A stretch of DNA of 41,070 nt from the NCBI GenBank assembly GCA_021162815.1, contig JAGGXW010000063.1, positions 1 through 41,070 on the forward strand, in the 5' to 3' direction. Source of the stretch: Thermoplasmata archaeon. Its GTDB lineage: Archaea > Thermoplasmatota > E2 > UBA202 > JdFR-43. The notes beneath the pieces are model-generated. The model worked only from the letters and a program-made list of their open reading frames with translations, did no database searches and was not told the DNA's origin. How positions within the stretch are numbered: position 1 is the stretch's first letter; every line of letters begins with the position of its first letter. Below, piece after piece: positions 1-41,070 of this stretch. Position numbers and translations under genes: made by a program.

Positions 1-217
1 GCATATTCATAGGGAGGAATGGAATATGGCCTTCCCCTATTGCTTTTTCTGTTGAATGGATTGCCCAATTTTCTGGATTTTGACTGAATAAAAATAGTAA
101 AGTTTTTTTATATTCCACATTTTATATTTTCTGTCGTATCTTTGCCAGTATCTCATTCCCATCCCCTATATCCCCATGGGGATGGGAATTTAAATTTCAT
201 CATTTTTTCGACAAACC
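1..217 (-). pseudogene. Degenerate 5' part of an IS5-like transposase gene / IS remnant; the element body continues left of the window
   Basis: Roughly 80 percent nucleotide similarity by eye between 71-160 and 10881-10965 of the complete IS in this window. Minus-strand translation gives MRYWQRYDRKYKMWNIKKLYYF. After a 1-nt frame change in a T-run it gives IQSKSRKLGN...GRPYSIPPYEYA. Both match MIYWQRYDARYKLCNVKNLYYFIQSKARKLGRPSAPNPYEYT of the 10256..10963 transposase. The terminal inverted repeat expected after about 217 is missing. Confidence 0.55.
155..189. repeat. Perfect 12-bp inverted repeat (potential hairpin) with an 11-nt spacer, inside an insertion relative to the intact IS copy
   Basis: ATTCCCATCCCC (155-166) and GGGGATGGGAAT (178-189) are exact reverse complements; the spacer is TATATCCCCAT. 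The whole roughly 43-nt block is absent from the homologous position (about 10958-10962) of the complete IS copy. Confidence 0.7.
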
Positions 218-233
218 AATAAAAAACAAAATG

Positions 234-243
234 TTTATATAAA
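234..243 (+). promoter_or_regulatory. Candidate TATA box for the surface-protein gene (implies a leader of about 60 nt)
   Basis: TTTATATAAA resembles the archaeal TATA consensus. The downstream SD-like AAGGGGGA (315-322) precedes ATG 328. Confidence 0.3.
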
Positions 244-327
244 GGGAGAGGAATTCTATTCTTGTAAAAAAGGAAAAGGTTAAAAAATGATAAGCATTTT
301 AGAAGGCAAACCTAAAGGGGGAATAAA

Positions 328-3300
328 ATGTATGGAGAAAAATTAATTAGGAAAATCGGGAGTTTGGTAGTAGTAGCAATATTGATAACGAGCGCATTTG
401 CAGTATTGCAGAACGGAAGAATCGCAGGAGCATCAGAGGGCCCATCTGAAAATACAACGGTGCCCATAATAACGGAAATAATGTATAATCCAGCATCTGG
501 AAATCCAGAGTGGATAGAGCTTTACAACCCTATGAATGAGGCAATGAACACCACGGGATGGTATATTAAAGATGCATCTGATACTGTTTTTGGCAATCTG
601 CCATCTTCAATACCGCCTCACACTTATATTTGTGTAAATCACTCAGAGGGATTGTTAAATGATGGTGGAGATACAATTAATCTGTATAATAGTACAGATG
701 CTATTGTAGCAACTGTTACATATTCCAACGTTGCTGCTGAAGGAAAGACCGTAGCACTCAACGAAACAGGTGCATGGGTGGAAGCAGAGCCAACATGCGG
801 AGCAGTAAACAGTGTGATGAATCCGCCTGTTACCACATGTGATGTTTCTGGAGAAAATATTGTGGATGATATGTATGTGAATGTTACAATCACCCTGAAT
901 GCAACAGATGAAACATCAGAGGGGTTGAGAACTTACTATAAGATTGACGATGGCAGCTGGAATGAATACAATGGTAGCTTTACTGTAACATCTGTTGGAG
1001 AGCATAAGGTATGCTTCTATTCAGTTGATTTCTGGGGTGCAACAGAAGAAACAAAGAATGTTACATTTGAGATAGCCAATCTCTCAAAACTTACAGTAAC
1101 TCCAACAGAAGCAAACTGGGATGAAGTTAAGGATATCACCGTCAATAATGCTGAGGGAAATATTGCATTATATGATCCAGATGGAACTCTGAGAGAGGGT
1201 CCATCACCACCACCATATACTGTATGGACAGGGGTGAGATTTGATAAGAGTGGAAACTGGTGGGTTGTTGATGGTGTGGGAAATGCAAAGGCGATAAAAG
1301 TTAAGCCTGTTAGCCTTGAGGTAAATGTTACAACACCTGATATGGATTTCCTCAAGAATGGTCAGAGTGGTTCTGTTATAGATATAACGGGTACAGTTAA
1401 AATGAACGGAGCAGCAGCTACAACAGCAACAGTAAAGATACATTATCCTGATGGTTCAACAGCCACGACAACAGTGCAGAACGACTCAACATTTAAATTC
1501 AGAACCGTATATATTGGCTTGAAAGGTGCAGGAGTTTATAACATAACAGCATACATAGGTAATGAGGCCAGGCCTGATGCATTTGGATATGATACTTTCA
1601 CAGTAAATGTTGTGGAACCAAATATAACAAAAGTTAAGGTGGATGCTGTTGGAGGATTCCCAAATGGAATGGCAGTTTTTGAAGTTACTTATCCAGAGGA
1701 TGAAGCAGCATTGCTTGTAGCAAACGCTTTCTATCCGAATGTAAAGTATAATGTTTCAGTATACAAGGGAGATGAATTGTATGCATGGAAGAATACTTCT
1801 GATGGAAATGCTGGCGGAAACATAACATTTAATGTAGAGAACAAGTTCCTCAATCTCACATCTGGCATGTGGGAAACCGGAGATTATACATTGAAAGTTA
1901 GTGTGGATGTGAATGGTGACAATCACTGGGATTATGTTGGAAGTGAAGATTATACTGTGAATGCAGCACCTCCTGTAAATGTAAATATTCTGAAACCAGC
2001 AAATGGAGTGCTGAATGTGCTTGCTCCAGCCCAGAACGCTCAGGTAATCCAGATACAGATATATGGCAAGGACATGAATACATATGGTAATTCAACAAAT
2101 CTGAATATTGGACCAAATAAGGAAAATGTTACAGAGAGAATAAAGGTTGAAGGGGATGTGATATATTCTCCACCTAAGGATGCGTATGAAGAAGTTGGAA
2201 ACGGAATATGGAACATAACAGTATTTCCAGCTCATGGAAATGGAAAGATTTATGTGAACATTACCTGGCCAGGTGAGGAGACAGTAACCAAGGAAATAAA
2301 CGTTGAGGATGGATTATATGCAAGTGTTAATCCAAGCAGCGTGATAGTGGATGAAACCAATGACATAAGCGTTATGGTGAAAGATGCAACTCAGGAATAC
2401 GGAATATACGGAGCAAATGTTACACTGAGATATGAAACAGGCCTTTATGGATTCGGAGATAAGATTGTTGCAGGAGATACACAGGCAAGTGGAGAGTGCC
2501 AGTTCAAGAACGTGACATCAACGAAAGCAGATGTTAATATACTTGTAATTGTGAATTTCTCGGCACAGAACAAATATGCATATGCAATCATAAAATCACA
2601 GCCAGCCCATGATTTGAATGTTGCAGTGTCTCCTTCCCAAGTAATGGCTGGAGAGAAAACACAGTTCAGGGTGAATATCACAAGAAACAATGAAAGCTAT
2701 GATGCAACCTTCCTTGTCTATATACTCAATGAAACACAGCTCTCACAGCTTCATGATGGAAAACTTGATCTATCAGCACTCACACCATATCCAATTCATA
2801 GAGTAAGCAAGGGTAATTATACCACCACAGACCATATCAATGAAGCAGGAACATATTATGTATATATCAAAACGGATGATAGCAAGCATGATAACATAAA
2901 TAATGAGCCAAGCTTTACAGTTTCCAAGGTATCTGTTTCAGCAGAACCTTCAATGCTTGTAAAAGATGTGGATACAAATAAGACTGTGGTGTTCACAGTT
3001 ACATGGAATGGACAGTCCGTCAATGGAACACTTCGCATACATGGAATAAAAGAAATACATAGTTTTGATGCATTCGTTGAAAATGAGAGTTATGATGTGG
3101 AAGTGGTAAATGGAACAGCAAACATAACAGGTGTGGATGCAATAGCAGTAGGAAACATAACGTTTGAATTCCTGCCAGCAAAGATGGGTAGTGAATATGC
3201 TGCCGCTGATGGCATGCTTAAAGTTGTCGCACCTGCGATAGAGATATTACAGCCGGCAAATAAAGTAGCATTTATGGCAGAAGAGAACCTCATAGTCCTG

Positions 3301-3831
3301 CAGGTTAAACATCCTCTTACAGGAAATGGATGTGCAGGAATGGAAGTGGAGATAGAGACACCAACAAGCAACGGAAGGATACCTGTTGGCACAACAGATG
3401 ACAATGGAAAGATAATGATAGGAATAATGCCTCTACAGACAGGTGTGATAAAGATTTATGTGAACGGTGAACTTACTGGTGAAATAAACATTTACATTGG
3501 ACTGAGAATAAACATGAATGACCAGATAACCAAGGACAAGGAAGCCCTGATAAAGGTTACAACAATAGCTGGAAGACCAATTGAGGGAGCAACAGTAAAG
3601 GTAAATGGAAATGTGGTTGGAACAACTGATTCAAATGGGGCTGTATCTTACAAGCCGGCAGATACAGGTACAATAACAGTTACGGCAGAGAAGGATGGAT
3701 ATTACAAGGCAACAAAGACGGTGGTTGTTGTTAAGGGTGCATCATCATCCAGTACACCAGGATTTGAATTGATAGGAATGGCAGTGGCATTGCTGACAGC
3801 GATAGTGATTGCAGCAAGAAGGAGAAAGTAA
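328..3831 (+). CDS. Large cell-surface (S-layer-like) glycoprotein: signal peptide, lamin-tail-like domain, Ig-like repeats, PGF-CTERM archaeosortase sorting signal
   Basis: 1167-aa ORF. N-terminal hydrophobic signal (IGSLVVVAILITSAFAVL). LTD-like segment (ITEIMYNPASGNPEWIELYNP...GWYIKD...GGDTINLYN). Long beta-rich Ig-like repeat region including the Y-x-IDDGSW-x-Y...G-x-H-x-V-x-FYSVD motif. CarboxypepD_reg-like module (ATVKVNGNVVGTTDSNGAVSYKP...AEKDGYY). Ser-rich linker and C-terminal SSSSTPGFELIGMAVALLTAIVIAARRRK. About 35 N-x-S/T sequons by hand count. Confidence 0.85.
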   Translation: MYGEKLIRKIGSLVVVAILITSAFAVLQNGRIAGASEGPSENTTVPIITEIMYNPASGNPEWIELYNPMNEAMNTTGWYIKDASDTVFGNLPSSIPPHTYICVNHSEGLLNDGGDTINLYNSTDAIVATVTYSNVAAEGKTVALNETGAWVEAEPTCGAVNSVMNPPVTTCDVSGENIVDDMYVNVTITLNATDETSEGLRTYYKIDDGSWNEYNGSFTVTSVGEHKVCFYSVDFWGATEETKNVTFEIANLSKLTVTPTEANWDEVKDITVNNAEGNIALYDPDGTLREGPSPPPYTVWTGVRFDKSGNWWVVDGVGNAKAIKVKPVSLEVNVTTPDMDFLKNGQSGSVIDITGTVKMNGAAATTATVKIHYPDGSTATTTVQNDSTFKFRTVYIGLKGAGVYNITAYIGNEARPDAFGYDTFTVNVVEPNITKVKVDAVGGFPNGMAVFEVTYPEDEAALLVANAFYPNVKYNVSVYKGDELYAWKNTSDGNAGGNITFNVENKFLNLTSGMWETGDYTLKVSVDVNGDNHWDYVGSEDYTVNAAPPVNVNILKPANGVLNVLAPAQNAQVIQIQIYGKDMNTYGNSTNLNIGPNKENVTERIKVEGDVIYSPPKDAYEEVGNGIWNITVFPAHGNGKIYVNITWPGEETVTKEINVEDGLYASVNPSSVIVDETNDISVMVKDATQEYGIYGANVTLRYETGLYGFGDKIVAGDTQASGECQFKNVTSTKADVNILVIVNFSAQNKYAYAIIKSQPAHDLNVAVSPSQVMAGEKTQFRVNITRNNESYDATFLVYILNETQLSQLHDGKLDLSALTPYPIHRVSKGNYTTTDHINEAGTYYVYIKTDDSKHDNINNEPSFTVSKVSVSAEPSMLVKDVDTNKTVVFTVTWNGQSVNGTLRIHGIKEIHSFDAFVENESYDVEVVNGTANITGVDAIAVGNITFEFLPAKMGSEYAAADGMLKVVAPAIEILQPANKVAFMAEENLIVLQVKHPLTGNGCAGMEVEIETPTSNGRIPVGTTDDNGKIMIGIMPLQTGVIKIYVNGELTGEINIYIGLRINMNDQITKDKEALIKVTTIAGRPIEGATVKVNGNVVGTTDSNGAVSYKPADTGTITVTAEKDGYYKATKTVVVVKGASSSSTPGFELIGMAVALLTAIVIAARRRK

Positions 3832-3840
3832 AAACCTCCC

Positions 3841-3884
3841 TTTCCCCTTTTATAATATCTTTTAATTTTGTTTTATTTTCTTTT
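3841..3884 (+). terminator. Oligo-T rich putative archaeal transcription terminator
   Basis: Successive T-runs (TTTCCCCTTTTATAATATCTTTTAATTTTGTTTTATTTTCTTTT) immediately after the stop codon at 3829-3831. Confidence 0.35.
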
Positions 3885-3959
3885 GGGCCTGCTTTATCAG
3901 ATGGTTAAGAAAAAATAAAATATTTGATTAAATATGCAAGTTGAGGAGGATTGATAAAA

Positions 3960-5000
3960 ATGTTCAAACTTAATACAGTTCTGCATCATGGAAGAGGTTG
4001 TTTGGATGAATTGAAAGAACTTGAGGGGAATAAAGCAGTTATTTTTGCATCAAATTCAATGAGAAAGTATGGTTTTGTTGATGAGGTGTTATCTAATTTA
4101 AGTATGGAAAGCGTGGTTATAGATGGCGTAAAGGCGGAGCCAGAGGCAGAGGAAATTACAAAATATGTAAATATTCTTCATGAGGAGAGACCAGATATTA
4201 TTGTTTCTATAGGGGGAGGAAGTGTTATAGATACATCAAAGGCAGCATTATATGATTACAAAAATGCCACTTTGATAGCCATACCATCCACAAGCGGAAG
4301 CGGAAGCGAGGTGACGGCGGCATCTGTGATTAAGGAGAATGGGATGAAAAAAAGCATCGTTGCTCCATATTTACAGCCATCTCATGCCTTTCTTGATCCA
4401 AGGCTGCCCGAGAAAATGCCATCTCAACTTGCTGCCAATACAGGAATGGATGCACTGAGTCATGCTCTGGAAGCACTGGTATCTCCTCTTTCATCTCCGT
4501 TCTCAGATTCTTTTGCCATGAGGGCTGCAAAGATAATATTTGAAAATATAGAGAAATCTGTTAATGGAAATGAGGAAGCAAGAGAAAAAATGCATTACGC
4601 TTCATGTATGGCAGGTATTGCAATACTAAATGCGAGAGTTGGTTTGTGTCATGTGCTGTCCCACAAAGCAGCGATATTCAATCTCCCTCATGGCTATTTA
4701 AATGCAGTTTTTCTTGAGCATGTTGTTGAGTTTAATAGAAGAAATGAGGAAGCAAGAAATAAATACAGAATGCTGGAGAAGGAAATGAATATAGATTTAG
4801 TAGATGAAATAAGGAGGATTAAAAAGGAAATAAAAATCATTCCTCTAAAAAATATTGTGAATGAAAAAGATTTCATGAATAAACTCGATATCATTTCATC
4901 TGAAGCCTCTGTGGACAATCTCATGAAGTTCAATCCTGTTTCTGCTGATGTGCAGGAAATTCGCAAGTTATATATGAGGGCATATGAGGATGCATATTAA
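3960..5000 (+). CDS. Iron-containing (group III) alcohol dehydrogenase family protein
   Basis: Motifs GGGSVIDTSKAA, IAIPSTSGSGSEVT, NTGMDALSHALEALVS and CHVLSHK...LPHG are typical of Fe-ADHs. The ORF track starts at TTG 3951, which directly abuts the SD GAGGAGGA (3943-3950), so ATG 3960 is preferred. Confidence 0.8.
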   Translation: MFKLNTVLHHGRGCLDELKELEGNKAVIFASNSMRKYGFVDEVLSNLSMESVVIDGVKAEPEAEEITKYVNILHEERPDIIVSIGGGSVIDTSKAALYDYKNATLIAIPSTSGSGSEVTAASVIKENGMKKSIVAPYLQPSHAFLDPRLPEKMPSQLAANTGMDALSHALEALVSPLSSPFSDSFAMRAAKIIFENIEKSVNGNEEAREKMHYASCMAGIAILNARVGLCHVLSHKAAIFNLPHGYLNAVFLEHVVEFNRRNEEARNKYRMLEKEMNIDLVDEIRRIKKEIKIIPLKNIVNEKDFMNKLDIISSEASVDNLMKFNPVSADVQEIRKLYMRAYEDAY

Positions 5001-5017
5001 CCAATAAATACTGGAAC

Positions 5018-5875
5018 ATGATTCATTATAAAATGCATGATGAATCTCTTATAAAGGAATTAAAAAGAAAAGCTCTTGAGATAAGAAAGTGGGTGGTAGA
5101 ATCTGTTTACAGAGCTGGCTCTGGCCACCCTGGAGGAAGTTTATCAATTGCTGATATACTTGCATGCCTTTATTTTCACGAAATGAGGCACAATCCTAAG
5201 GACCCAAAATGGCCTGATAGAGATAGGCTTGTGCTTTCAAAAGGACATGCCGCTCCAGCTTTATATGCTGCCCTTGCGTTATCTGGTTATTTTCCCGTTG
5301 AGGAATTAAAGAATTTAAGAAAGATAGGACATTTCCTTCAGGGCCATCCCTGCATGAAGAAAGTACCAGGAGTGGATATGTCAACCGGCTCCCTTGGTCA
5401 GGGATTGAGTGCGGGAGTTGGAATGGCTCTTGCAGCAAAAATAGATGGTAGAGATTACCGTGTTTTTGTAATTCTTGGGGATGGAGAAATACAGGAAGGG
5501 CAGATATGGGAGGCAGCAAATTCGGCATCTCATCTAGGACTGGATAATCTCATTGCCATACTCGATAGAAATAGGTTGCAGATAGATGGACCAACTGAGG
5601 AGATAATGCATGATGAGCCTCTTTCATTGAGATGGAAAGCATTTGGATGGGAGGTTGTTGAAATCGATGGGCATGACATTGAGGAAATACTGGCTACATT
5701 TCATGAAATAAAGCATAATGAAAAACCCACTCTTATCATAGCGCATACCATAAAGGGTAAAGGGGTTTCTTTCATGGAAGGAACACTTTCATTTCATGGA
5801 AAACCTCCCAGCAAAGAGCAATATCTCAGGGCAATGAATGAACTTGAACAGGAGGAGCGTGAGTTAAATGGTTAG
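5018..5875 (+). CDS. Transketolase, N-terminal (TPP-binding) subunit
   Basis: SGHPGGSLSIADILACLYF, LSKGHAAPALYAAL and ILGDGEIQEGQIWEA motifs. Length and split organisation are typical of archaeal split transketolase. Confidence 0.9.
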   Translation: MIHYKMHDESLIKELKRKALEIRKWVVESVYRAGSGHPGGSLSIADILACLYFHEMRHNPKDPKWPDRDRLVLSKGHAAPALYAALALSGYFPVEELKNLRKIGHFLQGHPCMKKVPGVDMSTGSLGQGLSAGVGMALAAKIDGRDYRVFVILGDGEIQEGQIWEAANSASHLGLDNLIAILDRNRLQIDGPTEEIMHDEPLSLRWKAFGWEVVEIDGHDIEEILATFHEIKHNEKPTLIIAHTIKGKGVSFMEGTLSFHGKPPSKEQYLRAMNELEQEERELNG

Positions 5876-6827
5876 AGCAAGAGTCACTGAAAAGATGAGA
5901 AACCTGAGAGATGCATACAGCTCGGCATTGATAGAACTTGGTTACAAAAATGAAAATATCGTTGTCCTTGATGCTGATCTCGCTCTTTCCACAAAGACCA
6001 AGAGATTTGGAACCGTCTTTCCAAACAGATTCTTTGACATGGGTATATCCGAGGCGAATATGATGGGTGTAGCCGCTGGCCTGGCGACATGTGGCAAGAT
6101 TGTATTTGCATCCACCTTTGCAGTTTTTGCTACTGGTAGAAGTTACGACCAGATAAGGCAATCAATAGCATATCCTGAACTGAATGTGAAAATAGTTGCC
6201 ACTCATGCAGGCATTTCTGTAGGGGGAGATGGAGCGAGCCATCAAATGCTTGAAGATATGGCTTTGATGAGGGTTCTTCCAAATATGAGAGTTATTGCCC
6301 CTGCTGATGCCACTGAAATGGAGGATGTGGTACCGGCAATAGCATCTGTTGAAGGGCCTTTCTATGTGAGAATAGGAAGGGCCGATGCGCCCATAATATT
6401 TGATAAACATGGGCATTTTAGAATTGGTAAAGGATATGTACTCAGGAGAGGAAATGATGTCACAATAATTGCCACTGGGACCATGACCGCTGAAGCATTA
6501 AAGGCCTATGAAATACTGGTGAAAAAAGGAATAGAGGCAAGAGTCATTCACATGCCCACTGTAAAGCCTGTTGATGAAAAATTGATAAGAAGAGCGGCAA
6601 GAGAAACATCATTTATAGTGACTGCAGAAGAACACAACATTATTGGCGGCCTGGGAGATGCGGTTTCAATGGCAATGCACGATGATCCCGTTCCATTATT
6701 GAGGATAGGAGTCAATGATGTATTTGGGGAAAGTGGAGAGGCCAGAGAGTTAATGGAAAAATATGGATTAACCGCAGAGAATATTGCAAAACAGGTGAAA
6801 AGACTGCACAGGAAATACAATCAATAA
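5868..6827 (+). CDS. Transketolase, C-terminal (pyrimidine-binding) subunit
   Basis: FDMGISEANMMGVAAGLA, GASHQMLEDMALMRVLPNM and a C-terminal transketolase-C-like region. 8-nt overlap with the N-terminal subunit gene. Confidence 0.9.
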   Translation: MVRARVTEKMRNLRDAYSSALIELGYKNENIVVLDADLALSTKTKRFGTVFPNRFFDMGISEANMMGVAAGLATCGKIVFASTFAVFATGRSYDQIRQSIAYPELNVKIVATHAGISVGGDGASHQMLEDMALMRVLPNMRVIAPADATEMEDVVPAIASVEGPFYVRIGRADAPIIFDKHGHFRIGKGYVLRRGNDVTIIATGTMTAEALKAYEILVKKGIEARVIHMPTVKPVDEKLIRRAARETSFIVTAEEHNIIGGLGDAVSMAMHDDPVPLLRIGVNDVFGESGEARELMEKYGLTAENIAKQVKRLHRKYNQ

Positions 6828-6857
6828 CTATTTATTCCCTGTATTTTTTCATGAATT

Positions 6858-7724
6858 ATGAAGATATTTATAGATACGGCTGATATTGATGAGATAGAAG
6901 AAGCCTATTCATGGGGAATTCTCGATGGAATAACCACCAATCCCTCTTTGATAAAAAAAGCAGTGGAAAAGTTAAAGAATAAAGGAAAGAAAGTGGATAT
7001 GGAAGAATACATCAAAAAAATATGCAGTATAGTTGAGGGCCCAGTTAGTCTTGAAGTGAGAGGAATAAAAGCAGAAGAGATGGTGAGAGAGGGTAACATC
7101 CTTTACGAAAAATTCAATGATATTAACGATAATATTGTGATTAAGATACCGGTAAATACTGCCTTTAATGAAAATGATGAGCAATTTGAGGGAATAAAGG
7201 CAATAAAAGAGTTAGAGGAAACAGGAATTCCGACAAATGCTACCCTCATAATGGCGCCTGAGCAGGCCTTACTTGCCGCCAAGGCAGGAGCGAGTTATGT
7301 AAGTCCATTTCTCGGAAGAGTAGATGATTATATAAGAAGTGTTAAAGGAATAGAATATTCTAAAATGGACTATTGGGACTTTGATGCATCAATTCTCATG
7401 GAAAATAAGGAAAGGGAGAAAAAAGCAGAGAATGGTTATAAAGTTGTTTCATCTGTTTCATACAGTGATAATGGAATTTACAGCGGTGTACATCTTGTGG
7501 AGAGTATAATAAGAATTTTTGATTCTTATTCCTATGATACTGAGATAATAGCAGCCAGCGTAAGAAATGCAAGACAGGTGAGACTGGTGGCAGAGATGGG
7601 GGTTGATATAGCAACCATACCATTTACTGTCATAAAGGAGATGGTATCCCATTACAAAACCATGGAGGGTATGAAGAAATTTACACAGGATGTGGTTGAA
7701 GAATACAGTAAATTATTTGAATAA
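6858..7724 (+). CDS. tal: Transaldolase / fructose-6-phosphate aldolase family protein (class 3b), with an unusual internal insertion
   Basis: MKIFIDTADIDEIEEA...GITTNPSL, the Schiff-base lysine context IVIKIPV, TNATLIM...QALLAAKAGASYVSPFLGRVDD and IIAASVRN all match the short Tal/FSA family. At 288 aa it is about 65 aa longer than the usual roughly 220 aa. Confidence 0.85.
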   Translation: MKIFIDTADIDEIEEAYSWGILDGITTNPSLIKKAVEKLKNKGKKVDMEEYIKKICSIVEGPVSLEVRGIKAEEMVREGNILYEKFNDINDNIVIKIPVNTAFNENDEQFEGIKAIKELEETGIPTNATLIMAPEQALLAAKAGASYVSPFLGRVDDYIRSVKGIEYSKMDYWDFDASILMENKEREKKAENGYKVVSSVSYSDNGIYSGVHLVESIIRIFDSYSYDTEIIAASVRNARQVRLVAEMGVDIATIPFTVIKEMVSHYKTMEGMKKFTQDVVEEYSKLFE

Positions 7725-7726
7725 AG

Positions 7727-9481
7727 ATGGCAGAAATAAATGCTGAAGGGCTTGGTCAAAAAACCAAATATATTTTTTCCTCTCCCCCCACAGTTATAAG
7801 TGTTATTTTCATATTTTTATTTTCTTCGATAATCGGGATGCTGTTTACTGAAAAAATTTATGAAGGGATATTATTTGGTGTTATTTCTATTGCCATTCCT
7901 ATTTACATTTCTATTATTTTTGTATATTTAATCAAAAAGTGTATGAATATCCGATATAGGATGAAGACAGAGATTTTTCTTTCCTCTTTTTTAATTTTTC
8001 TATCCCTAATCTTATTTATTGCCATATCGGTTTTTAATTGGTTTGTAAAGCTAAATATTGAAGAAGCTCTTTTATTCTCTCTTGCCTCTCCTATCTGGCT
8101 CAGACATGTATATCTATCCTCTATAATTGAAACAGATGAAAAAAAATCCATTTTTTTAACTATTCCTTACTTTCTCCTACTGTTGATATTCCTTGGTATT
8201 GTGATGAACATGCCCATTAAAAACTTTATACTGTTTTCAATTTTTATCGCAGTATCTTTGACATCCTCTCATATATTTTTGAAAGCTGTAGATGAACCCA
8301 TGCACCGCCTTTTTGGCATTGGTGGCCTTGAGTTTACAAGATGGATGATAGAGCATTATAAGGAGGGAACAGAGTATGGAAAAAGGAGGTTAGAGGAGTT
8401 ATTCGATCATCTTGGAGAAATGATGAGGGTTGAAGGTAAAACCATAAGTTTCTGGAAGAAAAACGGAGAACTTTATGGAGTAATGAACGTAAATACTGCT
8501 CATCCTGGCCCAATAGGGGAAGTGGGCGGCGGAAATATGCCGCAAAAAATATCCAGATTTATTGGTTGCAATAATTTTATCATGCCACATGGTGCATCTA
8601 TACATGACCTAAATCCAGTAACAACAAATGAAGTAAAAAAGTTAGCAGATAAAATTGCATCTTCGTTGAATGGGGAAAACGTTAGAGTTAGCAAATCAAT
8701 AAAAGTAGAGGGAGATGTTGAAGTACTTGCTCAGAGATTTGGAGATTATTTACTCATTGCAGAAACATCATCAAAATATGGTGCAGAAGATATCGATCCG
8801 TCTGTAGCATTTCTGCTTGAGGAGAAAATTAAAAATGAGGGATATGGAGGTCTTATTTTTATAGATTCTCACAATAATCTACCAGATAAAAGAGATGAGA
8901 CATTAATATATTCTCTCAAATATCAGTCAATAGAAGATAGCGTACTCAAAGCTGCATCCTTATTAAAGCAGGCTTCTCTTTTTACTCCATCAGTAGGAAT
9001 AGGGAAATATAAGGACATTGGGATAGATGAGGGCGTAGGCCCTATGGGGATAATCTCGCTTGTTATTGATGTGGGTAATCAAAAAACAGCCTATACTGTC
9101 ATAGATGGAAATAATATGGTTAAGGGAGTTAGAAATAAAATAATTGAGAAACTAAGTGAATTTGTGGATAATGTGGAAGTGATGACCACTGATAATCACT
9201 ATGTAAACAGAACATATGGAGGAAGCAATCCACTTGGTAAAAAAGGAGATAACAACCTTATTGAAGGATGCATAGAAAGTGTGAGAAATGCAATAGGGGA
9301 TATGCAGGAATGTGATATAAAATTAAGCAGGTTTTTAACCGAAATAAAGGTGATGGGGGCAGGAAAGCCAACCCAGTTGTTATCTGTTTCAGAGCCCCAT
9401 TTTCATAACCTTAGAGGCATTGCCTTTTTATCAATTCTATCCATGGTCTCCTTAGACGTTATACTCTCTCTATTCCTGTAA
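7727..9481 (+). CDS. Polytopic membrane protein with a large C-terminal soluble domain (possibly DUF2070 family)
   Basis: 584-aa ORF. The N-terminal 200 aa or so consist of several hydrophobic helices, followed by a roughly 350-aa soluble region and a final hydrophobic helix. The family assignment is from memory of archaeal proteins of this size and topology, not from a search. Confidence 0.6.
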   Translation: MAEINAEGLGQKTKYIFSSPPTVISVIFIFLFSSIIGMLFTEKIYEGILFGVISIAIPIYISIIFVYLIKKCMNIRYRMKTEIFLSSFLIFLSLILFIAISVFNWFVKLNIEEALLFSLASPIWLRHVYLSSIIETDEKKSIFLTIPYFLLLLIFLGIVMNMPIKNFILFSIFIAVSLTSSHIFLKAVDEPMHRLFGIGGLEFTRWMIEHYKEGTEYGKRRLEELFDHLGEMMRVEGKTISFWKKNGELYGVMNVNTAHPGPIGEVGGGNMPQKISRFIGCNNFIMPHGASIHDLNPVTTNEVKKLADKIASSLNGENVRVSKSIKVEGDVEVLAQRFGDYLLIAETSSKYGAEDIDPSVAFLLEEKIKNEGYGGLIFIDSHNNLPDKRDETLIYSLKYQSIEDSVLKAASLLKQASLFTPSVGIGKYKDIGIDEGVGPMGIISLVIDVGNQKTAYTVIDGNNMVKGVRNKIIEKLSEFVDNVEVMTTDNHYVNRTYGGSNPLGKKGDNNLIEGCIESVRNAIGDMQECDIKLSRFLTEIKVMGAGKPTQLLSVSEPHFHNLRGIAFLSILSMVSLDVILSLFL

Positions 9482-10045
9482 TTCTTCATTTTGTGAAATC
9501 TCATCAGGAAGAGAGAAGTACGCTATTATTTCCAGTATTTTTGCGATGAATATTATGATTGCACCGACAATAACTATTATTGTTACAGCTCCAACAAAAT
9601 ATAGCAAGCCTGTTGTATGAAACATCTCCACACCTGTTTTATCTGCAATTGAGTAATAACTCTTTTTAAGAAACGATGAAGCTATTATCATTAATATCCA
9701 GAGGGCGACAAGGGCTATTAAAAGACCAACTATAATATGCTTCAAAGCATCCATGCCATGCAACTCGCTTTCTACTTTTGTCACATTAAAAATTACATCC
9801 ACACCTATAAAGGCAATAAAAGAGGCAATGGCTACAATCCCTGCAATTATGCTTATTACGAAATACAGGATGTAGTTATTCATTATTGAGGAATCTTTTA
9901 ACTCCGTTGATAAATTCTTTACAGCAATCAAAATGAGTATCACACCGGCTATGCTGACTATAATCCCGGCATATGGTATGAACCCCCCAATTAAGGATAA
10001 AATTGCTCCGACGCCTCCATAAGTTTTTGCCTGATCCAATGACAT
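9470..10045 (-). CDS. Small polytopic membrane protein (DUF996-like)
   Basis: 191 aa with about 5 hydrophobic helices. The N-terminal YGGVGAILSLIGGFIPYAGIIVSIAGVILILIAVKNLS resembles archaeal DUF996 proteins. The convergent 3' end overlaps the upstream gene by 12 nt. Confidence 0.6.
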   Translation of the reverse strand: MSLDQAKTYGGVGAILSLIGGFIPYAGIIVSIAGVILILIAVKNLSTELKDSSIMNNYILYFVISIIAGIVAIASFIAFIGVDVIFNVTKVESELHGMDALKHIIVGLLIALVALWILMIIASSFLKKSYYSIADKTGVEMFHTTGLLYFVGAVTIIVIVGAIIIFIAKILEIIAYFSLPDEISQNEELQE

Positions 10046-10066
10046 ATTTGTAAAAAGTTGGTATAA

Positions 10067-10076
10067 TTTAAATATT
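10067..10076 (-). promoter_or_regulatory. Candidate TATA box for the 9470..10045 gene (leaderless spacing)
   Basis: TTTAAATATT is centred about 26 nt upstream of ATG 10045 on the minus strand. It lies between the gene and the IS end at 10087. Confidence 0.35.
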
Positions 10077-10086
10077 TTGAAAAATC

Positions 10087-10266
10087 CTGCTGTGTTGAAT
10101 AAATCAGAATGAATAAGGAAATTGCCATGTAGGTGTTTATATTATGAACAATTGCCATGGCAATTATATGTTTCATTCTCATTGATTTTTTTCTGTATCT
10201 TGTGAATAATAATCTCCTGTTTTCCAATCCTCCAAATACTCCCTCTATTATTCCCCTAAATTTCTC
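10087..10266 (-). pseudogene. Transposase C-terminal segment lying in the +1 frame relative to 10256..10963
   Basis: The frame opening at 10266 reads EKFRGIIEGVFGGLENRRLLFTRYRKKSMRMKHIIAMAIVHNINTYM. This is the typical IS5-type C-terminal motif (IEGVFG...K/R-rich...hydrophobic-x-N-I/L). It has no stop inside the IS and runs through the terminal repeat to 9991. Confidence 0.6.
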
Positions 10267-10963
10267 TTATAGAGCTTTCCATCAAATACTTTTCTTGCCC
10301 TCCCTCTATATTTCCTTGCTTTTTATCATATCTTCTCTGCTTTATTATCGGTTTTATTCCTATGCTGAAACATTTTTCATACAACTCCTCACAATCAAAA
10401 CCTGCATCAGCAAAAAGTATAGTAGCATTTGTCTCAATTTCACTCAGCATTTTGGTGGCAAAGTATGAATCCGATGTTAAGAATGCATCAGCATTTGCAA
10501 TTACTATTGCATTCTCCTCCGGATAATACTCTGCAACAATGTTCAATTTGTCTACTAGCTTCCGTCTTTTTGATTTGCATTTTATGATTGCTGGAACATA
10601 TAATCTATCAGTTGTTACCTCTGTAGAATCTGCTATCGATATGGGAATATGCTTTTTCCCGATCAAATTTTTTATCTCACTCCTTATCATCAAAAGCAAT
10701 TTCTGGAGACAATGATGGGGGATTTTTTGAAATGCTTTTCCAAATGTTCTATGATCAATATGCTTTCCAAATATCAAATCTGATAAAAATTCATCTCTCA
10801 AACTCAAATCAAAGAATGTGGAAATGATGAATACAGCTGTATATTCATATGGATTAGGTGCTGAAGGTCTGCCCAGCTTTCTGGCTTTTGATTGAATAAA
10901 ATAGTAAAGATTTTTTACATTGCATAATTTATATCTGGCATCATATCTTTGCCAGTATATCAT
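10256..10963 (-). CDS. IS5-like DDE transposase, main (N-terminal) reading frame
   Basis: Candidate catalytic Asp contexts are IADSTEV and LFADAGFD. The N-terminus MIYWQRYD is shared with the remnant at the window start. ATG 10963 is preferred over the TTG 10978 used by the track. The frame ends at TAG 10256-10258, before the conserved C-terminal IEGVFG motif. Confidence 0.75.
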   Translation of the reverse strand: MIYWQRYDARYKLCNVKNLYYFIQSKARKLGRPSAPNPYEYTAVFIISTFFDLSLRDEFLSDLIFGKHIDHRTFGKAFQKIPHHCLQKLLLMIRSEIKNLIGKKHIPISIADSTEVTTDRLYVPAIIKCKSKRRKLVDKLNIVAEYYPEENAIVIANADAFLTSDSYFATKMLSEIETNATILFADAGFDCEELYEKCFSIGIKPIIKQRRYDKKQGNIEGGQEKYLMESSIREI

Positions 10964-11014
10964 AAAATTTTTCAACAAACCCTATTTGTTCAACACAGCA
11001 GCCTCAAACAAACA

Positions 11015-11023
11015 TTTATATTT
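11015..11023 (+). promoter_or_regulatory. Candidate TATA box for nadA
   Basis: TTTATATTT is centred about 21 nt upstream of the proposed GTG start at 11040, 14 nt beyond the IS end. Confidence 0.3.
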
Positions 11024-11039
11024 CCTAAAATATACATGT

Positions 11040-11936
11040 GTGGATAAAATAAAAAAAATTGAGGAGTTAAAAGAAAAAAGAAATGCAATAATTCTCGCCC
11101 ATAATTATCAACGACCTGAGGTACAGGATGTAGCCGATTTTGTTGGCGATTCCCTGGGGCTGGCAATAGAAGCGAGTAAAACAGATGCGGATGTCATAGT
11201 CTTCTGCGGTGTCGATTTTATGGCTCAATCTGCAAAAATTATCAATCCCGATAAGATAGTATTATTCCCTGAGCCAGGAGCCAAATGCCCAATGGCGGCC
11301 ATGGTTGATGCAGACTCTCTTTTAAAGCTGAAGAAGGAAAAGAAAATGAATATTGTGGCGTATGTGAATACAAGTGCAGAGGTTAAGGCTGTTTCTGATA
11401 TATGCTGCACTTCTGCTAATGCTGTCAAAGTTGTGGAAAGCATGCCCGATGGTGTCATTTTTGTTCCTGATGAGAATCTCGGAAAGTATGTGAAAAGATT
11501 TGTTAAAAAGGAGATACTCATATGGCCCGGATTCTGTCCAACGCATCAGGCCATATCATCTGAAGACGTAATTGAAGAAAAGAAGAAACATCCTGATGCT
11601 GTGGTGATGGCCCATCCTGAATGTATAGAGGAAGTAATAGACATGGCAGATAAGGTGGCATCCACAGAAGGAATGGTGAGATATGCAAGGGAAAGAAATG
11701 CAAGAGAATTTATAGTTGCCACAGAACAGGGTCTTTGCTACAGGCTTAGTAAGGAAATGCCCGATAAAAAATTTTACTGCATATCTCATGCAGTATGCCC
11801 CACGATGAAAAGGATAACTCTGGATAGTATAATAAGGAGTCTGGAAAACATGCAGCCTGAAATAGTGATTGATGAGGAAATAATAAACAAAGCAAGAAAA
11901 CCACTGACAAGAATGATAGAACTGGGAAGAGATTAA
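11040..11936 (+). CDS. nadA: Quinolinate synthase
   Basis: VDKIKKIEELKEKRNAIILAHNYQRPEVQDVADFVGDSLGLA is the canonical NadA N-terminus. GTG 11040 gives 298 aa, the usual size. The track's ATG 10920 lies inside the IS and adds 40 residues with no NadA counterpart. Confidence 0.85.
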   Translation: MDKIKKIEELKEKRNAIILAHNYQRPEVQDVADFVGDSLGLAIEASKTDADVIVFCGVDFMAQSAKIINPDKIVLFPEPGAKCPMAAMVDADSLLKLKKEKKMNIVAYVNTSAEVKAVSDICCTSANAVKVVESMPDGVIFVPDENLGKYVKRFVKKEILIWPGFCPTHQAISSEDVIEEKKKHPDAVVMAHPECIEEVIDMADKVASTEGMVRYARERNAREFIVATEQGLCYRLSKEMPDKKFYCISHAVCPTMKRITLDSIIRSLENMQPEIVIDEEIINKARKPLTRMIELGRD

Positions 11937-13051
11937 GCAAATTTTGAGGATAAACTTCTCACTCTTTCAATTGCACTCTTACCATCATGAACATCTTTTA
12001 TTATCTCCGCTATTTCATCCATCTCCGCCTTTCCCATTCCAATGTGTGTTACCTCAGCCACCCCAACTCTGCCTGAGGAGTCAATAAATACCTTATTTTT
12101 CTCAAGCTCTATGAAGAATTTTTTTAACTCATCTCCTTCCATATCAAGGAGGAATTGATGAGATTCTGTAAAGCCCTTTTCCTCATATTTAACAGGAATG
12201 CCATACTCATGGAGTTTGGATGCCAGATATTTTGCGTTGCTGATTACATTTCTGGCATATTTCTTTCCCTCCCTCAACATTTCCTCCACAACTATTGCAA
12301 GAGAAGCTACCCTGTTCATATGGATATTGTCAACAAGTCCTATCCCTTCATCAAAAGAAAAAAGAAGATATTTTTCAAGCATGGATGCATGCTCATCATC
12401 ATTCGTCATCACAATTCCTCCCTGGGGACCAGGAAAACTTTTATGAGTGGAGCCAAACATTATGTGCATGCCCTCCTTTAATGGCTGCTGAAATTCTTTC
12501 CCTGCTATCAGCCCAAGAACATGAGAGGCATCATATGCTCCTGTTTCACAGTCAACTCTCTCCATCAAATCTGTTAGAGGAAATGGAAACAGTATTGTTG
12601 ACTGGGCCATCAAAAGAAGTTTGCATTTCATGCCGCTTATTTTTTCTATATCCACTTCATGTCCTTTCATTGGAAGAGGTATGAATTTTCTTTCAAATTT
12701 TTCATATCCAAAAGGATATCCTCCATGCTCCTTTGGTATCCCTGCCACTTCATCACCTGATTTTGTGAATGCAAATATGACGGATAAATCACATATATTG
12801 CCTGAGACGGGGGTTAGAAATGCATATTTCACTTTGAAAAGTTTTTTAGTCAATTCAACAGCTTTTTCATATATCTTTTCTGCATATTCTGAGCCTCCAT
12901 ACCAGTCCGTACCATATCTCCCTGCCAGATCACTTGAAAGAGCCTTTAAAGCAGGTGGAGATAGTCTGTTCTCCGATGGGATGAGATTTATGCCATTTAT
13001 TCTATATCCCTCATGTTTCTTTATAAGCTCTGTTATCTCAGTTTCTTCCAT
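11933..13051 (-). CDS. glyA: Serine hydroxymethyltransferase (archaeal type, short)
   Basis: LIPSENRLSPPALKAL, VSGNICDLSVIFAF, ASHVLGLIAGKEFQQPL and the PLP-lysine motif GSTHKSFPGPQGG closely resemble archaeal SHMT. 372 aa. Confidence 0.75.
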   Translation of the reverse strand: MEETEITELIKKHEGYRINGINLIPSENRLSPPALKALSSDLAGRYGTDWYGGSEYAEKIYEKAVELTKKLFKVKYAFLTPVSGNICDLSVIFAFTKSGDEVAGIPKEHGGYPFGYEKFERKFIPLPMKGHEVDIEKISGMKCKLLLMAQSTILFPFPLTDLMERVDCETGAYDASHVLGLIAGKEFQQPLKEGMHIMFGSTHKSFPGPQGGIVMTNDDEHASMLEKYLLFSFDEGIGLVDNIHMNRVASLAIVVEEMLREGKKYARNVISNAKYLASKLHEYGIPVKYEEKGFTESHQFLLDMEGDELKKFFIELEKNKVFIDSSGRVGVAEVTHIGMGKAEMDEIAEIIKDVHDGKSAIERVRSLSSKFA

Positions 13052-13896
13052 GCTATCGCTATTATAACGGCCACAATAATTATGGCAATTGCAATTGAGA
13101 TGACTCCAACAAAATCTGTTTCCATTCCCTTGCTTTCAAGGGAAATGGAGAATGTGACTGCATTACTCTTTCCAGGATAGCCTGTTGGGTAATATGTTAC
13201 CCTGAATGGCATATCAAATGTACCAATCTCCCTTGCTTCTATTTTCATGGTTATTTGCTTCTGTGATTTTGATGGTATTATTATGTTATTATCATAGGAA
13301 ACAGAATAAGCAGAACTATTGTTCAGTCTTTCTATACTTATGGTTACAGGAGCGTTGCAATCATTTGTTATGTTCAGATATATCGTTTTCTCCTCTCCCG
13401 AGCTGCATTCAACCTTTGATGGATGGTCAATCTGTATGCCATGGTCAGCAAAATCCTGCATTACAGCCACAGCTTTTTTTGCATCAGCACCACCAATCAG
13501 AAAATTACCATTTGTATGAGCATGAAGAGTAAATGAATACTGTGTAAAGGCCTCTATCTCCTGCTTTGATGTGAGATGAACCTCTATATCCCTCTTAATG
13601 CTTCCTCCTCTAAATCCAGTTGGTGTTATCACAAAACTTGATGGTGTGCATGTAACAGAGAGCCAGTCAGGAACATTCTCAGCATCAATGTATATGGTGA
13701 CAGCAGTAGGAATTATGGCTCCAAAACCCCAGCTGAAATTTATATGGGCATTTATTGTTATGCTTCCATCAGCAGGTACAGGAGGTGCTTCATCCACACT
13801 CATTTCCATGTCCGCAGACACAAAAGATGCGCCAGCCTGCGGCATCAGCATTGCCGCAGCCAGCATAATAATAATTTTGATTGCATGATTTGCCAT
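13033..13896 (-). CDS. Secreted, C-terminally membrane-anchored surface protein of unknown function
   Basis: Signal peptide (IKIIIMLAAAMLMPQAGASF), beta-rich body, C-terminal helix plus basic tail (VGVISIAIAIIIVAVIIAIAWKKLR). Confidence 0.6.
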   Translation of the reverse strand: MANHAIKIIIMLAAAMLMPQAGASFVSADMEMSVDEAPPVPADGSITINAHINFSWGFGAIIPTAVTIYIDAENVPDWLSVTCTPSSFVITPTGFRGGSIKRDIEVHLTSKQEIEAFTQYSFTLHAHTNGNFLIGGADAKKAVAVMQDFADHGIQIDHPSKVECSSGEEKTIYLNITNDCNAPVTISIERLNNSSAYSVSYDNNIIIPSKSQKQITMKIEAREIGTFDMPFRVTYYPTGYPGKSNAVTFSISLESKGMETDFVGVISIAIAIIIVAVIIAIAWKKLR

Positions 13897-13996
13897 GTGC
13901 TATAAACATGAATAGTAATAAATTTTTTGTGCAAATTGCTTCTTTACCTTATACCTGCAATAAAATAAAGTTAAAAAGTGGTGATGCATTATCATC

Positions 13997-15139
13997 ATGC
14001 TTGAGAGAGAGGAAGTCTGGAAAATAGTGGATGAATATGGCTCTGAAAATATCAAGATTGCTGCAATAGCATCACATTCTGCTCTCGATACCTTTGATGG
14101 AGCCAAGGAAGAGGGATTTGAAACAATAGCAATATGCCAGAAGGGGAGAGAGAAAACATATGCCAACTACTTCAGAACCAAAAGGATAGGAGATAAGAGG
14201 ATAGGATTTGTTGATGATGTGTGGATATTTGATAAATTCGCAGAGGTGCTTAAAAAGGAGAATCAGGAGAAACTGAGGAAGGAGAACGTTGTATTTATTC
14301 CAAATCGTTCCTTCACATCATACTGCTCTCTTGATGAAATTGAGGATAATTTCAGAGTGCCATTGTTTGGTTCCCGAAATCTTCTGAGAAGTGAGGAGAG
14401 AGGAGAAAAGCAGGATTATTACTGGTTACTCGAAAAAGAAGGACTGCCATTTCCCGATAAAATAGAGGATCCGAGGGAAATAAATGAACTTGTGATAGTA
14501 AAACTTCATCATGCTGTCAAAAAACTTGAGAGAGGATTCTTCACGGCATCATCTTATGAGGAGTATAAAGAAAAGGCGGATAAATTAATCAGGCAGGGTG
14601 TTATAACAAAAGAGGATCTCGAAAAAGCCAGGATAGAGAGATACATCATAGGTCCTGTGTTCAATCTGGATTTCTTTTATTCTCCAATTCTCGGAGAACT
14701 TGAACTGCTTGGTATAGACTGGCGTTTTGAAAGTAGCCTAGATGGACATGTTAGATTGCCAGCTGACCAGCAGCTTTCTCTTCCAGCTCATCAGAGAATA
14801 CCCGAATACACCGTATGCGGACACAATGCAGCCACGCTGAGAGAAAGCCTGCTGGAGAAAGCCTTTGAACTGGGAGAAAAGTATGTTAAGGCAACTGAGA
14901 AGCATTATGGAAGCAAGATAATAGGGCCATTCAGTTTGCAGACATGTGTTGATAAGGATTTGAACTTCTATATATATGATGTAGCACCCAGAATAGGAGG
15001 CGGTACAAATGTGCATATGTTTGTCGGCCATCCATATGGCAACTCATTATGGAGAGACAGAATGTCCACCGGAAGAAGAATAGCTCTCGAAATAAAAATG
15101 GCTGTGGACGATGGAAGATTGAAGGAAGTGGTGAGCTAA
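13997..15139 (+). CDS. purP: 5-formaminoimidazole-4-carboxamide ribonucleotide (FAICAR) synthetase, ATP-grasp
   Basis: IAAIASHSALDTFDGAKEEGFETIAIC, IPNRSF and GPFSLQ...YDVAPRIGGGTN match archaeal PurP. 380 aa. Confidence 0.8.
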   Translation: MLEREEVWKIVDEYGSENIKIAAIASHSALDTFDGAKEEGFETIAICQKGREKTYANYFRTKRIGDKRIGFVDDVWIFDKFAEVLKKENQEKLRKENVVFIPNRSFTSYCSLDEIEDNFRVPLFGSRNLLRSEERGEKQDYYWLLEKEGLPFPDKIEDPREINELVIVKLHHAVKKLERGFFTASSYEEYKEKADKLIRQGVITKEDLEKARIERYIIGPVFNLDFFYSPILGELELLGIDWRFESSLDGHVRLPADQQLSLPAHQRIPEYTVCGHNAATLRESLLEKAFELGEKYVKATEKHYGSKIIGPFSLQTCVDKDLNFYIYDVAPRIGGGTNVHMFVGHPYGNSLWRDRMSTGRRIALEIKMAVDDGRLKEVVS

Positions 15140-15140
15140 T

Positions 15141-15803
15141 TCAGCGGGGTACAAAGAACTGTATTTCTGGAATCATTATGCTTGCATTGTTGCCAGCAAT
15201 ATCATAAGCAATGGCGGTGAGATTGTAAATTCCTATGGTGCTGTTAACATCCCATATATATGGCTCTTCATCCACCTTTGCAACCAGTTTATCTCCCAGA
15301 TAGAACTCTACCCTATCCATTCCAGATGGAGTATCATTTGCACACACTTCAATGGACATTCTACCAACAACCATTGTATCCTTTGGTATTCTAAGAACAG
15401 GGTATTTATTTCCCCTCAGATATAAGAAGCCTGCCTCAAAATTTTTGAATGAAATCTTTGGTTTTGTTTTGTCTATCTTTATAGTTATATTTCCATCCGC
15501 CTCATTTCCTCGCTTATCCTTGGCATAATACTCCAGAAGATGAATGCCATTGGTCGTTATCTTTATTCTTCCTTCATAATTTCTCCAGTAGTCTCCATCA
15601 AGTCTCCATTTGAATTCCTCTATATCACTTCCATTATCTCCTGCCTCAATTGTCACGGTTACATTGCTTCTGTACCATCCCTGGTTTTCTCTGCCTTCAA
15701 CATAGATGGTCAGATAGGGTGGCTCCTTATCCTTTTTGATGCATCCTGTCAGAGCGGAAAGAATGAATATTCCTGCTATAGCCACAATATATATTTTTTT
15801 CAT
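15141..15803 (-). CDS. Lipoprotein with two Ig-like domains
   Basis: Lipobox-like signal (IFILSALTGC). GWYRSNVTVTIEA...FKWRLDGDYWRNYEG...GIHLLEYYAKDKRGNEA is the same Ig-like motif seen in the 328..3831 protein. There is a second Ig-like module (RVEFYLGDKLVAKV...AIAYDIAGNNAS). Its start lies 1 nt after the stop of the upstream protease gene. Confidence 0.65.
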   Translation of the reverse strand: MKKIYIVAIAGIFILSALTGCIKKDKEPPYLTIYVEGRENQGWYRSNVTVTIEAGDNGSDIEEFKWRLDGDYWRNYEGRIKITTNGIHLLEYYAKDKRGNEADGNITIKIDKTKPKISFKNFEAGFLYLRGNKYPVLRIPKDTMVVGRMSIEVCANDTPSGMDRVEFYLGDKLVAKVDEEPYIWDVNSTIGIYNLTAIAYDIAGNNASIMIPEIQFFVPR

Positions 15804-15804
15804 T

Positions 15805-17247
15805 TCACCATCCTTCTCTATCCATAAAGGTTAAATCAAGATTGCTCCAGTCATCTCTATCATTTTCTCCATGGCTTCCATCAGAGTAATCCACCAGCTT
15901 ATACACATATCTATAATTCATGCAGCTTTTATAATTTCCATATTTCCAGTAATCTTCCTGCCATGGAAACCTTGAATTATCATTATCACATCCAGGACTG
16001 TTGCTGTGAAATATGCCAAGATTGTGCCCAAGTTCATGCATGAAACCACTGGCAAGAGCAGTGTAATAATTACTTCCCTGCAATTCCAGTGCCCATGTCC
16101 ACTTTCTCACATAAGCCACACCAACAGTAATGCTGTCAACATAGAACATTCTTCCTCCCGCAGGCCTGGAACTCCAGTATATATTGCTGCACATGAGAGC
16201 ATAGTGAAACACACCCCTCTTCCAGTTGTGTTCATCTTCATTCATGAAATACTTCCATCTTATGTGCCTTAACTCCATTCCGGTGAGGCTGTCATCATAT
16301 GGTACAAAATCTCCTCCTCCATTCCACCCATCATCGATGTGGAGGGTGATATTATGCTTTGCAAATGCATTTTCTATTAACCATTGAGATTCCTTGGGGA
16401 ATACGTAATCCTGCTGCCATGGATATTTGGCTTTCATGAAATCAACCTCAACAAAAATATCCCTAGCAAATGGATCAGAGTACCACTGGCTTGTTTCATA
16501 CTCCTCATAATTGCTCAGGCCATCATTATCAGGGTCAAGATTTTTATGGTCCTCCCATACCAAAGGATTATATCCGTATTTATCTTCCCACCAGCAGGGA
16601 ATACCATCCCCATCTAAATCCATATCATCATAATTTTTGGAGGGATCAAGTCCATATTTCACCTTATCCCAGTATGTCATCCTCCCCGCCATCTCCCATG
16701 GTATGGATTCCTGTATATCAAACCATATCTCACAATCATTCTCATTGTAGTTACCATCTTCAAATCCAGATGCATGGCCATATCCATCTGAGTCATTTAA
16801 GTAATCATCTCCATACCACTCTCCTGTGGTGAGATTATAAAATATTGTTATGCTTTTTCCAGCCAGATATGGACTGCTTCCTCTTCCTATATCGCATGGC
16901 CTGTCAATCCTTCCTTTTTTCCACAACTCAATTTGGATAGGAATGACAGAATTTGAATAATTTATTTTTTTAGATGCAACAGGCCATTCTATCTCAATTT
17001 CCTTGCCTGTGTATTCATCCTGCCAGAATACGGCATCACTTCCGTTTATTAACACTTTAAAATAAAATGTTGGTTCTTTCTCATCCACACTCAATGCCCT
17101 TATCTTCTCCACATGAACGACTACTGTTACATTCTGGGGAGGAGCGGTTATAGCAGAGGTATTTTCATATTCATATGTCCTCACACCAAGGATAGAAACA
17201 GGGATTATCATGAGTATTGCTATGGCCACTGCCAATTCTTTTTTCAT
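15805..17247 (-). CDS. Secreted metzincin-type zinc metalloprotease with thrombospondin-type-3-like calcium-binding repeats
   Basis: Signal/anchor (LAVAIAILMIIPVSILG). DMDLDGDGIPCWWEDKYGYNP and LDPDNDGLSNYEEY are D-x-D-x-D-G type repeats. Extended zinc motif HELGHNLGIFH (HExxHxxGxxH), followed by a possible Met-turn SCMNY. Confidence 0.75.
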   Translation of the reverse strand: MKKELAVAIAILMIIPVSILGVRTYEYENTSAITAPPQNVTVVVHVEKIRALSVDEKEPTFYFKVLINGSDAVFWQDEYTGKEIEIEWPVASKKINYSNSVIPIQIELWKKGRIDRPCDIGRGSSPYLAGKSITIFYNLTTGEWYGDDYLNDSDGYGHASGFEDGNYNENDCEIWFDIQESIPWEMAGRMTYWDKVKYGLDPSKNYDDMDLDGDGIPCWWEDKYGYNPLVWEDHKNLDPDNDGLSNYEEYETSQWYSDPFARDIFVEVDFMKAKYPWQQDYVFPKESQWLIENAFAKHNITLHIDDGWNGGGDFVPYDDSLTGMELRHIRWKYFMNEDEHNWKRGVFHYALMCSNIYWSSRPAGGRMFYVDSITVGVAYVRKWTWALELQGSNYYTALASGFMHELGHNLGIFHSNSPGCDNDNSRFPWQEDYWKYGNYKSCMNYRYVYKLVDYSDGSHGENDRDDWSNLDLTFMDREGW

Positions 17248-17297
17248 AGAAAATGCAATATTTGAGAATATAAGTATTTAACGATTTACCAAATAAA

Positions 17298-18074
17298 TTA
17301 TCCATTCATGCCCAAAATTTTAGATAAAAATTCCTCCAGCTCAGGAAATGCCCCATGATAATATGCTTTGCTGCATCCTGGTGTGGATGCCACCATTTTT
17401 TTAAGCATCTTTTCCGAAAGAAATTCAACAGCATATTTAGCAGCTATATGGCCAAATGCCACATTTCTTTTCATGGCAATATCTGTGAATCGTGGTGCAT
17501 AATGGCCGCCGCCTATGCCAATGGCTATTTCTGCATCGTTCATTATATCTTTATTTTTGCCTGTCTCGAGTATGGCTTCAGCAATAACCCTGCATGCCCT
17601 TTTGTTATTCCATTCTTCCTTCGTGCTACCCGTTTCAATAAAGAAAGTGGGCGTTTTCAGATATGGCCCGTGGTGTGTGGCTTCATAACTCACCTGATAT
17701 TCCATTCCATCTGCTTTCCTGTGAAGCAATGAGAGAGCATATTTCATTAAAAGAGGATGAGATGGCACAAGTTCTTCATCTTTGCCCCCATACAATGCTT
17801 TTCCAAAATTTCCTATGGGATGAACTGTCAAACTTTTTATATGGCTCTTCGAGGAATGCTTTGATGCAAATACCACTGCATCAATTTCATATCCTTCCTT
17901 TCTTATCTCCTCATCCACATTGTTATGATAAAGATGCATGTCTGGAATGTGATACATCACCATATTCTCATGGATATAAAAATCTCCCTCCCTTCTCCAT
18001 TCAGCAATTTTCATCAATTCCTTTCCAATATTCACACTTGCCTCATCTTCCTCTGATATTATGATGGCAATCAT
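17298..18074 (-). CDS. dtdA: Archaeal D-aminoacyl-tRNA deacylase
   Basis: FASKHSSKSHIKSLTVHPIGNFGKALYGGKDEEL, YEATHHGP, FFIETGSTKEEW and IGIGGGHYAPRFT...AFGHI match the archaeal DTD2 family almost motif for motif. SD GGAGGTG lies upstream of ATG 18074. Confidence 0.9.
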   Translation of the reverse strand: MIAIIISEEDEASVNIGKELMKIAEWRREGDFYIHENMVMYHIPDMHLYHNNVDEEIRKEGYEIDAVVFASKHSSKSHIKSLTVHPIGNFGKALYGGKDEELVPSHPLLMKYALSLLHRKADGMEYQVSYEATHHGPYLKTPTFFIETGSTKEEWNNKRACRVIAEAILETGKNKDIMNDAEIAIGIGGGHYAPRFTDIAMKRNVAFGHIAAKYAVEFLSEKMLKKMVASTPGCSKAYYHGAFPELEEFLSKILGMNG

Positions 18075-18178
18075 TATCCACCTCCATTAATGGAAAACGC
18101 TTTGCTTTCCCTCTACATTTTAGTGTAATCATTGTATTCTTCTTTAACTTTCTCATTCCAAAGTATCTCATAAATTTA

Positions 18179-18994
18179 TTGGGAATATTTTTATGTGACC
18201 GGTCATATATCCATGTGCCCCATAACAGAAGCAAGGATGAGTTGCATGAGTTCATAAAAAAGTTAGAGAATCAGGCCATTGAAACAGCAGAGGAAAGACA
18301 CCCCATATACATAAAGGCAGGGTTGAAAGATTCTGAGCTTGTACTGGATGTGGGATGTGGCTCAGGAGTTGTAACCAAAGATATTGCCACCCATACCAAT
18401 GGCAGAGTTATAGCCCTTGATGATTCCCCAGACATGCTTGAAATAGCAAAGGAAGTGTTGAAAGGTTATGATGTTGATATCGTTGTTGGAGATGCTCATA
18501 AACTGCCTTTTAAAGATAACACATTTGATGTTGTAATATGCAACCTTTTCCTGATGTGGGTATCAGACCCTCAGAAGGTTGTTAAGGAAATGGCAAGGGT
18601 TACAAAAAAGAGTGGCAGAGTTGTAGCCAGCCTGGAGCCGGATTTTGGAGCAAAAATACACTGGCCCCCTCATCCAGGAGTTGATGAGATATTTGCTGGC
18701 AGAGCAATTAAAAAGAGGGGAGGGGACCCTTACATAGGAAGGAAACTGAGAATGCTGTTTGTTAATGCAGGGCTGAAAACAGAGGTTGGCCTTGGAAATA
18801 AAAGGATATGGAGTTGCGAGGAGGATAAGGCATCCTATCTTCGCTCCCGCACATTTTACTGGAATGTTTTGAGGAGAGAGGGATTGAGTGATGAGGAGAT
18901 AGAGAAATGGGAGAAGAAACATCTTGAGTCTCTTGAAAAGGGCATCCAGTTCAACTTTTTCCCTCAATTCTATGCAATTGGAATTAAAATTTAG
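18179..18994 (+). CDS. Class I SAM-dependent methyltransferase
   Basis: Motif I VLDVGCGSGVVTKDIA, motif II-III ALDDSPDML...GDAHKLPFKDNTFDVVICN. The start is uncertain: TTG 18179 in the track, GTG 18215 also in frame. Confidence 0.75.
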   Translation: MGIFLCDRSYIHVPHNRSKDELHEFIKKLENQAIETAEERHPIYIKAGLKDSELVLDVGCGSGVVTKDIATHTNGRVIALDDSPDMLEIAKEVLKGYDVDIVVGDAHKLPFKDNTFDVVICNLFLMWVSDPQKVVKEMARVTKKSGRVVASLEPDFGAKIHWPPHPGVDEIFAGRAIKKRGGDPYIGRKLRMLFVNAGLKTEVGLGNKRIWSCEEDKASYLRSRTFYWNVLRREGLSDEEIEKWEKKHLESLEKGIQFNFFPQFYAIGIKI

Positions 18995-19013
18995 GCAAAC
19001 CGAAATATTTATA

Positions 19014-21032
19014 ATGATTGGAAATATCTATCCTGATTATATGCAGGGGAGAACAAAAAAGAAGCCTGTTGTGGCATTCATAGGCAATCCCAATGTGGGA
19101 AAAACAGAGCTATTTAATAGATTTACTGGGTTAAAGCAGCATGTCGGTAACTGGCCAGGAGTTACTGTGGAGAAGAAGGTGGGAGAATGCAAGTATCATG
19201 GCGTAGAATTTGAATTAGTTGATCTGCCGGGAATTTACAGTTTAACACCATACGCCATAGATGAACTTATAGCAAGGAATTTTATAGTTGAAGAGAAGCC
19301 CGATGTTGTTGTTGACATCATAAATGCCACAAATCTTGAGAGAAATTTATATTTAACACTTCTTCTCATGGAGGCAGAGGCAAATGTTGTTATTGCCCTA
19401 AATATGTGGGATATTGCCTCAAAAAAAGGCATCAAAATTGATATTAAAAAACTGCAGGAGTTGCTCGGCATTCCTGTTGTTCCTACAGTTGCTGTCACAG
19501 GAGAGGGAATAGAAAAATTGAAGGAAGAAATTGTGAAGGCAATCAAAAAAAGGAATAGAGGGATTATTTACAGTTACGGGAAAGATATAGAGAGGAGAAT
19601 AGATAAAATAAAGAAAGAGATTGCAAAGGATGAAGAACTTGTCAGAAAATATCCCATAAGATGGCTTGCAATAAAAATACTGGAAAGAGATGAGAAAGTA
19701 ATGGAAATTGTTTCTAAAAGCAAATATGCGGATGAGATAATAAAAGCTGCTGGGAATGATGAGATGGATACCCTGCTTGCAGAGAAGAGATATGAAATCA
19801 TATCAAGAATAGTGAAGGAAGTAACAAAAAATGATGAGCAGCCCTGGAGTTTTACAGACATGCTTGATCATGTTTTTCTTCATCCCGTTCTTGGCATACC
19901 AATATTTCTGGCCATGCTATATGCAATATTTCAATTCACTTTTGCATTCTCCGCCCCATTTTCGGATATGATAAACCTGTTTTTTGAATGGCTTGGTGAT
20001 ATTGCTTCCAGCATACCAAATCCAATGATTGCATCAATGCTCTCTGACGGCGTATTCGCAGGCGTCGGTTCTGTTTTAACCTTTGTTCCACCAATATTCT
20101 CCATGTTCTTTGCTCTTGCACTGCTTGAGGATAGCGGATATCTTGCAAGGGCAGCATTTGTTATGGACAGAGTAATGTCAAAGGTTGGGCTACATGGTAA
20201 ATCATTTCTTCCCATGATAATGGGATTTGGCTGCAACATCCCGGGCATACTCGCCTCCCGTTCCATAGAGAATAAGGAGGACAGAATAATAACTGTGATG
20301 ATAAACCCTCTCATGAGCTGCAGCGCCAGGTTGCCAGTGTATGTTCTAATTGCGGGCACAGTATTCAGCGGCGCCGTGGCAGGGGCGGCAGTATTTTCCA
20401 TGTATTTGCTTGGAGTGGCGCTTGCTGTCTTCATGGCTGTTCTGCTGAGGAAACTCCTTTTTAAGGGCAAACCATCTTTGTTTATACTTGAAATGCCAAA
20501 TTATGTTATGCCAAGCATAAGAAAAGCTGCCATTCACATGTGGGAGAATGGCAAGTGGTTCATCGTCAAAGCAGGAACATTCATTTTTGTTGTGGTGCTT
20601 ATAGTATGGGCAATTTCTGTGTTTCCATGGGATGCCACGGATGGAGGAAGGATAATAGAGAATTCCTATGCGGCCATGTTTGGAAGGGCTGTAGAGCCAG
20701 TATTCAAACCATTTGGATGGCCCTGGCAGGCAGGCACGGCTCTCTTCTTCGGATTTCTTGCCAAAGAGGCAATAGTGGGAACATTTGGTGCTTTTCTGGG
20801 CAGTGGTGGCATAAGATATGCTCTTCAGAATGCTGGATGGTTTACTCCTCTGACAGGCTTTGCATACATGGCATTCGTGCTGATATACTTCCCCTGCGCA
20901 GCAACACTGGCTGTTATGCTTAGAGAAATCAAATTAAAATACACCATGATTACTGTTGCATATACAATAACGCTTGCATTTACCGTGGCTGCAATTATTG
21001 AATTTGTTGGCCATTTACTCGGATATACATGA
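19014..21032 (+). CDS. feoB: Ferrous iron transporter FeoB
   Basis: G-domain (VAFIGNPNVGKTELFN, LVDLPGIYSL, ALNMWD) followed by a polytopic membrane domain with the gate motifs. The track's start at 18924 overlaps the upstream gene. ATG 19014 or ATG 19041 are the plausible starts. Confidence 0.9.
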   Translation: MIGNIYPDYMQGRTKKKPVVAFIGNPNVGKTELFNRFTGLKQHVGNWPGVTVEKKVGECKYHGVEFELVDLPGIYSLTPYAIDELIARNFIVEEKPDVVVDIINATNLERNLYLTLLLMEAEANVVIALNMWDIASKKGIKIDIKKLQELLGIPVVPTVAVTGEGIEKLKEEIVKAIKKRNRGIIYSYGKDIERRIDKIKKEIAKDEELVRKYPIRWLAIKILERDEKVMEIVSKSKYADEIIKAAGNDEMDTLLAEKRYEIISRIVKEVTKNDEQPWSFTDMLDHVFLHPVLGIPIFLAMLYAIFQFTFAFSAPFSDMINLFFEWLGDIASSIPNPMIASMLSDGVFAGVGSVLTFVPPIFSMFFALALLEDSGYLARAAFVMDRVMSKVGLHGKSFLPMIMGFGCNIPGILASRSIENKEDRIITVMINPLMSCSARLPVYVLIAGTVFSGAVAGAAVFSMYLLGVALAVFMAVLLRKLLFKGKPSLFILEMPNYVMPSIRKAAIHMWENGKWFIVKAGTFIFVVVLIVWAISVFPWDATDGGRIIENSYAAMFGRAVEPVFKPFGWPWQAGTALFFGFLAKEAIVGTFGAFLGSGGIRYALQNAGWFTPLTGFAYMAFVLIYFPCAATLAVMLREIKLKYTMITVAYTITLAFTVAAIIEFVGHLLGYT

Positions 21033-21036
21033 GGTG

Positions 21037-21435
21037 ATGAAATTGAATATTAAAAAAATTATGTGTACATACGGCATAATTGCGGGCATTGCTTATGCAA
21101 TTGCCGGGGTAATGGAGATAATGGGCATGTGGTACCGCGACATATTTGGAGGTATAGCCCTCCTCATAATCTCCTCAGTATATCTCTCCGCCTTAGGATA
21201 TATGGACAAGGAAAAGGATAAGGCACTTGCGTTTGTTATTGTTGGAGCAATACTATCTTCAATCTTCGGCATACTTTATATCTTGATTCTTTTTGCCAAC
21301 TGGCTTGAATCTTTGATTGGTGAAGCATATAATTTCAATTTGAGGGCGGAGATAGTTCTATTTGTTGCAGTGTTACCATTGCTCTATATGATAAAAAGAG
21401 AGGTGCTGGATAAAGAATCTCAGATATTCCAGTAA
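21037..21435 (+). CDS. Small 4-helix membrane protein, apparently co-transcribed with feoB
   Basis: ATG 21037 lies 5 nt after the feoB stop and is preceded by GAGGTG. 132 aa with four hydrophobic helices. The track's upstream extension lies inside feoB. Confidence 0.55.
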   Translation: MKLNIKKIMCTYGIIAGIAYAIAGVMEIMGMWYRDIFGGIALLIISSVYLSALGYMDKEKDKALAFVIVGAILSSIFGILYILILFANWLESLIGEAYNFNLRAEIVLFVAVLPLLYMIKREVLDKESQIFQ

Positions 21436-22406
21436 TTTTTAAGCAATTCTTTCAATCTTTTCACCACATCATCACATTTGCTACCTGATGCCCTATCATT
21501 GAATTTTAAAGGCTCGCCAAGCATCTGTGATATCTCCTTTGCAACGCCCCTTGCAAGCACCTCTTTAACATAACCTCCTTCAAGAGATGCTATCATTCTC
21601 TTCTGCACTTTTGATAACATTTCAATGATATCTCCATAAAAATCTATACCCAGTTTAAGCCCTCCAAGCATATCTGAATAATGGCTATCAAATCCTGCAG
21701 AGATAATTATGAAATCCGGTTTGAATTCTTCTGCAACTGGAATGAATATCTCCTCCATTAATTTCCTCACACATTCCTCTCCTGCTCCATGTGAGAGAGG
21801 AGCATTTATGGTATATCCTTCTCCATCTCCTCTTCCAATTTCATCAATACCTCCTGTGCCGGGATAATGGGGAGAAAGATGAAAGGACATGTACATCACA
21901 TCATTTCTATCATAAAATATGTCCTGGGTTCCATTTCCATGGTGAACATCATGGTCAAATATCAGCACTTTCTTTCCATTTTCTGCAAGCCAGTTGGCAG
22001 CAATGGCAACATTATTGAAAATGCAGAAGCCCATGGATCTGTTTCTCGTGGCATGATGACCGGGCGGGCGAATAGCAGCAAATCCATTTTTTTCATTTCC
22101 ATCCAAAATTTCCCTGCATGCCTTCAGCAGGCCGCCTGCCGCCAGCAGGGCAACATTGTATGTGTATGAATTTGTGTATGTATCTGGGTCAAGCCAGCCA
22201 ATTCTTTTTGCTCTTTCAATCATATCTTCGGAATGAACTGCGGAAATCACATCAAGTGGTGCATGCTCAGGGGCAATTATATTTAAATTTTCATAGAAAG
22301 GCTGTTCTCGGAGGTATGAGATGATTGCCTTCAATCTCTCCGCATTTTCGGGATGATTATCATTGTTGTGCAGAAGATATTCATCTGAGTAAACCAGCAA
22401 TGTCAT
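21420..22406 (-). CDS. Histone deacetylase-family enzyme (acetoin utilisation / acetylpolyamine amidohydrolase-like)
   Basis: RPPGHHA, FDHDVHHGNGTQDIF, ISAGFDSH and LEGGY motifs of the arginase-fold deacetylase family. Confidence 0.85.
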   Translation of the reverse strand: MTLLVYSDEYLLHNNDNHPENAERLKAIISYLREQPFYENLNIIAPEHAPLDVISAVHSEDMIERAKRIGWLDPDTYTNSYTYNVALLAAGGLLKACREILDGNEKNGFAAIRPPGHHATRNRSMGFCIFNNVAIAANWLAENGKKVLIFDHDVHHGNGTQDIFYDRNDVMYMSFHLSPHYPGTGGIDEIGRGDGEGYTINAPLSHGAGEECVRKLMEEIFIPVAEEFKPDFIIISAGFDSHYSDMLGGLKLGIDFYGDIIEMLSKVQKRMIASLEGGYVKEVLARGVAKEISQMLGEPLKFNDRASGSKCDDVVKRLKELLKNYWNI

Positions 22407-22427
22407 GATTGTAAAGATGGATGGAAT

Positions 22428-22697
22428 TTAATACTTTATTGTAAATCCTTTTTCTCCTTCTGGTTCTTCATATTCTACCTCCACTTTCTCCACTCTTGCC
22501 ATCTCTGGTCCTGAATGACACCATTCTATTAATTTTTCCACAGCCTGTTCATCCCCTTCAAAAACTGCCTCAACACTTCCATCTGGCATATTTCTCACCC
22601 ATCCATTTACACCAAGCTCCTCTGCCTTTTTCTTTGTATTCGCCCTGAACCATACGCCCTGCACCTTTCCATACACCCTGACATGAGCCCTCTTCAT
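22428..22697 (-). CDS. acyP: Acylphosphatase
   Basis: 89 aa. [43 protein letters not shown] is the canonical acylphosphatase signature. Confidence 0.9.
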
Positions 22698-22716
22698 GGT
22701 GATATATCTCTAAAAA

Positions 22717-22726
22717 TTTAAATATA
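22717..22726. promoter_or_regulatory. Single central TATA-like element shared by divergent acyP and the 22746 gene
   Basis: TTTAAATATA is centred at 22721.5, exactly midway between ATG 22697 (minus) and ATG 22746 (plus), about 25 nt from each. Confidence 0.4.
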
Positions 22727-22745
22727 ATTGTGTGTAATTAAATAA

Positions 22746-23471
22746 ATGATTGGCATCCTCACAAAAAATTTCGCACTTTATCATGATATAATTACGGTAA
22801 TGAGGAGGAGGGCGATACCCTTTATTTCACTAACCTTCAATATGGAAATACCATCAAATGTTGATATAATAATAACCTCATGCGGAGAGGGAAGAAAAAT
22901 AAATTTTGCAAAAATAATGGAATGCTGCGAGAATGACATTGAACTGTTTATCGATAAAGTACTGCTGTATCAGATGAATGGAAGAAAAATAACATTTGGA
23001 ATAGACCCCGGAAAAAATATTGGTGTGGCATTATTTTCAGATGGGAAACCAATAAGAAGTTTTGTTTTATCTTCTCCTGAAACTGTGGCAGATTATATTA
23101 TGAAGTTTATGGATGTTGTGGATGTTGACAAGACGGTGGTTAAAATAGGAAATGGAGCCAGATTGGTGAGAAACAGAATAATAAATCTCCTTGTAAATTC
23201 ACCAGTAAAAATAGAGATGATCGATGAGAGTGTAATAGCAGGAATGGAGGATGATGAATCTGCGGCAATTTTAATAGCCATGGCAGATGGGAGAGAGGTG
23301 AAGAACATCATGCCGGTAAAAGCAAAGGATGGAGAAATAAAGGAGATGCAGAGACTGAGCAGGATAAGGAGTGGAAATATCACCATATCCAGAGGACTGG
23401 CAAAGAATGTTCTGGAAGGAAAAATGAATCTTGATGAAGCTATAGAAAAACAGAGGAAAAATCAGGAATAA
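22746..23471 (+). CDS. Hypothetical protein with an RNase H-fold (RuvC/YqgF-like) signature
   Basis: 241 aa. ITFGIDPGKNIGVALFSDG...VKIGNG...IEMIDES resembles the acidic-residue pattern of RuvC/YqgF-type nucleases. C-terminal charged helical tail. The assignment is tentative. Confidence 0.4.
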   Translation: MIGILTKNFALYHDIITVMRRRAIPFISLTFNMEIPSNVDIIITSCGEGRKINFAKIMECCENDIELFIDKVLLYQMNGRKITFGIDPGKNIGVALFSDGKPIRSFVLSSPETVADYIMKFMDVVDVDKTVVKIGNGARLVRNRIINLLVNSPVKIEMIDESVIAGMEDDESAAILIAMADGREVKNIMPVKAKDGEIKEMQRLSRIRSGNITISRGLAKNVLEGKMNLDEAIEKQRKNQE

Positions 23472-23887
23472 CTCCAGTTCTCAGGTAGTTTTCTCTCTCT
23501 CTTGTAATATTTTACAAGTCTCTTTATTTTTGCCTCAATGAGTTGCAATCTTCTTCTATTATGTATGTCCTTGGGATGTTTTGAAAGATGTTTCATAAGG
23601 TTATTTCTTTTATCCATCAAATTACTCAGGTCTTCAGGTATTTCTGGCTTGAGTCCATGTTCTTCAAGCACTTTTGTCAATTTTTTTCCAAGAGCTGCCT
23701 TGACATCCGGTACGCCATACACGTCTCTCAATATCAGTCCTATCATGGCTGGTGGTTTGCCCTCCTCCGCCAGTTCAATTATTTTTTTCTCTATTTCATC
23801 CTGTTTCAGACTCCATGAAGGATGGACTCTTTCCACAGGATGGTGTGATGATGATCTGCCTTTTCTCCTTGCATGCATTCGTGCCAT
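23462..23887 (-). CDS. rps15: 30S ribosomal protein S15 (uS15, archaeal S15P/S13e type)
   Basis: MARMHARRKGRSSSHHP N-terminus and the C-terminal S15 helical domain (HLSKHPKDIHNRRRLQLIEAKIKRLVKYY). Confidence 0.9.
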   Translation of the reverse strand: MARMHARRKGRSSSHHPVERVHPSWSLKQDEIEKKIIELAEEGKPPAMIGLILRDVYGVPDVKAALGKKLTKVLEEHGLKPEIPEDLSNLMDKRNNLMKHLSKHPKDIHNRRRLQLIEAKIKRLVKYYKRERKLPENWSYS

Positions 23888-23902
23888 TGTTCTGGAAATA
23901 AC

Positions 23903-23918
23903 TTTTAATATATAAATT
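23903..23918. promoter_or_regulatory. Central AT-rich quasi-palindromic TATA-like element shared by divergent rps15 and the pyrK-like gene
   Basis: TTTTAATATATAAATT lies in the middle of the 44-nt gap between ATG 23887 (minus) and ATG 23932 (plus); the midpoint is 23909.5. Confidence 0.35.
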
Positions 23919-23931
23919 AATTGCTGTAATA

Positions 23932-24690
23932 ATGAAAATCTGCAGAGTTGAAGATACCATTACCCACAATGAAATCCACAAAACCATATTTTTTGATTGT
24001 TATATCAATGCCAAGCCAGGGCAATTTATCATGATATGGCTGCCGGGAATAGATGAAATACCAATGTCCCTTAGTCATATTGGCAGCAATGCTGGAATAA
24101 CTGTAAAAATTGTGGGAGATGCCACAAAAGCACTATATGATTTAAATGTAGGGGATAAAATTGGTATCAGGGGACCATATGGGAATGGTTATGAGATTGC
24201 TGGGAAAAAAGCTCTTTTTGTCTCTGGAGGCATAGGAATAGCATCTCTTTTACCTTTAATAAAGATGTATAAAGGAGAAAAAAAAGTTATACTGGCTGGA
24301 AGAAATGAAAAGATGATACTTTTTGCAGATGAAATATCGAAAATAGCTGAGGTGGAAATCGCAACCGATGATGGGAGCATTGGTTTCAAAGGATTTGCCA
24401 CAGAACTCATGGAAAAAATTGTTGATGAGGAGAAATTTGATATTGTGTATACATGTGGGCCTGAAAAAATGATGAGAAAAGTGCTGGATATGTGCATAAA
24501 AAACAGAATAAAAATGCAGGCAAGTCTGGAAAGATATATGAAATGTGGAATAGGCATATGCGGCTCTTGTGGCATTGGAAAATATCTGGTATGCAGAGAT
24601 GGACCTGTTTTTAATGATTTATTGCTGAAGGAAATACCTGAGTTTGGAGCATTTACTCGTCTTCCGTCAGGAAGAAAGATCAGGATTTAA
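23932..24690 (+). CDS. pyrK: Dihydroorotate dehydrogenase electron-transfer subunit-like FAD/NAD(P)/[2Fe-2S] protein
   Basis: Ferredoxin-reductase-like fold (PGQFIMIWLPG, LFVSGGIGIASLLP) and the C-terminal cluster motif CGIGICGSCGIGKYLVCRDGPVF. No pyrD is adjacent, so a related role (for example sulfhydrogenase or GltD-partner type) cannot be excluded. Confidence 0.7.
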   Translation: MKICRVEDTITHNEIHKTIFFDCYINAKPGQFIMIWLPGIDEIPMSLSHIGSNAGITVKIVGDATKALYDLNVGDKIGIRGPYGNGYEIAGKKALFVSGGIGIASLLPLIKMYKGEKKVILAGRNEKMILFADEISKIAEVEIATDDGSIGFKGFATELMEKIVDEEKFDIVYTCGPEKMMRKVLDMCIKNRIKMQASLERYMKCGIGICGSCGIGKYLVCRDGPVFNDLLLKEIPEFGAFTRLPSGRKIRI

Positions 24691-25534
24691 TGAGTTCTCT
24701 AAGAAAATCTTTGAGGGTTGTAAATTCCTCTCTCTTCAGTGCCATCTCCACATTTATTTTTATCCAGTCAAGTTTGTTACCCAGATCATACCTCTTTCCG
24801 TCAAATTCATATGCATATATCTCTTCCTCTTGCAGCATCTCATTCAATGCATCAGTAAGCTGTATCTCCTCATTTTTCCCTGGTTTGGCTCTGCCCAGAT
24901 ATTCAAAAAGTTTAGGCATTAGCACATACCGCCCCATTACTGCCATATCAGATGGAGCTTCATCAGGAGATGGCTTCTCCACCAGCTCCTCTATCCTGTA
25001 CAGATTTTCATCTATCTTACTATACTTAATTATTCCGTACTTGGATACATCTTCTTTACTAACTCTCTTTACTCCTATAATACTGGCATTCACCTTCTTG
25101 TGAACTTCAATTAGCTGGGCTATACATGGCTTTTCCGAAATTATTATATCATCACCCAGCAAAACAGCAAATGCCTCATCATGTATATGCTTTCTTGCCA
25201 CATATATTGCATGCCCCAAGCCAAGAGGTTCTTTCTGTCTTATGTAATATATGTCAGCCAGTTCCGCTATTCTTCTAACCTCTTTCAGCATCTCATATTT
25301 ATTTCTTTTCTCCAGTATCTTCTCGAGTTCATATGCCACATCAAAATGATTTTCAATAACTTCCTTTCCCCTGCCCGTCACAATAACTATATCATTTATT
25401 CCCGAATTCACAGCTTCCTCCACCACATATTGAATGGCTGGTTTATCCACAACCGGGAGCATCTCCTTCGGGCTATTCTTTGTCATGGGTAGAAATCTCG
25501 TTCCCAAGCCTGCTGCGGGTATTATTGCCTTCAT
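24680..25534 (-). CDS. galU: UTP--glucose-1-phosphate uridylyltransferase
   Basis: MKAIIPAAGLGTRFLPMTKNSPKEMLPVVDKPAIQYVVEEA and VLLGDD motifs. Confidence 0.9.
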   Translation of the reverse strand: MKAIIPAAGLGTRFLPMTKNSPKEMLPVVDKPAIQYVVEEAVNSGINDIVIVTGRGKEVIENHFDVAYELEKILEKRNKYEMLKEVRRIAELADIYYIRQKEPLGLGHAIYVARKHIHDEAFAVLLGDDIIISEKPCIAQLIEVHKKVNASIIGVKRVSKEDVSKYGIIKYSKIDENLYRIEELVEKPSPDEAPSDMAVMGRYVLMPKLFEYLGRAKPGKNEEIQLTDALNEMLQEEEIYAYEFDGKRYDLGNKLDWIKINVEMALKREEFTTLKDFLRELIKS

Positions 25535-25570
25535 TTATCTTGTATGAAAAGATGAAATATTATCTTTTCT

Positions 25571-27013
25571 CTATATTATCCTGCTTCCCTTTATGAGTGC
25601 CCTTATGAAAACGAGGATTGGTATAATCTCCAGTCTTCCTATCCACATGTTTATTATAAGCATTATCTTTGCTGCTGCATTCATTTTAATGGAGGTTATC
25701 CCCACACTCAACCCCACATTTCCCTGAGCAGAAGCAACCTCAAAAAAAGAATCTGCAAGATTTGTGTGCATGGTCTGCATTATAACAAATATCCCCACTA
25801 TCAAAAGAATCATCCATAAAAATGATACTATCGCAGCCTCACTTATTTCCTCTATCGCCTCATTCCTTCCAAGCACTTTGCTTCCTAACTTATATGGAAA
25901 TGTGCTGTTTGGCGGCAGGAAAACCCTTCTTATTTTCCAGGCAACCCCTTTTGAAAGCAGAATCAGACGAAATAGCTTTATTCCTCCTGCTGTGCTGCCT
26001 GCCGCGCCGCCCACTATCATGGCGAGGGAAATGAGAAACTTTGATTCATCGCCCCATATTGCGATATTTGTAGTGGAGAAACCCGTGCATGTTAAGGCGG
26101 AAATAAACTGGAATGATGAGTATTTGAAGGAGCGAATGAAATCACCATATATGTCTGTATTTAGCCATGAGAGAAGGATGGCCCCAACTATGATTAGCAC
26201 TATAAGTGTAACGGTCTGCACATCAGAGAAGAATTTTTTCAGATTTCCTTTTAGAAACTCATAATGGGTTGAGAATGCAATGGCACCTGCTATCATTAAT
26301 GGCACCATTATGATCTGTGTCATTGTGGAATATGACGCCATGCTATCATCCGTTATGGAGAACCCTCCTGTTGCGAGGCCAGTCATACAGTGATTTATTG
26401 CTGCCCATATGGGCATTCCAGATAGATAAAGAGCCAGTATTCCTATACCAGTATAAAGCAGAAATATCCACCATATTGTTTTTACCGTGGAGATTACACT
26501 TGGGTGTATTTTATCTTCTCTTGCCTCAGATCTATATAGAGTGAAGCTCCCTGTTCCGGGTCTGGCAAGAACAATGAGGGTGAGGACAATAACTCCTACG
26601 CCCCCTATCCATTGAATAAAGCTTCTCCAGAACTGGATGGTATGAGTGAGTTTACTTGGAGATGATATCATCGTTAGCCCCGTCCCTGTCCATCCTGCAA
26701 CAGATTCAAAAAAACTTGATAGAAAATCAAGATGGGTTATATAATAAAATGGTATGGCAGAAATTAAGGATATGATGAGCCATGCAAAGGCTGCGGTAAT
26801 CATCGCATGCCTTATTTTCGTTTCATCGTTTGTTTTTCCAATCAGATTGAATAACGCCCCAACTGCCATGAATATTACTGAGGTTATGGCAATCCATTCC
26901 ATAGCATTTCTCTCTCCGTAAACAACGGGCACTATAGCTACAACTAAGGTTATTATTCCCACCGCAACAAGAACCGCACCAGTATCCCTCAGTATAATTT
27001 TCAGATCATTCAT
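25571..27013 (-). CDS. trkH: Trk/Ktr-type potassium uptake membrane subunit
   Basis: 480-aa polytopic protein with repeated pore-loop-like GTGL/GGFS/CTGF/GNVG segments. Its ATG overlaps the trkA stop (TAATG at 27011-27015). Confidence 0.85.
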   Translation of the reverse strand: MNDLKIILRDTGAVLVAVGIITLVVAIVPVVYGERNAMEWIAITSVIFMAVGALFNLIGKTNDETKIRHAMITAAFAWLIISLISAIPFYYITHLDFLSSFFESVAGWTGTGLTMISSPSKLTHTIQFWRSFIQWIGGVGVIVLTLIVLARPGTGSFTLYRSEAREDKIHPSVISTVKTIWWIFLLYTGIGILALYLSGMPIWAAINHCMTGLATGGFSITDDSMASYSTMTQIIMVPLMIAGAIAFSTHYEFLKGNLKKFFSDVQTVTLIVLIIVGAILLSWLNTDIYGDFIRSFKYSSFQFISALTCTGFSTTNIAIWGDESKFLISLAMIVGGAAGSTAGGIKLFRLILLSKGVAWKIRRVFLPPNSTFPYKLGSKVLGRNEAIEEISEAAIVSFLWMILLIVGIFVIMQTMHTNLADSFFEVASAQGNVGLSVGITSIKMNAAAKIMLIINMWIGRLEIIPILVFIRALIKGSRII

Positions 27014-27663
27014 TATTTGCTAAAGAAAATATCTGTGGTTTTATCTATTTTATCCTTTCTTGCGAGGATAGTAACAAGATCATTCTCCTTGAACCTTGTT
27101 TCCTCTGATGGGATGATTACCTCTCCATTCCTCTCTATTGCTATTATTGATACCTTGCTGGGTATCTTTATCTCTGATATTTTCTTTCCAACAACTTTTG
27201 AGTCGGGAGGCACTGTTATCTTGAATATCTCCGCTTTATCTCCCAAGCTCATAAAATCAACAACTGTGGGATGCCTTATTGCCCTGTAAAGATATCTGGC
27301 AGTTATTGCACTTGGGTTTCCAACAACATTAACACCCTTTTCCTGAAACATTGGCCTGCTTTCCTCTTTCCTCACCAGTGCTACAAGTGATTTCACTCCC
27401 AGAGTTTTTGCAAGAGAGATAACCATCAGATTTGTGGCATCATCTGCAGTTGCAATAAGTGCATCCGCTTTATCCACGCCCGCCTCCTCCAGTGTTTCCT
27501 TTATCGTTGCATCTGCATTTATAACAACAGCATCATACTTCTTGGCAATTTCATCACATTTTTCTTTATCCTTCTCGATTATGACCACATCGTCCTTATT
27601 TTCCAGGGCGAGGGCAGCAAGTTTGCTTCCTATTTCTCCCGCCCCCACTATTACTATGTACAT
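27013..27663 (-). CDS. trkA: Trk/Ktr potassium uptake NAD-binding (RCK) subunit
   Basis: MYIVIVGAGEIGSKLA Rossmann motif (RCK_N) and a C-terminal RCK_C domain (ISEIKIPSKVSIIAIERNGEVIIP...NDLVTILA). Confidence 0.85.
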   Translation of the reverse strand: MYIVIVGAGEIGSKLAALALENKDDVVIIEKDKEKCDEIAKKYDAVVINADATIKETLEEAGVDKADALIATADDATNLMVISLAKTLGVKSLVALVRKEESRPMFQEKGVNVVGNPSAITARYLYRAIRHPTVVDFMSLGDKAEIFKITVPPDSKVVGKKISEIKIPSKVSIIAIERNGEVIIPSEETRFKENDLVTILARKDKIDKTTDIFFSK

Positions 27664-27711
27664 TTTACCACGATGGCAAGATAATTTTAAGGAACTTATT
27701 AAATTTTTCTC

Positions 27712-28722
27712 TCATGGTGTGATTCTCTTTATTCTAACATACTCAATCTCCTTGTCAATCACTGCAAAAACCATATCCTTTTTAACAGAATGTGCCAGTC
27801 TTATGGCCCTGCTTATCTCTGCCCATGCTGCTCTGTACCTGCCATCAACAACATGCACGAGATAGGGAGCATGTGTTTTTTCTGGTGAAACATCATAAAC
27901 CCTGAAATGAGAACCAAACTTGAATCCCGTTTTTGGAATTAATTTTCTCTCCCTTAGCTCCTTATATATTCTATATCTTCTCTCTATATCTGGCTGAATA
28001 TCTTTTGCATATCTCATAAATGTTTTGATGCTAATTTTTCTTCCATTTCTTATTATGCTTGCACCTCTCTCCGCAACATAAGCAGTTTCCATGAGGGAGA
28101 GCTGCATGAAATTTCCCACAATCTTTCCTATAAACCTTTCAGAAAGCTTTTTTATTAACTCTTCATCCCACACAGCGCATCTATCATTCAACACATATAC
28201 TTTCCCCTCATATTCGTTTTCCTCAAATTTTCCCTTCATTACATATCTCTTTATGAAATAATATGTTATATCTCCCTCCTCATCCACTATTCCTGCTATA
28301 ACCCTCATTTTGCCAGCATTATCAAGCATGTTCAATATCTCTTCCATCGAAAATTCAGCCCTCTCTGATATAGCATATACAAGGCTTGTTGGCTTTTCAG
28401 GTGGTCTTGTGCCTCTTTCATACATCTGGAATGGTTCTGTGGCGAGAATAACATAGCCCCTCTCTCTCAGATCCCTGTAAACAAAATATTTTATCTCAAA
28501 GTTTTTTTCTTTTTCAATTGAATAATTCATCAGGGAACGGAAATCCATCTTTTTATTGTTTCTGTACACACTTATTCTTCCTTTCTCAGCCAGATAACAG
28601 GCTTCTATCATGCACAGTTTTAATTCTCCATCTTGCACGCCATATGCCCCTTTATTATGCAGCCTATTTGCTTCATTACCTCTCAATGATACATGATTTT
28701 CATATAATGTTGCTTTTACCAT
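27712..28722 (-). CDS. endA: tRNA-splicing endonuclease, two-repeat (homodimeric) form
   Basis: 336 aa with two tandem EndA repeats. The first is degenerate (KYFVYRDLRERGYV). The second is catalytic (RYRIYKELRERKLIPKTGFKFGSHFRVYD...HAPYLVHVV). Confidence 0.85.
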   Translation of the reverse strand: MVKATLYENHVSLRGNEANRLHNKGAYGVQDGELKLCMIEACYLAEKGRISVYRNNKKMDFRSLMNYSIEKEKNFEIKYFVYRDLRERGYVILATEPFQMYERGTRPPEKPTSLVYAISERAEFSMEEILNMLDNAGKMRVIAGIVDEEGDITYYFIKRYVMKGKFEENEYEGKVYVLNDRCAVWDEELIKKLSERFIGKIVGNFMQLSLMETAYVAERGASIIRNGRKISIKTFMRYAKDIQPDIERRYRIYKELRERKLIPKTGFKFGSHFRVYDVSPEKTHAPYLVHVVDGRYRAAWAEISRAIRLAHSVKKDMVFAVIDKEIEYVRIKRITP

Positions 28723-29534
28723 TTTTTCTCAATGTATTTTATTATTCCCTCAAAAACTTCTCTTCCATCTCCTCTCTTCCATTCCATATTCTGCCATTTG
28801 TGAAACGCCCTTTCTGGATGAGGCATCATTCCAAGAACATTTCCTTCAGGATTGCTTATTCCCGCTATATTATTATAACTCCCATTTGGGTTCCATGGGT
28901 AGGAAGCAAGATTGCCATTATAATCAACATATCTGAATACAGCGTATTTATCCGCCTCAGCAGCGTATTCCTCATTCCTGAATATTAGCTTTCCTTCAGC
29001 ATGAGCGCTTGGAATCATTGAGATTTTGCCAACAGGAATATTCTCCGTCAATTTACTATTGCCCTCATGCTCCACCAGAGTCTGCCTGCACTCAAATCTA
29101 TTGGAATCATTTGCAGCCAGTGCTGCTTCAGGCTCATCACTTATGCCGTTCAATGCCGGAAGAACACCAAGCTCTATTAAAACCTGAAAACCATTGCATA
29201 TCCCAACCACAGGATGGCCTTCCTCAATATATTTTATTAAATCCTTCATTACTGCCGCCTTCAGCCTTGCGGCAAATATGGCGCCTGCCCTGATGTAATC
29301 GCCTGCGGAAAATCCACCGGGAATGAATATGCCATGAAAATCAAATATGTTTGTTTTGCCTGCTTCCAGTTTTTTTAGATGAACATACTCGGGCTGCACT
29401 CCCATTTCCCTGAAGGCATAATAGCTTTCCTTCTCACAGTTAGTTCCTTCCATCTGAAGCAGTGCTATTCTTATATCATTTCTTTCCACAAAGGTAATTC
29501 CAACAGCATATAAAATTCTAATTGATTTACTCAA
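28716..29534 (-). CDS. purQ: Phosphoribosylformylglycinamidine synthase, glutaminase subunit
   Basis: GGFSAGDY, the nucleophile context VVGICNGFQVL and MMPHPER. The start is uncertain: TTG 29534 in the track; GTG 29489 gives the more typical N-terminus. Confidence 0.85.
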   Translation of the reverse strand: MSKSIRILYAVGITFVERNDIRIALLQMEGTNCEKESYYAFREMGVQPEYVHLKKLEAGKTNIFDFHGIFIPGGFSAGDYIRAGAIFAARLKAAVMKDLIKYIEEGHPVVGICNGFQVLIELGVLPALNGISDEPEAALAANDSNRFECRQTLVEHEGNSKLTENIPVGKISMIPSAHAEGKLIFRNEEYAAEADKYAVFRYVDYNGNLASYPWNPNGSYNNIAGISNPEGNVLGMMPHPERAFHKWQNMEWKRGDGREVFEGIIKYIEKKW

Positions 29535-31042
29535 TAAAACATGTCATCAATTCTATCCTTCTTTATGGCATTGCTTTTTAAATTTTTTATGAAATCGTCA
29601 TACCAGAATACCTTCAATGGGATAGCAAATGGCGCTCCTGGATAGGTGAGTATCGCCTCCCCCCTTTCCAGACTCTGTATCTCCATATCCATCTTTGATA
29701 TATCCTGTTTTGAAGAGCTTTTTAGCGTATTTCTATCATTTTCATCAGACAACCCCATTATGAAAAATGTATTGAACTGGCTAAGTATCTCAGGCCTTAT
29801 CAATCGTGGTTGCTGAGTTATTGCACACAATCCAACCTTAAATTTTCTTCCTTCTCTTGCAATTTGAGCAAATATGCCCTCATTTATTACCCTCTGAGCC
29901 TCCTCGACTGTTATCATAATTGGAGGAATCTTCCTGAATTTTTCCTTATCCCTGAAGATATTTTTATTTCTGTTCAATATTTTTCTCGCAAGTATCACAC
30001 TTATCAGCAGTTCTTCATATTCATACAGACCAGAAGTTTCAACAAGCACCATCTTTCCTGAATGAAGGTGATTTATTATGACATCTGTTGTGGATACAAC
30101 TTCATCATCATGAATCAAGCTGGATGATGAGATTCTTTCCGCTCTTCTCTTAAGTACAGAAAATGTCACCTCATGTATTCTGTTATCAAATTCATAGACG
30201 AGTTCATCCACATCCCTTTCAATCAATTCTTTAAGCCAGCTCTTTCCATATTTTCCATACATGGCATAAAGCGCATCCCTCTGAGCTTCGCTGAAATTAA
30301 AAATTTCTTCCATATCCTGAACGGCTATTTCCTCCTTTGATATGCTGAGGGTATTGGTGCCTTTTACAGGGTAGGGAGTATAAACAACCATCCTTTCCTC
30401 CGCCATTGGATGGTGCTTCAATCCTAAGCCTTCACCCCCCTCATAATACTCTCCATGAGGGTCTATGATGAGAATCCCATATCTCCCACTTTTCATTGCA
30501 CTTGCCGCCATAACACGCATCAAATTGCTTTTCCCCATTCCGGTGGTTGCAAATATTCCTATATGCTGGGGGATGAGTCCTCCTTTTATACCAATTTCCA
30601 CATTTATCGCCTTATCCCCGCTTCTCAATTTACCAACAATGATATCTCCCGTCTCCTTTCTTAAAAATTCATAATCCTCCTCTCTTGCCCTTCTAACAGC
30701 AGAAAAATGAGATGGAATTGTCTTCGGTTTTTTGAATGCCCCCTCCTCAACATAACCGAGGGGTTTGCACACTGCCAGCTTATACAGCCTTCTCTTCCTC
30801 TCCACAAACTCATATTTATGCCCTGCCTCATCAAGCGCCATCATCTCTCCGGCAGCCCGCAGCCCCCAGCTTTCTGCACCTTCATAGCCATAATGAATGT
30901 CTATAACACGGAGAAAGAAGATATTGCGGGTTCTTGCATCCTCCGCCACAAGTATCTCTCCTATTTTTACATCATCATCATATCCATAACGGAATATTAT
31001 TTCCCCTGCATTTTTGCCTATTATTCTTCCTATCATTATCAC
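29531..31042 (-). CDS. herA: HerA-family (FtsK/HerA superfamily, DUF87) hexameric ATPase/helicase
   Basis: N-terminal HAS-barrel-like region (GRIIGKNAGEIIF...IGEILVAEDA...FLRVIDI). Walker A GIFATTGMGKSN. Walker B-like PIMITVEEAQ. C-terminal LERGEAILTYPG. 503 aa. ATGA overlap with the nurA stop. Confidence 0.8.
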   Translation of the reverse strand: MIMIGRIIGKNAGEIIFRYGYDDDVKIGEILVAEDARTRNIFFLRVIDIHYGYEGAESWGLRAAGEMMALDEAGHKYEFVERKRRLYKLAVCKPLGYVEEGAFKKPKTIPSHFSAVRRAREEDYEFLRKETGDIIVGKLRSGDKAINVEIGIKGGLIPQHIGIFATTGMGKSNLMRVMAASAMKSGRYGILIIDPHGEYYEGGEGLGLKHHPMAEERMVVYTPYPVKGTNTLSISKEEIAVQDMEEIFNFSEAQRDALYAMYGKYGKSWLKELIERDVDELVYEFDNRIHEVTFSVLKRRAERISSSSLIHDDEVVSTTDVIINHLHSGKMVLVETSGLYEYEELLISVILARKILNRNKNIFRDKEKFRKIPPIMITVEEAQRVINEGIFAQIAREGRKFKVGLCAITQQPRLIRPEILSQFNTFFIMGLSDENDRNTLKSSSKQDISKMDMEIQSLERGEAILTYPGAPFAIPLKVFWYDDFIKNLKSNAIKKDRIDDMFY

Positions 31043-31815
31043 TCCTCCAGATAGAAATGGTAATCGTAAAATAAATCCTCCCAGTCCTCAATGCTCATGT
31101 ATTTCATTGCTCTCTTCATCATATCCTGCCTTATATAATTAGCCTCATCTCTCTTTATCTCCACCATTCTGTGAGCCATTGCCAGAGGATAAGGATATCC
31201 AATGTTTGTTATGTCATTGCAGTATGGAGCAATATATGAAAAAATATTCTCGTTGCATGTATCAACTCTGAAGACAAATTTTGATGATGGATGAAATTTC
31301 ACAGCATACACATTTTCCTCTATTCTGTAATACCATCTTTTATTCCTCATCATCCTTTCTCCTGCTCTTTTTATTGCATGAAATAAAGGAATTCCTTCCC
31401 GCTTAATAGAACTTTTTTTGCTTATTCCCGCAACATTTTCAGTACATTCATCTATTCTTCCATCAAAAAGGGTTATTGCATCTTCAAACACAAATTCTCT
31501 CTCTTTTTCCATCATCAACTTTTCCACAATGCTTTCATCCTCAACAATTTCTATATTACTTTCCACATGTTTTTCAATAATTTTATTTTTCTCTGCAACA
31601 ACATAACCCACTCTTATCAAAAATATATGGAAAGAGCCTCCATCGAGTAATTTAAAAAAACTTCCATCCACAGCTGCAATTTTTTTGCAGCAATTTTCAT
31701 CAAATTCTTTAAAGTCTGATAAATTAAAATCGATATTCAAATCTACAACTTGCCTGAGGTATTTTAATGCGTTCTCCAGGCCGGCTATCTCATCATTCAT
31801 CCAGTTCGTATTCAA
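31039..31815 (-). CDS. nurA: NurA-family nuclease (short, 258 aa)
   Basis: IAAVDGSF (catalytic Asp context), ITLFDGRI, GISKKSSIK and IGYPYPLAMAH (C-terminal catalytic His context) follow the NurA motif order. It lies immediately upstream of, and overlapping, herA. Confidence 0.7.
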   Translation of the reverse strand: MNTNWMNDEIAGLENALKYLRQVVDLNIDFNLSDFKEFDENCCKKIAAVDGSFFKLLDGGSFHIFLIRVGYVVAEKNKIIEKHVESNIEIVEDESIVEKLMMEKEREFVFEDAITLFDGRIDECTENVAGISKKSSIKREGIPLFHAIKRAGERMMRNKRWYYRIEENVYAVKFHPSSKFVFRVDTCNENIFSYIAPYCNDITNIGYPYPLAMAHRMVEIKRDEANYIRQDMMKRAMKYMSIEDWEDLFYDYHFYLEE

Positions 31816-31984
31816 GCACTATGTTACCTTGTTCATCAACAAGTCTTCTTATTCTGCCTTTCTTGTAGATTACCATATCCTCCCCAAAGGTATCAACTTC
31901 TACCCATCCCCTCATACTATTATTAATATGCCCGGCTTTAAATAAATTATTGTTTTTTTCAATACCGCCTTCTTTTCCTTGCAT
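31793..31984 (-). CDS. Small (63-aa) hypothetical protein preceding nurA
   Basis: ATG 31984 is preceded by GGAGGTGA. The sequence is MQGKEGGIEKNNNLFKAGHINNSMRGWVEVDTFGEDMVIYKKGRIRRLVDEQGNIVLEYELDE. No known motif. Its 3' end overlaps the nurA start. Confidence 0.5.
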   Translation of the reverse strand: MQGKEGGIEKNNNLFKAGHINNSMRGWVEVDTFGEDMVIYKKGRIRRLVDEQGNIVLEYELDE

Positions 31985-32002
31985 CAATCACCTCCTCTGT
32001 GT

Positions 32003-32530
32003 CTATTCTTCAAGAATAATGGCATAATATCCATCACCATTAAACACCAATTCCATTAAAAATTTTTCTTTGCCCCCTCCATAAATTATGTATCCGCTAT
32101 CTGTAATTTTGAATGCATCTCCTTCAATAACTCCCTTTCTGAATCCAAAGTCTTCGATCCATATTACATTCTTGCTTCTTCCATGAATTTTATATATTAT
32201 GCAATGCCCATCATTTATTATATTGTCTGCATCATCGGGAGAGCAACCAAAGGCAACATATTCAACAGATGAGGGAAGATAAAAAGAGAATTCTCTTCTA
32301 TCACCTATTACCTCTCTTGGGTTATTTAAATCCCTAACTTTTCCCTCCTTTTTCATTTCTTCAAGCTTTGATAAAATTTTTTGACATATATTCTCTACAT
32401 GTTTTTCATCTGCTATTTTCATTGCATTCTCGTATGCAATGAAAGATACAGCAGAAATAGCAGCAATCATTGTAACACTGATTAAGATTCTTATGGGAAT
32501 AAATGCCTCTCCTCTATTATCCTCCATCAT
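32003..32530 (-). CDS. Type IV pilin-like (class III signal peptide) protein, unknown function
   Basis: N-terminus MMEDNRG|EAFIPIRILISVTMIAAISAVSFIAY, a short charged leader ending in G followed by a hydrophobic helix. 175 aa. ATGA overlap with the upstream gene. Confidence 0.65.
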   Translation of the reverse strand: MMEDNRGEAFIPIRILISVTMIAAISAVSFIAYENAMKIADEKHVENICQKILSKLEEMKKEGKVRDLNNPREVIGDRREFSFYLPSSVEYVAFGCSPDDADNIINDGHCIIYKIHGRSKNVIWIEDFGFRKGVIEGDAFKITDSGYIIYGGGKEKFLMELVFNGDGYYAIILEE

Positions 32531-33159
32531 TTTTTACTCTTAAGCCCATATGCTAAAATTAATGCGGCAGCTATAGATGTCATTTCAAAAGCAGGGATAT
32601 CCTTTCCATTATTGGTATTACTATCCTCGCCATTATAATTCCCTTCCCATTCTTCAGGTAAAATATATGCTGCAATCACAGTATAATCTACATTTATATA
32701 GTCAAATCTATCATAGCGTGGAAGAAATTTTGTAAATTGGCAAAAGATGTTGAGGGGAGATATGCCATCTGTCCATTTTCCAGAAGGTCTTACTGTCCAT
32801 ACAAAGGTGTGTTTCTGACCCGCTGTTACATTTTTAAACACTAAATCTTCTTTAATTTTTGAAGGACCTTCTATAGCTTCGTAAGCATTAGAAATGTGGT
32901 ACAGCTTTACAATCATCTCTTCGCAGTCTTTCTTCACATACACAGTTACTTTAACCTGAAATGGTTGATGAACTTTTAGATTAGCATGAACTGTCGTATT
33001 TTCCCATTCGCCCCAATTTCCATCCTTATCCATAAAACGTACCCACGATTCAACTTTCCCATATTCACATTCATCCGCATCATCAGCTGTAACCAAATTC
33101 GGTACCAAAAGGGCTACTAATAAACCCGTCACAAAAACCCATTTTTTTATTATATCCAT
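32527..33159 (-). CDS. Sec-secreted surface protein with a PGF-CTERM-like (P-A-F) C-terminal sorting signal
   Basis: Signal peptide MDIIKKWVFVTGLLVALLVPNLVTA. C-terminus IPAFEMTSIAAALILAYGLKSKK parallels TPGFELIGMAVALLTAIVIAARRRK of the 328..3831 protein. Confidence 0.65.
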   Translation of the reverse strand: MDIIKKWVFVTGLLVALLVPNLVTADDADECEYGKVESWVRFMDKDGNWGEWENTTVHANLKVHQPFQVKVTVYVKKDCEEMIVKLYHISNAYEAIEGPSKIKEDLVFKNVTAGQKHTFVWTVRPSGKWTDGISPLNIFCQFTKFLPRYDRFDYINVDYTVIAAYILPEEWEGNYNGEDSNTNNGKDIPAFEMTSIAAALILAYGLKSKK

Positions 33160-33173
33160 TTATATCACCTCCT

Positions 33174-35972
33174 TTAGGGATTTTTTTCTTCAGGGTTAAT
33201 AGCCATATCTCCCACACCTGTACTACCTGGGGGAACAATGCCAATAGACAGTGTTTGAATACCAAATGAGAGAGGGGTACAATTCCCTATCTCAATTTCA
33301 TTTTGTGATTCATCTTTAATTCCTTCTATCATTTTCAATTGGTATATTTGACCAGTATGCCCAAAAAGTTCATTTGGTATGGCTTCATCAGATGCATCAA
33401 CAACCTTAAATATTTCCCAAGTGCCATTTATTTCTATATACCATACATTCAATGTAGCAACCCATGGGGTTGCAGGTGTTGGAAGAACCGGGAAACCAAA
33501 TGGGCCAAAAACACAAATATTCTTAACAGAAAATTTCCATTTCTCCTTTTTATTCTCAAGTTGCTTGTAATCAAAATATGCGGGATTTGCTGAAATAGCT
33601 ATAGTTATATTTTCTCTCCATTTTCCATCCAAGATAATATTATTTCCAAATTGAATTGTAGTTAATGATGAAACAAACCCCATATAATTTTGCATATTAT
33701 TTTTTATCTTGGCGTAATTTATATTTCCTGAATAGCCCTTTATTTTATCGTTCACATTTTTTTCAAGATCATTGTTTTTTACTTTCTTCAAATTTAATTC
33801 AATTTCATTTAAAAACCATAAGCGAATATCATAAATAACCTTACTTGCCGCGCTATGAAACATATTATTTTGGATATATTTATCGCTTTCAAGATAGTAG
33901 TTCTTTCTTGCTTCAAATTTTTTTATTAATATATCTGCATCTCTAGAGATTTCATCAAGCAAACCAATCCCATTTATGCCCTCACCATATTTTTCTTTAT
34001 ATTTATCATCTATTTCCTTATCATAATATTTGCTATCAACATCTTCTTTTATCTTCTCTATAATGTCCTCTAACTCCTTTACCACTTTTCCATTTCTGCC
34101 AAGTAACCAATCTATTGCATATCCCCTTATATCTATATTTATATCTGATTTGTCGCAACACTCACTCATACTATTATTCATCCAAAAACAAGAATATTTT
34201 GAGTAGTCTTTATTTTCTGGTGGTAAATTTAGTTCAGAATCTCTAGCATCTATGAAAAAATTATCAATGTATTTTATTAGCATATACTCCAAATTATCGT
34301 CTCTATACCCCTCATAATAACAAGATGTAAACACATTCGAGATATCTGGATGAGATGGAGTTGCATATAGTGTAAATTCACATTTTTCCTCAACATAATG
34401 AGTTACACCATATTTTCTCCATTCATATATCGGTTTTCCTTCATCATCTTCCCCAACTTTTTCCAAATGTAGCCATAACTCCTCCCTTCTCCATTTTGAT
34501 TTCCATCTTTCTATATGAGGTAACCCATCAGGTAAATTGCCCATACTAAGCTTATCTCCCTCCTCTAAAGACAATTCGATTCTATTCCATTCATCTGCAC
34601 TTTCCATTTTCCACTTTGGTGAAGAAACGTGCACATCATACCATTCATTTGTTATTACCCTTTTTATCCCTGTTCTAAAATATGCACTATAAACATCTTT
34701 AGTTTCTTCTGATATTTTATTCAAAACTTTGTTGTTTATATTTGTTTCATCCCATCTTTCTTCTATATTGTTTATATCCTTGTTATTATTATACTTGGGC
34801 ATATATAAAATATCCTTTGCAACTTTTAAAATCGTTTCCTTTCCCTCATCATTTTTATTTAATTGTTCGTAAAATCTGTTCTTTATCTCATCGGAGTCAG
34901 GATTTCTGATATCAGTCAACGTGGACTCAGATTGAGTAAATTTAAAATCTATCTGGCTACCAATATCCTTCAATGTAGGGGGAACTAATGATTCAATCCC
35001 TTTATTGGCTATCAAATCTTTAGCATTTATAGCAAGATACGCCATACTCACTGGATCAATACTATTATACACCAAATATTCAACAAGAAAAAGGGCCATA
35101 TTTATAACATACTGTAACCAAGAATTAGCAACTATATTTGTTATATCACCCCCACCATATTTCATCAGGGCTCTTGCCTCAGTATAGCCCATACTGACAG
35201 CAGTTGCAATACCATTCAAAGGAGAAAGTACCCCATTTATACTTTTATTATAAAAATTCGTCAATTCCATAAGAAATGGCAATCTAGAGGGTATAAGAGT
35301 TCTTAACTCTATTTCTTTTATGAAATGAGTGCCCGTTCTTACATTTGTGATATCTATTTTTAAACTTTTTATCCGGGCCTCCCAATATTCTGTGTATTCA
35401 ACATTTTTATCGCCAATAAGCCAGCTGAAATCGATTGTTCTTTTGATTTTTGCTTTCACTGGGATTAGTTCTACCATTTTCCAATTACCTACTGCATCAC
35501 CTTTATCGTTTAACACCACATTAATGGCATATTCTCCATTAGAGTACCTATTATTAAAAAATGTATTGACCAAATATTCATTAAATTTATATTTAATCAA
35601 ACTTCTTGCCCAATTCTTGTTAAATTCCATAATTTCGTCTAAAGTATCTATCTTGTTATCTTTGCTTTTTGAAAATTTTTCCGCCTCTTTGATATACTCT
35701 TCTGCCCCTGGATAATAATTTATACTGCTTTGTGTCACAGGACTTTTTCCCACAATACTAAAAGCATAAATACCTGCATAAGCCAATTCTCTTTTCATAT
35801 CTGCCTCAGCCGCTTGAATAAAGTGCTTTAGATTATCAGAGGCATCAGGAAAAATATTATCTGCTAATTCATGCTGAGTAACAATTACAAAATTTGTTGT
35901 TATGGCGCTTCCAATCATAATTATTGCCCCTATTACCGAAAATGGGACCCTACCATTTACATCTTTAAACAA
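33174..35972 (-). CDS. Giant (932-aa) pilin-like-leader protein, unknown function
   Basis: TTG start 35972 is preceded by GGAGGGG at suitable spacing. N-terminus MFKDVNG|RVPFSVIGAIIMIGSAITTNFVIV. The rest has no motif I recognise and is very Lys/Asn/Ile/Glu-rich. Confidence 0.7.
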   Translation of the reverse strand: MFKDVNGRVPFSVIGAIIMIGSAITTNFVIVTQHELADNIFPDASDNLKHFIQAAEADMKRELAYAGIYAFSIVGKSPVTQSSINYYPGAEEYIKEAEKFSKSKDNKIDTLDEIMEFNKNWARSLIKYKFNEYLVNTFFNNRYSNGEYAINVVLNDKGDAVGNWKMVELIPVKAKIKRTIDFSWLIGDKNVEYTEYWEARIKSLKIDITNVRTGTHFIKEIELRTLIPSRLPFLMELTNFYNKSINGVLSPLNGIATAVSMGYTEARALMKYGGGDITNIVANSWLQYVINMALFLVEYLVYNSIDPVSMAYLAINAKDLIANKGIESLVPPTLKDIGSQIDFKFTQSESTLTDIRNPDSDEIKNRFYEQLNKNDEGKETILKVAKDILYMPKYNNNKDINNIEERWDETNINNKVLNKISEETKDVYSAYFRTGIKRVITNEWYDVHVSSPKWKMESADEWNRIELSLEEGDKLSMGNLPDGLPHIERWKSKWRREELWLHLEKVGEDDEGKPIYEWRKYGVTHYVEEKCEFTLYATPSHPDISNVFTSCYYEGYRDDNLEYMLIKYIDNFFIDARDSELNLPPENKDYSKYSCFWMNNSMSECCDKSDINIDIRGYAIDWLLGRNGKVVKELEDIIEKIKEDVDSKYYDKEIDDKYKEKYGEGINGIGLLDEISRDADILIKKFEARKNYYLESDKYIQNNMFHSAASKVIYDIRLWFLNEIELNLKKVKNNDLEKNVNDKIKGYSGNINYAKIKNNMQNYMGFVSSLTTIQFGNNIILDGKWRENITIAISANPAYFDYKQLENKKEKWKFSVKNICVFGPFGFPVLPTPATPWVATLNVWYIEINGTWEIFKVVDASDEAIPNELFGHTGQIYQLKMIEGIKDESQNEIEIGNCTPLSFGIQTLSIGIVPPGSTGVGDMAINPEEKNP

Positions 35973-35975
35973 CCC

Positions 35976-36956
35976 TTATCCCCTCCATATTATTAAAGTA
36001 GCTTTAGCCCTGTAAAAATCAATATAGTTGAGTAAAAGCTCTATTATTTTATTTACAATACTCTCTCCCTCATCTATAATTCTGTCTATGACTGGAGAGA
36101 TATTTTCTTCAAAATAGGTGTTTATATTTTTAGCCAGTTTATCTTCTATTTCACTATCCATCATTCTACTTATTCTATCACTCAAAGGATCCATATGGAG
36201 ATGAGTGAGCACCTCATCTACAATTTTTGAACTATCATTCCCTACTGAGTCAATCATCACTTCTACCATATTTGACACAGTATCTTCTATGACCCGACTA
36301 ATTAACTTGTGAACTCTTTCTTTATCTATCTTCTCGTTATCTAATATATTTAACAGTTCATTTTCCAGTTCATTTATAGGATTACCCAATACTTCATTAA
36401 TAAAATTTGATGGCATTGAAAAATATGTAGTAGCCACATATATATCGCCATTGGGAGGCGTTTCTCCAACACAAATCTTTCCTCCAAAATCAATTCCTTC
36501 TATTGGCCTCCATATCACTGTTAAATTATAATTTAACCCCAATTGAGTATCAAAAAAATTTTTTAATAACTCTTTTGTTTTTTTAGTATAATCTTTTGTA
36601 AGAATGTTATATTGTTTTCCATTAAATTCTAACTGGGAAGAAAGACATTCTGTAACTATATCTGCGTATGTTTTATGAAGTTGTTCTCTTCTTAACAAAA
36701 TATCTGTCAATTGGTTTAATAAATGCTGCTTCTCAAATATCCCTCCAAGGTTTTTATATTCAAATTTTTCTACCCTACAATTCATTAGTTCAATCAAAAT
36801 ATCTTGAGCCATATCATTCATTTTTTTATCTGTATAAATCTCTCCGGGGACATCTGTAATTAGGGCCGGCAACATAATAACTCCAGCCATTGAGATCATT
36901 ATAGAGAATAACACAGCGTCATGCATAACAGATATCCCTCTTCTATCTTCAATCAT
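35976..36956 (-). CDS. Type IV pilin-like (class III signal peptide) protein, 326 aa, unknown function
   Basis: N-terminus MIEDRRG|ISVMHDAVLFSIMISMAGVIMLPAL. ATGA overlap with the upstream gene. Mostly helical-looking, acidic C-terminal part. Confidence 0.65.
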   Translation of the reverse strand: MIEDRRGISVMHDAVLFSIMISMAGVIMLPALITDVPGEIYTDKKMNDMAQDILIELMNCRVEKFEYKNLGGIFEKQHLLNQLTDILLRREQLHKTYADIVTECLSSQLEFNGKQYNILTKDYTKKTKELLKNFFDTQLGLNYNLTVIWRPIEGIDFGGKICVGETPPNGDIYVATTYFSMPSNFINEVLGNPINELENELLNILDNEKIDKERVHKLISRVIEDTVSNMVEVMIDSVGNDSSKIVDEVLTHLHMDPLSDRISRMMDSEIEDKLAKNINTYFEENISPVIDRIIDEGESIVNKIIELLLNYIDFYRAKATLIIWRG

Positions 36957-37414
36957 TTTACCCCGCCAATAACAATTGTTAACTTCCCAGGCAATACATG
37001 TGCCTCGTCAATATACACTGGAACATTTTTAGAGAGAGCAATTTCATCATCCACATCATTTAGCATTCCCCATGTGATCCTGTCATGTTTAACTGAAAGA
37101 ATTAACTGATAATTAATGCCATAGACTTCTGGTAGAGAGGTATGGGAAAATTGGATAAATTTACTTTTGTTTATCATCCCTTCTCCCAGTATAACACCAT
37201 CTTTGTAAAGAAAACTATCTGGAGAAAATATTTTATTAAAAATATAATCAGCCATTTGATATTTTTCAATTCTATTCTCTATATCCTTATTTGATATATA
37301 TACTCCCCCTACAATTAAAAAAATTATGGAGATCCCAATTGTCACAACAATAATCGCTGTAATTGATGAAAATTCTTCTGAAATTCCTCGCTCATCACTC
37401 CATATTCTCATCAT
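36953..37414 (-). CDS. Type IV pilin-like (class III signal peptide) protein, 153 aa
   Basis: N-terminus MMRIWSDERG|ISEEFSSITAIIVVTIGISIIFLIVGG. ATGA overlap with the upstream gene. Confidence 0.65.
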   Translation of the reverse strand: MMRIWSDERGISEEFSSITAIIVVTIGISIIFLIVGGVYISNKDIENRIEKYQMADYIFNKIFSPDSFLYKDGVILGEGMINKSKFIQFSHTSLPEVYGINYQLILSVKHDRITWGMLNDVDDEIALSKNVPVYIDEAHVLPGKLTIVIGGVK

Positions 37415-38016
37415 TTCCCTCCATATAGAATTACGATACTTTCACAACTATAATCATCAAAACATATGATGCAATTTTCCACAGTCAGCGCATCCCCTTC
37501 CTTCAAAGTTAAAGGATTTACTGCCAAAGAATTTACAGATGCCTCATACTCTTGTCCAAGATAACTTTTTATTTTATCTTTAAAACCAGAGACATAAAGA
37601 TTATTTTTTTTAGGATAAGATTTATCCAAAACCCTATAGAGATCTGTAGATGTTTTCCATTCATCATCTGGTTTTCTTACAAAAACCTTACAAGGTATTC
37701 TCTTAGCAGAACTTACAATTCCAAAAAAATTATCTTTTACCCTAACATTTACAAAAGATGATGATATGTTTATTTTATAATCCCTATCAATAGGAATCGA
37801 TATATTGATTTTTGTTGGGATAAAAGATGCATCTGCAGATGTTATTGCCCCTATAATCTTCAGACTAATACTATCTGCTGCAATTTGACTTTGCCATCCA
37901 CCATAGTATGGAACTGCCACAGCAATAGAAAGAAGAACTCCTGCAACAATAACTATGCTAAGTTGATTCATTAACCATGAAATCGTCCCATATTTATCTT
38001 CCCATAATCTCCACAT
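37411..38016 (-). CDS. Type IV pilin-like (class III signal peptide) protein, about 201 aa
   Basis: Re-started at ATG 38016 (Met29 of the track ORF). GGAGGG lies 8 nt upstream. The resulting N-terminus MWRLWEDKYG|TISWLMNQLSIVIVAGVLL parallels MMRIWSDERG|IS... of the next gene. Confidence 0.6.
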   Translation of the reverse strand: MWRLWEDKYGTISWLMNQLSIVIVAGVLLSIAVAVPYYGGWQSQIAADSISLKIIGAITSADASFIPTKINISIPIDRDYKINISSSFVNVRVKDNFFGIVSSAKRIPCKVFVRKPDDEWKTSTDLYRVLDKSYPKKNNLYVSGFKDKIKSYLGQEYEASVNSLAVNPLTLKEGDALTVENCIICFDDYSCESIVILYGGK

Positions 38017-38449
38017 ACCTTTTTCCCTCCTTGATGACCAAAGAGAGAATAACTTCTCTGCAATTACTATCAATAATTGCATACTCTTTTCCGTTTCCAC
38101 AGAAACTTACATTTGAATAAAATATTCTTTTATCATTCCACTCAGTTAGAATATAATATCTGTTAGATAGATCTTTATTTTTGCTTCCGTAAACCACTTC
38201 CCTTATTCCTTTTGGAAATTTGGTTTTAATTTTCTGTACACTTCCTTCATCTCCTGCAACATACATTATTTCAGCAATATTTGCAATTTTCTTTGCTTCT
38301 TTTATTGCTATATTTATCTCATGCTCTCTTTCCATTCTAATTGAGATATGTATTAACACTCCAATAACTGCACTTCCCACCACAATTGCAACAGCGTATT
38401 GTATTGCTAAACCTGTTATACCATTATTGTCCGCCATTTTTACCAGCAT
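37994..38449 (-). CDS. Type IV pilin-like (class III signal peptide) protein, about 150 aa
   Basis: N-terminus MLVKMADNNG|ITGLAIQYAVAIVVGSAVIGVLI. ATG 38437 is an alternative start. It overlaps the end of the upstream gene. Confidence 0.6.
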   Translation of the reverse strand: MLVKMADNNGITGLAIQYAVAIVVGSAVIGVLIHISIRMEREHEINIAIKEAKKIANIAEIMYVAGDEGSVQKIKTKFPKGIREVVYGSKNKDLSNRYYILTEWNDKRIFYSNVSFCGNGKEYAIIDSNCREVILSLVIKEGKRYVEIMGR

Positions 38450-39011
38450 TTTTATTTAACAGACATGTTTTTACAGCAACTGAAAGAAGTAATATAAATC
38501 CTATGATAAATATAAAGTAAGGAGACATAACGACAGCCCTATTCCCAGATAGCAATAACAGTGCTATTAAAATAGTAAACAGCCCCCCTACAATGCCCGT
38601 TATTTCTATTGAAAATTCTATTCCCCTAAGTTTTAAAGTAGTATCTCTTCTTTCCAATCTATTCAATCTTTTTTCTATATTAGTCATCTTAACAGAGAAA
38701 TCATTATTTTTTGATGAATTCCTTTTGAGAGAGATGGTTACAGGTTCTTTCTTTTCAAATTCCTCCATTCTTTTTTCAATAATATTCAATCTTTTTTCAA
38801 TTTTCTTCATCAAATCATCTGGAATATTTTCTTTTTCCTTCACTGAGGACGAATACTGAAACACAGTACCTTTAAAAGGTTCTTTAGACAATCTCCTCTC
38901 TACTGCGTCCAATCTTTTTTCTATGCTTTTAATACTTTGCTCCAATTTCTGTATCCATGTGGAAAGAGTAAACTCATCATTTTTCATTTCCTTCTCATCT
39001 TTTTTTCTCAT
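38424..39011 (-). CDS. Membrane-anchored coiled-coil protein with three 41-residue repeats
   Basis: Charged N-terminal 125 aa or so carry IEKRLDAVERRL, IEKRLNIIEKRM and IEKRLNRLERRD, starting at residues 30, 71 and 112. Two C-terminal hydrophobic helices (ITGIVGGLFTILIALLLL, YFIFIIGFILLLSVAV). ATGA overlap with the upstream gene. Confidence 0.65.
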   Translation of the reverse strand: MRKKDEKEMKNDEFTLSTWIQKLEQSIKSIEKRLDAVERRLSKEPFKGTVFQYSSSVKEKENIPDDLMKKIEKRLNIIEKRMEEFEKKEPVTISLKRNSSKNNDFSVKMTNIEKRLNRLERRDTTLKLRGIEFSIEITGIVGGLFTILIALLLLSGNRAVVMSPYFIFIIGFILLLSVAVKTCLLNKNAGKNGGQ

Positions 39012-39412
39012 TTCCTCACAACCTTTATCAAGTTTCTAGCCTCATAATGAGGATAGTCATTAGCTATAACATATATTGTCAAATAACCTTCATACTGATC
39101 TTTAGGAAGAGAAGGAGTAAAGTATAGGGTAACTTCGCCATTCTCTTCAGTCTTTCCGGATATCACTTTATCCCCATCATACTCAGGAATTATCATAACA
39201 TTAGCATTTTTTACTGGATTTTCTGATTGGTCCATAATTTTGAAATGTATTTTATTTTCTCTTCCATCATATATCACTTCAGGATTGAATTCTTCTATCT
39301 TTAGATGTTTATTTAATGCAACACCATAATCATAAACGTAATTCAATCCAATAGCTAATGCTACTCCACCTATAGCAAGGGCCACCAGCAATCTTAATGG
39401 CATGCCCAGCAT
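39008..39412 (-). CDS. N-terminally anchored beta-domain protein, paralogue of 39414..39848 without the charged leader
   Basis: MLGMPLRLLVALAIGGVALAIGL aligns with EGLPMHLIIIVVIAGATLGL of the preceding protein. Shared D-x-x-x-NPVK-x-A-x-V and EG(W/Y)L motifs in a CarboxypepD_reg/Ig-like beta domain. Confidence 0.65.
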   Translation of the reverse strand: MLGMPLRLLVALAIGGVALAIGLNYVYDYGVALNKHLKIEEFNPEVIYDGRENKIHFKIMDQSENPVKNANVMIIPEYDGDKVISGKTEENGEVTLYFTPSLPKDQYEGYLTIYVIANDYPHYEARNLIKVVRK

Positions 39413-39413
39413 T

Positions 39414-39848
39414 TTATGAATACAATAACACTGCGTGTTCTTCTTTTATCGGGCTATTGTCATAACCAGCGTGACTTATGCTCATTTCAAGCCATCCTTC
39501 ATGGGTATTTTCTGGTACATTTACTTGTATTGTTAATTTTGTTTTCCCACTTTCATTTGTCTTATTGGCTATATTCCCTCCATATCCCCATATATGTACC
39601 AGAGCGCCTTTTACAGGATTGTTATGGTCATCCGTAACTGTAACAGTTACTGAGATTATCTGAGGATTTTGTGTTATCTCAATGCTGGAAGGCTCAACAG
39701 TATAATGTAGATGGTTTGGATTTGCCATAGAAAACCAATACAAAATAAGACCAAGAGTCGCCCCTGCAATCACAACAATTATTATAAGATGCATGGGCAA
39801 TCCTTCAATTCCTCTGTTATCCTTAATCCATTTCTTTATACCCACCAT
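39414..39848 (-). CDS. Type IV pilin-like (class III signal peptide) protein with an Ig/CarboxypepD_reg-like domain; first gene of the cluster
   Basis: GGAGG lies 8 nt upstream of ATG 39848. N-terminus MVGIKKWIKDNRG|IEGLPMHLIIIVVIAGATLGLIL. Beta domain VTVTDDHNNPVKGALVHIWGYGG...NESGKTKLTI. Confidence 0.7.
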   Translation of the reverse strand: MVGIKKWIKDNRGIEGLPMHLIIIVVIAGATLGLILYWFSMANPNHLHYTVEPSSIEITQNPQIISVTVTVTDDHNNPVKGALVHIWGYGGNIANKTNESGKTKLTIQVNVPENTHEGWLEMSISHAGYDNSPIKEEHAVLLYS

Positions 39849-40021
39849 CTTATTTGCCTCCTATACATAAATAATTAATTTATTATTAAATATTTCTAAA
39901 GCTTAATAAAACAACAGAATATCACATCATGGGTTATCAAAATTTAACGGAAACAATTACACCAATATATCAGGTTAACAACAGCTTACTAAGATTTATA
40001 TAACCTATATCATTTTGCATT

Positions 40022-40348
40022 ATGGAAAAAACATCTTTAGGAATTGAGGAAAATCTGGAAGCAGCACTGGCATATCTTGTTGGATGGATAACAGGACTGA
40101 TATTCTATCTAATAGAGAGGGATAGCCAGTTTGTGAGATTTCATGCAATGCAGTCAATATTAACTTTTCTCCCACTTTGGGTAATAGCATGGATAATTGG
40201 ATGGATACCTTCCATAGGATGGATTATATCTAGCTTGATATGGATTCTATCTTTGGTTCTCTGGATAATTCTGCTGATAAAGGCCTTTCGGGGAGAGAAA
40301 TTCAAACTCCCTGTTGTAGGAGATATGGCAGAAAAATATGCTCAATAA
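40022..40348 (+). CDS. Small membrane protein (DUF4870-like)
   Basis: NLEAALAYLVGWITGLIFYLIERDSQFVRFHAMQS is characteristic of this widespread family of small 3-helix membrane proteins. TATA-like ATTTATATA lies about 22-29 nt upstream of ATG 40022. Confidence 0.65.
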   Translation: MEKTSLGIEENLEAALAYLVGWITGLIFYLIERDSQFVRFHAMQSILTFLPLWVIAWIIGWIPSIGWIISSLIWILSLVLWIILLIKAFRGEKFKLPVVGDMAEKYAQ

Positions 40349-40385
40349 ATAAAAAGTTAATTAAACACCTTATAAATTAATCACT

Positions 40386-40904
40386 ATGAGACTGGCGTTC
40401 ATAGGTAGATTTCAGCCATTTCATAAAGGACATGAGTACATACTTGAATATGTTAAAAATGAATACGAATTTGAACCAGTAATAATAATTGGTTCAGCTT
40501 ATCAGAGTTACACTCAAAGAAACCCATTTACAGCAGGAGAAAGATACGAAATGATATATCTGTCCCTTAATAAATTATCATTTAAAAAATTCCACATAAT
40601 TCCGGTAGCAGACATAAATAGATACGGACTTTATCCAAAACATATCGAAGAACTGTCCCCATCATTTGACGGAATAATAACAAATGATAGTGTAATAATG
40701 GAGATATTTTCAAAAGAAGGATATAAAATAGTGGAAGCCCCATTTTTTGAGAGGGAGAGATATATGGGGGGCCTTATAAGAGAGAAAATCGCAAAATCAG
40801 AAAAATGGGAAGATTTGGTTCCTCAAGTAGTGGCAGAATATATTAAAAAAATAGATGGAGAAAAAAGAATACGCGAGCTGTTTAGAGTAGAGGATAGAAG
40901 ATAA
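40386..40904 (+). CDS. nadM: Nicotinamide-nucleotide adenylyltransferase (archaeal NMNAT)
   Basis: FIGRFQPFHKGHEYIL (the H-x-G-H nucleotidyltransferase motif), NPFTAGERYEMI and KWEDLVPQVVAEYIKKIDG closely match archaeal NMNAT. 172 aa. Confidence 0.9.
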   Translation: MRLAFIGRFQPFHKGHEYILEYVKNEYEFEPVIIIGSAYQSYTQRNPFTAGERYEMIYLSLNKLSFKKFHIIPVADINRYGLYPKHIEELSPSFDGIITNDSVIMEIFSKEGYKIVEAPFFERERYMGGLIREKIAKSEKWEDLVPQVVAEYIKKIDGEKRIRELFRVEDRR

Positions 40905-40932
40905 GGGATTATCCTTTCCCTCTATAATTTTT

Positions 40933-41070
40933 CTGCTGTGTTGAACAGGACTGTCAACTTAACACCTCCAGATTGTAAAGACAAACCCATGCCACACTCC
41001 ACCGTTTAACACTTTCCGGTGAGGAGTTAACTGGAAAGCATTTCCAAAATCGTTTAACTATTGCCTTGAA
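40933..41070 (-). mobile_element. Left end of another IS (transposase C-terminus on the minus strand), truncated by the window edge
   Basis: CTGCTGTGTTGAACA (40933-40947) is identical to the terminal repeat of the 10087..11001 IS. Minus-strand translation from the window edge reads FKAIVKRFWKCFPVNSSPESVKRWSVAWVCLYNLEVLS-stop, an IS5-like C-terminal pattern ending just inside the repeat. The interior sequence differs from the other copy. Confidence 0.5.

What the first reader, a model, noticed from the sequence alone, without database searches (positions are those of the whole stretch)
32003..39848. Ten-gene cluster of pilin-like-leader proteins of unknown function, with no assembly motor in the window
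Seven of ten consecutive minus-strand ORFs start with the same architecture: a short charged leader ending in D-x-x-G, then a hydrophobic helix of about 20 residues.
- KDNRG|IEGLPMHLIIIVVIAG (start 39848)
- ADNNG|ITGLAIQYAVAIVVG (38449)
- EDKYG|TISWLMNQLSIVIVAG (38016)
- SDERG|ISEEFSSITAIIVVTIG (37414)
- EDRRG|ISVMHDAVLFSIMISMAG (36956)
- KDVNG|RVPFSVIGAIIMIGS (35972)
- EDNRG|EAFIPIRILISVTMIAA (32530)

This is the hallmark of archaeal class III (prepilin-peptidase-processed) signal peptides. The other three members are a leaderless paralogue, a membrane-anchored repeat coiled-coil protein and a Sec/PGF-CTERM-like surface protein. Four junctions are ATGA stop/start overlaps (39008-39011, 37411-37414, 36953-36956, 32527-32530) and the other gaps are 1-15 nt, which suggests one translationally coupled unit. 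Apart from Ig/CarboxypepD_reg-like beta domains in the first two proteins, I recognise no domain in the mature parts. The window contains no PilB/ArlI-type ATPase, no PilC/TadC/ArlJ platform protein and no PibD/FlaK/EppA peptidase. Caveat: stand-alone pilin sets served by a motor encoded elsewhere are known in archaea, so a missing motor alone is not novel.
Basis: partly seen in the sequence, partly recalled or inferred. Interest (0 to 1): 0.75.

Follow-up and report, generated by a model that had tools for sequence, protein, structure and literature searches.

The report
Motor-less archaeal pilin gene set
This is a conserved ten-gene operon of a Thermoplasmatota archaeon that encodes pilin-like surface proteins; they are related to an already catalogued but functionally unstudied archaeal type IV pilus system, and the assembly motor is encoded elsewhere, so it is an interesting variant and not a new kind of machine.

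Summary
Ten co-directional minus-strand genes occupy 32003-39848. Seven start with a short D-x-x-G leader followed by a hydrophobic helix, against 1 of 32 other genes in the window.

Orthologues show that eight of the ten families carry this leader. The same module, in the same gene order, occurs in at least 13 other Thermoplasmatota loci at 23-82% identity. No PilB or PilC gene lies next to it in any of them.

The cluster is not an orphan. Five members match Pfam DUF7286, DUF7284, DUF7285, DUF7311 (two paralogues) and DUF7310. In haloarchaea these families sit in one operon with a T2SSE ATPase and a TadC-like protein, next to cetZ2. That operon is the "subclade 4F" / pilB2-pilC2 type IV pilus-like system of Makarova et al. 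2016, whose function is still unknown.

Three parts are additions in this version:
- a pair of Ig-domain pilins;
- a further pilin-like protein (g5);
- a MAST/PGF-CTERM surface protein.

Best reading (about 0.65): this is a structural, minor-pilin and adhesin gene set that a prepilin peptidase and a PilB/PilC motor encoded in trans process and assemble. It is a new variant of a known kind, of moderate interest.

The parts
39414..39848 (-). g1: prepilin-like protein (144 aa). It has the leader MVGIKKWIKDNRG|IEGLP, an N-terminal helix and a single Ig-like beta-sandwich. It is a candidate filament subunit.
   Evidence: - Pfam gives Big_1, Invasin_D3 and CarboxypepD_reg, all below cut-off.
- The AF2 model has pLDDT 88.4, with a helix at 18-41 and eight strands.
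- Foldseek returns generic Ig/MG domains. The Pyrobaculum arsenaticum pilin 6w8u aligns over 131 columns at rank 15.
- 101 homologues of about 150 aa were found; all those with an organism name are Thermoplasmatota.
- It is 82% identical to its L001 orthologue, the best-conserved gene of the module.
39008..39412 (-). g2: paralogue of g1 (134 aa), with the same helix and Ig-like domain. It starts at MLGMPLRL, one residue into the mature sequence of its orthologues, so it has no leader.
   Evidence: - g1 and g2 profiles match at hhalign 99.7%, E 3.6e-27.
- Orthologues in 8 other genomes keep a leader (DARG|VLGLP, DRRG|VLGLP, DKKA|VTELP and similar). Only the window and its closest relative L001 lack it.
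- DUF7382 scores below cut-off in the window; in L002 the precomputed Pfam listing shows an unmarked hit, E <= 1e-5.
38424..39011 (-). g3: cytoplasmic coiled-coil protein (195 aa) with three IEKRLxxxE[KR]R repeats (at residues 30, 71 and 112) and a C-terminal two-helix membrane hairpin. It is DUF7310-like (arCOG07564-like). It has no signal peptide.
   Evidence: - Pfam DUF7310 E 1.6e-4, below cut-off.
- hhalign against the haloarchaeal DUF7310 protein gives 75% probability, E 2.5e-5, over 100 columns.
- Repeats and TM segments at 131-149 and 157-175.
- The RLDA[VI]ERRLS motif is conserved in most orthologues and recurs as RLDAVE in the haloarchaeal protein of L015.
37994..38449 (-). g4: prepilin-like protein (151 aa), leader MLVKMADNNG|ITGLA. 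It is a paralogue of g10 (DUF7311 / arCOG10216-like).
   Evidence: - g4 versus g10 profiles: hhalign 97.9%, E 6.5e-13, 140 columns.
- Orthologues exist in the methanogen-type loci L019 (96.4%) and L018 (89.9%).
- The -2 residue is N in the window and K/R in most orthologues.
37411..38016 (-). g5: prepilin-like protein (201 aa from the ATG at 38016), leader MWRLWEDKYG|TISWL. It has no family assignment. It occupies the position of DUF7283 in the haloarchaeal operon.
   Evidence: - An AGGAGG ribosome-binding site precedes 38016.
- Orthologues are present in 9 of the 10 complete modules found by blastp (not detected in L004) and, by position and leader, in L020.
- It matches L018 (97.1%) and L019 (88.6%) proteins.
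- There is no detectable similarity to DUF7283 (0.4%).
- The -2 residue is Y in the window.
36953..37414 (-). g6: prepilin-like protein (153 aa), leader MMRIWSDERG|ISEEF. DUF7285-like (arCOG05166-like).
   Evidence: - hhalign against the haloarchaeal DUF7285 protein: 83.4%, E 8.4e-6, full length.
- Also 99.9% to the L016 protein and 95.8% to the L019 protein.
- The motif G|[IV][ST]EEF[ST]S[LI]PA is nearly invariant in orthologues.
35976..36956 (-). g7: prepilin-like protein (326 aa), leader MIEDRRG|ISVMHDAVLF. DUF7284 (arCOG06291-like).
   Evidence: - Pfam DUF7284 scores 29.5 bits against a cut-off of 27.
- hhalign gives 90.6% to the haloarchaeal protein and 99.3-100% to the L016, L018 and L019 proteins.
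- A 13-sequence profile has no PDB relative by sequence; best E 0.049.
33174..35972 (-). g8: large prepilin-like surface protein (932 aa), leader MFKDVNG|RVPFSVIG. DUF7286 (arCOG02945-like, called "adhesin-like"). It is a candidate tip or adhesin component.
   Evidence: - Pfam DUF7286 scores 78.6 bits against a cut-off of 27.
- 257 representatives reach E<=1e-3 among 1.84 billion.
- The N-terminal (about 1-325) and C-terminal (about 675-930) parts are conserved. In the closest full-length relatives these are the two matched stretches, which suggests a more variable middle.
- The most conserved stretch is GPxGxPxLPxPxxPWxxTxNxW, at about 824-844.
- The AF2 model has pLDDT 73. No PDB or BFVD fold match was found; best E 0.1 and 1.4e-3, with TM <= 0.07.
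32527..33159 (-). g9: Sec-secreted MAST / sarcinarray-domain protein (210 aa) with a PGF-CTERM-type tail (IPAFEMTSIAAALILAYGLKSKK).
   Evidence: - NCBIfam TIGR04209 sarcinarray scores 63.6 bits against a cut-off of 45. TIGR04204 MAST_ArtA_sort gives E 3.4e-14, below its cut-off.
- Most orthologues carry IPGFE or LPGFE before the terminal helix.
- A MAST gene follows DUF7286 in L016, L018 and L019 too.
- It is absent from the nine-gene version in L020.
32003..32530 (-). g10: prepilin-like protein (175 aa), leader MMEDNRG|EAFIPIRIL. DUF7311-like (arCOG10216-like). That arCOG is the predicted major pilin of subclade 4F in Makarova et al. 2016.
   Evidence: - Pfam DUF7311 E 0.037, below cut-off.
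- hhalign against the haloarchaeal DUF7311 protein: 85.6%, E 5.5e-6, 146 columns.
- It is a paralogue of g4.
- The arCOG mapping rests on identical gene order and sizes.
39849..40021 (-). AT-rich 173-nt intergenic region upstream of g1, shared with the divergent DUF4870 gene. It is the presumed promoter region of the module.
   Evidence: The sequence was read directly. A GGAGG ribosome-binding site lies 8 nt before the g1 ATG. No promoter was mapped; this is inference only.

Best explanation
The cluster is the structural half of a type IV pilus-like (type IV filament, TFF) system of a Thermoplasmatota archaeon. It is related to the haloarchaeal pilB2/pilC2 "subclade 4F" system, but it is encoded without its ATPase, platform protein and peptidase.

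**Proposed mechanism**
1. *Shown.* Eight of the ten gene families encode proteins with a short charged leader, a G or A at -1 and a hydrophobic helix of about 20 residues.
2. *Inferred.* A PibD/EppA-type prepilin peptidase encoded elsewhere removes the leader. The mature N-terminal helices stay in the membrane.
3. *Inferred.* A PilB/PilC pair encoded in trans extracts the helices and packs them into a helical fibre or a short stub.

**Proposed roles (all inferred)**
- The small Ig-domain pilins g1 and g2, and/or the DUF7311 paralogues g4 and g10, form the shaft.
- g5, g6 and g7 act as minor pilins that prime or cap assembly.
- They carry the 932-aa DUF7286 protein g8 as a distal adhesin-like head. 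This would work like the bacterial minor-pilin/PilY1 set.
- g3 is a membrane-anchored cytoplasmic coiled coil that links the base to cytoplasmic partners.
- g9 is a separately secreted surface protein that an archaeosortase anchors.

The likely output is surface adhesion or cell-cell contact.
For: - Seven of ten genes carry the leader-plus-helix architecture, against 1 of 32 elsewhere in the window.
- The motif is conserved in orthologues of eight families at 23-45% identity.
- Gene content and order are identical in L001-L014. L020 has a nine-gene version.
- DUF7286 (78.6 bits) and DUF7284 (above cut-off) are present. Profile matches link g6 to DUF7285, g10 and g4 to DUF7311, and g3 to DUF7310.
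- In a haloarchaeal genome these families form one operon with a T2SSE ATPase and a multi-TM protein, next to CetZ.
- That operon has the same order and gene sizes as the Haloarcula hispanica subclade-4F locus in the supplement of PMC4858521: arCOG07564, 10216, 01818, 01814, 04673, 05166, 06291, 02945. The 4F/cetZ2 link is described in 10.64898/2026.04.22.720090 and PMC9856176.
- The g1 model is an N-terminal helix plus an Ig-like head, the architecture of archaeal pilins.
- Trans arrangements have precedent:
  - Cuniculiplasma divulgatum pilin genes lie about 500 kb from their motor operon (PMC12448462).
  - Haloarchaeal PilA pilins are assembled by PilB3/C3 in trans (PMC4858521).
  - Aciduliprofundum has two ATPases in a locus with a single pilin gene.
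- Table S5 of PMC4858521 already lists arCOG02945, and an adjacent protein with a "PAF C-terminal sorting motif", as T4P-like components found outside motor operons.
- The Hbt. salinarum pil-2 operon, whose PilB2 belongs to arCOG01818, is co-transcribed and induced 8.5-fold in adherent cells (PMC4292770).
Against: - No motor or peptidase could be shown for this organism. The window appears to be the whole contig on record: 41,070 nt is the longest contig listed for its proteins.
- None of about 13 Thermoplasmatota loci, nor the methanogen-type loci L018 and L019, has a PilB or PilC within the flank held (up to 10 kb where the contig allows; several loci are short). The link to a motor therefore rests on haloarchaea alone.
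- Three window leaders lack a charged -2 residue (g4 N, g5 Y, g8 N), and g2 has lost its leader altogether.
- Matches to DUF7310, DUF7311 and DUF7285 are weak (75-86% hhalign probability against single sequences). g5 shows no similarity to DUF7283.
- No filament, function or processing has been shown experimentally for any member of the 4F family (PMC9856176).
- The roles assigned to individual genes are analogy, not evidence.
Confidence: 0.65

Rival explanations
1. Motor-independent envelope complex. The class-III-like N-termini, cleaved or not, act only as membrane anchors. The ten proteins form a static surface or envelope complex, for example an adhesion patch or an envelope scaffold in lineages with unusual cell surfaces. 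No ATPase-driven extrusion is involved.
For: - The module is never next to a PilB or PilC gene in about 13 Thermoplasmatota loci or in L018 and L019.
- It travels with a PGF-CTERM surface protein.
- The charged -2 residue is lost in three leaders and the whole leader is lost in g2.
- g8 has no recognisable pilin head and no fold match.
Against: - Homologues of five to six members sit inside a pilB/pilC operon in haloarchaea.
- The [KR]-[GA] motif directly before the helix is conserved across eight families. An ordinary signal anchor would not need it.
- Unlinked motors are the rule in related archaea.
Confidence: 0.17
2. The adjacent HerA-family ATPase (29531-31042) and NurA (31039-31815) are the missing motor. 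On this reading the operon is a new HerA-driven secretion or assembly system.
For: - The genes lie on the same strand, only 15 nt downstream, through a 64-aa ORF that is translationally coupled to NurA and HerA.
- HerA belongs to the FtsK/HerA superfamily and gives a weak TrwB_AAD_bind hit.
Against: - blastp with NurA and HerA finds no counterpart in any of the 13 related loci.
- In L020, L004, L006, L007, L010 and L011 the gene after g10 is unrelated.
- NurA-HerA is a standard archaeal DNA-end-resection pair (established knowledge).
- The tight spacing simply continues into purQ and endA.
Confidence: 0.02
3. Decaying remnant. The cluster is a pilin set left behind after the loss of its motor. 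It is no longer assembled and is drifting towards pseudogenes.
For: - g2 has lost its leader and three leaders have atypical -2 residues in the window/L001 lineage.
- The module has a lower GC content than the rest of the window, 0.327 against 0.386.
Against: - All ten ORFs are intact, with ribosome-binding sites and coupled stops and starts.
- The same ten genes are intact and collinear in genomes with GC from 31 to 55% and only 25-45% identity. That implies long-term purifying selection.
- One ORF split of g8 was seen, only in L012.
Confidence: 0.05
4. The N-termini are ordinary Sec signal anchors, and the D-x-x-G resemblance to class III signals is coincidental.
For: No predictor such as FlaFind could be run here. 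Three of the seven leaders fail the charged -2 rule (PMC4371748).
Against: - Enrichment is 7 of 10 against 1 of 32.
- The G/A position directly before the helix is conserved in eight families across phylum-level divergence, including haloarchaeal DUF7286 (DDDRG|RVPF) and DUF7284 (DRA|VSTV).
- Makarova et al. mark arCOG06291 as FlaFind-positive.
Confidence: 0.05

Closest known systems
Haloarchaeal pilB2/pilC2 "subclade/subsystem 4F" type IV pilus-like locus next to cetZ2 (Makarova, Koonin & Albers 2016, PMC4858521; Sivabalasarma & Albers 2026 preprint; Brown & Duggin 2023, PMC9856176)
   Same: - It has homologues of g3 (DUF7310/arCOG07564), g4 and g10 (DUF7311/arCOG10216), g6 (DUF7285/arCOG05166), g7 (DUF7284/arCOG06291) and g8 (DUF7286/arCOG02945).
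- The sub-order 7285-7284-7286 is the same.
- The G|RVPF and G/A|[IV]S N-termini are the same.
- Function is unknown in both.
   Different: - The haloarchaeal operon contains the T2SSE ATPase (arCOG01818) and TadC (arCOG01814) between DUF7311 and DUF7283. The Thermoplasmatota module contains neither.
- The window has extra genes: the Ig-domain pilin pair g1/g2, a second DUF7311 paralogue, g5 and a MAST/PGF-CTERM protein.
- DUF7311 sits at the end of the module here, not at the start. There is no cetZ neighbour.
Motor-less DUF7286 + MAST pairs of Methanosarcinales and Methanocella: arCOG02945 with adjacent arCOG05173 ("PAF C-terminal sorting motif"), Table S5 of PMC4858521; locus L019 in the complete genome CP058215.1
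   Same: - DUF7286 is followed directly by a MAST protein with a PGF/PAF tail.
- Homologues of g4, g5, g6 and g7 lie nearby.
- No ATPase or TadC lies within 10 kb.
   Different: - In L019 the set is split into two divergent groups separated by hisS.
- No counterpart of g1, g2, g3 or g10 was identified among the small ORFs examined in L019.
- The DUF7286 proteins are larger (1,160-1,350 aa) and carry a helical insertion of about 230 residues.
CdiP pilus of Cuniculiplasma divulgatum (Thermoplasmatales), solved by cryo-EM (PMC12448462)
   Same: - It comes from the same phylum.
- The pilin has an 11-residue class III leader, an N-terminal helix and a beta-rich head.
- The pilin genes lie about 500 kb from the ATPase/platform operon. 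This shows that trans assembly occurs in this lineage.
   Different: - It has only two pilin genes (cdiPA, cdiPB) and an Aap-like machinery.
- It has no DUF7284 or DUF7286 type partners.
- Sequence relatedness to g1/g2 was not tested here.
Bacterial minor-pilin/PilY1 operon (Pseudomonas fimU-pilVWXY1E) and T2SS GspH-K tip complex. This is an analogy from established knowledge, not from a test.
   Same: - It is a separately encoded operon of four to five small pilin-like proteins plus one protein of about 1,000 aa.
- Together these prime assembly and sit at the fibre tip.
- The motor and peptidase are encoded elsewhere.
   Different: - There is no sequence or fold similarity.
- PilY1 uses an ordinary Sec signal, whereas g8 itself carries the class-III-like N-terminus.
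- The system is archaeal and has no secretin.
Archaeal type IV pilins with Ig-like heads, for example the Pyrobaculum arsenaticum pilus (PDB 6w8u)
   Same: g1 is 144 aa and is modelled as an N-terminal helix plus one Ig-like sandwich. 6w8u (140 aa) aligns over 131 columns.
   Different: The match is weak (E 4.8e-3, TM 0.34-0.35, rank 15) and no better than generic Ig/MG domains. No sequence similarity was found in the PDB beyond invasin-type Ig domains.

Membership tests
Archaeal class III (type IV prepilin-like) signal peptide proteins | A short charged N-terminal leader, with the processing site before (not after) a hydrophobic H-domain of about 20 residues | tested here: met
   - Leaders are 7-13 residues long and are followed by a helix in g1, g4, g5, g6, g7, g8 and g10.
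- The feature is conserved in orthologues. In other genomes g2 has it too.
Archaeal class III (type IV prepilin-like) signal peptide proteins | G, A or S at position -1 (PMC4371748) | tested here: met
   G occupies -1 in all seven window leaders. Orthologues have G or A.
Archaeal class III (type IV prepilin-like) signal peptide proteins | A charged residue at position -2, reported as critical for archaeal prepilin peptidases (PMC4371748) | tested here: inconclusive
   - R occupies -2 in g1, g6, g7 and g10.
- The residue is N in g4, Y in g5 and N in g8 in the window.
- Most orthologues of those three have K or R.
Archaeal class III (type IV prepilin-like) signal peptide proteins | Actual cleavage by PibD, FlaK or EppA, and presence of such a peptidase in the genome | not testable with these tools
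   The organism is known only from this 41-kb contig. No A24 peptidase is in the window.
Subclade/subsystem 4F archaeal type IV pilus-like system (Makarova et al. 2016) | arCOG01818-type secretion ATPase with its cognate arCOG01814 TadC in the locus | tested here: not met
   - Pfam finds no T2SSE or T2SSF in the window.
- tblastn with the L015 PilB2 and PilC2 finds nothing in the window or in 20 other loci.
- The immediate neighbours in related loci are unrelated genes.
Subclade/subsystem 4F archaeal type IV pilus-like system (Makarova et al. 2016) | Large surface protein arCOG02945 (Pfam DUF7286) preceded by pilin arCOG06291 (DUF7284) | tested here: met
   - DUF7286 scores 78.6 bits and DUF7284 scores 29.5 bits, both against a cut-off of 27.
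- The two genes are adjacent and in the same order as in L015.
- The arCOG-to-DUF mapping is inferred from identical order and sizes.
Subclade/subsystem 4F archaeal type IV pilus-like system (Makarova et al. 2016) | The signature coiled-coil protein arCOG07564 (DUF7310) and the pilins arCOG10216 (DUF7311) and arCOG05166 (DUF7285) | tested here: inconclusive
   - All Pfam hits are below cut-off.
- hhalign probabilities are 75%, 85.6% and 83.4%, with E between 5e-6 and 2.5e-5, over most of each protein's length.
- These values support homology but do not settle it.
Subclade/subsystem 4F archaeal type IV pilus-like system (Makarova et al. 2016) | Pilin arCOG04673 (DUF7283) | tested here: not met
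   g5 holds the equivalent position. No similarity was found for g4, g5 or g6 (hhalign probability <= 0.4%).
MAST-domain / PGF-CTERM (archaeosortase A) surface proteins | A MAST/sarcinarray domain | tested here: met
   TIGR04209 scores 63.6 bits against a cut-off of 45. PF27849 MAST is recorded on orthologues.
MAST-domain / PGF-CTERM (archaeosortase A) surface proteins | A C-terminal PGF motif, a hydrophobic helix and a basic tail, together with an archaeosortase in the genome | tested here: inconclusive
   - The window has a PAF variant (IPAFEMTSIAAALILAYGLKSKK). Most orthologues have IPGFE or LPGFE.
- TIGR04204 scores below its cut-off.
- Whether an archaeosortase is present cannot be tested.

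The most novel reading that the evidence does not exclude
The free-standing module found in Thermoplasmatota and methanogen-type loci is the ancestral, self-sufficient form of this system. On this reading it is a set of class-III-signal proteins that builds a surface structure without any dedicated PilB/PilC motor, or with a non-canonical energy source. The haloarchaeal 4F operon then arose later, when an ATPase/TadC pair was inserted into the set. That would make it a type IV-filament-derived surface assembly that has escaped the canonical ATPase/platform requirement.
Probability: 0.1. Interest if true: 0.75.

Novelty: new variant of a known kind. Interest (0 to 1): 0.36.

Why it matters
- **Evolution of the 4F system.** The pilin and accessory set of the haloarchaeal 4F (pilB2/pilC2) system exists as a fixed, free-standing nine- or ten-gene module in Thermoplasmatota. 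A reduced form occurs in the complete genome CP058215.1 and in two uncultured loci of unknown lineage (L016, L018). This gives concrete support to the "hybrid origin" idea of Makarova et al. 2016, in which a euryarchaeal pilin set combined with an imported ATPase/TadC.
- **A blind spot in current surveys.** Censuses of archaeal type IV filament systems that start from the ATPase and platform genes will miss such sets.
- **A defined target.** The work defines a minimal conserved core, g4-g5-g6-g7-g8 with or without MAST, around a large protein that has no match among solved (PDB) or predicted viral (BFVD) structures. No function is known for that core.
- **Limits.** This is not a new principle. 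Pilins encoded away from their motors are common, and nothing here shows what the structure does.

Tried and rejected
- **Word-indexed protein search with a 36-sequence DUF7286 alignment** returned only the five close relatives already known, so one search was wasted.
- **tblastn of a haloarchaeal DUF7286 against PLSDB plasmids** gave no match.
- **Two alignments were too diverse for the genome scan**. A 9-sequence alignment worked but reached only Thermoplasmatota.
- **Fold search of the g8 model** against the PDB and BFVD gave nothing meaningful (TM <= 0.07). The fold is either new or the model (pLDDT 73) is not good enough.
- **PDB sequence search with g1/g2 and g7 profiles** gave only invasin-type Ig domains (E 3e-4) and noise.
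- **HerA/NurA as motor** was rejected because the adjacency is not conserved.
- **Horizontal-transfer island.**
  - In favour, GC is lower in the module in the window, L007 and L004. An integrase or a transposase lies upstream in L001 and L002.
  - Against, L020 has the module beside the same FeoB, purQ and endA neighbourhood as the window.
  - Vertical inheritance within this clade is therefore at least as likely, and the question is left open.
- **Bindosome-like substrate-binding proteins** were rejected because no SBP domain is present.
- **Literature search for the DUF names** found no paper.
- **The Szabo 2007 FlaFind paper is not held**, so the exact FlaFind rule could not be applied.
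- **Looking up the window's own contig** for sample information found no record.
It was repeated with database homologues.

Full report
**1. The observation**

Their lengths are 144, 134, 195, 151, 201, 153, 326, 932, 210 and 175 aa. I call them g1 to g10, from 39848 down to 32003.

The seven quoted N-termini are correct. I applied a mechanical rule: D-x-x-[GA] ending within the first 16 residues, followed within 8 residues by a 15-residue stretch of mean hydropathy >=1.8. Seven of the ten cluster genes pass. Only one of 32 other genes in the window passes, and that one is the polytopic transporter TrkH.

The four ATGA stop/start overlaps are real. Two details need correction:
- g3/g4 overlap by 26 nt and g4/g5 by 23 nt, so those two junctions are not small gaps.
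- The same tight co-directional packing continues beyond g10. It runs through a 64-aa ORF, NurA, HerA, a purQ-like amidotransferase and the tRNA-splicing endonuclease. Spacing alone therefore does not delimit the unit.

The window has no T2SSE, T2SSF/TadC or A24 peptidase. Pfam on 42 ORFs found none. tblastn with a haloarchaeal PilB2 and PilC2 found nothing even at E<=10.

**2. The unit is defined by conservation**

The large protein g8 has few close relatives. Still, 257 representatives reach E<=1e-3 in a library of 1.84 billion proteins.

I looked at loci around its relatives and at a scan of one genome per GTDB species. These gave 13 further loci, all from Thermoplasmatota MAGs. Wherever the contig is long enough, the same ten genes occur in the same order. 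Identities to the window range from 23% to 82%. The host genomes have module GC contents from 31% to 55%.

A relative whose flanks resemble the window's (FeoB, purQ, endA) carries a nine-gene version without g9.

The flanks differ in nearly every locus. They include a C25 peptidase, CARDB proteins, a NosD-like beta-helix protein, a THUMP methyltransferase, PPDK and FAA hydrolase. NurA and HerA are never next to the module elsewhere. No PilB- or PilC-like gene occurs in any of these flanks.

**3. The leaders in the orthologues**

Alignments of the orthologues show a conserved N-terminus of the form [DN]-x-[KR]-[GA], then [IV]-x-x-[LF]-P or a family-specific motif. Examples are G|IEGLPM in g1, G|ISEEFTSLPA in g6, G|ISxMQDA in g7 and G|RVPFA in g8.

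g2 is leaderless in the window but has a normal leader in eight other genomes (DARG|VLGLP and similar). Only the window and its closest relative L001 begin at MLGMP/MLDMP, that is, essentially at the mature N-terminus. Eight of the ten families are therefore prepilin-like.

By the published criteria (G/A/S at -1; a charged -2 residue critical in archaea; PMC4371748), all seven window leaders pass at -1. Only four pass at -2 (R in g1, g6, g7 and g10). g4, g5 and g8 have N, Y and N there, although most of their orthologues have K or R. This lineage-specific relaxation is unexplained, as is the loss of the g2 leader.

**4. What the proteins are**

- **g7 and g8.** Pfam places g8 in DUF7286 (78.6 bits) and g7 in DUF7284 (29.5 bits). 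The cut-off is 27 for both.
- **g9.** NCBIfam places g9 in the sarcinarray/MAST family (63.6 bits against a cut-off of 45). Most g9 orthologues end in a clear PGF-CTERM signal, IPGFE followed by a helix and a basic tail. The window has a PAF variant.
- **g3, g6 and g10.** Profiles built from the Thermoplasmatota orthologues match single haloarchaeal proteins over most of their length. g6 matches DUF7285 (83%, E 8e-6). g10 matches DUF7311 (86%, E 5.5e-6). g3 matches DUF7310 (75%, E 2.5e-5). g7 matches DUF7284 (91%).
- **Paralogues.** g4 is a paralogue of g10 (97.9%), and g1 of g2 (99.7%).
- **g5.** It has orthologues in the methanogen-type loci but no detectable link to DUF7283.
- **g3 architecture.** It has three IEKRLxxxE[KR]R repeats and two C-terminal TM helices, and no signal peptide. 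The coiled coil should therefore be cytoplasmic.
- **g1 structure.** It models confidently (pLDDT 88) as an N-terminal helix plus one Ig-like sandwich. Fold hits are generic Ig/MG domains. The Pyrobaculum arsenaticum pilin aligns over its full length, but weakly.
- **g8 structure.** It models moderately (pLDDT 73) as a mixed helical and beta protein. It has no fold match in the PDB or BFVD.

**5. The link to a known system**

A haloarchaeal DUF7286 gene lies in the following operon, directly next to a CetZ tubulin gene:

DUF7310 - DUF7311 - T2SSE ATPase (629 aa) - a 567-aa protein with seven hydrophobic TM-like segments - DUF7283 - DUF7285 - DUF7284 - DUF7286 - DUF5791

The supplement of Makarova, Koonin & Albers 2016 lists, for Haloarcula hispanica, an operon with the same order and gene sizes:

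arCOG07564 - arCOG10216 - arCOG01818 (ATPase) - arCOG01814 (TadC) - arCOG04673 - arCOG05166 - arCOG06291 - arCOG02945 - arCOG04674

Most of these rows carry the label "subclade_4F". The ATPase row is labelled "non_specific", and arCOG02945 and arCOG04674 carry no subclade label. The main text describes 4F as a hybrid of a crenarchaeal-type ATPase/TadC with euryarchaeal pilins. It names a unique intracellular coiled-coil component.

Other papers add context:
- A 2026 preprint notes that 4F loci co-localise with CetZ2 and contain an adhesin-like arCOG02945 protein.
- Brown & Duggin 2023 call the same locus the pilB2/C2 regulon and state that its role is unknown.
- In Hbt. salinarum the pil-2 operon, whose PilB2 belongs to arCOG01818, is co-transcribed and induced in adherent cells. 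Its function was not established.

The window's genes are thus relatives of the non-motor genes of this system. The DUF-to-arCOG equivalence is my inference from synteny, not a direct test.

**6. Motor-less versions elsewhere**

- In the complete genome CP058215.1, DUF7286+MAST and a divergent g4-g5-g6-DUF7284 group flank hisS, with no ATPase within 10 kb.
- Metagenomic loci L016 and L018 show g6-g7-g8-MAST cores.
[quoted passage not shown] It places them among components similar to T4P parts that are not in the motor operons.
- In the Thermoplasmatales species Cuniculiplasma divulgatum, the pilin genes of a pilus solved by cryo-EM lie about 500 kb from the ATPase/platform operon.
- Aciduliprofundum has a locus with two ATPases and only one pilin gene.

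Trans-encoded motors are therefore the expected state in this part of the archaeal tree.

**7. Mechanism**

*Shown:*
- a conserved operon of eight prepilin-like proteins, one cytoplasmic coiled-coil membrane protein and one Sec/PGF-CTERM protein;
- homology of five to six families to the pilin and accessory genes of an operon that contains a type IV pilus ATPase;
- a pilin-like architecture for g1.

*Inferred:*
- A PibD/EppA-type peptidase removes the leaders.
- A trans-encoded PilB/PilC pair assembles the proteins.
- The shaft comes from g1/g2 (small, Ig-headed, first in the operon, best conserved). Alternatively it comes from the DUF7311 paralogues g4/g10, whose arCOG was predicted to be the 4F major pilin.
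- g5, g6 and g7 act as minor pilins that present the 932-aa g8 at the tip.
- g3 acts as a cytoplasmic scaffold.
- g9 is an archaeosortase-anchored partner and is dispensable in L020.

I put about 0.65 on this trans-motor pilus or pseudopilus reading. I put about 0.17 on a motor-independent anchored surface complex. Small probabilities go to a decaying remnant, a chance resemblance and a HerA-driven system.

**8. Novelty and score**

The component families and the system type are already catalogued, and pilin sets away from motors are familiar. What appears undescribed is the fixed, expanded nine- or ten-gene free-standing module of Thermoplasmatota. No paper in the library mentions the DUF names. 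The paper I found on Thermoplasmatales pili describes a different system.

The module also bears on the hybrid origin of the haloarchaeal 4F operon. I rate it a new variant of a known kind, with interest about 0.36. It would be worth more if whole-genome profiling showed carriers without any motor.

Noticed in passing
window 39008-39412 (g2); L001:6517-6921: In the window and its closest relative, g2 starts essentially at the mature N-terminus (MLGMP / MLDMP). Orthologues in eight other genomes keep a normal leader (for example DARG|VLGLP). This is a naturally "pre-processed" pilin-like protein. In the same lineage g5 and g8 have also lost the charged -2 residue.
   Followed up: partly
window 29531-31987: Directly downstream of g10 lies a translationally coupled trio: a 64-aa ORF (31793-31987, with a GGAGG ribosome-binding site), NurA and a HerA/DUF87 ATPase. 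No Mre11 or Rad50 is in the window. The trio is not found next to the module in any related locus.
   Followed up: partly
window 32003-39848 versus the rest; L004, L007: The module has a lower GC content than its surroundings in the window (0.327 against 0.386), in L007 (0.48 against 0.595) and in L004 (0.552 against 0.596), but not in five other loci. A phage-type integrase lies 2.5 kb upstream in L001, and a Y2 transposase lies directly upstream in L002. L020 keeps the window's FeoB/purQ/endA neighbourhood. Whether the module is mobile is unresolved.
   Followed up: partly
window 13033-17247 and 328-3831: The window holds other surface proteins:
- a 480-aa secreted protein with no Pfam match but an HELGH zinc-protease-like motif (15805-17247);
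- a lipoprotein-like Big_7 protein (15141-15803);
- a 287-aa protein with a signal peptide and a C-terminal anchor (13033-13896);
- a 1,167-aa protein with a lamin-tail domain and a CarboxypepD_reg domain (328-3831).
   Followed up: no
L021:10001-11320 and 14132-16860: A stand-alone g1/g2-type Ig pilin gene (138 aa) is followed by a 249-aa coiled-coil membrane protein. Three KaiC-like ATPase genes lie a few kb away, on a 110-kb Thermoplasmatota-like contig. Makarova et al. predicted KaiC-family ATPases to be regulators of type IV pili.
   Followed up: no
L004:1414-5523, L004:14405-15994, L007:14407-16812, L021:19502-20417: Large secreted proteins with C25 peptidase, Propeptide_C25 or CARDB domains lie immediately next to the module in two genomes, and near a stand-alone g1-type pilin in a third. 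This may be a recurring surface-protein neighbourhood.
   Followed up: no
window 33174-35972, residues about 812-856; alignment A1: The most conserved stretch of DUF7286 is a proline/tryptophan motif, GPxGxPxLPxPxxPWxxTxNxWxIxVxG. The model has low confidence just before it. Haloarchaeal and methanogen-type members carry a helical insertion of about 230 residues immediately upstream of it. Its role is unknown.
   Followed up: no
window 10256-10978: A 240-aa ORF has no Pfam match and overlaps the start of the nadA gene. Its basic, Lys/Arg-rich sequence could be a degraded mobile-element gene or a spurious ORF.
   Followed up: no
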